From Candidatus Omnitrophota bacterium (lineage in GTDB: Bacteria; Omnitrophota; Gorgyraeia; Zapsychrales; Fredricksoniimonadaceae), in NCBI GenBank assembly GCA_903959815.1, contig CAJBYM010000022.1, positions 1 through 56,043 on the forward strand: DNA of 56,043 nt. The letters are read 5' to 3'. The notes beneath the pieces were generated by a model. That model was not told where the DNA came from. It worked only from the letters and a program-made list of their open reading frames with translations, and searched no databases. Positions 1 to 56,043 of this stretch are shown here, one piece after another (within the stretch, counting starts at the first letter, position 1; every line of letters begins with the position of its first letter). Both the position numbers and the translations under genes were made by a program.

Positions 1-3000
1 TCACCCACGGCATCACCCAACGTCACAGTCCCTGTATTAAGGAATGTCGTTGTACCCGCGATGCTGTTAACGCCACCCGTGATCGACACGTTGTACGCAC
101 CATTCGCCGCAACGGTCATGCCGGTCGTAACCGTCAGATTATCTGCAAACGCAACCGTGGCTGCATCAGCGGTATCTGTGATCGTCATAGTATTGACATT
201 CACCGTGCTGGAAAACGTAGTGCCCGCACTCTGAGTAATTGTAACCGTACCTATATCTGTTCCGACCGCACCTGACACTGTAACGGCACCCGTCGTATTG
301 ATCACAAGATCAGATACAGCCCCACCCGCCGTCCCCGTAATGGCCGCCAGAGAGATCGGCGTAGCCGCACCAGCACCAACTGTTAAGGTCACCCCATCCA
401 ATAATGCCGCATTCGATAACGTAATAAGACCTGTCGATGTTCCACCCACTGTCGATGAAGCCGCAACATTGAGCGTATTGCCACCGCCCAAGTTAAGAAC
501 GCCGACACCTGCTGCCGTCACCGTAACCCCGCCCAAAATACGGGTCGTTGGAGCTGTTGCGATCAAACCGCCTGTAAAATTGATTGTGTCACCACCATTA
601 CCCAGCGTAAGCGTGCCCGTATTGCTGAACGTCGTCACACCGGCGATCGTGTTCGTACCGCCCGTGAAGGAAACATTGTAATCCTGTACGGCTGTACTCA
701 ATGCCGTTGTAATGGACGTATCCCCCTGGAACGCCACCGTACCGACCGTATCCGTCAATGTGACCGTAGTCGCCGACACAGCCGAAGTAAATGTCGTGGA
801 CAAACTCTGCGTGATGGTGATGGCCAAAGGATCAGACCCACCCACGGCCCCACTCACATTGATCGTACCCGCTGTCCCTGAATTAAGGATCAGCGTTTCC
901 GTAGAATTTCCCGCCGTCCCGTTGATCGAGCCGATCGAAATATTCGCACCGACCGCCGAAACAGTACTCACCGTATACGGCACTCCGCCATTCTCTTCCA
1001 CGACCATGTTCCCGAACGAAATGCTCTTGTCATTATTCGTCACATTGCCCCTGAGATTGACCACGCTGGAGGTCAGGAACGAAAGAGGTGCCGTGATACT
1101 AAGGTTCCCGACATAAACAATACCGGCCGCAGCACTGCCGATATAAAGCGTTCCCGTCGGAATCATATAATTCAACTCGACCTGGGTCAAAGAAAGCGTT
1201 CCCGTCGCTGTATTGACCGCGACAGTATTGCCTGCTGTCAACGGACGAAGCGTAATATTCCCTGCATATAAACTTACACCCAATGTCATGCTATCAGCTG
1301 AAAAGATCACATTGCCCGTTGTCGTAAAGTCATTGCCGCCAGTTATCAATGTACCCAGCGTTTTAAACTCGAAATTTTTCGCACCTTGGGTCAATGCTTC
1401 ATTGGTGCCGATCCAAATACCACCGGTCTGGGTATCGCCGCCAATGATAATGTTCCCGGCTGTAATACCATCCAATTGCGCATCTGTAATGTTCCATGTC
1501 CGCCCTGTATCCCCGACACCAATGGTCGTTGTAATGATAGATGGGGTCAGTGTAACAGTGGCCGCCCCGGCATTGATCGCGCCGTTCATGGTCAAAGTAG
1601 CGCCTTTTAACGTGATCGCATTCCCGTTGGAATTCAAAGCAGCAACGGTAAGACTCCCCCCGTTACCATCAGAATCCGCATTAAGGTACATGGCCCCGGT
1701 AGATGTCACCGTATTTCCCAGATTAATGACATCCTGAGCATCCATCCGCAACGTCCCTGTCGTTGTGATCGTATTTGTCGCAACAATATCACCCGTTCCT
1801 GTTGTTGTTAGCTGGATATTATTAGCGCCGAAACTGACCGCACCATCGGCTCCAAGAAGAATCCCCCCGGTATTCGAAACTGTGCCCAAATAAAGCATAG
1901 TCGTGGCATGCAGGAAATTGAGCTCGTTCTGATCAAGATTGGTCGTACTTCCCCCATTATTCATGATCCCTAAAACCCCGGCTGCCGAATAAGTATCGAT
2001 CGTGATATTATTCGCATTGATAGCTGCGCCGACATTAATACTATCCGTAGAAATAGTCACATTTCCACCTGCGGTGATTCCGGAACCCGCAATCGTCGTG
2101 CCATTAGCGGCTGTAATAGAAACATTCTGGTTGATCGAAAGCTGCCCCGATGCCCCCATACCAAAAGTAGCACCTGCCCCATTAACCGTGAACCCGTTAC
2201 TGTTCGACTGAACCAGTCCATTAATGGTCACATTCCCGGCATTGCCCACATTTTGCAACAAAACACCACCAGGAGCCGTAATATTACCCACCGTAATATT
2301 CGCCCCATTGATCGTTAAAAGACCGGTGCCTGCAAGAATGGAATCACCCGCCTGCATAGAAAAATCACCCGTTGTAATGCCGTCCCAGTTAGCAAGGAAA
2401 GAAACTGTTGTATTATCTGAAAGATTCAGCGATCCCCCTCCCAGGTTATTGATCGTGATCCCATCAACAGCCACAATATAAATGCTCCCGCCTACCAGCG
2501 CTTCAAGCGCGTTCTCCGATATATAATATGTACCCGCGCCCTGGGCACTATTATCAGGTATCGTACCAGCAGGAGCTGACCCACCCGCCCCTGCTTCAAT
2601 GATCACCGTCGTGGGGTCAAGCAAAAGCGTTCCATCGATCCCGTTAGAAGCGGCTGTATCTACAAAACCATAGAATCCAAGATTCTGTTTACCGGAAACT
2701 TCAACAAAACCACCATTCCCCGAAACAGCCCCACCCGTAACACTGATGGTCCCGGCAAAAGATGTCGTGCCATCAGCCCAAAGGATGACCTTGCCGCCAT
2801 TACCTGTCACAAGAGCATTAGCCGTGATCGATGATCCGCTGGACACGAATGTGACCTGGGAATTGAACACGCCCGCATTCTTACCCTGGTAATCGCCGCC
2901 AATGAGTACCGTGCCGCCACCCGCATAACCAGACGCATTGATCTGACTGTTACCCACAAGGGCTGCTGTATTTCCAAGGACCTGAACAGTGCCGCCCGTC

Positions 3001-3845
3001 TGTCCCACCGCGTTACCAGAAACATTGATAGTCCCTGTATTGAGAGCCATACCCTCAGACCCTACAAGACGAATGAGACCGCCTTCGACAACGATCCCGT
3101 TTGCCGGCACAACAGCTTCCGTATTCACGACCTGCTTAACAATATCCGAAACCTGATCTGCGCGAACAATAACACCAGCTCCTGGATTAGCAACTCCGCC
3201 GACCGCAAAGTTAACCAAACCCGCCGCATCAAAACTGAGCGTTCCCTGCGACGTACCCGCAATGGTAACAGAACCTGCCAAAGCCGTAATCGTACCTTCA
3301 TTGATAACCAAAGGCGCGGCCAAAACTACATAACCGTTGACACCTGACGCCGTAATATTTCCCTGATTGATAATATATGATGGAGCAATACCATTTTGAC
3401 TAGAGAACTGATAATTACCTGAAAGAAAATTACTGTTGGACATGTCCAACGTAGAGGCCATAAAACTACCCGTATCCACCACAGACCCCGGGCCAAAGAA
3501 AATGCCATTAGGATTGACCAAAAACACACGGCCATTCGAGAACAAACTGCCCAATATAGAAGAAGGATCCCCGCCAATGATCCTGTTAAGAACCACAGAA
3601 TCCGCCCCTGGCTGATAAAACGTCACCGTTTCAGGCTGGCCAATATTAAAACTGTTATAGTTGATGATCGTATTATCACCTACTGTGATCCCCAGCTGAT
3701 TAGCCTGGGACCAGTCAAAGGTACCATCCCCTTCTACAACCACGCCACCTTCCGGTAATGCATAAGCTGTGTAGTGAAAGAAAGGCGACCCCAAGGTCAG
3801 CGCCAGGACCAGGATAACTGACATTATTTGCTTGAAAGTTCTCAT
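1..3845 (-). CDS. Two-partner-secretion exoprotein (TpsA, filamentous-haemagglutinin/ShlA-like); the C-terminal part runs off the left edge (partial)
   Basis: Absent from the supplied track because its stop lies beyond position 1. ATG at 3845-3843 with AAGGAG 7 nt upstream. My translation gives MRTFKQIMSVILVLALTLG (signal peptide), then VVLNRIIGGDPSSILGSLFSNGRVFLVNPNGIFFGPGS (NPNG motif of the TPS/haemagglutination-activity domain), then GGFVEVSGKQNLGFYGFVDTAASNGIDGTLLLDP. The rest is G/T/N/V/I-rich beta-helix-type repeats. The long P/V/T-rich plus-strand ORFs at 298-2481 are its antisense shadows. It starts 20 nt downstream of tpsB. Confidence 0.85.
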   Translation of the reverse strand, partial: MRTFKQIMSVILVLALTLGSPFFHYTAYALPEGGVVVEGDGTFDWSQANQLGITVGDNTIINYNSFNIGQPETVTFYQPGADSVVLNRIIGGDPSSILGSLFSNGRVFLVNPNGIFFGPGSVVDTGSFMASTLDMSNSNFLSGNYQFSSQNGIAPSYIINQGNITASGVNGYVVLAAPLVINEGTITALAGSVTIAGTSQGTLSFDAAGLVNFAVGGVANPGAGVIVRADQVSDIVKQVVNTEAVVPANGIVVEGGLIRLVGSEGMALNTGTINVSGNAVGQTGGTVQVLGNTAALVGNSQINASGYAGGGTVLIGGDYQGKNAGVFNSQVTFVSSGSSITANALVTGNGGKVILWADGTTSFAGTISVTGGAVSGNGGFVEVSGKQNLGFYGFVDTAASNGIDGTLLLDPTTVIIEAGAGGSAPAGTIPDNSAQGAGTYYISENALEALVGGSIYIVAVDGITINNLGGGSLNLSDNTTVSFLANWDGITTGDFSMQAGDSILAGTGLLTINGANITVGNITAPGGVLLQNVGNAGNVTINGLVQSNSNGFTVNGAGATFGMGASGQLSINQNVSITAANGTTIAGSGITAGGNVTISTDSINVGAAINANNITIDTYSAAGVLGIMNNGGSTTNLDQNELNFLHATTMLYLGTVSNTGGILLGADGAVSFGANNIQLTTTGTGDIVATNTITTTGTLRMDAQDVINLGNTVTSTGAMYLNADSDGNGGSLTVAALNSNGNAITLKGATLTMNGAINAGAATVTLTPSIITTTIGVGDTGRTWNITDAQLDGITAGNIIIGGDTQTGGIWIGTNEALTQGAKNFEFKTLGTLITGGNDFTTTGNVIFSADSMTLGVSLYAGNITLRPLTAGNTVAVNTATGTLSLTQVELNYMIPTGTLYIGSAAAGIVYVGNLSITAPLSFLTSSVVNLRGNVTNNDKSISFGNMVVEENGGVPYTVSTVSAVGANISIGSINGTAGNSTETLILNSGTAGTINVSGAVGGSDPLAITITQSLSTTFTSAVSATTVTLTDTVGTVAFQGDTSITTALSTAVQDYNVSFTGGTNTIAGVTTFSNTGTLTLGNGGDTINFTGGLIATAPTTRILGGVTVTAAGVGVLNLGGGNTLNVAASSTVGGTSTGLITLSNAALLDGVTLTVGAGAATPISLAAITGTAGGAVSDLVINTTGAVTVSGAVGTDIGTVTITQSAGTTFSSTVNVNTMTITDTADAATVAFADNLTVTTGMTVAANGAYNVSITGGVNSIAGTTTFLNTGTVTLGDAVG

Positions 3846-3865
3846 CGCGGATCTCCTTTATAAAA

Positions 3866-5584
3866 TTAAAACTTTTTAGAAACCTGCAAATATGTCACAA
3901 CCTTATCCCCGGTAGACGACTTGTCTCCGGCCACAGGAAGACCAAAATCAAGCTTGACGTTCAGGTCCCTGCCAAAATCAAATCTAAACCCAAAACCCGC
4001 ACCTGCAATATCAGAATGTTTACGCTCTCCGACCTGAGGCTTCTTTAAGTAAACTTTGCCATAATCATAAAAACCGACGATCCTCATGAAATCCTTGATC
4101 TCTTTCTTCACGAACGGAACTTTATAATCACCCAAAAACGGGACCGGAATATTCAACTCCGCGTTGAAGACCTCACCCGTATCACCCAAGTGTTCTGCCT
4201 GTGCGTACCCGCGAACTGTATCCGCGCCACCAATAGCGATCTGCTCAGAAACCGGTAAAGAATTATTTGCAGCCTGGACAGATCCTTTGAGCATCAACAT
4301 ACTGTTAAGCGGTAATTTTTGATAACGGGCAAACTCCAAATTACTCTTAATGAAGTTCCCGCCGACGCCCACACGCGACATGCCCAGATCATCATGCTTC
4401 GACCCGCCCATAAAATTCGAAAGGGCCTGGGAAGCGCTAAGAGCAAAATAATTCCTGCCCATAAAACGCGTATCTAAATTATTGCCTGTTAACCCGAGCT
4501 TAACGATCCTCAACTTATCTTCACTGCTAACGCTGCCCAAAAGATAATTCGTCGCCGTCTTATAATCAAAGCCAAGCGAAACATCCAAAGCTGATGTCAG
4601 AGTTCTTTGCAAAGGCTGCGCCACCAAAAAACTGATCATTTCTGAATCACCACGCGCGTTAAGCCGGCGAAATTCTCTTTGCACATCAAACTTTGACTTT
4701 GTATACGAAACCCCGACCTTAGTATCATACGCATTGATCGGCGTAGAATACCCAACACTCCCATACGTCAAAGCATTTAAAGAGATACCCGACACCCCAT
4801 TTAACGTAACCTTATCACCACCTAAAAACAAATTAGAATACTCCATTCCCAGGCCAAAATGTTCCCTGGAAACATAACGGGAACCATAATTGTCATAATT
4901 CGCCGTGAAATGCAAAGGACGCTTATCTTCAACTTTCAAGAGCACATCAACGGTGTAAGGCTCTTTACCCTTTTGCATAACCGCTTTTACACTAAGATCA
5001 GGATATTCGTTAAGAAGAATGAGCGCTTTAAAAAGACGGTGGTAATTAACAACACCGTTTGCGGAACAGGCGAAATGACCTTTAATAAAATTCGCTGTGT
5101 AAAATTTGCCGCCCTCAATGACCACTTCACCCAATTTCCCTTCAACAACAACAATATTAACCACGCCATTAGCAATATCTTGGGCCGGAAGAATGGCGCG
5201 CGTCAAAAAGAAACCCTTCTCTATATAATATTCATTGATCAAACGAAGGGCATCCTGCAGATCTTTGAAATGAACGGGCTTATGCACATACTTGGCCACA
5301 ACCTTCTTAAGCACAGAACTTTTAAAGATTGTATTGCCCGTAAATTCAAATGCACTGACCGTAATCTCTTTACCTTCATCTAAAAGAAGATCAGTCTTGG
5401 GATAATCCAATTCTTGAAAGATGTTCCTTTTTTCTGTTGTGGCTGGAATTGCTTCGGGCTGGGTAAGACTTCTTTCAACAACACCTGACTTTGCGCTGCC
5501 AGGGACTTCTTGTGCTAAAGCTAATGTTGTTATTGAGAACGCACAAAAGATCGCTACGAACAGAACTTTTGGTTTAAAGCCCAT
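3866..5584 (-). CDS. TpsB outer-membrane transporter (ShlB/FhaC/HecB family, POTRA + beta-barrel)
   Basis: 572-aa ORF with ATG at 5584 and a GGAGGT SD. Signal peptide MGFKPKVLFVAIFCAFSITTLALA. POTRA-type segment FEFTGNTIFKSSVLKKVVAKYVHKPVHFKDLQDALRLINEYYIEKGFFLTRAILPAQDIANGVVNIVVVEGKLGEVVIEG is typical of ShlB-type transporters. The C-terminus is beta-strand-like and ends in F. It lies immediately upstream of tpsA. Confidence 0.85.
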   Translation of the reverse strand: MGFKPKVLFVAIFCAFSITTLALAQEVPGSAKSGVVERSLTQPEAIPATTEKRNIFQELDYPKTDLLLDEGKEITVSAFEFTGNTIFKSSVLKKVVAKYVHKPVHFKDLQDALRLINEYYIEKGFFLTRAILPAQDIANGVVNIVVVEGKLGEVVIEGGKFYTANFIKGHFACSANGVVNYHRLFKALILLNEYPDLSVKAVMQKGKEPYTVDVLLKVEDKRPLHFTANYDNYGSRYVSREHFGLGMEYSNLFLGGDKVTLNGVSGISLNALTYGSVGYSTPINAYDTKVGVSYTKSKFDVQREFRRLNARGDSEMISFLVAQPLQRTLTSALDVSLGFDYKTATNYLLGSVSSEDKLRIVKLGLTGNNLDTRFMGRNYFALSASQALSNFMGGSKHDDLGMSRVGVGGNFIKSNLEFARYQKLPLNSMLMLKGSVQAANNSLPVSEQIAIGGADTVRGYAQAEHLGDTGEVFNAELNIPVPFLGDYKVPFVKKEIKDFMRIVGFYDYGKVYLKKPQVGERKHSDIAGAGFGFRFDFGRDLNVKLDFGLPVAGDKSSTGDKVVTYLQVSKKF

Positions 5585-6187
5585 TTCCTACCTCCGCTTA
5601 TAGTAAAATTCTTTACGACCGCTTGAACTTCTATCTGCTTTTATAACTAAACTTTTGATATCTTAGCATTTTCTCGAAAAAATCAAAATGATTTTTTATC
5701 ACACGACCCGGCACAAAACATTAAATCGCTGCTATCGACGATAAAGTCTATAAGTCCAACAAATACAATCATTTTCATTTCAACGAAATTCAGGAAAACG
5801 CTTTCTTGGAAGATAAGAAATCTCTACTTTATCGGGTATTTCATAATAAGAAGGGCGCATAAATAATCGAACCCGAAGGCCCATAATGGGTCCCCGGGTT
5901 TGAATTGGTATCAAATATGCACAGGGCGGAAAACCGAGCCGCAAAATACTTAATTAGGATTTAGCGCCCTCCAGTCGCTTCGCTCCTTTCGGGTCGGCCA
6001 TTTAAGGACTGGATCATACGAGGGAGGGAAACTTGCCTGTGTTCCGGATGGCAAGTTCCCCGAGCTATCCGGTGGATTTATGAGGAGAAAAAAGTTTAAA
6101 TCTTGCTTTTAAACTTTTTTCGACGAATAAAGACACGGACTCTGGAAAGAATTCTTTCCAGAGTCCATTGTTTCTTTCCGAATAAGC

Positions 6188-6222
6188 AAAAAAGCCCTTC
6201 CATTTCTGGTAAAGGCTTTTTT
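6188..6222 (-). terminator. Weak intrinsic terminator-like hairpin downstream of tRNA-Ser
   Basis: A6 (6188-6193), 6-bp stem GCCCTT/AAAGGC (G-U wobble on the minus-strand RNA), 11-nt loop, T6 (6217-6222). On the minus strand the hairpin is followed by TTTTTTGC. Confidence 0.35.
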
Positions 6223-6240
6223 GCGATGAGGAAGAAACAA

Positions 6241-6329
6241 CGGAGAGGGAGGGATTTGAACCCTCGGACCCAGTCTCCCAGGTCAACTTCTTAGCAGGAA
6301 GTTGCAATCGGCCACTCTGCCACCTCTCC
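6241..6329 (-). tRNA. tRNA-Ser (anticodon GCU), class II with long variable arm
   Basis: Reverse complement reads GGAGAGG-T-GGCAGAGTGGCCGATTGC-AACTTCCTGCTAAGAAGTT-GACCTGGGAGACTGGGTC-CGAGGGTTCAAATCCCTC-CCTCTCC-G. It has a 7-bp acceptor stem, anticodon loop CTGCTAA and T-loop TTCAAAT. No CCA is encoded. Confidence 0.9.
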
Positions 6330-6419
6330 AAAAAACGCTCCGCGTTTTTTGGAGACATCCAATGGGCACGACAAACCAACAGTTTGACGGGCCATCGGAT
6401 ATTCCTTTAACGCGAAAAA

Positions 6420-6887
6420 TCACTTCTTTCTTTTCTTCTTAAAGAACTCGCTCATCACGGCACCGCATTCGTCTTTAAGCAATCCCCCTTCGATCTCGAC
6501 CTGATGGTTCAAGATCTTGTTCCCAGGGATATTGATAACAGACCCGCACGCCCCTGTCTTGGGCGCTTTAGCACCGAAAAATACTTTTTTCAAACGCGCC
6601 AAAACCAAAGCTCCAGCGCACATCGAACAAGGCTCGATTGTAACATACATGACACAATCCTGCAACCACTTGGAAGCAAGAAAATTCGAGGCCTGGGTGA
6701 TCGCGATCATCTCCGCATGGGCGGTAGGATCTTTAAGAAGCTCGACTTGATCATACGCACGGCCGATGACCTGCGTACCATGAACAATAACCGCCCCTAC
6801 CGGCACTTCATCTCTGGAAATGGCCAAACGGGCCTGCTTTAAGGCCTCGCGCATCATGGCTTCATGAAATGTGTAGTCTGGGAGCAT
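6420..6887 (-). CDS. tadA: tRNA-specific adenosine-34 deaminase
   Basis: CMP/dCMP-type zinc deaminase motifs HAEMIAI and PCSMCAGAL, with EVPVGAVIV near the N-terminus. The track ORF extends to 6932; I prefer the ATG at 6887 (MLPDYTFHEAMMREAL...), but the start is uncertain. Confidence 0.85.
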   Translation of the reverse strand: MLPDYTFHEAMMREALKQARLAISRDEVPVGAVIVHGTQVIGRAYDQVELLKDPTAHAEMIAITQASNFLASKWLQDCVMYVTIEPCSMCAGALVLARLKKVFFGAKAPKTGACGSVINIPGNKILNHQVEIEGGLLKDECGAVMSEFFKKKRKK

Positions 6888-7012
6888 ATAAAGTAAAATG
6901 TCCGCCCTACAGAATAATGCAAGACGGACCAATTAAAACACCAGAGGCTCGGGCGACTGTTAGTCGCCAACGCAGCCTCGGAAGTATTTTTTCAAGAATC
7001 CTTGAAAAAATA

Positions 7013-7086
7013 CGCGCCCGACAGGAGTCGAACCTGTAACCTTCTGATCCGTAGTCAAATGCTCTATCCAATTGAGCTACGGGCGC
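7013..7086 (-). tRNA. tRNA-Arg (anticodon ACG)
   Basis: Reverse complement reads GCGCCCG-TA-GCTC-AATTGGATA-GAGC-A-TTTGA-CTACGGA-TCAGA-AGGTT-ACAGG-TTCGACT-CCTGT-CGGGCGC-G. This is a canonical cloverleaf with anticodon ACG. Confidence 0.9.
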
Positions 7087-7245
7087 AAAATACCACAATA
7101 TTTTTACAGAACATTTTTGCGCCAGGACCGAAGCCCAACAGGCTGAGGCCAGGCGCTAAAAAGACATATGCTTTTCTAAAGAACGAATAACGTTGGACAA
7201 TTCTACACAAAATCAGGCTTCTGACAAGGGGAAACTTAAATACAC

Positions 7246-8628
7246 TTAGAGCTTCTCGACATCCTTAAGAAGCTGCTTGCGATTAAGCCCGATGCGATTC
7301 ATGGCATCAGAAGAATCCAAACGGTACGCCCGGCAAAATGTGGTCACATCCTTGAGCGTATGAATACCACGGCTGTGAAGCTGTTTTAAGACAATAGCGC
7401 GCACGATCGTTTCGTTAATGATCTCACGCGGCGTCAACCCCGCCTCACGGGCCAATCTGTCACGGTAGATCGTGCTGGGCGACATCATGATCACGCGATT
7501 CTGCTCATAATTATACTTGTAAACCGGCGAAAGCAGGATCTTCTTCTGCTCCATCCCGCCTGTTTCACTGACTTCATCGACGACACGAAAAACCTTGTCT
7601 TCAATATGGAATCTTTTTAAAACAACGAACACATCAATAAGATTCACCAGCATCTCGGGAATATTCATCGGATCATTCTGAAGACGAATGATCGCCTCAC
7701 GCGACGTAAGGGCATGGATCGTACATATGCAATACTTACCCACATTCATGGCCGTGATCATATCACGCGCCTCAATGCCACGGACTTCACCGATGACAAT
7801 ACGCTCCGGGCGCATGCGCAAGCTATTTTTCACCAGATCAGCCAGCGAAAGCTCATCATCACTTTCCAAACGAGACACCGTATCCAACAAAAAGGTATTA
7901 AGCTCCAGCGTATCTTCAATGATAACCGTATGATCTTTTTCAGGAAAGAAACTAAAAAGAGCATTCAAAAGAGTTGTCTTCCCTGTTCCAGGACCACCCG
8001 CTAACATAATATTCGCAGGGCGAATGGACAACCCATCCACATAAACCCATAGCTGGGCCGCCACTTCATACGTCATACTACCACGGGCTACAAGATCCAA
8101 AATGCTAATAGGGTCAACCTTGGCCTTGGTGATCGTGATCTGAGCTCCGAAAGGCGATGTGATGATATTCGCACGTCCACCCAGATTGGAAAGCTCAAGG
8201 TCAATGATGCGGTTCATGCTGTCACGATTGGAGAAAACCAGAAGCTTCTTGATAAAGATATCGAGTTCGCGAATATGCTCAAATCTCTTGCCCGTATCAA
8301 CAAAGCCCTTCTCGCTGTGATGAATAAAAATAGGCTGCAACCCGTGGATCACAATATCTTCTACATCGCTGTCACACAAAAGCCCTTCGATGACACCATA
8401 AGAAAGAAATTCCCTGACAAAACTGGCCTTGCTCTCAGGCTTAGGAAATTCACTGTCAAAACGACGTGCCTTGTCATTGGCCAAGACGCTTTCCAAAGCA
8501 GCTGCAGCGATCTCCTCACGGTCATGGTCAGGTTGCAAGACCTGTAAACGACCTTTAAGCTTATCGAGCAGCTGATCTTCAAGTTCTAAACGGATATTTT
8601 TATTCATAACTGTAGGATAATTTAACAC
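7246..8628 (-). CDS. Type II/IV secretion-system family ATPase (CpaF/TadA/FlaI-like hexameric ATPase)
   Basis: Walker A GGPGTGKTTLLNAL, Walker B/Asp box TVIIEDTLEL, and ERIVIGEVRGIEARDMITAMNVG...CTIHA (His box). The track start at 8628 is GTG and an ATG lies at 8607; neither has a clear SD. Confidence 0.75.
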   Translation of the reverse strand: MLNYPTVMNKNIRLELEDQLLDKLKGRLQVLQPDHDREEIAAAALESVLANDKARRFDSEFPKPESKASFVREFLSYGVIEGLLCDSDVEDIVIHGLQPIFIHHSEKGFVDTGKRFEHIRELDIFIKKLLVFSNRDSMNRIIDLELSNLGGRANIITSPFGAQITITKAKVDPISILDLVARGSMTYEVAAQLWVYVDGLSIRPANIMLAGGPGTGKTTLLNALFSFFPEKDHTVIIEDTLELNTFLLDTVSRLESDDELSLADLVKNSLRMRPERIVIGEVRGIEARDMITAMNVGKYCICTIHALTSREAIIRLQNDPMNIPEMLVNLIDVFVVLKRFHIEDKVFRVVDEVSETGGMEQKKILLSPVYKYNYEQNRVIMMSPSTIYRDRLAREAGLTPREIINETIVRAIVLKQLHSRGIHTLKDVTTFCRAYRLDSSDAMNRIGLNRKQLLKDVEKL

Positions 8629-8667
8629 TTTAAAAAAGCGATGTAAACCGGAATGTTAAAAAATACC

Positions 8668-11247
8668 CTATTCTCCCGTCTTTTTTAACGCAGGCCTGGT
8701 CAATACAATGGCCGCATGGGCCGTATCAAAATACTTCTGGGCTGCGGCACGCACATCATCGCGCGTCACAGAGCGCAGACGTTCAGGATCCAAATCAACA
8801 TTCTTATAACCCAACCCTAAAAGTTCATCAACAGCCCGAGTCATGGCCTGCGCGCCGAGCGTTTGCATATCACGTGCCGTTTTGCTGATCAAATATGCTT
8901 TGGCATCATCAAGTTCCTTATCACTCACAAGATCGATCCGGATCTTCGAAAATTCTTCTTCCATGATCGAACGAACCTTAGCCACACCTTCATGTGTTGT
9001 CAATGCAAAGAAGTGCACCATTCCCGCATCAACGCCCGGCGTAACCCTGCCGCTAACCGCATAAGACTTGCCCAGCTCTTCACGTATGCGTTTAAACAGG
9101 CGTCCACCCAAAGACGAACTTAAAATATTCACCGCCACATCCAAGGCATAACGATCTTTATCGCCAATCAAAGGCCCCTGGAATCCAAACATCACAACAG
9201 CCTGTTCTTTATCCATGGTCAATTCTTTAACACGAACGGTCCCCGGCCATGATTCAGAAAATGTTTTAAGCTCCGGCTTCCCTGGTTTCAACTTTCCCAA
9301 ACGACGCTCAAGCTCCAAACGGACTTTTACTTTATCTATATCACCGAACACAGCGATAACGCCATTGTCAGGACGAATATAGCGACCAAAAACATCCATG
9401 ATCTTAGCACGTGTAATGCGGCTTAAACTCTCATCTGTACCCAGGCTGTCAAGTCGACATGGATGTGTCAGAAAAAGTGTTTCCACCAAAGCACGCGACG
9501 ACGTATCCAGAACATTGTCCTTGCGGGCCAGAAGTGCGGTGCGCATCTGGTCTTTATCACGTACGATCTCGACATCCGCAAATACAGGCGTTACCATAAA
9601 CTTCTCAAGGTAATCCAACATGAACGCCTGATCCTCAGCCAAAACCGTCATCCCCAGAACAAAACTATTTCTACCCGTATAACTCGACAGCGATGCACCG
9701 CGCGCATCAAATTGACGCTGAATACCATCCGCAGACTCGCCTGCTACACCCTTGACCCACACCGAACCCAAAAGAGACGAAAGGCCATTAAGCTCCTGTG
9801 TCTCCTGTCGCATGCCCCCGTTAAAAACAGCACTCATGGTCACCATGGGCAAAGAATGATCTTCTTTAAGAAGAATCACCAGCCCATTGGAAAGTACAAT
9901 CTTTTCAATGTCGCTCCTGATCACAGATGCTGTCTTAACAGGCACAGTCTCATTTCTTTTAGGTTTTAAAACAACAATGCTAAGTCGCTGATCAACAAGA
10001 TATTGCCGCGCCACACGCTTAATATCGTCGTTGATCACAGCCCTTATCCCATCGAGATAACGTTCCGAAAAGTCAGGGTCGCCTGTTAACGCCTCTTCCA
10101 TGGATGCCTTGTCCGCCATGCCCTCCGCGGTCTGTCGCTCATAAACATTGTCCGCCATGACCTGACGTTTAACTTTGGCCAATTCATCTGGGCGAAGCCC
10201 TCGGGCCTGAATATCCCCGATCATGGTCTTGATCGCAGCAATGACTTTATCCGGATCCTGATCTTTCATAACACATGACACTTCAAAAAAACCACGGTCC
10301 TGCGGCGTCGGATTTGACGCCGAAATAGCCTCCACCAAATGTTTGTTCTTATAAAGTTCCAGATAAAGCCGCGAGCTTTCCCCTGCGCCCAAAGCCATGG
10401 ATAAAACATCCAGCGCATAAAGATCCTTGTCCAACAACGCTACTCCCTGATATGCCAGGCTCATGCGCGTAAGGTCGGTCGGATACACCTTTTCCAATCG
10501 ACGAAGTGAGATCTGCTGAGGCTCCTGAGGAAGATTACGAAGAGGGAACGAACGCGCTTTCACATCCTTAAACTTGTCCTGAACTAATGCCAAAACATCC
10601 TCAGCCTTAAGGCCTCCGGCAATCGAAATGATCATGTTATTAGGCACATACAAACTCTGATGATAGGCAACAAGATCCTCGCGCTTAAGCGCACGAAAAA
10701 CATCTTCGCGGCCAATGATCGGAAATTGATAGGGATGCACATGATACACCGTCTGATAAATCCATTCACCCAACTTGCGTTCAGGCTTATCATTGATCAT
10801 GTTCATTTCTTTAATAATGACCTGGCGCTCTTTCTCCAACTCAGTGGCATCAAAAGACGGATTCATGAGCATGTCGGAAAGAAGATCCAGCGCTTGCGCC
10901 AAATTCTCGCGGGGAACACTTAAAACATAATCGGTATGGTCATAGCCGGTCGAGGCATTGATATACCCACCCATGGCCCTTGCCTGTTCAGGAATAATGC
11001 CGGCGGGACGCTTGACCGTACCTTTAAAGAGCATGTGTTCCACAAAATGTGTGATGCCGCTGGCCATAAATCTGCCTTCATTTGCAGAACCCGTCTTCAC
11101 CCAAAGATCGATCGCCGCCATAGGCGATGATGGCATCTCGTTAACAAGAACCGTCATGCCATTATCCAGCGTATATTTCTGTGTCGCGCCATGAGCCAGC
11201 GGACAAAAAAGAACACAAACAAAAAGAGCAACAAGAATACGTCTCAT
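8668..11247 (-). CDS. Secreted M16 (pitrilysin/insulinase) family zinc peptidase, two tandem M16 units
   Basis: ATG at 11247 is preceded by AAGGAGGA. Signal peptide MRRILVALFVCVLFCPLAHG. Inverted zinc motif HFVEHMLFKG (H-x-x-E-H). The ~860-aa length is consistent with a fused active plus inactive M16 pair. Confidence 0.85.
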   Translation of the reverse strand: MRRILVALFVCVLFCPLAHGATQKYTLDNGMTVLVNEMPSSPMAAIDLWVKTGSANEGRFMASGITHFVEHMLFKGTVKRPAGIIPEQARAMGGYINASTGYDHTDYVLSVPRENLAQALDLLSDMLMNPSFDATELEKERQVIIKEMNMINDKPERKLGEWIYQTVYHVHPYQFPIIGREDVFRALKREDLVAYHQSLYVPNNMIISIAGGLKAEDVLALVQDKFKDVKARSFPLRNLPQEPQQISLRRLEKVYPTDLTRMSLAYQGVALLDKDLYALDVLSMALGAGESSRLYLELYKNKHLVEAISASNPTPQDRGFFEVSCVMKDQDPDKVIAAIKTMIGDIQARGLRPDELAKVKRQVMADNVYERQTAEGMADKASMEEALTGDPDFSERYLDGIRAVINDDIKRVARQYLVDQRLSIVVLKPKRNETVPVKTASVIRSDIEKIVLSNGLVILLKEDHSLPMVTMSAVFNGGMRQETQELNGLSSLLGSVWVKGVAGESADGIQRQFDARGASLSSYTGRNSFVLGMTVLAEDQAFMLDYLEKFMVTPVFADVEIVRDKDQMRTALLARKDNVLDTSSRALVETLFLTHPCRLDSLGTDESLSRITRAKIMDVFGRYIRPDNGVIAVFGDIDKVKVRLELERRLGKLKPGKPELKTFSESWPGTVRVKELTMDKEQAVVMFGFQGPLIGDKDRYALDVAVNILSSSLGGRLFKRIREELGKSYAVSGRVTPGVDAGMVHFFALTTHEGVAKVRSIMEEEFSKIRIDLVSDKELDDAKAYLISKTARDMQTLGAQAMTRAVDELLGLGYKNVDLDPERLRSVTRDDVRAAAQKYFDTAHAAIVLTRPALKKTGE

Positions 11248-11261
11248 GCATCCTCCTTGTA

Positions 11262-11792
11262 TCATAACGAACGGCGCAAATCATCCATCAAACGCTTAAT
11301 GTCTACTTGAGTATTACGTGCGATCTGTGAACAAATAAAAATAAGAACGGAAAATTGCCAAACTTCTTCATGCCCGGCTACAAGACCACAACTCACATCT
11401 TCCTGACGCTCCAGCTGATTGGCAAAATGTGCAATCGCCCGCGACATTTCACCTTCAAACACATCCAATGAACTTGTTTTATTATTGTAGGTCAGCGAAG
11501 GAACGCTGATACCTCTCACCAGAAGATAATTGATCACCGAACTCTGATCAGCCCCCTGTTCCTGCTCAAACTCGAAACCTTCAAAACGCGGAATGTTGGG
11601 CGGCAGGATAAGAGAGGGCCTCTGAACCACAACCTCCCCCTTACGCACGACCGTATCTCCGTCGTTAATGAGCGATGGGGACAAGAACATATACGGCACA
11701 CGGGTATCATCAAAGGTATGCAAGGATGAAACACGCGAGCGGATAATATTTGTTTCTTTAAGCGCCCGTTCCCAGGCTTGTTGAAAATCCAT
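11262..11792 (-). CDS. Hypothetical protein (176 aa), ATGA-overlapped with the extended frame of the M16 peptidase ORF
   Basis: ATG at 11792 with an AGAGGGG SD. No motif recognised. Its stop lies 15 nt upstream of the preferred peptidase start. Confidence 0.55.
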   Translation of the reverse strand: MDFQQAWERALKETNIIRSRVSSLHTFDDTRVPYMFLSPSLINDGDTVVRKGEVVVQRPSLILPPNIPRFEGFEFEQEQGADQSSVINYLLVRGISVPSLTYNNKTSSLDVFEGEMSRAIAHFANQLERQEDVSCGLVAGHEEVWQFSVLIFICSQIARNTQVDIKRLMDDLRRSL

Positions 11793-11892
11793 GACCCCTC
11801 TTATACCATAATAAGAAACTTTTATTCCGATTTTTTTCTTTTATGTTATCATATTGGACAAATTTTAGTTCCATTCTATTAAAGGGGTTCTT

Positions 11893-12900
11893 ATGAATAA
11901 TACTTCTCATTTCTCCAAAAATACGATCATCCTGGCATGCGCGGCCCTGCTTTGCATACCCGCTTCATTAGCACAGGCCCAATTCATGGACAAAGCAACC
12001 CGTGAGGCCAAACGTGAGCAGGACGTCAAAGTCCTGCAAGAACGCTTCAACTGGTGGCCAACGGATGCCAAACCTGCCCCGGTCAAAGATGAGCGTGGCG
12101 GATATTGGTGGTGGCCACAGGCACCTGGTTCTGTTCAAGAAAATTGGGGCAACCGCGGCTACATCTATGTGCTTAAGGTGATCTACGATTACAAGGCCAA
12201 CGATGAACAGAATAATCAGGACATCACCCCTGCGGTAAAAGAAGAACCGAAAGCTCCCAAAGCGTCATTGCTGATCAAAAAGATCCTCAGGAATGTGAAG
12301 ATTTACTTTGATTACAATAAAGCTGACCTGCGCGAAGACCACACGCCCATCCTGGTGAAAGCTGTAAAGACCCTCGAGAAGAACCCTGACGCGTCGATCC
12401 TCATCACGGGCAATTGCGATGCCCGCGGCTCAGATGAATACAATATGAAACTCGGCGCCAAGCGCAGTGCTGTTGTTAAAAACTACATGCTCGATAATGG
12501 CATCACCGAAGATCGTATCAAGATCGTTTCTCGCGGCAAACTTGATGCTGTGGCCCCGGTCAAGGATGTCATGGGTATGCAAAAAGACCGCAATGCCCAG
12601 TTCATGGTCGCTGAAGTTGAAGAATTCAATGTGCCGGCAGATCAGATCCCGCAGGATGAAAGCGTCCAGAAAACAGATGATGGGAAATATGTTGTTGAAG
12701 AAAAAGAAAATGTTGAATCTGCCCCCAAGGCATCAACCCGCGAATACACCATCCAGCCGAATGATTCTCTGTGGAAGATCGCCCAGACTGAAATGGGTAA
12801 CGGGAATCGCTGGAAATATCTTTACGAGCTCAACAAGGATCGGATCAAAAATCCTAACAAGTTAAGAAAAGGCACGGTCATTATAATTCCCGTCGAATAA
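11893..12900 (+). CDS. OmpA-like peptidoglycan-binding protein with C-terminal LysM domain
   Basis: Signal peptide IILACAALLCIPASLAQA. OmpA_C-like segment VKIYFDYNKADL...ILITGNCDARGSDEYNMKLGAKRSAVVKNYM...RIKIVSRG. LysM segment YTIQPNDSLWKIAQTEMGNGNRWKYLYELNKDRI...GTVIIIP. This is the only clear plus-strand gene in the window. Confidence 0.8.
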   Translation: MNNTSHFSKNTIILACAALLCIPASLAQAQFMDKATREAKREQDVKVLQERFNWWPTDAKPAPVKDERGGYWWWPQAPGSVQENWGNRGYIYVLKVIYDYKANDEQNNQDITPAVKEEPKAPKASLLIKKILRNVKIYFDYNKADLREDHTPILVKAVKTLEKNPDASILITGNCDARGSDEYNMKLGAKRSAVVKNYMLDNGITEDRIKIVSRGKLDAVAPVKDVMGMQKDRNAQFMVAEVEEFNVPADQIPQDESVQKTDDGKYVVEEKENVESAPKASTREYTIQPNDSLWKIAQTEMGNGNRWKYLYELNKDRIKNPNKLRKGTVIIIPVE

Positions 12901-12916
12901 AAAATCTTTCTCCATT

Positions 12917-12946
12917 AAAAAAGGGAGCCGATCGGCTCCCTTTTTT
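12917..12946. terminator. Bidirectional intrinsic terminator between convergent genes
   Basis: A6, then perfect palindromic stem GGGAGCCGATCGGCTCCC (12923-12940), then T6. It lies between the stops at 12900 (+) and 12968 (-). Confidence 0.8.
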
Positions 12947-12967
12947 ATTTCATAAGAACAATACCCG

Positions 12968-15766
12968 TCAATTCATGGCCGCTTCCTGCAAGAACGGCAA
13001 ACCTTCGAGCGACATGACAGAAATGATCTCGGGTGAAAATCCTTCTACGGCCTCAGGCGACATCTTCATGCCTTGCAAACCAAACTCTTGCCGTTGCCCC
13101 TTAAGGTCAAATGCACCATTAACATTCCGAACATCAATACCTCCTGTGATCTCAGACTTGTCGAATTCCCTCAAAACCTTAAGAACCAAACCCGTCGGCA
13201 ACTGATTCGCCGCTTGAACAATATCGCACATATAAATATAAGGTATCAAATATTTGTTCAAAGGTGAATTCTTGTCCCCGCCTTTATAATATTTGTGCTC
13301 CCAGTCATGCAAAAAAGCCTCGGTGGACTTAAACTGAACCTCTATGGTCCAAGCCCCATGGCCCAACATAAAAATAACATGCACGCCGTTATACCATTTA
13401 GGAGTTGATGTCTTTTTCTTTCTTTCCAAACTATAATAATTGATAACCCTGGCAACAATAGGCGCGTTGTTCTTAAAATTCTTTTTAATATCCTCGATTC
13501 GGGCCAAATCTCTTTGCAGTCGACCCTTTTCTTCCTGTTCTTCATCCGATAAACTTTCTCCAACAAGTCGTGCCAACTTCTTATTGATCTTTTGTTCAGC
13601 CGCTTGAAAATCACTCCAAAACTGCTTCAAAAATATGACCTGCTTCTTGGGATCAAGAAGGTCCTGCAATGACTTGAATAAATCCCTGGGATTATCATAA
13701 ATAAAACGCAGACCCAAGTAATCATAACCTTCCCTAGGATCAGGTGCCGGCTTTCCACTCCGCTGTGTATTAGAAAACTTCGCATTTAAACTCTCGGCAC
13801 CTTTGGGCCGACCCGCAATGATCTGCGGCTTTGTCCCCATAAGATCCTTCAAGCTTCTTGAAAAGTCATCGGATTTCTTTTGAAAAAGAACCTTGGATTC
13901 TTTGGCTATATTTATAGTCCATTGTTTCAACGAAACATTCGTAGGCACAATAAACTGCCCATCATTAGAGCGGCTATCGTTAATAATACCTGTATCATCC
14001 ATTTCATTGATCTGAGGAAATTTATTCAAATACTCAATTTCTTTCATTAACCGCAGAAAAAGCTCCTTATACTCTGCATCTGTCTTAAATTTCTTGACAA
14101 CAGAAGCCATTCTCGGGATCAACTCCGGATGAAGTTTTAGAATATACTCCCCCAGGATCTCTTGATAAGGAACGTCTTCATCTTTCGTACGCGACATCAT
14201 GGCCAAACCCCGCAAAATATCAAAGGTTTCCTGCGTGCGCGTACCACTCAGGATCTGTTTCTTTAATGCCGATTCTTCTTCGGGCTCATCCATAACATCA
14301 CCTGATGTTTCTGGACGCTTATCCAAAATATCTGCCAATGCTTTAACTAGGAGCTGCTTATGTTCTTCCCCATCCAAATAAAGGTCAAAAGCACCCTTAA
14401 CCTCCTTGACCATTCTTTCCTTATTGGCCTGAAGCAACGACCACTCACGGGATCCATAACTAAACTTTTTCTCCTCATCCTCAAAAATAATAAACGCAAG
14501 TTCCTTGATACTTTCCATCATCAATGCCATTCTTTCTTTACCTGGAAAATTATCACGTTTTATATCCGCAACAAACTCTGAAGGTGGTGCAAACTTATTC
14601 ACCTGCGGGTCAGGACCTCGCAAATCACCTTTTAGCTCAACATATTTCTTCTTCTTTCGCCCCTGCTTTTCTGAAGCATCCATAGAAGAACGCACCTTGA
14701 ACGTCTTCTCGGAGAAATCTTTGCCTATGCCGGTCGTAAACCCACCGGAAAGATATTTGCGCGGGATCGTCTCGCCGCTATAACGGTCAACTTCTTCTTT
14801 AATATAATTAAAAACCCCTTGGCGAAAGGCCTGAACATACTGATTGTAGATGCGCTGATTCTCAGCCACATCAGCCTGCTCTATACCTTTGACCTTACCC
14901 TGATCAACATAAGCCTTACCCAAAAAAGTCTCATGCATCGCCTTTTTATACCAAGTCGCAAGAATAAGCGCATTGTAAATCTGACGCAAGCGAGCGAAAT
15001 TCTTACCCTGATTCACTTCTTTCTCAAGAGCAGGAATGATGATCTGTCGCATCATGGACTTCGTTAATTCTTGCGTAGGGGCCGACCTTGTGTCGGCCCG
15101 TTCATGAGCTACAACATTATTGTCCATCGCGAGATAATCTGATTCCAGCATGACCTTCAGATGCGCTTTTAGGACCATGGCGCTCGTACCCTGCTGATAT
15201 ACCTCGGCAACATCAGGCATGATCCAGACTTTATTGAATGTATCCACCGGAATATCTGTAGTACCAAATTGATCCTGCGCCTGACGATAAACTTCTGCCC
15301 AGAAATCCTTACCAATCCCCTCTTCAGGATAAATGAGCGATGCCGTGATCTGTTTGAGCATATAATCCTGCGCCAAAAGATCACGCCCCATTTCCGTCAA
15401 GCCGAAACGATCATCAATGATGCGGTCTTTTTCATACGGAGAAAGGTTAACCCACAGCTGGTCTTCAGGAATCGTGAGAGAAACCATAAAATCTTTAACG
15501 AGCAGTAAATATTCATCTTTCCGGGCATCTCCTTGCGGCATCTGCCCCGGATCGACAAAAAACTGGAACTGCAAAGGATTTTCAGGATCAACGGTCAAGG
15601 CACTTAAGAGAGCTGGTTCAAAAGATGCGCTTAAAGCAACTTTATCTCCAGCAGGAGGCAGAAGAACAGCCTGGGCATGAACATACGCAGACGGAAAAGC
15701 TAATGCCAAAGCAAGGGCTCCGGCAATGAACCGCTTTAATATATTATTGTAAATACTGCAAATCAT
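12968..15766 (-). CDS. 932-aa signal-peptide protein: conserved N-terminal module, RelA/SpoT-type synthetase-like domain, conserved C-terminal module (paralogue of the 3,175-aa ORF)
   Basis: ATG at 15766. Signal peptide FIAGALALALAFPSAYVHA. Residues 32-345 align with the N-terminus of ORF 36406-45933. Residues ~645-830 carry GRPKGAESLNAK, DYLGLRFIY, WYNGVHVIF and IEVQFKSTEAFLHDWEHKYYKG in the RSH synthetase motif order. The last ~60 aa, GGIDVRNVNGAFDLKG...GFSPEIISVMSLEGLPFL, are shared with the giant ORF. Confidence 0.8.
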   Translation of the reverse strand: MICSIYNNILKRFIAGALALALAFPSAYVHAQAVLLPPAGDKVALSASFEPALLSALTVDPENPLQFQFFVDPGQMPQGDARKDEYLLLVKDFMVSLTIPEDQLWVNLSPYEKDRIIDDRFGLTEMGRDLLAQDYMLKQITASLIYPEEGIGKDFWAEVYRQAQDQFGTTDIPVDTFNKVWIMPDVAEVYQQGTSAMVLKAHLKVMLESDYLAMDNNVVAHERADTRSAPTQELTKSMMRQIIIPALEKEVNQGKNFARLRQIYNALILATWYKKAMHETFLGKAYVDQGKVKGIEQADVAENQRIYNQYVQAFRQGVFNYIKEEVDRYSGETIPRKYLSGGFTTGIGKDFSEKTFKVRSSMDASEKQGRKKKKYVELKGDLRGPDPQVNKFAPPSEFVADIKRDNFPGKERMALMMESIKELAFIIFEDEEKKFSYGSREWSLLQANKERMVKEVKGAFDLYLDGEEHKQLLVKALADILDKRPETSGDVMDEPEEESALKKQILSGTRTQETFDILRGLAMMSRTKDEDVPYQEILGEYILKLHPELIPRMASVVKKFKTDAEYKELFLRLMKEIEYLNKFPQINEMDDTGIINDSRSNDGQFIVPTNVSLKQWTINIAKESKVLFQKKSDDFSRSLKDLMGTKPQIIAGRPKGAESLNAKFSNTQRSGKPAPDPREGYDYLGLRFIYDNPRDLFKSLQDLLDPKKQVIFLKQFWSDFQAAEQKINKKLARLVGESLSDEEQEEKGRLQRDLARIEDIKKNFKNNAPIVARVINYYSLERKKKTSTPKWYNGVHVIFMLGHGAWTIEVQFKSTEAFLHDWEHKYYKGGDKNSPLNKYLIPYIYMCDIVQAANQLPTGLVLKVLREFDKSEITGGIDVRNVNGAFDLKGQRQEFGLQGMKMSPEAVEGFSPEIISVMSLEGLPFLQEAAMN

Positions 15767-15862
15767 ACGCCGCCTTATTTGTTTCTATAACAAATATACT
15801 TACCACCTGTTAAAAGTTTACACTATATATTCTTATATAACAACTGGTTGAAAGAAATATGC

Positions 15863-17032
15863 TCAGGCCTTAAGCGCATAAATATGACCTGGTTTCTGAA
15901 CAATTTTACCCCGAAGTTCCAGGGCCAAAAGGGATGCCATGAGCATGGTCGGGCCAAGCCCTGTGAGAGCCTCGAGATCTTCATACGTTTCATGGCCATC
16001 TTTGATCAGATCAAAAACCCTGCGCTCATCCCCTGAAATGCCCCGCACTCGCACTTCCTCTTGTTTCGGATGATCATCGGAAACCGGCCTGATCACCTCC
16101 AATGGCAATTCCTCCAAAATATCTTCAATACAAACGACAGCCTTAGCCCCCTGCTTGATCAGCGCATGCGGCCCACCCGACATATCATTATCAATGCGCC
16201 CGGGAACAGCAAATACTTCACGACCCTGTTCAAGGGCAAAACCGGCTGTGATCAAGGCCCCGCTTTTAATATTCGCTTCAACGACCACAATACCCAAAGC
16301 AAGCCCGCTGACGATCCGGTTACGTCGCGGAAAGTTGACAGGTAAAGGCGGATACCCAAATGGAAATTCCGAAATGAGACATCCTTTTCGCCTGATCTCG
16401 TTATAAAGTTCACGATTCTCCGGTGGGTAAATGACATCCAATCCGCAGCCCAAGACAGCCATCGTATCGCCGCCAGCACGTAAAGCCCCCTTGTGCGCGG
16501 CTGCATCCACACCACGCGCCAATCCTGAAATGATCGGAATACCCAGCTCAGCGAGTTCAACAGCAAAACGTTCTGCAATATGAAGACCGTAAAGAGATGC
16601 TCGACGAGCACCGACAATACCGACCGCACAATCTAAACGCTTGGGAAATGTTCCGGATACATAAAGTACGGCAGGCGGATCGGGAATATTGTGCAAACCC
16701 GCAGGATATTCATCATCAAGGAACGTCACGACGCGCGCGCCAAACTTCTCACACGCCGCATGATCCATCTTTAAGAAATCTTCACTAGAAAAACTCTGGA
16801 GATTAATACGCGAGGCTTGGGGCAAACCTTTCACATCAAGAAGCGCATCAACGGGTGCACGCAAAGCTTCAGCGGCAGACCCAAAACGTTCAATGAGTCG
16901 ACGGATACGCTTGATACCAAAACCATTGATCGCATTAAGAATTAAAAGGGCATCACGCTCGGTGTACTTGAAGGATGTGAAGGATCTCATGGGCCACCTT
17001 GCCAATGTTGTCTTCATTTGAATCGACAACAT
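15863..17032 (-). CDS. dprA: DNA-processing protein DprA (Smf)
   Basis: SGLARGVDAAAHKGAL, MAVLGCGLDVIYPPEN, ISEFPFGYPP, NFPRRNRIVSGL, VVVEANIKSGALITA, EQGREVFAVPG. The start is uncertain (ATGs at 17032, 17017 and 16990) and it overlaps the aroK 3' end. Confidence 0.85.
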   Translation of the reverse strand: MLSIQMKTTLARWPMRSFTSFKYTERDALLILNAINGFGIKRIRRLIERFGSAAEALRAPVDALLDVKGLPQASRINLQSFSSEDFLKMDHAACEKFGARVVTFLDDEYPAGLHNIPDPPAVLYVSGTFPKRLDCAVGIVGARRASLYGLHIAERFAVELAELGIPIISGLARGVDAAAHKGALRAGGDTMAVLGCGLDVIYPPENRELYNEIRRKGCLISEFPFGYPPLPVNFPRRNRIVSGLALGIVVVEANIKSGALITAGFALEQGREVFAVPGRIDNDMSGGPHALIKQGAKAVVCIEDILEELPLEVIRPVSDDHPKQEEVRVRGISGDERRVFDLIKDGHETYEDLEALTGLGPTMLMASLLALELRGKIVQKPGHIYALKA

Positions 17033-17489
17033 AATTGGCCTTGCGGTAATGGGGGTCGCGCTTGGCTAAAAGTTCCTTGATCTTCTTCAGCGGATCTTTG
17101 ACGTTAAGAAGCGGCCTGTCGGTCCTTCCCTTCGTCCGGCGGTGGATGGCTTCGGGGGAAGCTTCCAGATAAAAACTGATGCCCGTGGCATTCAAGGCAT
17201 TAAAATTCTCTTCATCGGCAGCAACACCTCCGCCGCAATCGATCACAAGACCTGTGCGCTGGGCACACTCTTTAACGACTTCACGCTCAAGCTGACGAAA
17301 ATACGGTTCACCAGAAACAAGAAAAATCTGCGAGATCGAACGTCCCTCACGCTCTTCAATGCGTTCATCGGTCGAGACACGCATAAGCCCCAGACGCTTG
17401 GCTAATTCGCGTGACGTATATGTCTTGCCACAGGCCATAAACCCAACAAGAATAATGTTTTTGTCTTTCAAATGCGCGGGCAAATGCAT
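16953..17489 (-). CDS. aroK: Shikimate kinase
   Basis: Walker A ILVGFMACGKTYTSRELAKRLG. ATG at 17489 with a GGAGAT SD; the track start at 17504 is TTG. Confidence 0.85.
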   Translation of the reverse strand: MHLPAHLKDKNIILVGFMACGKTYTSRELAKRLGLMRVSTDERIEEREGRSISQIFLVSGEPYFRQLEREVVKECAQRTGLVIDCGGGVAADEENFNALNATGISFYLEASPEAIHRRTKGRTDRPLLNVKDPLKKIKELLAKRDPHYRKANYVVDSNEDNIGKVAHEILHILQVHRA

Positions 17490-17560
17490 CGTTCTTATCT
17501 CCAAGTTTCTATGACACTAACACATGTTTGATGAATTGTCAAAATTTATTGATTTCTGGA

Positions 17561-17740
17561 TCAAACCGCTTTCTTGATCTCAGCTTTTAAGTTTTTAAAA
17601 AAACTCTGGGCAGGCGTTAATTTTGATTGAGGGCCAACAGATTTCCCGCCTTTGACAGAAGAACGAACCGCCAGAACATTAACACCCGTTTCTTTACCCT
17701 GCTTTTTATGCCAGAGCTGGACATGCTCTTTTTTTGTCAT
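17561..17740 (-). CDS. Small basic hypothetical protein (59 aa)
   Basis: The ATG at 17740 overlaps the TGA of the upstream Cys-rich gene (ATGA), which suggests translational coupling. Sequence: MTKKEHVQLWHKKQGKETGVNVLAVRSSVKGGKSV... No motif recognised. Confidence 0.4.
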   Translation of the reverse strand: MTKKEHVQLWHKKQGKETGVNVLAVRSSVKGGKSVGPQSKLTPAQSFFKNLKAEIKKAV

Positions 17741-17928
17741 GCCTTCCTGTCCCGGCAAAAATTCGCACAGCTTCTATCGTACGTCTTCTCGCCTTCCGTC
17801 GTAAAGAAACAGCCGGGAATGGCGCCTTTATTGCGGTGATAACGAACACACTCGCAACAGATGCCCTTTTTCGCACAATCATAAGTACATGTGCAATCCT
17901 TCAGGTTCTTTTCTTTAAGGCATTCCAT
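17737..17928 (-). CDS. Small cysteine-rich protein (63 aa)
   Basis: ATG at 17928 with a GGAGGAGGA SD. MECLKEKNLKDCTCTYDCAKKGICCECVRYHRNKGAIPGCFF has about 10 Cys. From memory it resembles the family annotated as DUF6485; this is unverified. Confidence 0.6.
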   Translation of the reverse strand: MECLKEKNLKDCTCTYDCAKKGICCECVRYHRNKGAIPGCFFTTEGEKTYDRSCANFCRDRKA

Positions 17929-17944
17929 CTTGATCCTCCTCCAA

Positions 17945-17985
17945 AAGAAAACCCCGCACCTCAACAAGAAATGCGGGGTTTTTAA
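17945..17985 (-). terminator. Intrinsic terminator after fba
   Basis: Stem ACCCCGCA/TGCGGGGT (17951-17958 / 17972-17979). On the minus strand it is followed by TTTTCTTTTGG. Confidence 0.6.
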
Positions 17986-17999
17986 TTACATACGAACCT

Positions 18000-19010
18000 T
18001 TATGCCCTGCCAGCAGACCCGAGCACCTTCTCGTTCTTCTGCTTATACAGCTTGACCAGCGCATCGCGCGCAGGACCAAGGTACTTGCGCGGATCAAACT
18101 CGCCCGGATTCTCCGCGAACGTCTTACGGATAAGCGCGGTCATGGCCAAACGCCCGTCGGAATCAATGTTGATCTTGCATACCGCAGATTTGGCCGCACG
18201 ACGCAGCTGCTCTTCAGGAATGCCCACAGCAGCTTCAAGCTTGCCGCCGAATTTATTGATCATCTCAACATACTCCGTCGCCACAGAACTTGAACCATGC
18301 AGAACGATCGGAAAACCCGGAATGCGCTTTTCGATCTCTTCCAAAATATCAAAACGAAGCGGCGGCGGGACAAGCACCCCAGTCACCGGATCCTTGGTGC
18401 ACTGCGCTGGCTTGAACTTGTAAGCCCCATGCGATGTGCCAATGGAAATAGCGAGCGAATCAACACCCGTCCTTCCAACAAAATCCACGACCTGATCAGG
18501 CTGCGTGTACACAGAATGTGCCGCTACAACATCATCCTCAATACCGGAGAGCACACCCAATTCAGCTTCAACCGTCACATCATACTTATGCGCAAAATCA
18601 GCGACCTGTTTGGCCAATTCAATGTTCTTTTCATACGGATGATGCGACCCGTCGATCATGACGGACGAGAAACCGGTCTCAATGCAAGACTTCGCCAGTT
18701 CAAACGTATCCCCATGGTCCAGGTGCAGTGCGATCGGGATCTCTTTTAAACCCTTGGCCTTGGCGATCTCTTTCATCATCTCGACCGCGCCCTGGCCCAT
18801 GTAACGCAACAGCGTCGCATTGGCATATTTGCGGGCACCGGATGAAACCTGAAGGATGACCGGAGAACCAGTTTCCACACAAGCCGTAATAATGGCCTGG
18901 ATCTGTTCCATGTTATTGAAATTATACGCCGGGATGGCATAGCCACCTTTAACCGCTGCCGCGAACATTGCTTTCGTGTTGGACAAACCTAACTCTTTGT
19001 AAGAAACCAT
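18000..19010 (-). CDS. fba: Class II fructose-1,6-bisphosphate aldolase
   Basis: 336 aa. AYNFNNMEQ, IALHLDHGD, SVMIDGS, IVLHGSSS. ATG at 19010 with a GGAGAT SD. Confidence 0.9.
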   Translation of the reverse strand: MVSYKELGLSNTKAMFAAAVKGGYAIPAYNFNNMEQIQAIITACVETGSPVILQVSSGARKYANATLLRYMGQGAVEMMKEIAKAKGLKEIPIALHLDHGDTFELAKSCIETGFSSVMIDGSHHPYEKNIELAKQVADFAHKYDVTVEAELGVLSGIEDDVVAAHSVYTQPDQVVDFVGRTGVDSLAISIGTSHGAYKFKPAQCTKDPVTGVLVPPPLRFDILEEIEKRIPGFPIVLHGSSSVATEYVEMINKFGGKLEAAVGIPEEQLRRAAKSAVCKINIDSDGRLAMTALIRKTFAENPGEFDPRKYLGPARDALVKLYKQKNEKVLGSAGRA

Positions 19011-19112
19011 ATGAATCTCCTTGATTAGTTAATTCAAAAAGCCTTTTGGCTTGAATGTCGAGGTCTTACTATACTAAGATTTCAAAACAACGACAAGGGA
19101 AAAAGTCATTTC

Positions 19113-19811
19113 TCAATATTTTCGAACACAACGAATATGCGCAAAAAGATCTGTCTTGCCCGTAGTGCCCTGACTGGCATTAGAGAAATACTGATACTCG
19201 GCGCCATAACCGCTCGTCTCCGTTGACGACCAGTAATAATACGTTGAAAACCCTTTGATCGCGTCCTTGTTGTTATAAAGGACATCGTTAACTTCTTTCT
19301 TGGCAGGTAGATACCAGTCGTTATACCCGCTATAAACCATATCCTGACAATATTTAGCCGCGTCCGTATCCGTATAAAAAGGAGACAGGGTTGTCAATTT
19401 ATTAGTGTTAAAAACGCCATCGGTCTCACTTGCCGCGCCTGTAACGACATTGTAAGCCGTTGTCCCTGAATTGTTGGCCCATTTCAATATTACAGTATCA
19501 TTATTAGCACCACCCGCACAAGTCGGATGGGTCAGATCCGCACCCGCGCACCCTCCGGGTGTGACCATATATTTATCCGTTGGAACAAGGTTCGCATAAT
19601 TCGTACCTCCATACAACGCCAGCGTACCATCGCACGCCTGTCCTATGGATTTCCCCGCGCAAGGATCAGTCACCAACGACGGAACAGCAATCTGCGCGCT
19701 GGATATCCTCGCGCCTGAAATGAAGGCCGCTTGTGCCGCATATGAAGCATCCATACATGCGAATAAAAAAAAAGGAAGAACAATAAATATCCGGCAAGTT
19801 TTAATAGCCAT
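19113..19811 (-). CDS. Secreted Cys-rich protein with DUF1566/Lcl-like C-terminal domain
   Basis: Signal peptide IFIVLPFFLFACMDASYA. The C-terminal YCQDMVYSGYNDWYLPAKKEVNDVLYNN...YYWSSTE...IRCVRKY resembles the DUF1566 fold family (from memory). It overlaps the pilD stop by 11 nt. Confidence 0.6.
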   Translation of the reverse strand: MAIKTCRIFIVLPFFLFACMDASYAAQAAFISGARISSAQIAVPSLVTDPCAGKSIGQACDGTLALYGGTNYANLVPTDKYMVTPGGCAGADLTHPTCAGGANNDTVILKWANNSGTTAYNVVTGAASETDGVFNTNKLTTLSPFYTDTDAAKYCQDMVYSGYNDWYLPAKKEVNDVLYNNKDAIKGFSTYYYWSSTETSGYGAEYQYFSNASQGTTGKTDLFAHIRCVRKY

Positions 19812-21003
19812 ACATCCCCATGACCCATCGGATGATCATATCACCCCAAAAAAGACTGGCAACAATACCGACAGCAAGAAATGGTCCGTAAGCAATCGCT
19901 GTATCCTGTCGACGTAAAACCTTGATCAGACCAAACACCGCTCCAATAAAAGGCGCAATAAAGAATGCCACCAGAGCCAACTGCCACCCTAAAAACGCAC
20001 CCGCCATGGCCAAGAATTTCACATCCCCCCAGCCCATGACCCCGCCCTGATCCACATCCTGCAGCATCGCAAAGATCTCCTGACGCTTATCCTCAAACAC
20101 AGGTTCAAGCTTTAGGCCTGCGGCCGTCTTCACATCACGCAACGCCGATTGAAGGCTCCCCTGAGCATCCACATAACCTGCCCCATGAAGGGCTTTCATC
20201 AGCGCCAAAGGATCATCCACCATACCTTTAAAATCAAATTCCGTCACAACACGTTTGGTGATCAAGACCTCTCCGATAAGCCCCGTGACCCAAAGGGAGC
20301 ACGCACCGATCACGGCACCCTGTAAAGCATCAGCAAGCGCCGCAAAAGACGTCGCGCAAGACGGGATGACACCTGCCAATGTCATCAATGACCATTGCAA
20401 TAACAAAAATGCCGTCCCCAAAAGAAGGATCTTCTTGTCTTCTCCATCAACGGGGATCTTAAAGCGAAATAACTTGAGCAGATGAAGCCCCATGCATGTG
20501 CCACCCAGAATAAAAGCGACCATGCTACCGACGATCAGCACTTCAGATGCCGGACCTTTATGAAGAGCAGGAATGAGCATGCTCAATAAGAAACCGACCC
20601 ACATCCCGCCCACACTAACCTCATCCGGAATGATACGCCACTCAAGATCCACAAACGATGCCACAACCAGAAGGCCGATGAGCACAAAAGCTGGAACCAA
20701 CACCCAGGAAAAACCAAACACGATATACGCAAAGAAGAATAAAGCCGCTGTTAAAAGTTCAACCACGAAATAATGCAACGGTATGCCTTTTTGACACGAG
20801 CGGCACCTGGCTTTTAGGGCCAAGAAACTGATCAAAGGAATGTTGTCATACCAATAGATCGGCGCCTGACACTGCGGGCAATGCGACGATGGAAAAACGA
20901 TCGATTCACTCTTGGGAAGACGGACAATGCACACATTAAGGAAACTGCCGATCAAAGCACCGAAAACAAAAAAGATAGTCCGCAAGAAGATCTCTATTTC
21001 CAT
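19801..21003 (-). CDS. pilD: Prepilin (type IV leader) peptidase, A24 family, with a large internal insertion
   Basis: N-terminal zinc knuckle CPQCQ...CRSCQ. First Asp region SFVDLEWRIIPDE and second Asp motif GWGDVKFLAMAGAFLG. 400 aa, compared with the usual ~250-290. Confidence 0.8.
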   Translation of the reverse strand: MEIEIFLRTIFFVFGALIGSFLNVCIVRLPKSESIVFPSSHCPQCQAPIYWYDNIPLISFLALKARCRSCQKGIPLHYFVVELLTAALFFFAYIVFGFSWVLVPAFVLIGLLVVASFVDLEWRIIPDEVSVGGMWVGFLLSMLIPALHKGPASEVLIVGSMVAFILGGTCMGLHLLKLFRFKIPVDGEDKKILLLGTAFLLLQWSLMTLAGVIPSCATSFAALADALQGAVIGACSLWVTGLIGEVLITKRVVTEFDFKGMVDDPLALMKALHGAGYVDAQGSLQSALRDVKTAAGLKLEPVFEDKRQEIFAMLQDVDQGGVMGWGDVKFLAMAGAFLGWQLALVAFFIAPFIGAVFGLIKVLRRQDTAIAYGPFLAVGIVASLFWGDMIIRWVMGMYGY

Positions 21004-21040
21004 TATTAAATCCTTTTACAAGTGAGTTTCAAACAGGCCC

Positions 21041-21916
21041 CTACGCCTTATTGTTTTCCGAAGATTTCTTCTGTAACTCTGCCCACATCCGCTCTTTCAC
21101 CTTCTCCGGAAGCTGCATTTCCGCCCAATGCTGGAACGCCAGAACGCCTTGATAAAAAAGCATTTTAAGCCCGTTGACCGCCTTCGCCCGCCTGGCCTTG
21201 GCCATAATCAAGAGCTTGGTCTGCGACGGATTATAAACAAGATCATAAACCATGATATTCGGATGCAGCAACTCTTCATTAACAAGACATGGATCCGTGG
21301 GCTTCATGCCGATGGGCGTGGCATTAACGAGAAGATCCGCAAGTTCAATATTCAGATCATCAATGCTGCCCACCACCTCAACACGACCTGTATCCATGCG
21401 CGTCGAAAGATCTTGAACAAGCGCCTTAGCCCGGTCGCGATCCACATCAAATATTTTGATCACATGCGCCTTTTCAGGTAAAAGGCAAAAGACACTGATG
21501 ATGGCACGCGAAGCGCCACCAGCCCCAAGGATCGCAATGCGTTTATCCTTAGGGTCAAACCCCTCTTCCTTCAAATGTGCCAGGAACCCTGGGCCGTCGG
21601 TGTTATGGCCAATAAGCTTGCGCTCAGGCGAAATGACAACGGTATTGACCGCGCCAACTTTCATGGCAAAGGGATCCAGTCCATCAAGAAACGGGATCAC
21701 ATGCTCTTTATGCGGGATCGTCACATTCACACCAAAAACATGACTGTCTTTTTCTTTAAGTGATTTAAAAAAAGCTCCCAACTCTTCCTGCTTCATAGGA
21801 AAGAGTTCATAGACAGCGTCCACACCCAATACATCGAATGCCGTATTATGAATGACCGGCGAAAGACTATGCCCGAGCGGATATCCAACAAGCCCATAGG
21901 TCGACTTAACGGTCAT
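21041..21916 (-). CDS. aroE: Shikimate 5-dehydrogenase
   Basis: YGLVGYPLGHSLSPVIHNTAF, NVTIPHK, ILGAGGASRAI. ATGA overlap with the leuA stop. Confidence 0.9.
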   Translation of the reverse strand: MTVKSTYGLVGYPLGHSLSPVIHNTAFDVLGVDAVYELFPMKQEELGAFFKSLKEKDSHVFGVNVTIPHKEHVIPFLDGLDPFAMKVGAVNTVVISPERKLIGHNTDGPGFLAHLKEEGFDPKDKRIAILGAGGASRAIISVFCLLPEKAHVIKIFDVDRDRAKALVQDLSTRMDTGRVEVVGSIDDLNIELADLLVNATPIGMKPTDPCLVNEELLHPNIMVYDLVYNPSQTKLLIMAKARRAKAVNGLKMLFYQGVLAFQHWAEMQLPEKVKERMWAELQKKSSENNKA

Positions 21917-23475
21917 GGCTGCAACCCGAAATCGATCTTCTTGGTCTTTGACTTCTTAGCTGTTGCCGCAACACAGGCTTTATTGACCGCATTCAAATAT
22001 GCTTTCACCGAAGCCTCAATAACATCCGTCGACGCGCCGATACCAATGACCTTCTGACCATTGAAATTGACGCGCACACGCACCTCACCCATGGCATCCT
22101 GTCCCTCGGTGACAGATTGAATACTATAATTCAAAAGCTTGCCCTTTAAACCTGTGATCTTATCAATGGCCACATAACAGGCGTCAATCGGACCATCACC
22201 GGTCGCCTTCTTGGTATGCACTTTTCCTCCGGACTTCAGTCGCATCGTCACATCGGGAACGATCTTTGTCCCGCTGGTCACCGTCAATGAATCCAAGATC
22301 CAAATGTCCTTGACCTCCTGAACCTCATCTTCAACAATAGCAACAAGGTCCTCATCAAAGACTTCTTTCTTCTTATCGCACAAGTCCTTGAACCGGTCGA
22401 ACGCGCGCAGCATTTCCTGTTCGCTCAGCTCAATGCCCAAACGTTTCAGACGATCCTTCAATCCCGCACGGCCAGAATGCTTGCCCAACACCAGGCCAGT
22501 GCCTGTAAAACCCACATCCTCAGGACGAATGATCTCATACGTTGTCGGTTCTTTCAAAACTCCATCCTGATGGATCCCTGATTCATGACGAAAGGCATTC
22601 CCACCAACGATCGCCTTGTTCGGTGCAATCACAAACCCGGTATACTTGCTGACCATACGCGAAACACGTGATATCTCGGGCGTATTGATGCCCGTCATGG
22701 CACCAAAATAATCACTGCGTGTCCGCAAGGCCATGACGATCTCTTCCATGGCCGCATTGCCGGCACGTTCACCAATACCATTGATCGTGCACTCAACCTG
22801 ACGGGCACCGCTTTTAACGGCCGCCAATGAATTGGCCACAGCCAGACCCAGATCATTATGGCAATGGACTGAAATGATCGCCTTGTTGATATTCGGCACG
22901 TTGCTACGGATATCTGTGATCAATTTTGCATACTGCTCCGGCATGGCATACCCGACGGTATCAGGAATATTAACCGTCCTGGCACCTGCCTTAATGACGG
23001 CCTCCAAAACACGGTACAAGAAGGTTTTGTCACTGCGGGATGCATCCTCAGGAGAGAATTCAATATCATCGATCTTATCCCGGGCATACGTCACAGCGTC
23101 CACCGCCATCTGAACGATCTCATCCGGTGTTTTCCTCAATTTATGTTCCAGATGGATCTTGGAGGTAGCCAGAAAAACATGGATGCGCGGACGCTTGGCG
23201 CCTTTAACAGCTTCGGCCGCAGCATCAATATCTTTTCTGACAGCACGGGCCAATCCCGCAACGGTCGATGTCTTTACTTTCTTGGCAACGATCTGAACAG
23301 ACTCAAAATCCCCTTTGGAAATAACAGGGAACCCTGCTTCAATGATATCCACACCCAAACGTTCGAGCGCCAAAGCCACTTCCAGCTTTTCACGCTGATT
23401 CATGCTGGCGCCAGGGGCTTGTTCGCCGTCGCGCAAGGTGGTGTCGAAAATCAATACTCTGTCTTGTTTGCTCAT
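21913..23475 (-). CDS. leuA: 2-isopropylmalate synthase
   Basis: IFDTTLRDGEQAPGASM, HCHNDLGLAVANSLAAV, and a C-terminal LeuA regulatory domain. ATG at 23475; the track start at 23481 is TTG. Confidence 0.9.
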   Translation of the reverse strand: MSKQDRVLIFDTTLRDGEQAPGASMNQREKLEVALALERLGVDIIEAGFPVISKGDFESVQIVAKKVKTSTVAGLARAVRKDIDAAAEAVKGAKRPRIHVFLATSKIHLEHKLRKTPDEIVQMAVDAVTYARDKIDDIEFSPEDASRSDKTFLYRVLEAVIKAGARTVNIPDTVGYAMPEQYAKLITDIRSNVPNINKAIISVHCHNDLGLAVANSLAAVKSGARQVECTINGIGERAGNAAMEEIVMALRTRSDYFGAMTGINTPEISRVSRMVSKYTGFVIAPNKAIVGGNAFRHESGIHQDGVLKEPTTYEIIRPEDVGFTGTGLVLGKHSGRAGLKDRLKRLGIELSEQEMLRAFDRFKDLCDKKKEVFDEDLVAIVEDEVQEVKDIWILDSLTVTSGTKIVPDVTMRLKSGGKVHTKKATGDGPIDACYVAIDKITGLKGKLLNYSIQSVTEGQDAMGEVRVRVNFNGQKVIGIGASTDVIEASVKAYLNAVNKACVAATAKKSKTKKIDFGLQP

Positions 23476-23558
23476 AAACAACTCTTTCTTTAAGAAGGCG
23501 GGTTTAAAACCCGCCCCTACACAATAATTTTACGGTTGTTATTCCTTAATTATACAAT

Positions 23559-23593
23559 AAAAAAGCGCATGCCATAAGACATGCGCTTTTTTT
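23559..23593 (-). terminator. Intrinsic terminator after ilvC (symmetric A/T flanks)
   Basis: A6, stem GCGCATG (23565-23571) / CATGCGC (23580-23586), then T7. On the minus strand the hairpin is followed by TTTTTTATT. A TATAAT-like box follows before leuA. Confidence 0.7.
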
Positions 23594-23614
23594 GTCGAAC
23601 TTAACGTGCACGCC

Positions 23615-24607
23615 TTACTTTTTTATCCACGACATCATACCACGAAGTCGCTTGCCGGTCTCTTCGATCGGATGCTTATCCGCATCAATGCGCATCTGCT
23701 TGAAATTCTCACGGCCCTTCTTGTTCTCCTTCATCCACTCACGCGCAAACTTGCCCGTCTGGATTTCCTTAAGAATCTTTTCCATTTCCTTACGGGTCTT
23801 CGCATTAATGATGCGTGGACCGCGGCTATAATCACCATATTCAGCCGTATCAGAAACACGCTTACGCATGCCGGCGATACCTTCTTCATAAATAATATCC
23901 ACAATGAGCTTAAGCTCATGCAAACATTCGAAATAGGCCATCTCCGGAGCATAGCCCGCGTTGACCAGCGTTTCATATCCCGCCTTGACCAACTCTGTCG
24001 TTCCACCGCAAAGAACAACCTGTTCGCCAAAAAGATCTGTCTCGGTCTCTTCCTTAAAGGTGGTCTCGAATACACCCGCACGTGTGCCGCCCAAACCCTT
24101 GGCATACGCGAGCGCTTCTTTCAAAGCATTACCCGATGCATTCTGATGAATAGCCACCAAACACGGAACGCCCTTACCCTCTTCATACTGACGGCGCACA
24201 AAAGAACCCGGCCCCTTGGGAGCGACCATCCACACATCAACATCCGCCGGCGGCTTGATCTGGCCAAAATGAATATTGAATCCGTGTGAAAAAACCAGAG
24301 CTTTGCCCGGCTTCATATGACGACGAATAGACTTCTTATAGATCTCAGCCTGCAAATGATCCTGGGCCAAAATCTGGACGATATCCGCCTTCTGAGCCGC
24401 CTTGCCCGCATCCATGGGCTTGAAACCATCCTCAACCGCCTTCTGGAAATTCGGAGTGGTCTCAAGTTCAGAAACAATAACATTGATCCCGCTATCGCGC
24501 AAATTAAGGGCCTGGCCTCTTCCCTGAATACCATAACCAATAATGGCAACAGTCTTGCCTTTTAATACATTCAGGTCTGCATCTTTGTCGTAATAGATCT
24601 TAGGCAT
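23615..24607 (-). CDS. ilvC: Ketol-acid reductoisomerase (class I)
   Basis: 330 aa. [26 protein letters not shown]-binding motif with conserved KARI core strings. Confidence 0.9.
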
Positions 24608-24629
24608 TTCTTCATTTCCCCTTTTTAGT

Positions 24630-25604
24630 TTAACGGAGCATCTCGATAAGTCTCAGACGCTCCTGATAGATGTCATTATCACGCTTCCTGGCCTGGGCCA
24701 AAGGAATGACGTTTAATTTATCACGAATTACGCCTAAAGCAACTCCAAAGTTGCCCTTGAGCATCTCTTCCACAGCCGCAACCCCCAGCCGCGTCGATAA
24801 CAAACGATCCGCACCGCACGGTGTCCCACCCCGCATCACATGCCCCAGGACCACGCTGCGCGTCTCCACACCTGTCATATTTGTAATCGTCTGAGCCACC
24901 ACATCTGCCTTGGCACCGCCCTCAGCTGTAATAATGATCCAGCTGATCTTGCCCTTTTTATTCCCGGCCTGAATGTTGTCGCAAAGTTGTTTATAATTAG
25001 GCTTAAACTCAGGAACGATCACATCTTCCGCTCCTGCGGCCAGGGCAACTTCCATGGCCATGTAACCCGAGCGATTACCCATGACCTCAATGACGAACAC
25101 CCTCTCCATGCTTTGCGCCGTATCACGGACTTTATCGATCGCATCCAATGCCGTATTGATCGCGGTATGACATCCGATAGTTTGATCTGTCCCGAAAAGA
25201 TCATTATCAATGGTGCCGGGAATACCGATCGTCGGAAAACGCCACTTCTCATAGAGAGTGCTCGCGCCCAAATAAGACCCGTCTCCACCAATAACAACAA
25301 GCCCGTCGATCTTATGTTTCTTTAAAGTGGCCATGGCCTTTGCCTGACCTTCTTGTGTTCGAAAATCTTTGCTACGTGCCGTCTTAAGGATCGTGCCGCC
25401 GCGGCTGATGATATTCGAGACGGAACGAGGACCCATATCGATCAGATCATTATCGATCAATCCCTGATAACCACGCATAACACCTTCGACCTTCAATCCA
25501 TTAAAACAAGCCGCACGAACGACCGCACGCACAGCCGCGTTCATCCCCGGGCCGTCGCCACCAGAACACAGAACGCCAATCTTATTGATTTTGGAATTTT
25601 TCAT
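24630..25604 (-). CDS. pfkA: 6-phosphofructokinase
   Basis: [50 protein letters not shown]. The ATG at 25604 lies just after the ahcY stop; the track's longer start overlaps ahcY. Confidence 0.85.
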
Positions 25605-25608
25605 AAAC

Positions 25609-27012
25609 TCAATACCGATAGTGGTCTGGTTTATAGGGCCCTTCAACAGGGATGCCGAGATACTGCGACTGCTTCTTGGACAATTTGGTCAGCTTGACAC
25701 CAACGTTATCAAGGTGCAGGCGGGCCACTTCCTCATCCAAATGTTTCGGCAAACGATAAACGCCGACCGCATATTTCTTCTGCCACAGCTCAAGCTGAGC
25801 CAATGTCTGATTCGTAAATGAATTCGACATCACAAACGAAGGATGACCGGTCGCACAACCCAAATTCACCAAACGCCCTTCAGCTAAAAGAATAATACAA
25901 TGCCCGTCAGGAAAAATATACTTGTCCACCTGAGGCTTAATATTCACATGTTTAACACCCGGACACTTATAAAGGCCACCGACCGCGATCTCATTATCAA
26001 AATGGCCGATATTACAAACAATCGCGTGATCTTTCATTTTTTTCATATGATCAAGCGTAATGATCTCGCAATTCCCTGTGGCTGTCACAAATAAATTCGC
26101 TTCTGGCAGTGCATCCTCAACCGTCTTCACCTCAAACCCTTCCATAGCCGCCTGAAGAGCACAGATAGGATCGATCTCGGTCACAATAACACGTGCCCCA
26201 TAATAACGCAGAGAATGTGCGCACCCCTTGCCCACATCGCCATAGCCGCACACGACCGCCACCTTGCCTGCCAGCATGATATCCGTCGCACGCTTAATGC
26301 CATCGGCCAAAGATTCTCGGCAACCATAAAGATTATCAAACTTTGACTTGGTCACCGAATCGTTCACATTGAACGCCGGAAAAAGAAGCTTCTTTTCCTG
26401 CATCATTTGATACAAACGATGAACACCCGTCGTGGTCTCTTCAGAAACACCCTTGATCTTCGGCGTGATCCCGTGCCAAAGTTTTGGATTCTCTTTAAGG
26501 GTCTCTTTAAGGCAAAGGTAAAGCTCCTTTTCATCGTCGCCACCAGGCTTGCGATTCAGAACTTTGGCGTCCTTCTCCGCAGCGAGCCCCAGATGCACCA
26601 TCATAGTCGCATCCCCGCCATCATCAACAATAAGATCCGGTCCCTTGCCATCCGGAAACACAAGCGCCTGCTTCGTGCACCACCAGTATTCCTTGAGGGT
26701 CTCACCCTTCCACGCAAACACAGGCACACCCAAATCCGCGATCGCAGCCGCAGCCTGATCCTGTGTGGAAAAAATATTACAACTCGCCCAGCGCACATCC
26801 GCACCCAACGCGACCAGGGTCTTGATCAGCACCGCCGTCTCAATGGTCATGTGCAGCGACCCCATGATCCGCGCACCCTTGAGCGGCTTATCCTTGCCAT
26901 ATTTACGACGGAGCGACATAAGCCCCGGCATTTCCTTCTCCGACATAGCGATCTGTTTATGTCCAAGCTCTGCAAGGGAAATATCTCTAACTTTATATTC
27001 TTGAGCCGCCAT
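25609..27012 (-). CDS. ahcY: Adenosylhomocysteinase
   Basis: [37 protein letters not shown] site [20 protein letters not shown], and C-terminus PDHYRY. ATG at 27012 with an AGGAA SD. Confidence 0.9.
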
Positions 27013-27013
27013 A

Positions 27014-28171
27014 TTAAATTCCTGCATCTTTCTTTAATGTTGCTGCCATATCGGTCTTTTCCCAACGGAAAGCCGCGTTGCCAAAATGCCCATACGCTGC
27101 TGTTTGACGGAATACAGGCTTACGCAACTCAAGCTTCTTAATGATCCCAGCCGGAGTCAAATCAAAATTCTTGCGGATGATCTCAACGATCTTTTGTTCG
27201 CTGATCTTGCCCGTCCCCATGGTATCAACAAAAATACTGAGCGGCTCCGCCTTACCAATGACATAGCTAAGCTGAACAAGACACTTGTTGGCGATCTTGG
27301 CCGCAACAATATTCTTAGTGATGTAACGCGCCATGTACGCTGCACTGCGATCAACCTTCGTCGGATCCTTGCCTGAAAAAGCACCGCCGCCGTGAGGCAC
27401 GATCCCGCCATACGTATCCACGATGATCTTACGGCCAGTCACACCCGTATCCGACTGCGGGCCGCCGACAACAAACTTGCCTGTCTGATTAATATAAAAT
27501 TTTGTGTTCTTATCCATGAGCTTGCCAACGACTGGCAACGTTACAACTTTAATGATCTCTTGACGTGCCTTATCCGTGATCTTCTTGCCCGTTTTATCCA
27601 GGATCTTCTCCGTATGCTGCGCCGCGAGAACCACGGTATCAATGCGCATCGGCTTCCCATCCACATATTCAACTGTAACCTGGCTTTTGCAATCAGGCCC
27701 AAGATAATCCAGGATCTTTTTCTTCCTAACCTCTTCAACACGCTTGACCAACGCATGGGCAAGAGTAATAGGTAAAGGCATCAGTTCCTTGGTTTCATCC
27801 GTCGCATAACCATACATAATGCCCTGATCACCAGCACCACCCGCATCAACACCCTGAGAAATGTCCGGTGACTGACGGTTAATGGCATTCAGGATCGCGC
27901 AAGTTGAAGAATCAAAGCCATAAACCTGGCTGGTATAACCAATGTCGTCTAGCACACCACGCACAAGCTTATGCACATCCACATACGTGGATGTCGTGAT
28001 CTCACCACCGACGATAACGAGCCCGGCACTGATGAACGTTTCACACGCCACACGCCCCTTGGGATCATCCTTTAGGACCGCATCCAGCACCGCATCCGAG
28101 ATCTGATCGCAGACTTTATCCGGATGACCGTTACCTACTGACTCTGATGTAATAAAATAATTGCCTTTCAC
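27014..28171 (-). CDS. metK: S-adenosylmethionine synthetase
   Basis: [59 protein letters not shown] start at 28171 behind AAGGAAAGGAAAG. Confidence 0.9.
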
Positions 28172-28211
28172 GCGTTCTTTCCTTTCCTTAATGGATCAAG
28201 TGGAGTTTTGT

Positions 28212-28958
28212 TCAAGACTTGTCAAAAAATCTCTTCTGTGCCTGATCGTATGATTCTAAACTCCCGATATCATACCATTTTCCCTGGAATTTAAAACCGT
28301 AAACTGGACTCTTTAAATAGAGCCACTGGATGCAGCCACCAGTCGTATCCGTGCTATGGGTTTCATCCACATACCGATGAATAAGGGGCAATGCTTCCTT
28401 CGGGAAATAATACAAACACATCGAAATAAGGCTCGATTTCGGAGCCTTGGGTTTCTCTTCCAAAGACATCAAACGTCCGTCCGCATCAAGCGCAAGCACC
28501 CCATACTTGGATGCAGCGGAAACTTCAAGGATATCATAAGCACCGACTGTCGTCGATGGTGCTTTGCTCATGGCAAAACGCACGAACGCATCAACCCCTT
28601 GATCAAAAAGATTATCACTGCCTGCCACAAGCCAATCTGTCGGCTCTTTATCCTGATCCAGGACAAACAAAATATCCCCTACTGCTCCGAGTCGCTCTTC
28701 CGGAGTCTTGGTCCCATCACTGATAACGCGGATTAAGAAAGGAAGTGCGGTTTTCTTGTCGGCCCAAGCTTTAAGCAAGGCATAAAACTTATCATTAGTA
28801 ACAACACACACTTCCTCAACGCCCGGAAGCTGATAAAACTTTTCAAGAACATGATCAATGAGGGTTTTTCCACACACCTCAAGAAGAGCCTTGGGTGTAT
28901 CTTTAACAAGAGGATAAAGGCGTGTGCCATAACCGCCGGCAAGGATCAAGATCTTCAT
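28212..28958 (-). CDS. Sugar-phosphate nucleotidyltransferase (NTP_transferase family; substrate unknown)
   Basis: N-terminal MKILILAGGYGTRLYPLVKDTPKALLEV (G-x-G-T-R-L signature). ATGA overlap with the ptsI stop. Confidence 0.75.
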   Translation of the reverse strand: MKILILAGGYGTRLYPLVKDTPKALLEVCGKTLIDHVLEKFYQLPGVEEVCVVTNDKFYALLKAWADKKTALPFLIRVISDGTKTPEERLGAVGDILFVLDQDKEPTDWLVAGSDNLFDQGVDAFVRFAMSKAPSTTVGAYDILEVSAASKYGVLALDADGRLMSLEEKPKAPKSSLISMCLYYFPKEALPLIHRYVDETHSTDTTGGCIQWLYLKSPVYGFKFQGKWYDIGSLESYDQAQKRFFDKS

Positions 28959-30787
28959 TTCTTGCGACCATCATAGTTGTAAATATCAGGTGCCAGCTTT
29001 GTCAATTCGCTGACCATGAATTCCTCAACCTCCTGCCCGGTGCTTAACCTCAAAGCCTGACGGGCCAGTTCCTGCGCATCAGAAAAACGGATGCTGCGCA
29101 CAGCACGCTTGATCGCTGGGATACTGGCCGGAGACATACTGAAAGAATCAAGCCCGAGCCCTAAAAGAACAACGGCCAAAGTCGGATCACTGGCCATCTC
29201 ACCGCACAAACTGACCTTGATATTAGCATCATGCGCCGCACTGATCGTCCGGCGGATAAGCCGAAGCACCGCCGGATGGCCTGGTTCATAGAATTGCGCC
29301 ATCTTTTCATTGGTGCGATCAACCGCCAATGTGTACTGAATAAGATCATTGGTGCCGATACTAAAAAAATTGCATTCTTTGGCTAAAAGGTCCGCCGTCA
29401 TAGCCGCCGCCGGCACTTCGATCATGACGCCCACCGGCATATTCTCATTAAACGGTACAGATTTCTCACGCAGCCGCTGCTTGACCGCCTTAAGGATCAC
29501 GTTGGCCGCGCGAAGTTCACCAGGGCCTGCGATCATCGGATACATCATGGCCACATTACCATGAGCAGAAGCCCTCACAATAGCCCTAAGCTGCGTTCGG
29601 AAAATCTCCTGCTCTTCCAAACATAAACGGATCGCACGCGACCCCAGGAACGGCGTCATTTCTTTCGGAAGTTGAATGCTCGAAAGAAATTTATCGCCAC
29701 CCAAGTCAAGCGTACGAATGATCACCGGATTCGGCGCCATTTCCTCTGCGATCCTCTTATACGTCCGGTACTGTTCTTCCTCTGTCGGAAGGTCCAGTCG
29801 GTTCATATAAAAGAATTCTGTACGATAAAGACCAATGCCTTCGGCCCTGTATTTCTTGACCGCAGGAATCTCGCCATCCATTTCAAAATTCGCCATCAGG
29901 ACAATCCGCCGACCATCCTGAGTTTCTGAAGGCGAATCCTGCAAATTCTCCAGAGACCCTTCATAGGCGACGATCTTGTCCCTCTCCTGACGATAAAGTT
30001 CGACCGTATCCTCCGAAGGATTAACAATGACCACACCTTTTCGGCCATCGATAATGATCGCGTCCTGATTGTCGATGCGCAGCGTGGCATCCTTCAAACC
30101 CAAGACAGCCGGAACGCCCAAAGATTTCGCAATGATCGCTGTATGCGCTGTGCGGCCTCCCACATCGGTCACAAAACCCAAAATTTTCTTGTTGTACATG
30201 GTGACCGCATCTGACGGAGAAATGTCATGCGCCACAATGATGATCTCACCTGTAAGCTGATCAAAATCATGGGTCCTGCTCTCGCCCATCAAATGCTTCA
30301 AAACCCTGCGCCCAACATCCTCAACATCCGCAGATCGCTCTTTAATATAATCGTCCTGGATCCTGGCAAAAACTTCAACGTAACGCTTAAGGACGCGTGA
30401 AAATACACATTCGGCACTATATTTTTCTGCTTTAATATGTTTCTTAACCTCATCGATGAGCATGCAATCTTCCAAAACCAGAAGATGCGCGTCAAAGATC
30501 TGGGCATCCATGCTCCCGACCTGAGCGGAAATCTTTTCCTTGATAAGCTGGATCTCTTCTTTTGTATGAGCAACCGCTTCTTCAAAACGCGCGATCTCAA
30601 CCGGGATCTCATCATCAAAAATAAGACGTTCAGGGACAATAAAGTCCTGCTGATCCATTAAAAAAGCAGAGCCGATGGCAATGCCCGGCGCCGCAGGAAT
30701 ACCCTTAATGACGATCTCTGGTCTATTCTTCTTTTGCAAGGTATGCCTCCAGTTCGGCAAACATCTGTTCACCATCTTCACCATCAA
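28955..30787 (-). CDS. ptsI: Phosphoenolpyruvate-protein phosphotransferase (PTS enzyme I)
   Basis: GIPAAPGIAIGSAF, active-site region GGRTAHTAIIAKSLGVPAV, GTNDLIQYTLAVDR, CGEMASDP. The start is uncertain; candidate ATGs at 30784 and 30775 overlap the ptsH 3' end. Confidence 0.85.
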   Translation of the reverse strand: MMVKMVNRCLPNWRHTLQKKNRPEIVIKGIPAAPGIAIGSAFLMDQQDFIVPERLIFDDEIPVEIARFEEAVAHTKEEIQLIKEKISAQVGSMDAQIFDAHLLVLEDCMLIDEVKKHIKAEKYSAECVFSRVLKRYVEVFARIQDDYIKERSADVEDVGRRVLKHLMGESRTHDFDQLTGEIIIVAHDISPSDAVTMYNKKILGFVTDVGGRTAHTAIIAKSLGVPAVLGLKDATLRIDNQDAIIIDGRKGVVIVNPSEDTVELYRQERDKIVAYEGSLENLQDSPSETQDGRRIVLMANFEMDGEIPAVKKYRAEGIGLYRTEFFYMNRLDLPTEEEQYRTYKRIAEEMAPNPVIIRTLDLGGDKFLSSIQLPKEMTPFLGSRAIRLCLEEQEIFRTQLRAIVRASAHGNVAMMYPMIAGPGELRAANVILKAVKQRLREKSVPFNENMPVGVMIEVPAAAMTADLLAKECNFFSIGTNDLIQYTLAVDRTNEKMAQFYEPGHPAVLRLIRRTISAAHDANIKVSLCGEMASDPTLAVVLLGLGLDSFSMSPASIPAIKRAVRSIRFSDAQELARQALRLSTGQEVEEFMVSELTKLAPDIYNYDGRKK

Positions 30788-30986
30788 CCATCATCAGGAC
30801 CTCACTACCATGATCCGCCCCCAGCATAAGCATCCCCATGATAGATTTGCCATTAACCTCTTCACCCGCTTTTCGCACGGTCACGGATGACTGGTATTTA
30901 TTGGCGATCTGAACAAACATGGCCGCAGGACGAGCATGAAGCCCCTGTTTGCATTTGATAATGACATTTCTTTGAATCTTAGGCAT
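30723..30986 (-). CDS. ptsH: Phosphocarrier protein HPr
   Basis: MPKIQRNVIIKCKQGLHARPAAMF (His-15 site) and GKSIMGMLMLG (Ser-46 site). I prefer the ATG at 30986 over the track start at 31043. Confidence 0.8.
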   Translation of the reverse strand: MPKIQRNVIIKCKQGLHARPAAMFVQIANKYQSSVTVRKAGEEVNGKSIMGMLMLGADHGSEVLMMVDGEDGEQMFAELEAYLAKEE

Positions 30987-31005
30987 AAAAACTCGTATTC
31001 TAAAA

Positions 31006-32286
31006 CTACCTTTTAATAACTCTGTTACGCTCGATCGCAGCAATGAGCACTTGGGTTAATTTATGCGAATCATGCCGCACATAATCTTTAATACTAACAA
31101 TATCCTCAGCAAAAACCTTATACCCCATCGACCGGATCTCATCACTGTCTGCTTTGACAGGGATCGAATTCTCTTGACGATAACGTTCCAGCGTTGCTTT
31201 ATCTTGGATCTCGCTCGAATTAACCACCACGCCATCGATGATATTGCGATTCGTATGATTAATGAGCGCCTTCACATGCTCGCTGGCAGTGTACGTTTCG
31301 GTTTCGCCTTCCTGGGTCATCACATTGCACACATAGATCTTAAACGCCGACGAGGATTCCATCGCCTGAGGGATCCCTTGAATAACCAGATTGGGCAAAA
31401 CACTGGTGTAAAGGCTCCCCGGCCCAAGGATAATAACATCCGCTTCACGGATAGCATCAATAGCCTCTTCCGTGGGGGGCGCGTCCGGCGGATTCAAAAA
31501 AACCCTGTCAATCGGCACGCCCTTGCGCGGGATCCTGGCCTCCCCCTCCGTGATCTTACCATCACGGTAACGCGCGACCAAATGAACATTGGCAACTGTG
31601 GACGGAACAACCTTGCCCCTGATCGCCAAAACCTTGCTCGCCAGTTCAACCGCCTGACGAAAATCGCTGTGACCTACCACATAAAGAGCCGTTAGAAAAA
31701 GATTCCCGAAATTGTGCCCCTTGAGTTCAGACTTCTCCGGAAACCGATACTGAAAAAGATCACCCATGATCCCCGGCGCATCGGCCAGTGCGACAAGGCA
31801 ATTGCGAATATCCCCCGGGGCAACAATGTCGAACTGTTCACGTAACCGCCCCGATGATCCACCACTATCAGCAACGGTAACGATCGCCGTAATGTTCGAC
31901 GTGTACTCTTTAAGTGCTAAAAGAAGATTAGAAAGACCATGCCCCCCGCCAATGGCGACGATCTTAGGGCCGCGTTCCAAAAAACGTTTTTGATAAAGGA
32001 TGTTAACAAGATCTTGTTCGCGCTTCGGCAGGAATATCGTGATCAAGGAAATCGTTAACTTGCCAATACCAAGGACCGTTAAGAGTATCCCGCACAAAAC
32101 AATGACAACACCGAAGGTGCTAACAAAAGGATGAGGATAGGCAGAAAAATAAGCGCCTAAGGCAACAATGCAGACCCCGAACAACGATGTCGACACCCAC
32201 CGTTTGACCTGCATACCCGGATACAGCCATTTGAGAAGATTTTTGGACATTATTCTTCTGCCCGAAATGTGAGGCTCCACGACCAT
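31006..32286 (-). CDS. yvcK: YvcK-like gluconeogenesis factor (UPF0052/CofD-like) with N-terminal TM helices
   Basis: IVAIGGGHGLSNLLLALK, ITAIVTVADSGGSSGRLR, GNLFL, ILGPGSLYTSVLPNL. An alternative ATG lies at 32250. Confidence 0.8.
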   Translation of the reverse strand: MVVEPHISGRRIMSKNLLKWLYPGMQVKRWVSTSLFGVCIVALGAYFSAYPHPFVSTFGVVIVLCGILLTVLGIGKLTISLITIFLPKREQDLVNILYQKRFLERGPKIVAIGGGHGLSNLLLALKEYTSNITAIVTVADSGGSSGRLREQFDIVAPGDIRNCLVALADAPGIMGDLFQYRFPEKSELKGHNFGNLFLTALYVVGHSDFRQAVELASKVLAIRGKVVPSTVANVHLVARYRDGKITEGEARIPRKGVPIDRVFLNPPDAPPTEEAIDAIREADVIILGPGSLYTSVLPNLVIQGIPQAMESSSAFKIYVCNVMTQEGETETYTASEHVKALINHTNRNIIDGVVVNSSEIQDKATLERYRQENSIPVKADSDEIRSMGYKVFAEDIVSIKDYVRHDSHKLTQVLIAAIERNRVIKR

Positions 32287-32331
32287 GGAGCGAAACCCCG
32301 CTCCTTCATAGCTGCGGGATCAAATTCAAGA

Positions 32332-32802
32332 TCAATTCAGCTGTGCATCTTCGCGCGCAACGAGCTCAAGGATCTCTTTAGCATCCTTAACCGCCTTAAG
32401 GCTTTCACGAAAATACTTATCCTTAAGAAGCCTGGACACGCGGGCCAACGCCTTAAGATGCGGACCGGCAGAATCCATCGGAGCCGCAAGAAGAAAGAAA
32501 ATATAAGCTGGCTCTCCATCAAGAGCATCAAAGTCGATACCCTTCCTGCTAATGGCAAGGCCAGAAACGAGCTTGTCCACACAATCGGTCTTACCATGCG
32601 GAATAGCAATGCCCTGACCGATGGCGGTCGAGCCAAGAGCTTCACGGGCCATAAGGACATCGATGATCTTCGCCTTGTGCTTCTTTTCAAAAGCACCTGC
32701 CTCGACCATCATAGTGACCATTTCTTCAATGAGTTCTTTTTTTGTTGTCGCTTTAAGATCTGCTGTAACTGCGTCGGGACAAAGGAAGTCAAGGATCTTC
32801 AT
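32332..32802 (-). CDS. ptsN: PTS EIIA (nitrogen-regulatory/fructose type, PtsN-like)
   Basis: MKILDFLCPDAV..., STAIGQGIAIPHGKTD (phospho-His), YIFFLLAAP. I use the ATG at 32802 because the track's longer ORF runs into tRNA-Gly. Confidence 0.75.
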   Translation of the reverse strand: MKILDFLCPDAVTADLKATTKKELIEEMVTMMVEAGAFEKKHKAKIIDVLMAREALGSTAIGQGIAIPHGKTDCVDKLVSGLAISRKGIDFDALDGEPAYIFFLLAAPMDSAGPHLKALARVSRLLKDKYFRESLKAVKDAKEILELVAREDAQLN

Positions 32803-32840
32803 AAAAGGCAATGCTCCTGTGGTTGTAACCAATAAAAATT

Positions 32841-32917
32841 TGGAGCGGCGGAAGGGATTCGAACCCTCGACATCCACCTTGGCAAGGTGGCATTCTAGCC
32901 AACTGAATTACCGCCGC
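32841..32917 (-). tRNA. tRNA-Gly (anticodon GCC), CCA encoded
   Basis: Reverse complement reads GCGGCGG-TA-ATTC-AGTTGGCTA-GAAT-G-CCACC-TTGCCAA-GGTGG-ATGTC-GAGGG-TTCGAAT-CCCTT-CCGCCGC-T-CCA. Confidence 0.9.
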
Positions 32918-32957
32918 ATAAAAGCTAAAAGATCAAAATCATCAAAGAATGTGCATT

Positions 32958-32985
32958 ATTTTAACATCACAACTACTTTAGTCAA
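32958..32985 (-). promoter_or_regulatory. Sigma-70-type promoter upstream of tRNA-Gly/ptsN
   Basis: On the minus strand: TTGACT (32985-32980), a 16-nt spacer, then TAAAAT (32963-32958), about 45 nt upstream of tRNA-Gly. Confidence 0.5.
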
Positions 32986-33017
32986 CAGCACAAGTTGCAA
33001 AAGATTTTTTACAATAA

Positions 33018-33099
33018 TGGGCGGAAGAGGACTTGAACCTCCATCCCTTGCGGGACCAGATCCTAAGTCTGGCGCGTCTCCCAGTTCCGCCATCCGCCC
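33018..33099 (-). tRNA. tRNA-Leu (anticodon UAG), class II
   Basis: Reverse complement reads GGGCGGA-TGGCGGAACTGGGAGACGCG-CCAGA-CTTAGGA-TCTGG-TCCCGCAAGGGATG-GAGGTTCAAGTCCTC-TTCCGCCC-A. Confidence 0.9.
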
Positions 33100-33275
33100 T
33101 GATCGACCAAAGATTTTTGGGCGATCACTCCGAAGCTATTGCCGGCGCTCAACAAGCGCCCAGGGCTTCGGAGTTCCTCAAAAGATGTCTTGATCACTTA
33201 TCCGTCAGTGCCCGTGCTGAGCGCCCCAGGACATCGGGACCAAATCCAAGAAAACTAATCCTGAATTCTCTGGTT

Positions 33276-33320
33276 GTGACACTTGAACTGACGGAGCAGT
33301 TCAAGTGTCACTATTTTTTT
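33276..33320 (+). terminator. Strong intrinsic-terminator-type hairpin oriented on the plus strand
   Basis: Perfect 15-bp stem GTGACACTTGAACTG (33276-33290) / CAGTTCAAGTGTCAC (33297-33311) with a 6-nt loop, followed by TATTTTTTT. No plus-strand gene is annotated upstream. Confidence 0.6.
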
Positions 33321-33368
33321 CCTAAAAGCAGCAAACATTCACCCTCTTACGGGCAGAATGTTTGCTGC
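33321..33368 (-). terminator. Hairpin/terminator downstream of tRNA-Lys
   Basis: 13-bp stem GCAGCAAACATTC (33328-33340) / GAATGTTTGCTGC (33356-33368). On the minus strand it is followed by TTTTAGG. Confidence 0.5.
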
Positions 33369-33384
33369 ACTATAGAAAAAATAG

Positions 33385-33457
33385 TGACCCACCCGCGACT
33401 CGAACGCGGCACACCAGCCTTAAAAGGGCTGTGCTCTACCGGATGAGCTAGTGGGTC
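33385..33457 (-). tRNA. tRNA-Lys (anticodon UUU)
   Basis: Reverse complement reads GACCCAC-TA-GCTC-ATCCGGTA-GAGC-A-CAGCC-CTTTTAA-GGCTG-GTGTG-CCGCG-TTCGAGT-CGCGG-GTGGGTC-A. Confidence 0.9.
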
Positions 33458-33478
33458 AAAATCTATAAAAGAACAGAA

Positions 33479-34039
33479 TCAAATATTCAAAAGCTCTTTA
33501 TTCTTCTTTTCAAGGACGCCGTCGACTTCCTTAATATACTTATCCGTCAACTTCTGGATCTCTTCCTGACCCTTAAAATCATCGTCCTCGGAAATAACAT
33601 TATCTTTTTTCAATTTAGCGATCTTCTCATTCGCTTCACGACGGATACTACGCAAAGACACGCGACCCTTCTCCGCCATATCCTTGACCACTTTCGCCAT
33701 TTCCTTACGGCGCTCTTCCGAAAGCATCGGGACAACAAGCCGGATGATCTTGCCATCATTATTCGGCGTAAGTCCGATTTTGGAATTCAAAATAGCTTTT
33801 TCGATCTCAACCAAAGCACCCGGGTCCCATGGCTGAATCACCAAACAACTCGCATCAGGAGAAGAAACAGCTGCCATCTGTTTGATCGGCGTCGGGGTAC
33901 CATAATAATCGGCATAAAGCTCTTCAACAAGAGAAGGATGCGCGCGCCCGGTACGGACCTCAGCGAACTCGCGTAAAACAGCCTCAATGGCTTTTTTCAT
34001 TCTTCCATCAGTTTCATGAATAGCATCTTTAACAGTCAT
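33479..34039 (-). CDS. frr: Ribosome recycling factor
   Basis: 186 aa. RTGRAHPSLVEELYADYYGTPTPIKQMA and other canonical Frr strings, in the pyrH-frr gene order. Confidence 0.9.
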   Translation of the reverse strand: MTVKDAIHETDGRMKKAIEAVLREFAEVRTGRAHPSLVEELYADYYGTPTPIKQMAAVSSPDASCLVIQPWDPGALVEIEKAILNSKIGLTPNNDGKIIRLVVPMLSEERRKEMAKVVKDMAEKGRVSLRSIRREANEKIAKLKKDNVISEDDDFKGQEEIQKLTDKYIKEVDGVLEKKNKELLNI

Positions 34040-34063
34040 ATGATCCCCCCTGTTTAAGAATCC

Positions 34064-34792
34064 TTACTCGGTCACTAAAGTTCCAATGTTCTCACCCAAG
34101 ACGGCTTTCTTAATATTGCCTTCTTGCATCAAATTGAACACGTGGATCGGCAAACTATTGTCCATACACATGCTGATCGCGGTCGAATCCATCACCTTAA
34201 GGTTCTCGCGCAACACATCCATGAACGTAATGCGATCATACTTCTTCGCATGCTTATCTTTCATCGGATCTGCGGAATAGATGCCGTCAACCTTGGTCGC
34301 TTTCATAATGACCTCAGCCTTGATCTCACTGGCACGCAACGCCGCCGCTGTATCTGTTGTAAAGAACGGATTGCCTGTGCCTGCCACAAAAATGACCGCA
34401 CGTCCTTTTTCCAAGTGACGAAGAGCCCGACGGACAATATACGGTTCGGCGATCGCATGCATCTCGATCGCAGTCATAACACGCGTTGCAACCCCCAAAT
34501 GCTCCAGCGCATTTTGAAGCGCAAGACCATTAAGAACGGTCGCCAACATGCCCATATAATCTGCCACAGAACGATCAAGATCGAACCGTTTGGATTCAAA
34601 CTGTCCGCGAAAAATATTCCCTGCACCGACAACCATCGCGACCTGGACGCCCATATCATGGACTTCCTTGATCTGTGCTGCAAAACCGGCGCAAACATCC
34701 GCATCAATGCCATGGCCCTGTTTGCCCTGCAGTGCTTCACCGCTGAGCTTAAGAAGTATCCTTTTATAAACAGGCTTTCTTCCGGGCATCAT
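34064..34792 (-). CDS. pyrH: UMP kinase
   Basis: [57 protein letters not shown]. Confidence 0.9.
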
Positions 34793-34810
34793 GACCCCCT
34801 ATGTTAACAC

Positions 34811-35317
34811 TTATTCGCCGATCTTGTAACGCACAAAACGGCCGATCACAATATTCTCACCGATCTTGGCCACAAGTTCATTCAAAAGATCCTGGATCGA
34901 CTTGGATGTATCCTTAACAAACGGCTGTTCCAAAAGGCAAATGGCCTTGATATCAGCTCCGCCGGCAACAATATCAGCCGGAACATCCTCTTTCTTTAAA
35001 TATACAGGCGCCATGGCCGCAATATGCATCGCCAGGTCCTTGGAAAACTGCATGAAAGATTCATTGCGCGCGACGAAATCCGTCTCACAATTAACTTCAA
35101 CAATAACCCCGATCTTATTGCCATTATGCACATACCCCTCGATGCGGCCTTCATTGGCCACACGCGATGCTTTCTTAAGCGCCATCTGAAGCCCCTTCTC
35201 ACGAAGAAGCTCTTTGGCTTTCTTAAGATCGCCGCCCGCCTGCTCCAGGGCTTTCTTGCAATCAACGATCCCGCAATTGGTCAACTCACGTAATTCTTTA
35301 ATAGCATCCAGCGACAT
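34811..35317 (-). CDS. tsf: Elongation factor Ts (unusually short, 168 aa)
   Basis: N-terminal UBA-like IKELRELTNCGIVDCKKALEQAGGDLKKAKELLREKG, core VEVNCETDFVARNESF, and C-terminal LLEQPFVKD...IVIGRFVRYKIGE. Confidence 0.85.
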   Translation of the reverse strand: MSLDAIKELRELTNCGIVDCKKALEQAGGDLKKAKELLREKGLQMALKKASRVANEGRIEGYVHNGNKIGVIVEVNCETDFVARNESFMQFSKDLAMHIAAMAPVYLKKEDVPADIVAGGADIKAICLLEQPFVKDTSKSIQDLLNELVAKIGENIVIGRFVRYKIGE

Positions 35318-35323
35318 GATAAA

Positions 35324-36205
35324 TTACTCCTTTTCAACGGCCTTCTTAATGATCTTCTTCTTACCCGTTTCCTTAACGCCAACGGTTTCATCGAGTTCGA
35401 CCATACCTTCCGCAAGACTTTCCACAATAACCTGCGGAATAACACCCTCAACCACAGCAACCGGAATAGCCGCTGCTGCTTCAGCCGAAATTTCAGCAAC
35501 AGGCGTAGCCTGCTCTCCTGAAAATTCTTTCTTACCTTCAATGATGCTATCTGTCAAAAGACCGGCAATAAGACGAACGGATTTAACCGCGTCATCATTA
35601 GCAGGGATAGGACGATCAATAGGATCAGGATCAGAGTTCGTATCGATCATAGCGATGACCGGGATATTCAAGCGCTTGCATTCCTTGATCGCAATATCTT
35701 CCTTCTTCACGTCAACAACAAAAACAGCGTCAGGCAAACGGACCATATCGCGGATACCGCCCAGGTCGCTCATCAAACGCTCTCTTTCCTTATTAAGCAG
35801 CGCGATCTCTTTCTTGGTCAAACGAGCAAAAATGCCGTCCTTTTCCATGCGCTCGATCTCCTGGAGCTTACGGATCGATTTTTTGACCGTTTCAAAATTA
35901 GTCAAAAGACCGCCCATCCAGCGGGCATTCACAAAAAACATGCCGGAACGCGCAGCTTCCTGCTGAACCACTTCCTGGGCCTGCTTCTTGGTTCCCACAA
36001 AAAGAAAACGCCCGCCTTTCGCCGCAATGTTACGCGCGAAATCACGGGCCTCTGCCAGACACTCTGCTGTCTTCTCAAGGTCAATAACATAAATACCACT
36101 GCGTTCACCAAAGATATACTTCTTCATCTTCGGGTTCCAGCGGCGGGTTTGGTGGCCAAAATGCACACCAGCCTCTAGAAGCTGCTTGACTAACTCTAAA
36201 CTCAT
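35324..36205 (-). CDS. rpsB: 30S ribosomal protein S2 (with acidic/hydrophobic C-terminal extension)
   Basis: [57 protein letters not shown] at 36205 with an AGAGGAGAA SD. Confidence 0.9.
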
Positions 36206-36351
36206 ACGTTCTCCTCTGATTACTGTCCCGCCGTGTATGTGCAGAAGTGAAGGCGGTGACGATTTTCCCCGGGTTTGCCCCGGTTGAAGCTTGCGGCGTT
36301 TTCACTTCTTTCCACAGCCGCAGACCCCGTTAATAAAATTTAAGTTGGGTT

Positions 36352-36380
36352 AGTATACCGAAGGGTTGAAAATATTGCAA
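36352..36380 (-). promoter_or_regulatory. Sigma-70-type promoter of rpsB-tsf-pyrH-frr, followed by a structured ~140-nt leader
   Basis: On the minus strand: TTGCAA (36380-36375), a 17-nt spacer, then TATACT (36357-36352). The leader contains the nested stems GAAGTGAA...TTCACTTC and CCGGG-GCAAA-CCCGG. S2-mediated leader autoregulation is known in E. coli; homology here is untested. Confidence 0.5.
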
Positions 36381-36405
36381 CTATTTTTCATCAATATAAA
36401 CGTTT

Positions 36406-39400
36406 CTACGGCAAGAGGAACAAACCGGGGTCCTCAAGCGGCTGGAAAGCTGTTATCCTGAAATCAAAACCCCGGAAAAGCTGAAGGAATTGCTGTGAAC
36501 TCTCGGGAGAGAAAATCTGAAGGCCAATATCGACAGGGGTAAGGATGCCCTTAAAATCAACGATGTCGGATACACCTGTAAGGTCAAGCCCGCCATTCTC
36601 CGGTAAGGCAGCGCTGTCAGGCTCTTCAGGCGCAGCAACCTCCTCGGATTTATCCAGCCCCGCCTGTTTCAGTTGCAAGCTGATATCCTCCATTTGATCC
36701 CGGAATTTGATATGCTCAACCTTGGCCGAACTATAGTTCGGCAGAATAGCGCCGGCTTCAATATCACCCCTGAAATCCTTTCTCGCTTCAAGAAAAAGAT
36801 CATAATACAACAAATACCGTTTGCGCGCCGCGTTCTGCTCATCGATCAGTTCCTTATGATCGAAACCGTTGTGCTCATAAACATCCGGCTGTGAGATCCT
36901 TTTCTCAAGATACGCCTTCAACAGCCGGTCCTCGGGCAATATCAAAGGATTGATGATATCATTAGTCATGTGCAAAAGCGGCAAACTGTTCCAAAGATCC
37001 GGATCCTGCTCAAGTTTATCAAGGACTTTCCCCAGGATGCTGACAGTCTTCGCGTTAAAGAACATGAGGCCGCTAAGCGCGGGGAACTGTTTCAATTTCT
37101 TACGCTTCAGATCAAAACGTGTATTCAGATAAATCAGCTCGTGATCGACGTACATCGGCTCACGGCCTTTGCGTTCAATATCAGAAACGATCATCTTCTC
37201 ATGGATCTCTGCAACGGCATTGGTCTGACCATCGGGGTCCATCTTCAGAAGACCAAGCGTCTCAAGCTCCTTTTCATTCACCCAGTCGGCCTGAACATTG
37301 ATATCCTTATCCGCCGTGAATTCTAGCATGGGACCGAAATACGCGTCGCGGCTGTAAACAGTGATCTGCCCGCCCTTCGAAAAAGGATCGTCCTTCTTCA
37401 GCTTGGCCGCCAAACGGTAACCGTTGATCAAAGCCCAGTCAAGGACCCTGTTGTCATGGAACTTATTCATACCATGAAAAACAAACATGGCCCGGACATC
37501 CTGCCACGGCTTACCGCGCAAGTGCGGATACCGGGCCAAAAAATCCGGGTCCTTCAGTTTTGTGCGCATGAACTGCAAGGCGCGCAGTTCGACATTGCCG
37601 CTCCCTTTTGCGCTCGGAGCAATTACCATCGGCACACTATCCCTGGTCATCACTCCCCTGCTGATATCCACATATTTATTAACCTCATCGACATAATCCA
37701 AATCTTCCGGGATAACGATGACCATGTCCACGCTGGGCGCCCCGCTGCCATTCACTTGTTCATTCAACGCAGCCTTGCCTTCGTCGACGGACCGCTTGAC
37801 CACTTTGTCCATCCCTTTGGCGCCATTGCCATTGGACGTCAAAGGATCACCATTCTTTTTATCAAAATTTTCATCAAGTTTATTATTGATAGCCTTCATA
37901 TCCTTGAGCCATTCCGGATGCGTGATGACATACTGCGCCCACCAGAACGACCCAAACTTGGCAATAGCCCCCAGAATAGTCATCACGATCAACCCATTGC
38001 CGAGCAAGGGCAGTCCGAGAAAACGGGCAAAGAATCCCAGCCCCAAAAATATCGGGGGGGCATAGAGGAAAAGACGGCCCCTCCACCTGCGCCACAGATC
38101 CGCCCGGGCCGCTGCAGCCGATGTCAGAGAATGCAGGGTCTCGGCTTCCGCTATCATATCCTCCAATATCTTTTTGCTCCTGCCCAGAAGATCTTCATCC
38201 TCGTTATAAATCCCCGGCATTAATTTGTTGCCCTTTATTCTGATCTCGGGGATGAGCTCATAGATCCTCTTGGTGGAAATGCCGATCTGATCGGTATATT
38301 TGATCCCATAACGCATAAAAGGATACACTTTGCTCTTTTCGATAAAATGATCATCCGACCCCTTATATCCCATCAGCTTGTCAACAGAGCCCCGGCTTTC
38401 AAAAAGTTCCAGGTAGTCTTCGAGGTACGTTTGCATGTCAAGCAAACGTGCCTTATCGTCAAAAAGCATTTCCGTCTGACGACTATCAAATCCTGAGTGG
38501 CTGTCCTGATAATGGTCAAGGGCATTGCGCAATTCGGTGATCGACAGATAAAGATGAAAGAACGTTTTCATGTACTTGCCGTTACGGATCTCGCCATCCT
38601 CCGACCCCCTGCCCATGAGCTCCGGCACGTAAGGCATGGAACGGATGACATGGTCATACTGGTTCAAGGCTTCATTAATGTCATGGATAACCCCTTGCGG
38701 ATCAACCCCCTCATCTTCGTTCCAGCTCTTAACAATATTTTGCACCTTGACCAGGCGCTTGCGCGCCGAATTATTGAAACCGTCCTCAGGAATGATCGTG
38801 AATGTCAGGCCAGCCGATGTGCCCAGAGCGCCGGGGATCAGGAACATTCTGGCAACCTTTTCTTTCCAGCTGGTTGTTTTGCGCTTGACGCGAATAACGT
38901 CCTTGCGCAAAGACACGACAAGGTCGTCAACCTTGCCATATTTTCTGAAAAATTTCTTCTGAACAAAGCCATGAGCAATGAAGGCCCCGGCCGCAAATAG
39001 CGCCCAAAAAGCGTACCAGATCGACGAAGGAGTGTTCGAGACATTCTGATCATTCTTCAAAATAGACTCTTCAAGGCTCTTCATTTTCTTTTCGATCTCT
39101 CTTTTCAGGGACTTCTGGGTCGAATTGACCGGATTGAAATCCTCGAAATGGGTGATGATCTTCATTGGATCGGTCTCACCGGCGATCTTGAGTCTCATAT
39201 CTTTAATGAGAGCCGTCTCTGCGGTCCCGAATTTGCTGTTGTTCCAGAAATCCAGTTGCGGGGTGTACTCGATGCGCGACTCGACCAAATCAAGGGCTAT
39301 GCCGATCGCCATGGCCTTGATCTGGGCCTTGACCATGTCCGCCCCGTTGGGACGGGGATCCGTGGCCGCATGCAATTCGCCGAAGGTAAAAGTCTTTAAA

Positions 39401-42400
39401 CGGATATTCAAAGGCCAATCCTGCCCGGTGCGTCCATACATCTTAATCATGCCCTCACGCAAGATACTCATGGACTCCGGATCAGGCATGGATTGAACAT
39501 CCGCCCGAAGCAGTGCTTCCCAAGTACGGCTTTCCACCAAAGACAACAGATCATTATCGCTGGAATGCACATACTCCCTCCAGGCCAGGATACGGCCGTC
39601 AGGTTTCTCCATCAGTTTATCCAATACCACACCTCTCTGGAATGTCGGAGAGGCAAGAATACGCGCCAGCTCAGAAAGCCCGGTCCCGTTAATATACTCT
39701 GTCTGGGCATCAGTTCCCAGGGCATCAAAATACGTCAGCATGTCCGTGCTCTCAAGGGACAGGTCCTTAAGCTCATACAACGGCGAGGCAGTCCCCTTAT
39801 TTTCAGGATCCCCGGAAGAGATCTCCCTGTCAGCCTCTTTCTCGGCCCCCCTGAGAAGATCCTTATCGACAAAGCCCTCCATGTCCCGGTTCTCGGGAGA
39901 AGCTGTGAAAAACCTCGTGTTCATGTCTTTAAAAATGTCGCGCATATGCGCGTCATAAATATCCCCTTCACTGACACCCAAACCGCCCAGATTTCTAAAT
40001 GCCCCTTTGTTAAAAAAGTCAGGAACGCTCTCCTCGAACTTACGCCGAATGAGCTCTTTTCTTATAATGGGCGCGAGCTTCGCCGCGGCAGGTTCTTTGG
40101 CGCCAAGAAGGTCATTGTGGATCCCGGCAAGCTGTCGCGTGGACCAGTAGTTACTTTGGAGAAACCGCTCTTTGCCGACCCAATCGTCAGGTGCGAAAGC
40201 AAGGAATGTCAGAAGCACGCGCCGGGCATCCTGGGGCGTCATCTTCATAAAATCAGCATCGCCGCCTTCCGAATAACTGGCTTCAGTCCAATGCCTGAGC
40301 ACGGTCGTATCCTGAATGAACAGATCATTCAAAGCCTGAAAACCCAGCCTGGCCAACGCCATATTGTTCTTGCTGATCGCTTGATCAATGGTATGAACAA
40401 AGAACCTGGGCTCGCTGCCATTCGTCTTGCTCATATTCATGAATAATCGCTGGACCACATCAGGGAACGGAGAATTCAGGACAGCTTTTTGTGCGACAAC
40501 CATGAATTTTCCGTCGTTCTGTCGCTCTTTCATGAAAAAATCCAAGGTCTGCGTGCGCGTGATAATATTAGGATCATGCATTAGGATATCGAGGAGCACA
40601 TCATATTCATCCTGTCCCTGATTTTGGCCACCCGCCATCATGGCCCACATGACCGCCGAACTAATTGTCTTGGGTGAAGAAGAATAATTCACATGGCCTG
40701 CGGACATACCGCTCACCTGCCCCGATGATACCGGTTGTGTCGACGATCCCTGCACGACTGCCGGCGCTGAATATGTCACAGAAAGGGCTGCCATACCGGT
40801 AATCGGAGGGGCAGCATGGAACCCAGTCCCGAAAGAAGAACTTGAAGAAGCTAGCGGCGAACTTCCGTACTTGAATGCAGATGCCGACGGCCCCCCGTAC
40901 CCGGGATTTACGGCATCTTGGACGGCCTCGACAACATCCTGCCCGATCGAAGAGCTTTGTACGGACGCCAATACGCGCGTCGTGCCGTAATCAAGAAGCT
41001 GCATCTGCGTCAACCGGGACTCCGCCTTGAAGTATTTAGCTTTAAGGTCATAAAGCGCCTGGGCGGTTCTTGCGATCTCCTCACGAGCGGCAACCTGTTC
41101 ATAAGGCGAGTAGAGGTCAGGCCGGGACGCCATGTTCTTCCAACTCTTGATGGCCTTAAGGTAGTCCTCATTCCCTTCCTTGATCTGCTGGCTCAAGCTA
41201 TTGATACTCGCCGCGACCTGCGTCAATTCTGATCCAACCTCGGCTCGGATGCGCTGCTGATCATTGACAAACTTGTTCATATTGATCGGCCCAATGTCCT
41301 TTAGCGCCTGATTTTTGGAATTATAAATGGGAATATTCACATTGACCGCACCGTTCGCTCCCGACTGGGAAGCGCTCGTCTTATAGGTGGAACCGGAATA
41401 CGGATCAACAGCCGTATTGCTGATATCCTGAGTTAAAAAAAGCCCATTCACATTGACCTCCGGAAGCGCGCCGAGCTTGTTAAGCTTGATTGTCATGGCC
41501 ATGCCCTCGATCATGGCCTTGGCCTCCTTAAGCTTGAAATTCGGGGTCTTATCACCCAACAAGGTTGAGCTCAAGGCATCCAGCTCGCTTTGCGACATGC
41601 CCGGAAAGTCCCCGTTCCAGGGGAACTCAGGCGAGAACTTCGTGCCAGATTCAAGCCCATGATAAAAATTCGCTTCAAACGTCCAGGCAACAAGGTCATC
41701 TTGCCATTTACTCAGATTGTTGCGCGAGGCCTTGATCTTCGCATGGAGCGCGTCTTTTTCAGCCGTAACAACATTCCCGACCTTTTCATTGGCTTCGACA
41801 ACCGCCAGAGCTTTATTAAGATCATTCAACAAGGCCTGAAGATGGTCAATATGCCACTGAGCATTGCCGACTTGGATATCCAGGTCTTGCGCGTGCTGAA
41901 TATTCCGGCTGACCAGATCTCCCATCACATATGTGAGCGCCTCGGTCTTCTTGACCTGAAGAGCCTTGAGCTTTTGCGGCTCCCCGGTGATGACCTTCAC
42001 AAGCTCTCCGACAAGAGTGGAAACGATCGGGGAAAGCGCCCCATAAATATTGCCCGTCGTTAGCCCACCCTGTATCCCGTTGAACACAAGTCCCAGCCCA
42101 CCGCTCACGCCCAGTTTGCCGTTATTGGAAACAATGCCGAATTTCAGATTAAAGCTCGAAGGGTTGGCAAACTTCTCCTTGGCGCGGCTTTCCTGGACCT
42201 CAAGCTCGGCCTTGCCGTTGATCAGAAAATTATTGGCCGTCCGCGTCGAAAGTTCTTTCATGCTGACTACCTGGCCTTTTGGCAATGAGAGCACGTCGAA
42301 GGAAACCGACACAGGCGCCGCGTTCTTCAAAGGAAGCAGGGGCATGCTGGTCGGCATGATCACTGCGTTGGCAAACTGTTGCTGTGTCGAGACCCTGATC

Positions 42401-45400
42401 TGCGCCGTGCCGCCACCCGAGCGCCCCCCATTCACCGCTGGCTCTGCTCCATAACTCACAGACCTCGCCGCGCTATTGAACATGGCCAACACAAGGTCCT
42501 TGTCCTCATCCGTGGGCACGATCACTTTGACCGGCAGGTTCGGCTGAAGGACATTGTTGATATCTTCCGCTAGGATCTCGACCGTCTGGACACCACTTAG
42601 CCTCATGGTCTGGCCCATGGGCATGGTGTTGACATTCTTGACCCTCGCCGGCACATACTCTCCCCAGGGAGTCATAAGAACGATAGGATCATTGAACTGA
42701 AGACTGATATTGTCAGGCAACTGGATCGTATTATTCATGTCGTAAAGACTGCCCAGCGGGACCTCACTGGGCTTGATGCGCAGCATCTCATCGGCAAATG
42801 CAAAAGAAGAAACGCTCATCGCTGAAATTGACGTCACGATGCCATTAGCAGGCGCCGTGACTCGCGTGCGGCGGACCTGTTTCCTGAGCGCTTTAAGTTT
42901 TGCCCCTAAAGCAGCAGCTTTTTCCTCAAGCTCATCCATCTGGTCATTAGAAAAATGCTGGACACCATCCCGAGGGGCAGACATCTCAAGCTGGGACTTG
43001 ACCGCTTCATAAGCCTTAAGCGTGCTTTTGTACTCTTCCGACGCGGAGCCTTCCACAATGACCATAAGCTGGCCTTTCTTTACCGTCTGGCCCAGCTTGA
43101 CAAAATACTGCGCAGTGCCATCCACCGGAGAAGGAACCAGGAGTTCTGCCGACGCAGGAACGCTTGAGATCGCCCAACCCTTCGCGTTGATGACAGGCGC
43201 ATTGGCCGAGAGCACCGGCGGCAGTATCTCAAGGTTCAAATGCGCATTCCTCGAATTTGAAATGGGCGCGGAGGGCTCGACAAGAAAGGTCACCCGCGCG
43301 AGATTATGCGTGGGATCAGGGTCTACGGCCACGTTAAGGATCCGCCTGACCTGCTGGCCGTCGATCTCAAACCTTCCGAAATATCCGAAAAACGCCTTAT
43401 TATAGGGCATCTCAACCGTCAGCCGCACCCTATCCTGGTCAATATATTCGAACATCTCCGTCCCCTTCTTGACAGGAGTGTTGTTGTAGATCCTCATATT
43501 CTTGATAAGCAAACGGGACGGCGCTCTGACCGTAAAAAGACGACGTTGATTGTCGAGCCGGGCTTTGACCTGGTTGCGCTGGGCCACCTGCCCCTCGACG
43601 GCACGAACTTTTACGGCTGGCATATTCCCGTTAGCGTTCAATTCCAGGGATCTATTCAATTTCGCGCCGCTGATCTTTAACAACTCATCATTCGTCTCGC
43701 TTTGCTCCAGGACATCATCTTCCTCAATGTTGAACATGACCGCGCCGCTCTGGTATCCATTTGCTCCCCGGTTCAGCCCCGAAACATAACCGGTCGTCTG
43801 GGCCACCATCGTCCTCTCATCGGGAACAAGCCCGACCTGTTTCGAGATGGTAAATGTTCCGGACGTTGACGAAAACGATGATGCCGTCGTTGAAGACTGC
43901 TTGACCATCACCGGGGCCGAAACCGGTGCAACAGTTTTTACCGGAGCAACATACGGGCTTGAAACAACCTTCTTCGGTGGCGGAAGAGGTGGCCGCGGAG
44001 GCCCCCCCGAACCTGATACCGCACTTTCAACAGTATTAGACGCCGCCATGGTTATCGTTACAGGCTTAGATTTTACGAAATCTTTGTTCACAACAGACAC
44101 CGGTCTTACAAGGGACGGCGATTTCACGCCCATCGATGTTTTAACTTCTTTCGCCTTGGATACTGACGAATTCTTCTCAACAGAAGGCACCTTGACCTTA
44201 ACATCTGATTTCGCCGCCGCAGACGTCGTCTTCACAACAGCCGTCCCGGTCATCAACGACCCCAATGCTCCGCGTGTCTGAGGCCCTATGTCCCCATCCT
44301 CAACAATCCCCATTTTATGCTGAGCAACAATAACGATCGCCTCCTGCATCCACCCCATCGTAGATGAAGAAAAGATCTTGTCCCAATTGCGCTCAATGGC
44401 ATCAGCATCAAAATCATAGGCTTGTCCCGTCAAAGGATTCTCTTTTCCCTGAATATCCCTGACATCATCGATGGTCAGAAAACCATTCATAAATGAAAAA
44501 TATTTTTGATCCTCTTCAAGGATAGGATCTCCTCGACTAATGATCTTCCGCGACACATCCTCAAGAGAGATCACATTCCGGGGACCTCCATTATTTTGCG
44601 CCACCTGCACCATATGGGTGGAATCAACAGGAACATGGAATGCCCCTTGCCCAGCGCCCTGAATCCCAAGACCTGACATGGAAGAAAGAAAAAGCCCTCC
44701 GGCAAAAGCCAACCCCAAAAGGCTTTTCCTGGACATCCCCCGGGGAACCAAAGAAACTGTAAAACGAAAAATATTCTTACCAAAACGATTCATTAAAGAA
44801 ACAAGCTCCGGCCTTGTCAAGGACCAGACAGGCATGATCTCGGTCCGCTCCGCCGCATCCTCGAAAGAAAATCCCCCTGAGAAATAATGGCGCGGAACGA
44901 CCTCCTGTTGATCCGTGTCATAATCCTCACGGATGATATCGTAAACCCCTTTTTTCAACGCCACCATATACTGGGCATAAATCTTTTGGGCGATCTCTTT
45001 GTCTTGTATTTGAATGCCAGATGTTTTCTTTTTATTGCTGTATATTTGATTAACAATGTGCTTCTGAAGCTTCTTCTTAAACCAGATCGCAAGGACCAAG
45101 GAATTGAACATTTGACGCAATTGTGAGAAATAATGACCCTCATTAACTTCCCGCTCAAGCTCAGGAATGATGATGTCGCGTGCGATCATCAGATATAACC
45201 CCGTAATCTCCTTTTCCGCATGTACAGAGACTTTATCCTCAGCAGCCGTCTTTTTAAGAGTCAAATAATCCTGATCAAGCAAAACCTTCAATCGGCTTTC
45301 AGCAATAAAAGCCATGCCCTTTTGCTCATAAACAACAGCTTTCTGTGGAACCACCCACACCTTGCTGAATGTGTCGAGCGGAAGATCAACCTCACCGTAT

Positions 45401-45933
45401 TTATTTCTGATCTTGGAACGCACCTGTTCCCAAAAAGATTTCCCCGGCTCCACATCGGGAAAGGTCATCGACGCCGCCATCTGTTTCAAGAGATAATCCT
45501 GCCTGAGCAGATCCTCACCGACAGCGGTGCCGCCCAAAACCGGATTAACAATACGATCCGGCTCGGAAGGAGAAAGATTGACCCAAAGATCTTTTTCCGG
45601 AATGGTCAAAAAAGCGAGAAAATATTTGATCAGGCGCTGTGACCCTTCTTCATTAAAGTTCGGATGTTCTCCCGCATCAACGAGAAAATCGATCTTCAGC
45701 GGATCAATCGGATCAATGGATATCGCTTTCAGAAGAGGGCATGCAGCCGTGGATGATGCAGACAATAAAACGCCAGGAGGAGGATCCATAATAATGCTTT
45801 GCGCATAAGCATCCTTAACACGCAAAAGATCAATCCCGATAGTGTTGCCGGTATAGATCACCAGTAGCGCACAACACACAAAACGGAAGGAGCGTGACCA
45901 TCCTGAATTTCTCTGCTGCATCAATGAATACAT
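36406..45933 (-). CDS. Giant (3,175-aa) signal-peptide multidomain envelope protein: shared N-module, PG-binding-like motif, two MFP(HlyD)-like units, TolC-like coiled coils, TM helices, unknown domains, shared C-module
   Basis: An uninterrupted 9.5-kb ORF with ATG at 45933 and signal peptide CCALLVIYTGNTIGIDLLRVKDAYA. Supporting motifs: GIVEDGDIGPQTRGALGSL; VKLGQTVKKGQLMVIVEGS ... coiled coil ... RVTAPANGIVTSI; and LGALPEVNVNGLF / NVNIPIYNSKNQ / YEQVAAREEIARTAQALYDLKAKYFKAESRL. Hydrophobic helices at aa 2305-2324 and 2620-2670. All long plus-strand ORFs inside it are low-complexity shadows. Confidence 0.85.
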   Translation of the reverse strand: MYSLMQQRNSGWSRSFRFVCCALLVIYTGNTIGIDLLRVKDAYAQSIIMDPPPGVLLSASSTAACPLLKAISIDPIDPLKIDFLVDAGEHPNFNEEGSQRLIKYFLAFLTIPEKDLWVNLSPSEPDRIVNPVLGGTAVGEDLLRQDYLLKQMAASMTFPDVEPGKSFWEQVRSKIRNKYGEVDLPLDTFSKVWVVPQKAVVYEQKGMAFIAESRLKVLLDQDYLTLKKTAAEDKVSVHAEKEITGLYLMIARDIIIPELEREVNEGHYFSQLRQMFNSLVLAIWFKKKLQKHIVNQIYSNKKKTSGIQIQDKEIAQKIYAQYMVALKKGVYDIIREDYDTDQQEVVPRHYFSGGFSFEDAAERTEIMPVWSLTRPELVSLMNRFGKNIFRFTVSLVPRGMSRKSLLGLAFAGGLFLSSMSGLGIQGAGQGAFHVPVDSTHMVQVAQNNGGPRNVISLEDVSRKIISRGDPILEEDQKYFSFMNGFLTIDDVRDIQGKENPLTGQAYDFDADAIERNWDKIFSSSTMGWMQEAIVIVAQHKMGIVEDGDIGPQTRGALGSLMTGTAVVKTTSAAAKSDVKVKVPSVEKNSSVSKAKEVKTSMGVKSPSLVRPVSVVNKDFVKSKPVTITMAASNTVESAVSGSGGPPRPPLPPPKKVVSSPYVAPVKTVAPVSAPVMVKQSSTTASSFSSTSGTFTISKQVGLVPDERTMVAQTTGYVSGLNRGANGYQSGAVMFNIEEDDVLEQSETNDELLKISGAKLNRSLELNANGNMPAVKVRAVEGQVAQRNQVKARLDNQRRLFTVRAPSRLLIKNMRIYNNTPVKKGTEMFEYIDQDRVRLTVEMPYNKAFFGYFGRFEIDGQQVRRILNVAVDPDPTHNLARVTFLVEPSAPISNSRNAHLNLEILPPVLSANAPVINAKGWAISSVPASAELLVPSPVDGTAQYFVKLGQTVKKGQLMVIVEGSASEEYKSTLKAYEAVKSQLEMSAPRDGVQHFSNDQMDELEEKAAALGAKLKALRKQVRRTRVTAPANGIVTSISAMSVSSFAFADEMLRIKPSEVPLGSLYDMNNTIQLPDNISLQFNDPIVLMTPWGEYVPARVKNVNTMPMGQTMRLSGVQTVEILAEDINNVLQPNLPVKVIVPTDEDKDLVLAMFNSAARSVSYGAEPAVNGGRSGGGTAQIRVSTQQQFANAVIMPTSMPLLPLKNAAPVSVSFDVLSLPKGQVVSMKELSTRTANNFLINGKAELEVQESRAKEKFANPSSFNLKFGIVSNNGKLGVSGGLGLVFNGIQGGLTTGNIYGALSPIVSTLVGELVKVITGEPQKLKALQVKKTEALTYVMGDLVSRNIQHAQDLDIQVGNAQWHIDHLQALLNDLNKALAVVEANEKVGNVVTAEKDALHAKIKASRNNLSKWQDDLVAWTFEANFYHGLESGTKFSPEFPWNGDFPGMSQSELDALSSTLLGDKTPNFKLKEAKAMIEGMAMTIKLNKLGALPEVNVNGLFLTQDISNTAVDPYSGSTYKTSASQSGANGAVNVNIPIYNSKNQALKDIGPINMNKFVNDQQRIRAEVGSELTQVAASINSLSQQIKEGNEDYLKAIKSWKNMASRPDLYSPYEQVAAREEIARTAQALYDLKAKYFKAESRLTQMQLLDYGTTRVLASVQSSSIGQDVVEAVQDAVNPGYGGPSASAFKYGSSPLASSSSSFGTGFHAAPPITGMAALSVTYSAPAVVQGSSTQPVSSGQVSGMSAGHVNYSSSPKTISSAVMWAMMAGGQNQGQDEYDVLLDILMHDPNIITRTQTLDFFMKERQNDGKFMVVAQKAVLNSPFPDVVQRLFMNMSKTNGSEPRFFVHTIDQAISKNNMALARLGFQALNDLFIQDTTVLRHWTEASYSEGGDADFMKMTPQDARRVLLTFLAFAPDDWVGKERFLQSNYWSTRQLAGIHNDLLGAKEPAAAKLAPIIRKELIRRKFEESVPDFFNKGAFRNLGGLGVSEGDIYDAHMRDIFKDMNTRFFTASPENRDMEGFVDKDLLRGAEKEADREISSGDPENKGTASPLYELKDLSLESTDMLTYFDALGTDAQTEYINGTGLSELARILASPTFQRGVVLDKLMEKPDGRILAWREYVHSSDNDLLSLVESRTWEALLRADVQSMPDPESMSILREGMIKMYGRTGQDWPLNIRLKTFTFGELHAATDPRPNGADMVKAQIKAMAIGIALDLVESRIEYTPQLDFWNNSKFGTAETALIKDMRLKIAGETDPMKIITHFEDFNPVNSTQKSLKREIEKKMKSLEESILKNDQNVSNTPSSIWYAFWALFAAGAFIAHGFVQKKFFRKYGKVDDLVVSLRKDVIRVKRKTTSWKEKVARMFLIPGALGTSAGLTFTIIPEDGFNNSARKRLVKVQNIVKSWNEDEGVDPQGVIHDINEALNQYDHVIRSMPYVPELMGRGSEDGEIRNGKYMKTFFHLYLSITELRNALDHYQDSHSGFDSRQTEMLFDDKARLLDMQTYLEDYLELFESRGSVDKLMGYKGSDDHFIEKSKVYPFMRYGIKYTDQIGISTKRIYELIPEIRIKGNKLMPGIYNEDEDLLGRSKKILEDMIAEAETLHSLTSAAAARADLWRRWRGRLFLYAPPIFLGLGFFARFLGLPLLGNGLIVMTILGAIAKFGSFWWAQYVITHPEWLKDMKAINNKLDENFDKKNGDPLTSNGNGAKGMDKVVKRSVDEGKAALNEQVNGSGAPSVDMVIVIPEDLDYVDEVNKYVDISRGVMTRDSVPMVIAPSAKGSGNVELRALQFMRTKLKDPDFLARYPHLRGKPWQDVRAMFVFHGMNKFHDNRVLDWALINGYRLAAKLKKDDPFSKGGQITVYSRDAYFGPMLEFTADKDINVQADWVNEKELETLGLLKMDPDGQTNAVAEIHEKMIVSDIERKGREPMYVDHELIYLNTRFDLKRKKLKQFPALSGLMFFNAKTVSILGKVLDKLEQDPDLWNSLPLLHMTNDIINPLILPEDRLLKAYLEKRISQPDVYEHNGFDHKELIDEQNAARKRYLLYYDLFLEARKDFRGDIEAGAILPNYSSAKVEHIKFRDQMEDISLQLKQAGLDKSEEVAAPEEPDSAALPENGGLDLTGVSDIVDFKGILTPVDIGLQIFSPESSQQFLQLFRGFDFRITAFQPLEDPGLFLLP

Positions 45934-46005
45934 GCCGTTCTCTCTTACATGGGGACTATAGGTTGAATATTCTTAGAAAAAGTATATACGCTAAATGTGG
46001 AATCC

Positions 46006-46064
46006 CCGTAACGCCGATGTAAACTCTGTGTTAACTACGTTAAAGAATGTTAAAATAATGTTGC
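46006..46064 (-). promoter_or_regulatory. Array of 5-6 direct hexamer repeats TT(A/T)AC(A/G) at ~10.5-bp phasing, merging into a putative -35 upstream of the giant ORF
   Basis: Minus-strand hexamers start at 46064 (GCAACA), 46053 (TTAACA), 46043 (TTAACG), 46034 (TTAACA), 46023 (TTTACA) and 46011 (TTACGG). A 17-nt spacer then leads to TATATA (45988-45983), about 50 nt upstream of the ATG at 45933. Confidence 0.35.
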
Positions 46065-46084
46065 GGATGATCGAAATAAGATAT

Positions 46085-46276
46085 TTAATTGTTTTCAAAC
46101 CTTGAAGGTGTTATTTCACCCTTCGTCAAGTCGACCCGAAAATATTTCATGTGACTCTGGCTTCTAAACCATGCCCGCCTGTTCTTCTGCAAACATGATC
46201 CAAAGGATTTTCCCATATCCCCTTCCCTGGACAAAATCTGTTCATTCAGAAAATACGGATCCCGAAAATAACTCAT
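46085..46276 (-). CDS. Small hypothetical protein (63 aa)
   Basis: ATG at 46276 is preceded by a strong AGGAGGTG SD at optimal spacing. No motif recognised. Confidence 0.45.
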   Translation of the reverse strand: MSYFRDPYFLNEQILSREGDMGKSFGSCLQKNRRAWFRSQSHMKYFRVDLTKGEITPSRFENN

Positions 46277-46402
46277 AGGCCACCTCCTATTTCAAATCTT
46301 TGTCTTTTAACAAAACAACTATACTTATGAAATATGACAATGCCATGACGCCACTGTCAACTTCCTGTGAAATAAGACATCTCTTGGGTTTGTTAAAGGA
46401 TA

Positions 46403-46966
46403 TTACGGTAAACGGGGATCAAAACGGGGCAAGGGCTCGATCAAGACACCGCCGGCGCTCTTTTCCGGATTCTTTTCTTTGATTCTTCTGATGTCATTTT
46501 TGATGGCATCAATCTCATCCAGGATCTTGGGAAGACCCTGGTCAACGATCTCTGATGTCGAATTTAACGACACCTCAAGCGCATCAACTTTTTGCTGAAT
46601 CGACACCAACGTGCTCACATAATCTTTCTGCCACTCTTTGGTATCATCCTTGATCTTCCAAGCCTCTGCCCTGCTCTGGGAAATGACGGACTTTATCTCA
46701 ACGATAGAATCCTTAATCTGCGGGATCAACTCGCCGATCTGGGCATTTTCTTTCTGAACTTTCTCAAACTTAACACGTTGTTCCTCGAGGCCGTTTTTCA
46801 AATCCTTGATCCCCACCTTCAACTCTTGTATATTTTTCTGTTGATCAGCCGTATACGTCCCCATCCATTCAAGAGACCTTTGTTGCTGGGCATAACAATA
46901 AAAAGAAAAGACGGTCATAGCAATAACCATGACCACCCCGATAATATTCAACAACCGTCTGAACAT
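46403..46966 (-). CDS. Membrane-anchored coiled-coil protein (about 187 aa), last gene of the pst-phoU operon
   Basis: The ATG at 46966 overlaps the phoU TGA. N-terminal TM IIGVVMVIAMTVFSFYCYA followed by heptad-like K/E/Q-rich sequence. Confidence 0.6.
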   Translation of the reverse strand: MFRRLLNIIGVVMVIAMTVFSFYCYAQQQRSLEWMGTYTADQQKNIQELKVGIKDLKNGLEEQRVKFEKVQKENAQIGELIPQIKDSIVEIKSVISQSRAEAWKIKDDTKEWQKDYVSTLVSIQQKVDALEVSLNSTSEIVDQGLPKILDEIDAIKNDIRRIKEKNPEKSAGGVLIEPLPRFDPRLP

Positions 46967-47631
46967 CAAAGCCTTTCCGGATGATGCTTGACCACCTCAG
47001 CTTTGACCATATAGATGACATCCTCTGCAATATAAGTAGCATGGTCAGAAACGCGCTCAAGAAATCGAGCGATCAACAGGAGTTGAACAGCACGCGGCGC
47101 TGAGGACGGATCCCTGGCGATATAAACATCAACAAGTTCTTTGTGGATCGCATCACGCAAAGCATCCGCCTCCGGCTCCATGGCAAGAACCATCTTGGCT
47201 ATCTCAATATCACGGGCAATAAATGCATCAATGGACATCCTGACCATCTTTTGTGCGATCGATGCTAACTTGGGAATATCCACCAAAGGCTTAAGCAAAG
47301 GCTCATCTGCCATCTCAATAACATGTTGAGAAATATCGACCGCAAGATCCGCGATACACTCAAGTTCATTGTTAAGCCGCATGCCTGTTGTAATAAACCT
47401 GAGATCCACGGCCATAGGCTGTTGCCGGGCAATAAGATCAAGGCACTTCTCATCGATGATCAGTTCCAATTCATCGATACAACTGTCATTGTCAATGACC
47501 GATTGTGCAGCATCAACATCACGACTTTTTAATGCTGCGATCGATCTCGCCACCGCTTCTTCCGCCAAAGTCCCCATCTTAAGGATATCATTATTCAATT
47601 CTGCTAATTCTTCATGAAAATGTTTACTCAT
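46966..47631 (-). CDS. phoU: Phosphate-uptake regulator PhoU
   Basis: MSKHFHEELAELNNDILKMG... with two PhoU repeats (DxxxD-type helices, e.g. ERVSDHATYIAEDV). ATG at 47631; the track's longer ORF overlaps arsC. Confidence 0.85.
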   Translation of the reverse strand: MSKHFHEELAELNNDILKMGTLAEEAVARSIAALKSRDVDAAQSVIDNDSCIDELELIIDEKCLDLIARQQPMAVDLRFITTGMRLNNELECIADLAVDISQHVIEMADEPLLKPLVDIPKLASIAQKMVRMSIDAFIARDIEIAKMVLAMEPEADALRDAIHKELVDVYIARDPSSAPRAVQLLLIARFLERVSDHATYIAEDVIYMVKAEVVKHHPERL

Positions 47632-47644
47632 AGCACACTCCCTT

Positions 47645-48043
47645 TTATCTCGACAATCTAACCCAGTCAATGAGCCGCTCAACCTCATCACGAATATCTT
47701 CTCTAACTTCACGAAAGAAATCAAGGCTCTTTCCTTTCGGATCCCTGATCTGCCAATCTTCACGATCTTCCGCTGGAATGAACGGACACTTATCTCCACA
47801 GCCCATGGTCACAACCCAATCAAACTCATGCGATGACAGTTCATTAAACCCTTTTGAGACATGGCCTGAAATGTCGATCTCAACCTCTCGCATCACCTTG
47901 ACCGCATCTGAATTCAGCTTACCCGACGCGCTTGATCCTGCACTAAACACCTCGACCACCCCTTCACCCAACACACGCGCGAAACCTTCTGCCATTTGAC
48001 TGCGACAGGAATTTTCTACGCAGACGAACAATACTTTTTTCAT
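47645..48043 (-). CDS. arsC: Low-molecular-weight phosphatase-fold arsenate reductase (thioredoxin-coupled ArsC type) or LMW-PTP
   Basis: P-loop VLFVCVENSCRSQMAEG (C-x5-R-S) plus the downstream Cys pair GCGDKCP. ATG at 48043 just after the pstB stop. Confidence 0.65.
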   Translation of the reverse strand: MKKVLFVCVENSCRSQMAEGFARVLGEGVVEVFSAGSSASGKLNSDAVKVMREVEIDISGHVSKGFNELSSHEFDWVVTMGCGDKCPFIPAEDREDWQIRDPKGKSLDFFREVREDIRDEVERLIDWVRLSR

Positions 48044-48047
48044 ACGA

Positions 48048-48809
48048 TCAACCAAACCTTCCCGTAATATAATCTTCCGTACGCTTATCTCTTGGACGGG
48101 TAAAAATGACCTCCGTCTTGTCAAACTCCACAAGCTCCCCCATATAAAAGAAACCGGTATGATCTGATACGCGCGCCGCCTGTTGCATGTTGTGCGTTAC
48201 AATAACAATCGTATAATCTTTCTTTAACTCAAGGATGAGAGCCTCAACCTTATGTGTAGAGATCGGGTCCAAAGACGCGCATGGCTCGTCAAATAAAACA
48301 ACCTCAGGCTCGATCGCCAGGCAACGCGCAATGCAAAGGCGCTGCTGCTGCCCACCGGAAAGGCGCAACGCGCTCTCATGCAGCCTGGTCTTGACCTCTT
48401 CCCAAAGTGCCGACTTTTTGAGCGACTCAACAACCTTCTGTTCAATGAAATCCCGGTCCCGGACACCATTGACCTCGAGCCCGTAAGCAATATTCTCATA
48501 AATGCTCTTGGGGAACGGATTAGGCTTCTGGAACACCATACCGACCTTGCGACGAATCTCGACAGGATCCACCTCAGGCGCCATAATATCTTTCCCGTCA
48601 AGTGTGATCGAACCTTCAAGCCGTGCATTGGACACAAGCTCATGCATGCGGTTCAAAAGCCGGATGAACGTGGATTTTCCGCACCCCGACGGGCCGATGA
48701 TGGCCGTAACATTGTTCTCGAAAATATCCAGGTCAATCCTTTTGAGGACCTGCACCGGACCGTAGTAAAAATCAACATCCTTGGCTTTCATCCTAATCTT
48801 CTTATCCAT
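48048..48809 (-). CDS. pstB: Phosphate ABC transporter ATP-binding protein
   Basis: Walker [10 protein letters not shown], signature [13 protein letters not shown], Walker B VVLFDEP, and H-loop VTHNMQQA. Confidence 0.9.
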
Positions 48810-49668
48810 GAGCCATTCCTCTTTTTCTCAAACGATAACGAATAATGACCGCCACCAGGTTCATCAAAAAAACAAGTGCAATCAACACTAGCGCCGTTCC
48901 GTAAGCAATGGGCCTGACCAGCGAAATATTATGATGCTGAGTCGACATGATATACAAATGATACGGCAATGCCATGAACTGACTGAAGATCGAATTGGGA
49001 ATATCCGGCAGAAAGAAAGCCGCTCCTGTAAAAAGAATGGGCGCCGTCTCACCTGCCGCCCGAGAAAGGCCGAGTATCGTACCTGTCAATATTCCCGGGA
49101 TCGCGAAAGGCAATACATTGGTCCGGATCGACTGCCACTTTGTAGCGCCAAGAGCCAGGGCGCCCTCACGATAAGATCGCGGCACGGTCTTAAGCGCTTC
49201 TTCGCTCGCCGTGATGGTCAAAGGCAACGTCATGAGTCCAAGAGTGGCCCCTGCCGACAGGATCGATGTGCCGAAATGGCACATATCCACAAAGAGCGTA
49301 ACACCAAAAAGACCGTAAACGATCGATGGCACACCCGAAAGATTCCGGATCGAAAGCCGGATGAACCGCGTTAACCCGTTATCCCGGGCGTACTCATTAA
49401 GGTAGATCGCACACCCCATCCCCAGAGGAACAGCGAGGATCGCGGTAATAGCCGTGACAAAGAACGTCCCCAGGATCGCGGGAAAGATGCCGCCTTTTGT
49501 CATGCCGTCAACAGGAGGTTTTGTCAAGAACTCCCAAGATATGATCCCGGCACCTTTGGAAAAGATATCATAAAAAATAACAGCAAGGATCATCACAACA
49601 ACGAGCATGCACAACCGCAGTGTGTTGAATCCCATGACTTCCTTGATACGCTTGATCTTGAGCCTCAT
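48802..49668 (-). CDS. pstA: Phosphate ABC transporter permease PstA
   Basis: Multi-TM permease with the EAA-type loop [25 protein letters not shown]. The ATG at 49668 forms an ATGA overlap with the pstC stop. Confidence 0.85.
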
Positions 49669-50546
49669 GCCTGCACCCGCGTATGCTTGTGAAAAATAAT
49701 ATCCGCACATAAATTAACAACGAACGTAATCAAAAAGAGAATAAGTCCGACGGCAAACAACATATGAAAATGTGTCGTGTAATAAGCCACTTCACCCAAT
49801 TCAATGGCAATCGTCGATGTCATGGTCTTAACCGGACCAAGAAAACTTCTTGGGAATTCAGCTGCATTTCCGGTCGCCATAAGAACCGTCATCGTCTCCC
49901 CGATCGCGCGCCCCATCCCCAACATGCAGGCCGCAAGAATGCCGGATGCCGCAGCCGGCACTTTGACCTTGATCACGGTTTCCCATTTATTCGCTCCCAG
50001 GGCTAAAGAAGCCTCTTCGTAAGCCCTCGGCACACTGCCCAACGCATCTTCAGAAAGACTGATGATCGTAGGCAAGGCCATCACCGCAAGCAGAATAGAA
50101 CCGTTAAGTGCATTCAACCCGTTATACGTCCCTGTCAATCTTGATATCACAGGCCCCAACAACACGATCCCCAGAAAGCCGACAACGACCGACGGAATAC
50201 CCGCCAGGATCTCAACCAAAGGCTTCGCGATCTCGCGCACACGCGGGCTGGCCACATCGGAAAGATAAGCTGCTGTTCCGATCCCGAGAGGGACCGCCAC
50301 AACAAGTGAGCCGACAGTGACCATCAAAGAACTGACCAGCATGGGCAATAACCCATATGTCGGCTGTTCGTAGGCGTCCGGATTCCAGATAGGCTTAGTC
50401 AAGAAATGCTGAAGGCTGACCTCCTTGAACGCGGGCAAAGCATTCTTCAACAAAAGAAGGAATATCCCGACAAGGATCAAAATAACCAGGATCCCATTAA
50501 AAAGGAAGAACATCTCGATCAGTTTTTCTTTGTTTTTTCTATTCAT
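49665..50546 (-). CDS. pstC: Phosphate ABC transporter permease PstC
   Basis: Multi-TM permease with the EAA-type loop SEDALGSVPRAYEEASLALGANKWE. Gene order is pstS-C-A-B. Confidence 0.85.
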   Translation of the reverse strand: MNRKNKEKLIEMFFLFNGILVILILVGIFLLLLKNALPAFKEVSLQHFLTKPIWNPDAYEQPTYGLLPMLVSSLMVTVGSLVVAVPLGIGTAAYLSDVASPRVREIAKPLVEILAGIPSVVVGFLGIVLLGPVISRLTGTYNGLNALNGSILLAVMALPTIISLSEDALGSVPRAYEEASLALGANKWETVIKVKVPAAASGILAACMLGMGRAIGETMTVLMATGNAAEFPRSFLGPVKTMTSTIAIELGEVAYYTTHFHMLFAVGLILFLITFVVNLCADIIFHKHTRVQA

Positions 50547-50617
50547 AAATTATATAGGGCATGAAAAGGGAAGGCCTTTGAGACGGCCTTCCCTTCGAAA
50601 CGCTTCACGATCAATAA

Positions 50618-51490
50618 TTATAATCCATTCTTGATATTCTGCGCCTTATATTCCTCCGCGATCGCATAAAAACCTTCTTCCTCAACGATCACCTGGCCTT
50701 CAGAGCTTACTTCGAACTGCAGGAACTTCTTCGTCTCGCCGGATGGCGTGCCGCTCACATACTGATACAACGGACGCGCGATCGGATAAGACCCGTCTTC
50801 AACTGACGCTTTATCCAACGGGCTCTTGTAGATCCCGTTAGGACCCGATGCGACCTCTAGAACAGAGATCCCTTCAGCATTCTTGACATAACCGACACCG
50901 ACATAACCAATGCCTGAAGGATCCGCCTTGACCGCTTCAACGATCTGGGAGCTGCCGTTCATGCTGTTCATTTTGGAAGAATATTCTCCTTTAAGAACAA
51001 GCTCACGGAAAAAACCATACGTGCCTGAATTAGACTGACGGCCGTAAAGATTGATCGGCATATCACTGCCGCCCACCTCGGACCAATTGCCGATCTCACC
51101 GCGATAGATCTTGCCGATCTGGTCAGATGTAAGCTGAGTGACCGGATTACCCTTGTTCACAACAACGCTCAAGCCATCAATGGCGATCACGATACGTGTA
51201 GGCGCAACACCGACAGCCGTTGCACTTTCCATTTCTTTCGCATTAATAGCACGCGAAGAATTGGCGATATTGCACTTCTTGTTAATGAGCGCCGCAATAC
51301 CCGTACCCGACCCGCCGCCCGTCACAGATATCTTCACACCTGGATTCTGCTGCATATAGATCTCTGCCAATTTCTGGCTGAGATTGATGATCGTATCCGA
51401 CCCCTTGATCTGGATCATTTCAGCCGATGCCGCTGTGGCCATCAAAGCCGCCCCAGCCATCGCCACACCTAAAACCTTCACTATTTTCAT
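50618..51490 (-). CDS. pstS: Phosphate-binding protein PstS
   Basis: ATG at 51490 with a GGAGGAAG SD. Signal peptide MKIVKVLGVAMAGAALMATAASA. IKGSDTI, TGGGSGTG, SRAI and other PBP-2 phosphate-binding strings. Confidence 0.85.
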   Translation of the reverse strand: MKIVKVLGVAMAGAALMATAASAEMIQIKGSDTIINLSQKLAEIYMQQNPGVKISVTGGGSGTGIAALINKKCNIANSSRAINAKEMESATAVGVAPTRIVIAIDGLSVVVNKGNPVTQLTSDQIGKIYRGEIGNWSEVGGSDMPINLYGRQSNSGTYGFFRELVLKGEYSSKMNSMNGSSQIVEAVKADPSGIGYVGVGYVKNAEGISVLEVASGPNGIYKSPLDKASVEDGSYPIARPLYQYVSGTPSGETKKFLQFEVSSEGQVIVEEEGFYAIAEEYKAQNIKNGL

Positions 51491-51594
51491 ACTTCCTCCT
51501 TGATAACATTGATTTTCAAAATAACCCCTGCGGCTCCGGCTCCTACAAGTCGCCCGGCAGCCGCTGGGGTGATCATGCGAGAATCCTCGCATGA

Positions 51595-52869
51595 TCAAAA
51601 CTTCATGTTGATATCCGCTTGAAAAACGCTCTCATCAGCTTTGGTCCCTTTAAGCACATCCGACATATACCAATCCAAGCCCAGCGAAATATTTTTCGCC
51701 AGCCCGATATCCAGGATCAGCTCATGACCCTTGATATTGGTATTGCCGCTGTAACGATCAGAATCCGGAAAAGCATCCAGCCATGCATCTTTTCCCAAAC
51801 TGACATACTGATACTTTAACTGCCAATCCTTGGCCACAGCAACTTTCGGATAGCCGAACTTCAACCCTGCTGCCCATCCGCTATTCTGACTGCTGGGATC
51901 CGGATTAACAACATAATCCCCGAACACAGCCGCCATCTTGATCGGCGATGATGTTTCAGCAGGGAAATTATACGCGATCTCAGCAGACCCTGAAAGCATC
52001 TGAGAAAAGTCATAAACATACTTGCCACCCACAACAGTGTTCGATGTATTACCGGTCAAAGCCGTATTATCATCTTTTCTGTATTGCAAAACCCCAAAGG
52101 ACTTACCCATATTAGTCCCATAATAAGTCCCTGCGAACTTAACGGTCACCGGATCAGGATTAAAAACCATCCCTGCCTGAGCATAATACATGCCAGCATC
52201 TCCAGGCGTAGACTTCTCTTCCTCAAGCACCCAATATCCAGCATTCAAGAACGCATCTCCCGCCAAGACATTCGGAATGTCAAGGTGTGCTGACGCACCT
52301 TCCTGATTGATATCAGAATCCCACATCATATCCGTTGTATACCACAGGTAATTCTTACTGATAGCATTATATTTACCGCCAATGACGCTGAACGAAGATA
52401 AAGGCTTATATTCACCCCATGCATAATCCATATTGATGGTGCCCTTGGCAAATGATGCATCAAAAGTTTGGTTCGTCGAGCGCGGATCAGCACCACCGCT
52501 CGCAAGGCCCATCCCCACCGTAACTTGATCGTTCGGCTTTGTTTCGATCCCCAAACGATAACGCACGCGGCCACGATTCCTCATGATACTGGCTTCTTTA
52601 TTCTGCGTTTGATAACGAAGACGCAAATCACCTTTGATCTTCGTCGTTTGGATCCACGCGGGAAGCATATCATTCGTACCCTTCGCATTCTGCTTCGCGA
52701 CTTCCTGGCGTGTGTCATCCAGCAATATTTGTGCTTCGTTCGCCGAAAGAATATTCTTCTCAACGAGCTTCTGCACAAGAAGATCAACCTCTCCCGCATA
52801 GACAGCTGACGCGCCACACATCAACACAACTCCCCACACCAACATCGTGGCCCATAATCCTTTTCTCAT
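51595..52869 (-). CDS. Putative outer-membrane porin (first gene of the Pho-box-controlled operon)
   Basis: ATG at 52869 with a GGGGGAAG SD. Signal peptide MRKGLWATMLVWGVVLMCGASAVYA. N-terminal helix LLVQKLVEKNILSANEAQ, then alternating beta-strand-like sequence ending ...FQADINMKF. The track's longer ORF overlaps phoR. Confidence 0.6.
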   Translation of the reverse strand: MRKGLWATMLVWGVVLMCGASAVYAGEVDLLVQKLVEKNILSANEAQILLDDTRQEVAKQNAKGTNDMLPAWIQTTKIKGDLRLRYQTQNKEASIMRNRGRVRYRLGIETKPNDQVTVGMGLASGGADPRSTNQTFDASFAKGTINMDYAWGEYKPLSSFSVIGGKYNAISKNYLWYTTDMMWDSDINQEGASAHLDIPNVLAGDAFLNAGYWVLEEEKSTPGDAGMYYAQAGMVFNPDPVTVKFAGTYYGTNMGKSFGVLQYRKDDNTALTGNTSNTVVGGKYVYDFSQMLSGSAEIAYNFPAETSSPIKMAAVFGDYVVNPDPSSQNSGWAAGLKFGYPKVAVAKDWQLKYQYVSLGKDAWLDAFPDSDRYSGNTNIKGHELILDIGLAKNISLGLDWYMSDVLKGTKADESVFQADINMKF

Positions 52870-52928
52870 AATACTTCCCCCTTTTTTCTTTTGGGCTTTT
52901 AGACAGACCCTTTCGGCCTTTGGTGGAA

Positions 52929-52962
52929 AGTATACAAAGAATGTATGACAGAATGATGGCAG
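52929..52962 (-). promoter_or_regulatory. Pho box plus -10 element (PhoB-dependent promoter of porin-pstSCAB-arsC-phoU)
   Basis: The minus strand reads CTGCCAT-CATT-CTGTCAT (52962-52945), two 7-nt direct repeats at 11-bp spacing that match the E. coli consensus CTGTCAT-A(A/T)A(T/A)-CTGTCA(C/T). Exactly 10 nt further on is TATACT (52934-52929). The site is about 60 nt upstream of the porin ATG, just after the phoR stop. Confidence 0.6.
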
Positions 52963-52999
52963 TGATGTTACATCCGTGTGAACTTTTTTTAACTCGGGA

Positions 53000-54766
53000 T
53001 CAAACGCGAGGGATGGTAAAGCTGAAAGTGGTGCCGCGGCCCAGCTGGGAACTGGCCCATACCTCGCCGCCATGGGCAAGGACGATATGTTTAACAATGG
53101 AAAGTCCAAGGCCTGTGCCGCCAAGATCCCTGGAACGCGCTTTATCCACACGATAAAACCTTTCAAAGATCCGCGGCAAGTCCTCTTCAGGGATACCGAT
53201 GCCCGTATCTATGACATCAAAACGCACGTTCTTTTCCTGCGAAACGGCTTTAACACTGATCGATCCGCCTTCAGATGTATACTTAACCGCATTATCCAGA
53301 AGATTCAATACCACCTGAGAAAATCGTGACTCATCCGCCAAAACTTTAGGTAAATTTCCCGGCAGATCCATGGTCACAGACAATTTCTTATCCTGGATCG
53401 TCTTCTCTAATATATTCAAACAACGCTGAACTACGGAAACAGCCTCCATCGCAACAGGTACGATTTTCATGCGTCCTGATTCGATCCTCGCCAGATCTAA
53501 AAGATCATTGATCAAATTAACCAACCGGTCACTGTTCTCATGAATAGTACCCAGGAATTCCTTTAAAGCCTGTTTATCCTCCATCGCCCCGCTCAAAAGC
53601 GTTTCCGCATACCCCTTGATACTCGCGACCGGTGTACGCAGTTCATGGGACACATTCGCCACAAAATCCTGCCTGACCTTTTCCAAACGGCGTAATTCCG
53701 TAATATCATGGAACACCAGGACCGCACCCTCTATCTTATTGAGGGTAGAAATAGCAACACCATTAACCTGGATCACCCGTTCATCAGGGAACGTAATCAC
53801 AAGCTCATGGCTGATGATACGTTCTTTGCCAGTAAGGAGATCGCTAAGCATATCAGAAAGAACACTGTTACGGACAACCTCGACAGCACGGCGGCCATGA
53901 ACAGGAGTGTCAATAAGAAAGGCCTTTCTCAAAGATGGGTTCATGAGCTGCACAACACCCTTTTCATCCACCACCATGATGCCTTCAAACATATGCATGA
54001 TCACCGCATCAAGCTTAGCTTTTTCCTGTTGAATGTCATCAATCTTTTCCTTGATCTGATCCGACATATGCGTGATCGCACGGGCTAGATCACCCACCTC
54101 ATCCCTGGAACGAACAGACGGCTTTCGGGAGAAATCTCCTGCTGCCATGGCCCGAGCTATGCCCGCCATTTCTTCCAGGGGATGCGAAATAATGATGGCC
54201 ATAAAATAGGTAAAACCGAGGCTCAAAAGAAATGCCAAAAATAACGATAAAACTACGATCCTCTGTGACCCCGATTCAAAAATCGCCACGGCGGAAAGAG
54301 GCATGGCCAAACGCACAATGCCTTCAACGCTCTTTTGTCCAAAAGGAACCGCAAGATACAGGAGCTCCTTTTTTAACGTATAACTATAACGCTTACTCAA
54401 GCCAAAGCCTGTTTTCAATGCTTCTTTGATCTCAACGCGCCCCCCGTGATTTTCGATAACTTTCAGCTCTGCTTCATCAAGATCAGAATCAGCACGCACG
54501 ACACCATTCAAAGCCACAATAGTGACACGGATCCCGATCTCTTTAGATATCTTACGTGCTAAAAGCTGAACATCAGCCGTATCCCCATGTTCTTCAATGA
54601 GGTCGCGCACCAAATAGATTTCACGCTTAAGATTACTCTGAAGATTTTGATCCAGGAAAGTTTTTAAATGCGCGGTAAGATAAAAATAGCCCAATAAAAG
54701 ACCAAAAATGATCGCAGAACAAAAAATAACAGTAAGCTTCCAATGCAATTTAAGCTTCATCATCAT
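53000..54766 (-). CDS. phoR: Phosphate-regulon sensor histidine kinase
   Basis: Two TM helices, HAMP, PAS, H-box VSHELRTPVASIKGY, N box NLLDNAVKYT, G boxes DTGIGI and [12 protein letters not shown]. It lies directly downstream of phoB. Confidence 0.85.
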   Translation of the reverse strand: MMMKLKLHWKLTVIFCSAIIFGLLLGYFYLTAHLKTFLDQNLQSNLKREIYLVRDLIEEHGDTADVQLLARKISKEIGIRVTIVALNGVVRADSDLDEAELKVIENHGGRVEIKEALKTGFGLSKRYSYTLKKELLYLAVPFGQKSVEGIVRLAMPLSAVAIFESGSQRIVVLSLFLAFLLSLGFTYFMAIIISHPLEEMAGIARAMAAGDFSRKPSVRSRDEVGDLARAITHMSDQIKEKIDDIQQEKAKLDAVIMHMFEGIMVVDEKGVVQLMNPSLRKAFLIDTPVHGRRAVEVVRNSVLSDMLSDLLTGKERIISHELVITFPDERVIQVNGVAISTLNKIEGAVLVFHDITELRRLEKVRQDFVANVSHELRTPVASIKGYAETLLSGAMEDKQALKEFLGTIHENSDRLVNLINDLLDLARIESGRMKIVPVAMEAVSVVQRCLNILEKTIQDKKLSVTMDLPGNLPKVLADESRFSQVVLNLLDNAVKYTSEGGSISVKAVSQEKNVRFDVIDTGIGIPEEDLPRIFERFYRVDKARSRDLGGTGLGLSIVKHIVLAHGGEVWASSQLGRGTTFSFTIPRV

Positions 54767-55446
54767 CCTGTCTAAACCGATAGCCGGCCCCGATCACGGT
54801 CTCTATCATGTCACCGGAGGTCCCCAACTTGGAACGCAAGCGACGCACATGCGTATCGACTGTCCGCGTAAAGACATCCGCATCAATCCCCCACACATCA
54901 GCAAGCAATTTCTCCCTATCCTGAACACGCCCCCTGCGCTCCATCAAGGAAGACAACAATTTAAATTCCATGGCGGTGAGTGTGATCTCTTTCCCTTTTA
55001 ACAGTCACACGGTGCCGGCCCCTGTCAATGGCCAGCTCCCCTGCTTTTAAGACCTCTCCCGTATCTTCATCCGCTTTATGTCGACGCAAAACCGCTTTAA
55101 CACGCAGTGTGAGCTCGCGAGGGCTGAAAGGCTTGACCACGTAATCTTCCGCGCCAAGTTCCAACCCCACGATACGATCCACCTCTTCACCCTTAGCCGT
55201 CAACATAATAACAGGAATATTCTTATGATCTTCATCCTGTTTGATAAGACGGCAAATATCGAAACCGTTCGCACCCGGCAACATAACATCGAGCAAAACA
55301 AGATCCGCGGGATAACGTGCAAGCGCTTTTAAGCCGTCTTCTCCCGACACCGCGACCTCACACGCATAACCCGCTTTATCCAAATTATATTGGATCAGCC
55401 TGGCAATATCTTTATCATCTTCAACGATCAAGATCTTCTTTTTCAT
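54750..55446 (-). pseudogene. phoB: OmpR/PhoB-family response regulator interrupted by a single-base frameshift
   Basis: Receiver ORF 54961-55446 (MKKKILIVEDDKDI...LVLLDVMLPG...MLTAKG) ends ...HRVTVKRERDHTHRHGI*. The winged-helix domain continues in another frame (54750-54971: MEFKLLSSLMERRGRVQDREKLLADVWG...GAGYRF). Deleting one base of the T4 run at 54996-54999 restores ...HRVTVKGKEITLTAMEFKLL... Confidence 0.75.
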
Positions 55447-55829
55447 ACTCTTTTAGCCAATGGCAAGAATATCCGAAAAGTCGTTCCCTTCCCGACTTCA
55501 CTCTCAACTTCAATACGCCCCTTATGCTTTCTAATAATATCATAACTAATGCTCAAACCCAAGCCCGTGCCCTTACCCGGCTCTTTTGTCGTGAAGAATG
55601 GATCAAAAATTTTCGGAAGCTGTTCTTTAGAAATTCCAGCTCCTGTATCCGCAATCTCAATAACAGCCTGCTTCTCATGAACATAGGTCTTTACACGGAT
55701 CACGCCCCGATGGACAATCGCCTGCGCTGCGTTAAGAAGAAGATTGATGAACACTTGTTTGAGCTGTTCTTCATTCGCATCAACCGCCGGCACATCCCCA
55801 TATTCTTTAATAAGCTCGGCCTTACACAT
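55443..55829 (-). pseudogene. Histidine-kinase C-terminal fragment (HATPase_c only; H-box/DHp and sensor missing)
   Basis: [19 protein letters not shown] (N box), [34 protein letters not shown]. Upstream in frame there is a stop about 20 nt beyond 55829, and the flanking sequence belongs to another gene. Confidence 0.7.
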
Positions 55830-55834
55830 GATCT

Positions 55835-56043
55835 CTCTGGAATACCGGCTTCAACCTTACCGACCAAGTCGGCTCCCACGTCTGCACCTTTGGTGAAGAT
55901 GCCACCGCCCAAACGGGCGAAGATGGAAATAAGTGAAGAGCCAAAGGCAAAGCCAATGAGGGGATTCAAGATGACGGACAGCTTGACATCGGGGGTGAGG
56001 TTGCCATTGCCAGCCAAGAACCAGTAAAAGCCCGTGACACCCA
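55835..56043 (-). pseudogene. hppA: Fragment of a membrane-bound H+/Na+-translocating pyrophosphatase gene. The N-terminal side continues off the right edge, and homology stops abruptly at about 55835.
   Basis: Translation ...[69 protein letters not shown] matches the highly conserved GGG(I)(Y/F)TK(A/G)[24 protein letters not shown] block. After GIPE it reads RSCVRPS... with no similarity. Confidence 0.75.

What the first reader, a model, noticed from the sequence alone, without database searches (positions are those of the whole stretch)
44869..45801. About 310-aa N-terminal module shared by the 3,175-aa and 932-aa proteins
Directly after their signal peptides, the giant ORF (aa ~45-355, nt 44869-45801) and the 932-aa ORF (aa ~32-345, nt 14732-15673) are colinear and clearly homologous.

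Shared strings include:
- F(L/M)xxLTIPE(K/D)(D/Q)LWVNLSP(S/Y)E(P/K)DRI
- G(E/R)DLL(R/A)QDY(L/M)LKQ
- FW(E/A)(Q/E)V
- D(L/I)P(L/V)DTF(S/N)KVW(V/I)
- LKV(L/M)L(D/E)xDYL
- IIIP(E/A)LE(R/K)EVN(E/Q)G
- LRQ(M/I)(F/Y)N(S/A)L(V/I)LA(I/T)W(F/Y)KK
- IY(A/N)QY(M/V)
- PR(H/K)Y(F/L)SGGF

I do not recognise this as a named domain. Two proteins 21 kb apart with the same head and different bodies look like a polymorphic or modular protein family, which could point to a common targeting, anchoring or secretion function.
Basis: seen in the sequence. Interest (0 to 1): 0.7.

Follow-up and report, generated by a model that had tools for sequence, protein, structure and literature searches.

The report
Conserved end-caps on Omnitrophota exported proteins
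The shared 310-aa head is real: it is the front half of an undescribed two-part signature (a ~330-aa head plus a ~65-aa tail) that brackets very varied enzyme cargo in thousands of signal-peptide-bearing proteins of the uncultured phylum Omnitrophota, and it probably gives them a shared targeting or anchoring step whose nature is unknown.

Summary
The two heads share 39% identity over 327 aa (E 2e-74).

The head ("N-cap") matches nothing in Pfam, NCBIfam, PHROGs, PADLOC or PDB sequences. A confident AlphaFold model (pLDDT 83) has no Foldseek match in PDB or BFVD.

A profile search finds 8,418 clusters at 50% identity. In every top hit the N-cap sits right after a Sec-type signal peptide. Nearly all named sources are Omnitrophota, and genomes carry several copies, often in tandem.

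Intact members also end in a conserved ~65-aa "C-cap" (GGIDL...PVIINIxP...LLG). Both window proteins carry divergent copies of it.

Cargo between the caps ranges from none (438-aa P0034) to more than 5,000 aa. It is mostly cytoplasm-type domains, including hexokinase, PGK, GAPDH, TIM, kinases, SNF2 and methyltransferases, usually without transmembrane helices.

In the window, the cargo is a HlyD/TolC-like body (3,175 aa) and an orphan body with a weak RelA/SpoT-like motif (932 aa).

My best reading (0.45) is a two-part carrier for a shared step after Sec export, either surface anchoring or secretion. This is inferred, not shown. Paralogues are old, so this is not toxin-style cassette swapping.

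The parts
36406..45933 (-). Giant ORF of 3,175 aa. Layout: signal peptide, N-cap, HlyD/TolC-like body, hydrophobic hairpin, nucleotidyltransferase-like region, C-cap.
   Evidence: The identical protein P0268 is in public assemblies. Orthologues P0269-P0299 are 2,500-3,400 aa, and NCBI names two of them 'TolC family protein'.
45802..45933 (-). Sec-type signal peptide of the giant protein (aa 1-44, ...LRVKDAYA|Q).
   Evidence: Read from the sequence. The family-wide pattern is: 284 of 295 members have a hydrophobic core, 280 have K/R before it, and 270 have small-x-small after it. SignalP was not run.
44842..45801 (-). N-cap of the giant protein (aa 45-364). This is the module in the finding.
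   Evidence: BLASTP gives E 2e-74. The family HMM gives E 4.5e-149. The AlphaFold model has pLDDT 82.9 and pTM 0.83.
44656..44739 (-). Internal signal-peptide-like segment just after the N-cap (aa 399-426, MSRKSLLGLAFAGGLFLSSMSGLGI). It is probably a relic of a once separate exported protein, or a transmembrane helix.
   Evidence: Hydropathy is 1.59 at aa 406. Orthologues L001 and L003 have an equivalent segment at aa 402 and 395. The relic reading is inference.
42757..43533 (-). HlyD / membrane-fusion-protein-like region of the giant cargo (aa 801-1059).
   Evidence: Hits are weak: HlyD_D23 at E 1.6e-4 and HlyD_3 at 0.011, RND_mfp at 3.4e-5 and type_I_hlyD at 4.2e-4. All are below the curated cut-offs. 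Precomputed Pfam hits PF25919, PF25984, PF25917 and PF00364 are listed for some orthologues.
41128..41541 (-). TolC/OEP-like region of the giant cargo (aa 1465-1602).
   Evidence: Pfam OEP at E 7.4e-5, 23.1 bits against a cut-off of 22. Orthologues P0283 and P0296 are named 'TolC family protein'.
37951..38073 (-). Pair of hydrophobic segments, a possible transmembrane hairpin (aa 2621-2661).
   Evidence: Kyte-Doolittle 19-mer means are 1.65 and 1.66-1.83. No dedicated topology predictor was run.
36409..36600 (-). Divergent C-cap of the giant protein (aa 3112-3175: NGGLDLTGV...FRGFDFRITAFQPLEDPGLFLLP).
12968..15766 (-). 932-aa ORF. Layout: signal peptide, N-cap, orphan cargo, C-cap.
   Evidence: The exact protein is found on 6 public contigs of up to 0.2-1 Mb, with the same neighbours.
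15674..15766 (-). Sec-type signal peptide of the 932-aa protein (aa 1-31, ...PSAYVHA|Q).
   Evidence: Read from the sequence. Family pattern.
   Evidence: BLASTP. Family HMM at E 1.9e-158.
13247..13411 (-). Weak RelA/SpoT-like (toxSAS FaRel2-like) motif in the 932-aa cargo (aa 786-840, ...GVHVIFMLGHGAWTIEVQF...).
   Evidence: phmmer against PDB matches 8pu4/8pu3/8pu1 at E ~0.1 over 55 aa. This is a lead only. The cargo alone found no homologue.

Best explanation
The ~320-aa module is the N-terminal half ('N-cap') of a two-part signature specific to Omnitrophota. The other half is a ~65-aa 'C-cap' at the extreme C-terminus. The two caps bracket a linker that tolerates insertions.

Proposed mechanism:
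1. A Sec-type signal peptide takes the protein across the inner membrane.
2. The two caps act together as a carrier. Most likely they pack against each other, and together they supply the step all members share after export: recognition by an unidentified envelope component that retains the protein on the cell surface or passes it across the outer membrane.
3. The cargo inserted between the caps (none to more than 5,000 aa) gives each paralogue its own activity.

In this window one paralogue carries a HlyD/TolC-like envelope body. The other carries an orphan body with a weak RelA/SpoT-like motif.

Shown: the architecture, the strict pairing of the caps, their N-terminal and C-terminal positions, the signal-peptide features, the cargo diversity, the size and taxonomic range of the family, and the absence of known relatives.

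Inferred: actual export, contact between the caps, and the anchoring or secretion role.
For: **Homology.** The two heads are clearly homologous.

**Family size and position.** A profile of the head finds 8,418 proteins at E<=1e-3 and 6,861 at E<=1e-30 among representatives of 50%-identity clusters. In all 150 listed hits the module starts within the first ~50 residues, and lengths run from 420 to 4,969 aa.

**Taxonomic range.** At least 570 loci were found in species-representative genomes. In the 80 kept, record titles are Omnitrophota/Omnitrophica or 'uncultured Planctomycetales' MAGs, with two exceptions. Several loci come from the same genome.

**Signal peptide.** Signal-peptide features occur in 270-284 of 295 members with a full N-terminus.

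**C-cap pairing.**
- A simple motif search (GG[ILVM]D[ILVFM]) finds the C-cap start in the last 90 aa of 42 of 62 complete ORFs.
- The C-cap HMM hits 112 of the 147 newly returned representatives, at the C-terminus in those listed, and 203 of 379 proteins in the pooled set, always at the end.
- Among ORFs in the loci there are 110 N-cap hits, 86 C-cap hits and 74 with both. By my reading of the coordinates, the 12 C-cap-only ORFs are cut by a locus end or are frameshift or N-masked continuations of an N-cap ORF.
- Both window proteins carry a divergent C-cap at their ends.

**Cargo-less member.** P0034 is 438 aa: signal peptide, N-cap, a 15-aa linker and C-cap. It is a real gene on 32-44 kb contigs and sits in tandem with an 1,110-aa member. 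This supports the reading that cargo is an insertion into a basic cap protein.

**Possible docking.** AlphaFold on P0034 gives pTM 0.79 and pLDDT about 91 over the GGIDL segment, after a linker below 50. This is compatible with docking on the N-cap.

**Cargo.**
- Tails are mostly unrelated: 76 clusters among 82 tails at >=50% mutual coverage, although 52 share some local module.
- Cargo domains include hexokinase+PGI, PGK+PGAM, GAPDH and TIM.
- Others include SNF2, HTH, response regulators, ABC1, M48, GNAT and methyltransferases.
- Most members have no strong hydrophobic segment apart from the signal peptide and the C-cap.

**No known relatives.** No curated family or solved structure matches either cap.
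Against: - No experiment or dedicated predictor shows export.
- Cytoplasm-type enzymes that use ATP or NAD are unexpected outside the cytoplasm.
- Contact between the caps rests on pLDDT and pTM of only the best of five models. The other four have mean pLDDT 70-73, and no PAE or coordinates were available.
- No conserved neighbouring gene for a dedicated machine was found. The commonest neighbours are two-component and ABC ATPase genes, in 10-17 of 80 loci.
- About 14 invariant polar residues in the N-cap would also fit an enzyme.
- The window's two proteins have atypical C-caps and lack the D-x-A-M motif that is typical of the family.
Confidence: 0.45

Rival explanations
1. The N-cap is an enzyme that works on its own polypeptide. 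It could be a maturation protease that cuts the polyprotein at short linker motifs (D-x-A-M, or the Gly-Gly pairs that end the N-cap and begin the C-cap). Alternatively it could be a ligase that locks the C-cap to the N-cap.
For: - Many invariant polar residues persist across 74 sequences that are only 39-55% identical: N80, S82, T97, D107, Y108, K111, Q112, E223, N225, R234, Q235 and K247.
- In an unbiased scan, D.AM is by far the most over-represented gapped tetramer in linkers and cargo: 425 observed against 36 expected, or 11.7-fold. The next is N.AM at 2.5-fold.
- The motif clusters just after the N-cap and just before the C-cap, with no conserved flanks. That pattern is typical of cleavage sites.
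- The N-cap ends in an invariant ...YFSGG and the C-cap begins with GGID.
Against: - Both window proteins keep every N-cap invariant but contain no D.AM at all.
- No protease or ligase family or fold was detected.
Confidence: 0.2
2. The caps are self-assembly handles.
For: - The two caps are strictly paired at opposite ends.
- The C-cap contains a beta-strand-like hydrophobic stretch (PVIINIxPV), and the N-cap model has exposed beta-hairpins.
- Many paralogues per genome could co-assemble.
- A cultured relative is described in the literature as a 'coated coccus' (PMC10066038).
Against: There is no direct evidence. The AlphaFold monomer of P0034 is equally compatible with docking within the same molecule. 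No multimer prediction was possible.
Confidence: 0.12
3. The N-cap is a membrane-active translocation head, like ClyA-family alpha-pore-forming toxins. It would insert into a prey or host membrane and deliver the cytoplasm-type cargo enzymes into that cell.
For: - The top Foldseek hits, though not significant, are repeatedly ClyA-family proteins in two independent searches: NheA, MakA/B/E, SmhA and Cry6Aa, plus colicin Ia.
- The cargo is made of cytoplasm-type enzymes and regulators.
- Omnitrophota are reported as predatory or parasitic (PMC10066038; 10.1101/2023.11.21.568195).
Against: - Foldseek E-values are 0.16-5, probabilities are <=0.06, TM-scores are 0.09-0.13 and rmsd exceeds 20 Å. This is not a fold match.
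- The module's beta-hairpin (KVWVVPQKAVVYEQ..MAFIAESRLKVLL) is amphipathic, not a hydrophobic tongue.
Confidence: 0.1
4. The head is a two-partner-secretion (TPS) domain recognised by the ShlB/FhaC-type transporter encoded in the same window.
For: A ShlB/POTRA_2 transporter gene lies at 3866-5584, about 7 kb from the 932-aa gene. TPS substrates also carry a conserved domain of about 250 aa after the signal peptide, followed by a variable body (established knowledge).
Against: - The head gives no hit to the TPS domain model or to any other Pfam model.
- The predicted fold is mixed alpha/beta with long helices, not a beta-helix.
- The transporter has its own classical partner immediately downstream (3857->1, with the motif ...VFLVNPNGIFFG).
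- No ShlB-type gene recurs next to family members.
Confidence: 0.03

Closest known systems
Type IX secretion cargo (Sec signal peptide plus conserved C-terminal sorting domain, CTD)
   Same: An N-terminal Sec signal, very diverse cargo, and a conserved C-terminal domain of about 65-90 aa shared by many paralogues in one genome.
   Different: - The C-cap does not match the T9SS CTD models or any other NCBIfam or Pfam model.
- T9SS cargo has no conserved 330-aa N-terminal domain.
- T9SS is known from Bacteroidota and relatives, not Omnitrophota (from memory).
- Cargo here is mostly cytoplasm-type enzymes.
Polymorphic toxins with conserved N-terminal trafficking domains (MafB/DUF1020, LXG, CdiA TPS domain)
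   Same: A conserved N-terminal domain of about 200-300 aa, preceded by a signal peptide in MafB and CdiA, fused to variable C-terminal parts. They are multi-copy and often arrayed.
   Different: - No sequence or fold relationship was found.
- Here the extreme C-terminus is conserved rather than variable.
- Cargo is large and multi-domain, not a short toxin tip.
- Paralogues are old, at 39-72% identity within arrays, with no sign of cassette exchange.
- Immunity genes were not looked for.
Omnitrophota giant or long multi-enzyme proteins ('Archaeovorins' and related; 10.1101/2023.11.21.568195, 10.64898/2026.06.07.730766, PMC10066038)
   Same: The same phylum, the same odd mix of signal peptides with methyltransferase, HATPase, GNAT, HAD, phosphoglucomutase, hexokinase, response-regulator and HEAT content, and the same proposed extracytoplasmic location.
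   Different: [quoted passage not shown]
- None of the passages read from these three papers describes a conserved N-terminal or C-terminal module. A full-text search for WVNLSP, GGIDL, GGIDF and GGIDLT found nothing relevant.
- Members seen here are 0.4-5.4 kaa.
- Whether proteins above 10 kaa carry the caps was not testable.
HlyD-type periplasmic adaptors and TolC-type outer-membrane factors (relevant only to the body of the 3,175-aa protein)
   Same: Weak matches to HlyD_D23, RND_mfp and OEP. NCBI names orthologues 'TolC family protein'.
   Different: Here both are fused in one polypeptide behind the N-cap, followed by hydrophobic segments, a ~500-aa further region and the C-cap. The adaptor-type hits score below the curated cut-offs; the OEP hit reaches its cut-off only marginally (23.1 against 22 bits).

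Membership tests
Two-partner secretion TPS domain (Pfam Haemagg_act type) | Sequence match to the TPS domain model, with NPNL/NPNGI motifs. | tested here: not met
   Neither protein's head gives a TPS-domain hit, or any other credible Pfam hit, at E<=0.1. The NPNGI motif is present instead in the separate ORF at 3857->1.
Two-partner secretion TPS domain (Pfam Haemagg_act type) | Right-handed beta-helix fold. | tested here: not met
   The AlphaFold model is mixed alpha/beta, with helices of 14-26 residues and two beta-hairpins.
Two-partner secretion TPS domain (Pfam Haemagg_act type) | Gene adjacent to a TpsB (ShlB/FhaC) transporter. | tested here: not met
   The window's TpsB is paired with its own TpsA. 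No TpsB cluster appears among recurrent neighbours in 80 loci.
T9SS C-terminal sorting domain and other curated C-terminal sorting signals (PEP-CTERM, LPXTG, GlyGly-CTERM and others) | Match to a curated sorting-domain model. | tested here: not met
   NCBIfam and Pfam scans of eight and ten canonical members, and of both window proteins, give no hit on the C-cap.
T9SS C-terminal sorting domain and other curated C-terminal sorting signals (PEP-CTERM, LPXTG, GlyGly-CTERM and others) | For sortase-type signals: a motif, then a transmembrane helix, then a basic tail. | tested here: not met
   The C-cap has a short Pro-containing hydrophobic stretch followed by acidic or polar residues, with no basic cluster.
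ClyA-family alpha-pore-forming toxins | Significant fold similarity: a helical tail bundle plus a hydrophobic beta-tongue head. | tested here: not met
   The best Foldseek E-values are 0.16-0.32, probabilities are <=0.06 and TM-scores are 0.09-0.12.
Polymorphic toxin systems | Near-identical N-terminal regions with swapped C-terminal tips among neighbouring or strain-variant copies. | tested here: not met
   N-caps within arrays are 39-72% identical, with one pair at 90%. Only 12 of 46 arrayed copies are most similar to their array neighbour. The C-terminus is conserved.
Polymorphic toxin systems | A cognate immunity gene immediately downstream. | not tested
   Small downstream ORFs were not analysed.
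HlyD/MFP plus TolC/OEP (body of the 3,175-aa protein) | Matches to the curated family models at or above their cut-offs. | tested here: inconclusive
   OEP scores 23.1 bits against a cut-off of 22. HlyD_D23 scores 21.4 against 30, RND_mfp 23 against 94.9, and type_I_hlyD 19.4 against 208. NCBI names orthologues TolC family.
RelA/SpoT (RSH / toxSAS) nucleotide pyrophosphokinases (body of the 932-aa protein) | Match to the synthetase domain, including the catalytic motif. | tested here: inconclusive
   The only match is a 55-aa stretch to FaRel2 structures at E ~0.1. There is no Pfam hit.

The most novel reading that the evidence does not exclude
The N-cap/C-cap pair marks a previously unrecognised, phylum-wide export, display or delivery pathway in Omnitrophota. 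It would carry complete cytoplasm-type enzymes outside the cell or into prey, including whole glycolytic steps, kinases, helicases and alarmone-synthetase-like domains. The caps would clasp, and perhaps be cleaved at or covalently joined near the bracketing Gly-Gly and D-x-A-M motifs. This would give the enigmatic long multi-enzyme proteins of these predatory nanobacteria a common, testable targeting code.
Probability: 0.25. Interest if true: 0.9.

Novelty: categorically new. Interest (0 to 1): 0.72.

Why it matters
Omnitrophota are widespread, uncultured, probably predatory or parasitic nanobacteria. Their long proteins combine signal peptides with enzymes that normally work in the cytoplasm, and no common targeting feature was found described for them in the papers consulted here.

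A conserved head-and-tail signature shared by thousands of such proteins gives a concrete handle:
- It defines the family and its cargo repertoire from sequence alone.
- It supplies a minimal 438-aa cargo-less member (P0034) for structural and biochemical work.
- It turns the question of where these proteins go and how into a testable one: localisation of cap fusions, cap deletions, and searches for binding partners.

If the caps form a portable export or display tag, they could also be useful for engineering.

The 'categorically new' rating rests on negative searches of Pfam, NCBIfam, PHROGs, PADLOC, PDB and BFVD. AlphaFold DB and InterPro beyond Pfam were not available.

Tried and rejected
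**Searches for a known relative of the caps (all negative).**
- Sequence searches against Pfam, NCBIfam, PADLOC, PHROGs and PDB, both single-sequence and profile, found nothing.
- Foldseek of two models against PDB and one against BFVD gave no hit with E<=0.001. The recurring ClyA-family hits were kept only as a weak lead.
- A literature search for the motifs WVNLSP and GGIDL and a reading of three Omnitrophota papers found no description of the caps.

**Hypotheses rejected.**
- The TPS hypothesis was rejected.
- A periplasmic sensor with a transmembrane helix and cytoplasmic output was rejected for the family, because most members have no hydrophobic segment between the caps. The giant subfamily does have one right after the N-cap, so its topology stays open.
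- A conserved neighbouring partner gene was not found.
- Recent tandem duplication or cassette swapping was not supported.

- The 932-aa cargo alone found no homologue. This is partly because the search for homologous proteins seems to return only hits of about 0.55-1.75 times the query length. That also explains why the first search listed only proteins of <=573 aa.
- One call failed on a frame error and was repeated.
- Covariation analysis between the caps was considered and dropped. There are too few sequences, and no model coordinates to check against.
Full report
**1. The observation**

The window carries two minus-strand ORFs, 36406..45933 (3,175 aa) and 12968..15766 (932 aa).
- BLASTP aligns giant aa 43-364 with aa 30-355 of the shorter protein at 39% identity and 63% positives, with E 2e-74.
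- A tblastn of the head against the window finds only these two copies. The next hit has E 0.65.
- Both proteins start with a Sec-type signal: basic residues, a hydrophobic core, then AYA|Q or VHA|Q.

**2. Setting**

The window is ordinary chromosome.
- Genes identified include rpsB-tsf-pyrH-frr, pstB-phoU, dprA, class II aldolase, PFK, metK, ahcY, ilvC, leuA, PTS enzyme I, a histidine kinase and a porin.
- Homologues of the head come almost only from Candidatus Omnitrophota/Omnitrophica MAGs.
- The window therefore belongs to an Omnitrophota genome.
- Its nearest relative among the fetched loci is MAG ELA167, whose RpsB, Tsf, PyrH, PstB and PhoU are 75-91% identical to the window's.

**3. The head is an uncharacterised domain with no detectable relatives**

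- Neither protein's head matches anything credible in Pfam or NCBIfam. PADLOC gives no hit on either head, and PHROGs gives none for the 932-aa protein or for P0034.
- A profile of 74 family members hits nothing real in PDB sequences.
- AlphaFold2 with that alignment gives a confident model with mean pLDDT 82.9 and pTM 0.83. It has an N-terminal beta-hairpin, several helices of 14-26 residues and a long central beta-hairpin.
- Foldseek finds no match with E<=0.001 in PDB or BFVD.
- The best, non-significant PDB hits are repeatedly ClyA-type pore-forming toxins, but with TM-scores of 0.09-0.12. I keep this only as a lead.

**4. It defines a very large family**

- A profile search of 1.84 billion cluster representatives finds 8,418 proteins at E<=1e-3 and 6,861 at E<=1e-30.
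- In all 150 listed hits the module begins within the first ~50 residues. Lengths run from 420 to 4,969 aa.
- In species-representative genomes at least 570 loci encode it, with several loci from the same genome. For example, six of the best 80 loci come from MAG OFTM38.
- ORFs carrying it run from 403 aa to more than 3,700 aa, where the fetched DNA ends.
- About a quarter of loci hold two to four copies in same-strand arrays.
- Of 295 members with a full N-terminus, 284 have a hydrophobic core, 280 have K/R before it, and 270 have a small-x-small site after it.

**5. A second shared part: the C-cap**

Complete family ORFs end in a conserved ~65-aa module. Its consensus is GGIDL(T/N)P..(L/M)(N/D)LQ..... 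G(F/L).PVIINI.P(V/M)..L..(L/F)LG.

An HMM built from 56 of these ends gave the following results.
- It hits 86 ORFs in the loci, 74 of which also have the N-cap. By my reading of the coordinates, the 12 C-cap-only ORFs are cut by a locus end or continue a frameshifted or N-masked N-cap ORF.
- It hits 112 of the 147 newly returned profile representatives, at the C-terminus in those listed.
- It hits 203 of 379 pooled proteins, always at the end.
- Both window proteins carry divergent versions that end two and six residues before the C-terminus: E 1e-6 for the 932-aa protein and 5.6e-5 for the giant, in a two-sequence search.
- The giant's variant (GGLDL...GFDFRITAFQPLEDP) is shared by its orthologues L001 and L002.
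- Neither Pfam nor NCBIfam, which include the curated C-terminal sorting signals, match the C-cap.

**6. Cargo**

- P0034 (438 aa) is signal peptide, N-cap, a 15-residue linker and C-cap, with nothing in between. It is a real gene on 32-44 kb contigs, followed in tandem by an 1,110-aa member with both caps.
- At the other extreme, members reach at least 5,358 aa.
- Tails of 82 members fall into 76 clusters at >=50% mutual coverage, yet 52 share some local module. Cargo modules are therefore themselves shuffled.
- Direct Pfam scans show hexokinase+PGI, PGK+histidine phosphatase, GAPDH, and TIM+GAPDH+DeoC aldolase downstream of the N-cap, with E down to 5e-97.
- Surveys add HTH, ABC1 kinase, M48 peptidase, response regulators, SNF2/DEAD helicases, GNAT, HATPase, UDPGP and methyltransferases.
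- The precomputed Pfam accessions listed for further members point to more cytoplasm-type enzymes, such as enolase, phosphoglucomutase, protein kinase with PP2C phosphatase, NUDIX, AAA and HEAT. These names are from my memory of the accession numbers, not from a scan.
- Most members have no strongly hydrophobic segment other than the signal peptide and the C-cap.
- This matches what is reported for much longer Omnitrophota proteins (10.64898/2026.06.07.730766; 10.1101/2023.11.21.568195; PMC10066038). Nothing I read in those papers describes the caps, and a motif search of the literature found nothing relevant.

**7. The two window proteins**

*The 3,175-aa protein.*
- The giant has about 30 orthologous clusters of 2,500-3,400 aa. 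NCBI names two of them 'TolC family protein', and several have precomputed Pfam hits that I recall as membrane-fusion-protein barrel-sandwich families.
- The window protein itself gives weak HlyD_D23/RND_mfp hits (aa 801-1059) and a weak OEP hit (aa 1465-1602).
- Directly after the N-cap it has a signal-peptide-like segment (MSRKSLLGLAFAGGLFLSSMSGLGI) that is conserved in position in orthologues. I read this as a relic of a once separate exported protein. It could instead be a transmembrane helix, which would change the topology.
- Two adjacent hydrophobic segments lie at aa 2621-2661.
- The region aa 2415-3093 recurs in another member with a different architecture, L002.

*The 932-aa protein.*
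- The cargo has no detectable homologue (with the tool's length restriction as a caveat).
- It has only a weak 55-aa similarity to the toxic alarmone synthetase FaRel2, at E about 0.1.

**8. Evolution**

- N-caps of copies in the same array are 39-72% identical, with one pair at 90%. The median between loci is 51%.
- Only 12 of 46 arrayed copies are most similar to their neighbour.
- The paralogues are therefore old, and this is not toxin-style cassette exchange.
- Locus content does turn over. In the close relative ELA167, a 973-aa member follows pstB-phoU on one contig. Two members (961 and 923 aa) precede rpsB-tsf-pyrH on another. The window has the giant between these genes. Contig breaks prevent saying whether a giant orthologue is also present.
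- No non-family gene recurs next to members in more than 17 of 80 loci. The commonest are generic two-component and ABC genes.

**9. A linker motif in canonical members**

- An unbiased scan of all gapped tetramers in the linker and cargo regions of 202 complete members finds D.AM 425 times against 36 expected, or 11.7-fold. The runner-up is N.AM at 2.5-fold.
- The motif clusters just after the N-cap and just before the C-cap, also occurs inside cargo, and has no conserved flanks. This looks like a processing or recognition site.
- Both window proteins lack it entirely, so it cannot be essential to what the N-cap does.

**10. How it most likely works**

What is shown:
- a Sec-type signal;
- a conserved N-cap of unknown fold;
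- an insertion-tolerant linker;
- a strictly co-occurring C-cap;
- cargo of unrelated functions.

The strict pairing of the caps at opposite ends, and the existence of a cargo-less form, suggest that the basic unit is a ~400-aa exported protein into which cargo has been inserted. AlphaFold on P0034 gives pTM 0.79 and pLDDT of about 91 for the GGIDL segment after a disordered linker. This is compatible with the C-cap docking on the N-cap. However, only the best of five models reaches this, and no PAE or coordinates were available.

I therefore favour, at 0.45, a two-part carrier that supplies a shared step after Sec export, either surface retention or passage across the outer membrane.

The rivals are:
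- an autoprocessing or ligating enzyme (0.2);
- head-to-tail self-assembly (0.12);
- a pore-former-like delivery head (0.1);
- a TPS-type domain (0.03). This last rival is largely refuted, because the fold is not a beta-helix and the window's ShlB-type transporter has its own classical TpsA partner.

**11. Verdict**

- No curated family or solved or viral predicted structure matches, and I found no description in the literature held here.
- I rate it categorically new at the level of domain and architecture. The caveat is that this rests on negative searches, and AlphaFold DB was not available.
- Interest is 0.72.

Noticed in passing
window 1-5584 (minus strand): A classical two-partner secretion pair. 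It consists of a ShlB/FhaC-type transporter (3866-5584; ShlB, POTRA_2) and, immediately downstream, a TpsA-like ORF of more than 1,285 aa that runs off the window start (3857->1). The TpsA-like ORF has the TPS motif ...VFLVNPNGIFFG and long Gly/Thr/Asn-rich repeats.
   Followed up: partly
related proteins (P-series); not in the window: The short motif D-x-A-M is 11.7-fold over-represented (425 against 36 expected) in the linkers and cargo of canonical family members. It concentrates just after the N-cap and just before the C-cap. This looks like a possible processing site. Both window proteins lack it.
   Followed up: partly
P0034 / L081:2704-4020, with neighbour L081:4093-7425: A natural cargo-less family member of 438 aa (signal peptide, N-cap, 15-aa linker, C-cap). 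It sits in tandem with an 1,110-aa member and is an ideal minimal construct for structural work.
   Followed up: yes
window 46403-46969..36406 compared with L044:8364-12786 and L053:329-8356: In a close relative (MAG ELA167; neighbouring housekeeping proteins 75-91% identical), a 973-aa family member follows pstB-phoU on one contig. Two members (961 and 923 aa) precede rpsB-tsf-pyrH on another. The window has the 3,175-aa gene and a 188-aa ORF with no family between these genes. This suggests locus-level turnover of family members. Contig breaks there leave it unresolved.
   Followed up: partly
window 44656-44739 (giant aa 399-426): An internal signal-peptide-like segment (MSRKSLLGLAFAGGLFLSSMSGLGI) lies right after the N-cap and is conserved in position in orthologues L001 and L003. 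It suggests the body was once a separate exported protein fused behind the cap. If it acts as a transmembrane helix instead, the topology of the HlyD/TolC-like part changes.
   Followed up: partly
window 7246-8628, 19113-19811 and 19801-21003 (minus strand): Scattered pilus or type II secretion-related genes: a T2SSE-family ATPase, a prepilin peptidase (A24) and an overlapping Lcl_C-domain protein. No complete secretion locus lies in the window, and no link to the cap family was established.
   Followed up: no
window 8668-11792 (minus strand); L077:15711-17628: A fused double M16 (insulinase-type) peptidase of 865 aa overlaps by 4 nt with a 176-aa ORF that has no family. The pair is conserved (52% identity) downstream of a different, 1,811-aa family member in L077.
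   Followed up: no
window 38000-44000 compared with 44000-46000 and 14000-16000: G+C is 50-54% across the middle of the giant gene but 44-46% over both N-cap regions. The window mean is about 48%. This may reflect Ala/Gly/Pro-rich linkers or a different origin of the cargo.
   Followed up: no
L007 (DYOU01000064.1) and P0069: Two family members come from records labelled outside Omnitrophota. One is 'Candidatus Elulimicrobium sp.', which NCBI places in the Patescibacteria group. The other is 'Candidatus Bathyarchaeia archaeon'. Both are on short contigs (6-7 kb). They may be binning errors or real occurrences outside the phylum.
   Followed up: no
tool behaviour: the search for homologous proteins appears to return only proteins of about 0.55-1.75 times the query length. 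A 327-aa query gave hits of <=573 aa. A 3,175-aa query gave hits of 1,749-5,358 aa. A 517-aa fragment did not recover its own 932-aa parent. Length distributions taken from that tool are therefore biased.
   Followed up: partly
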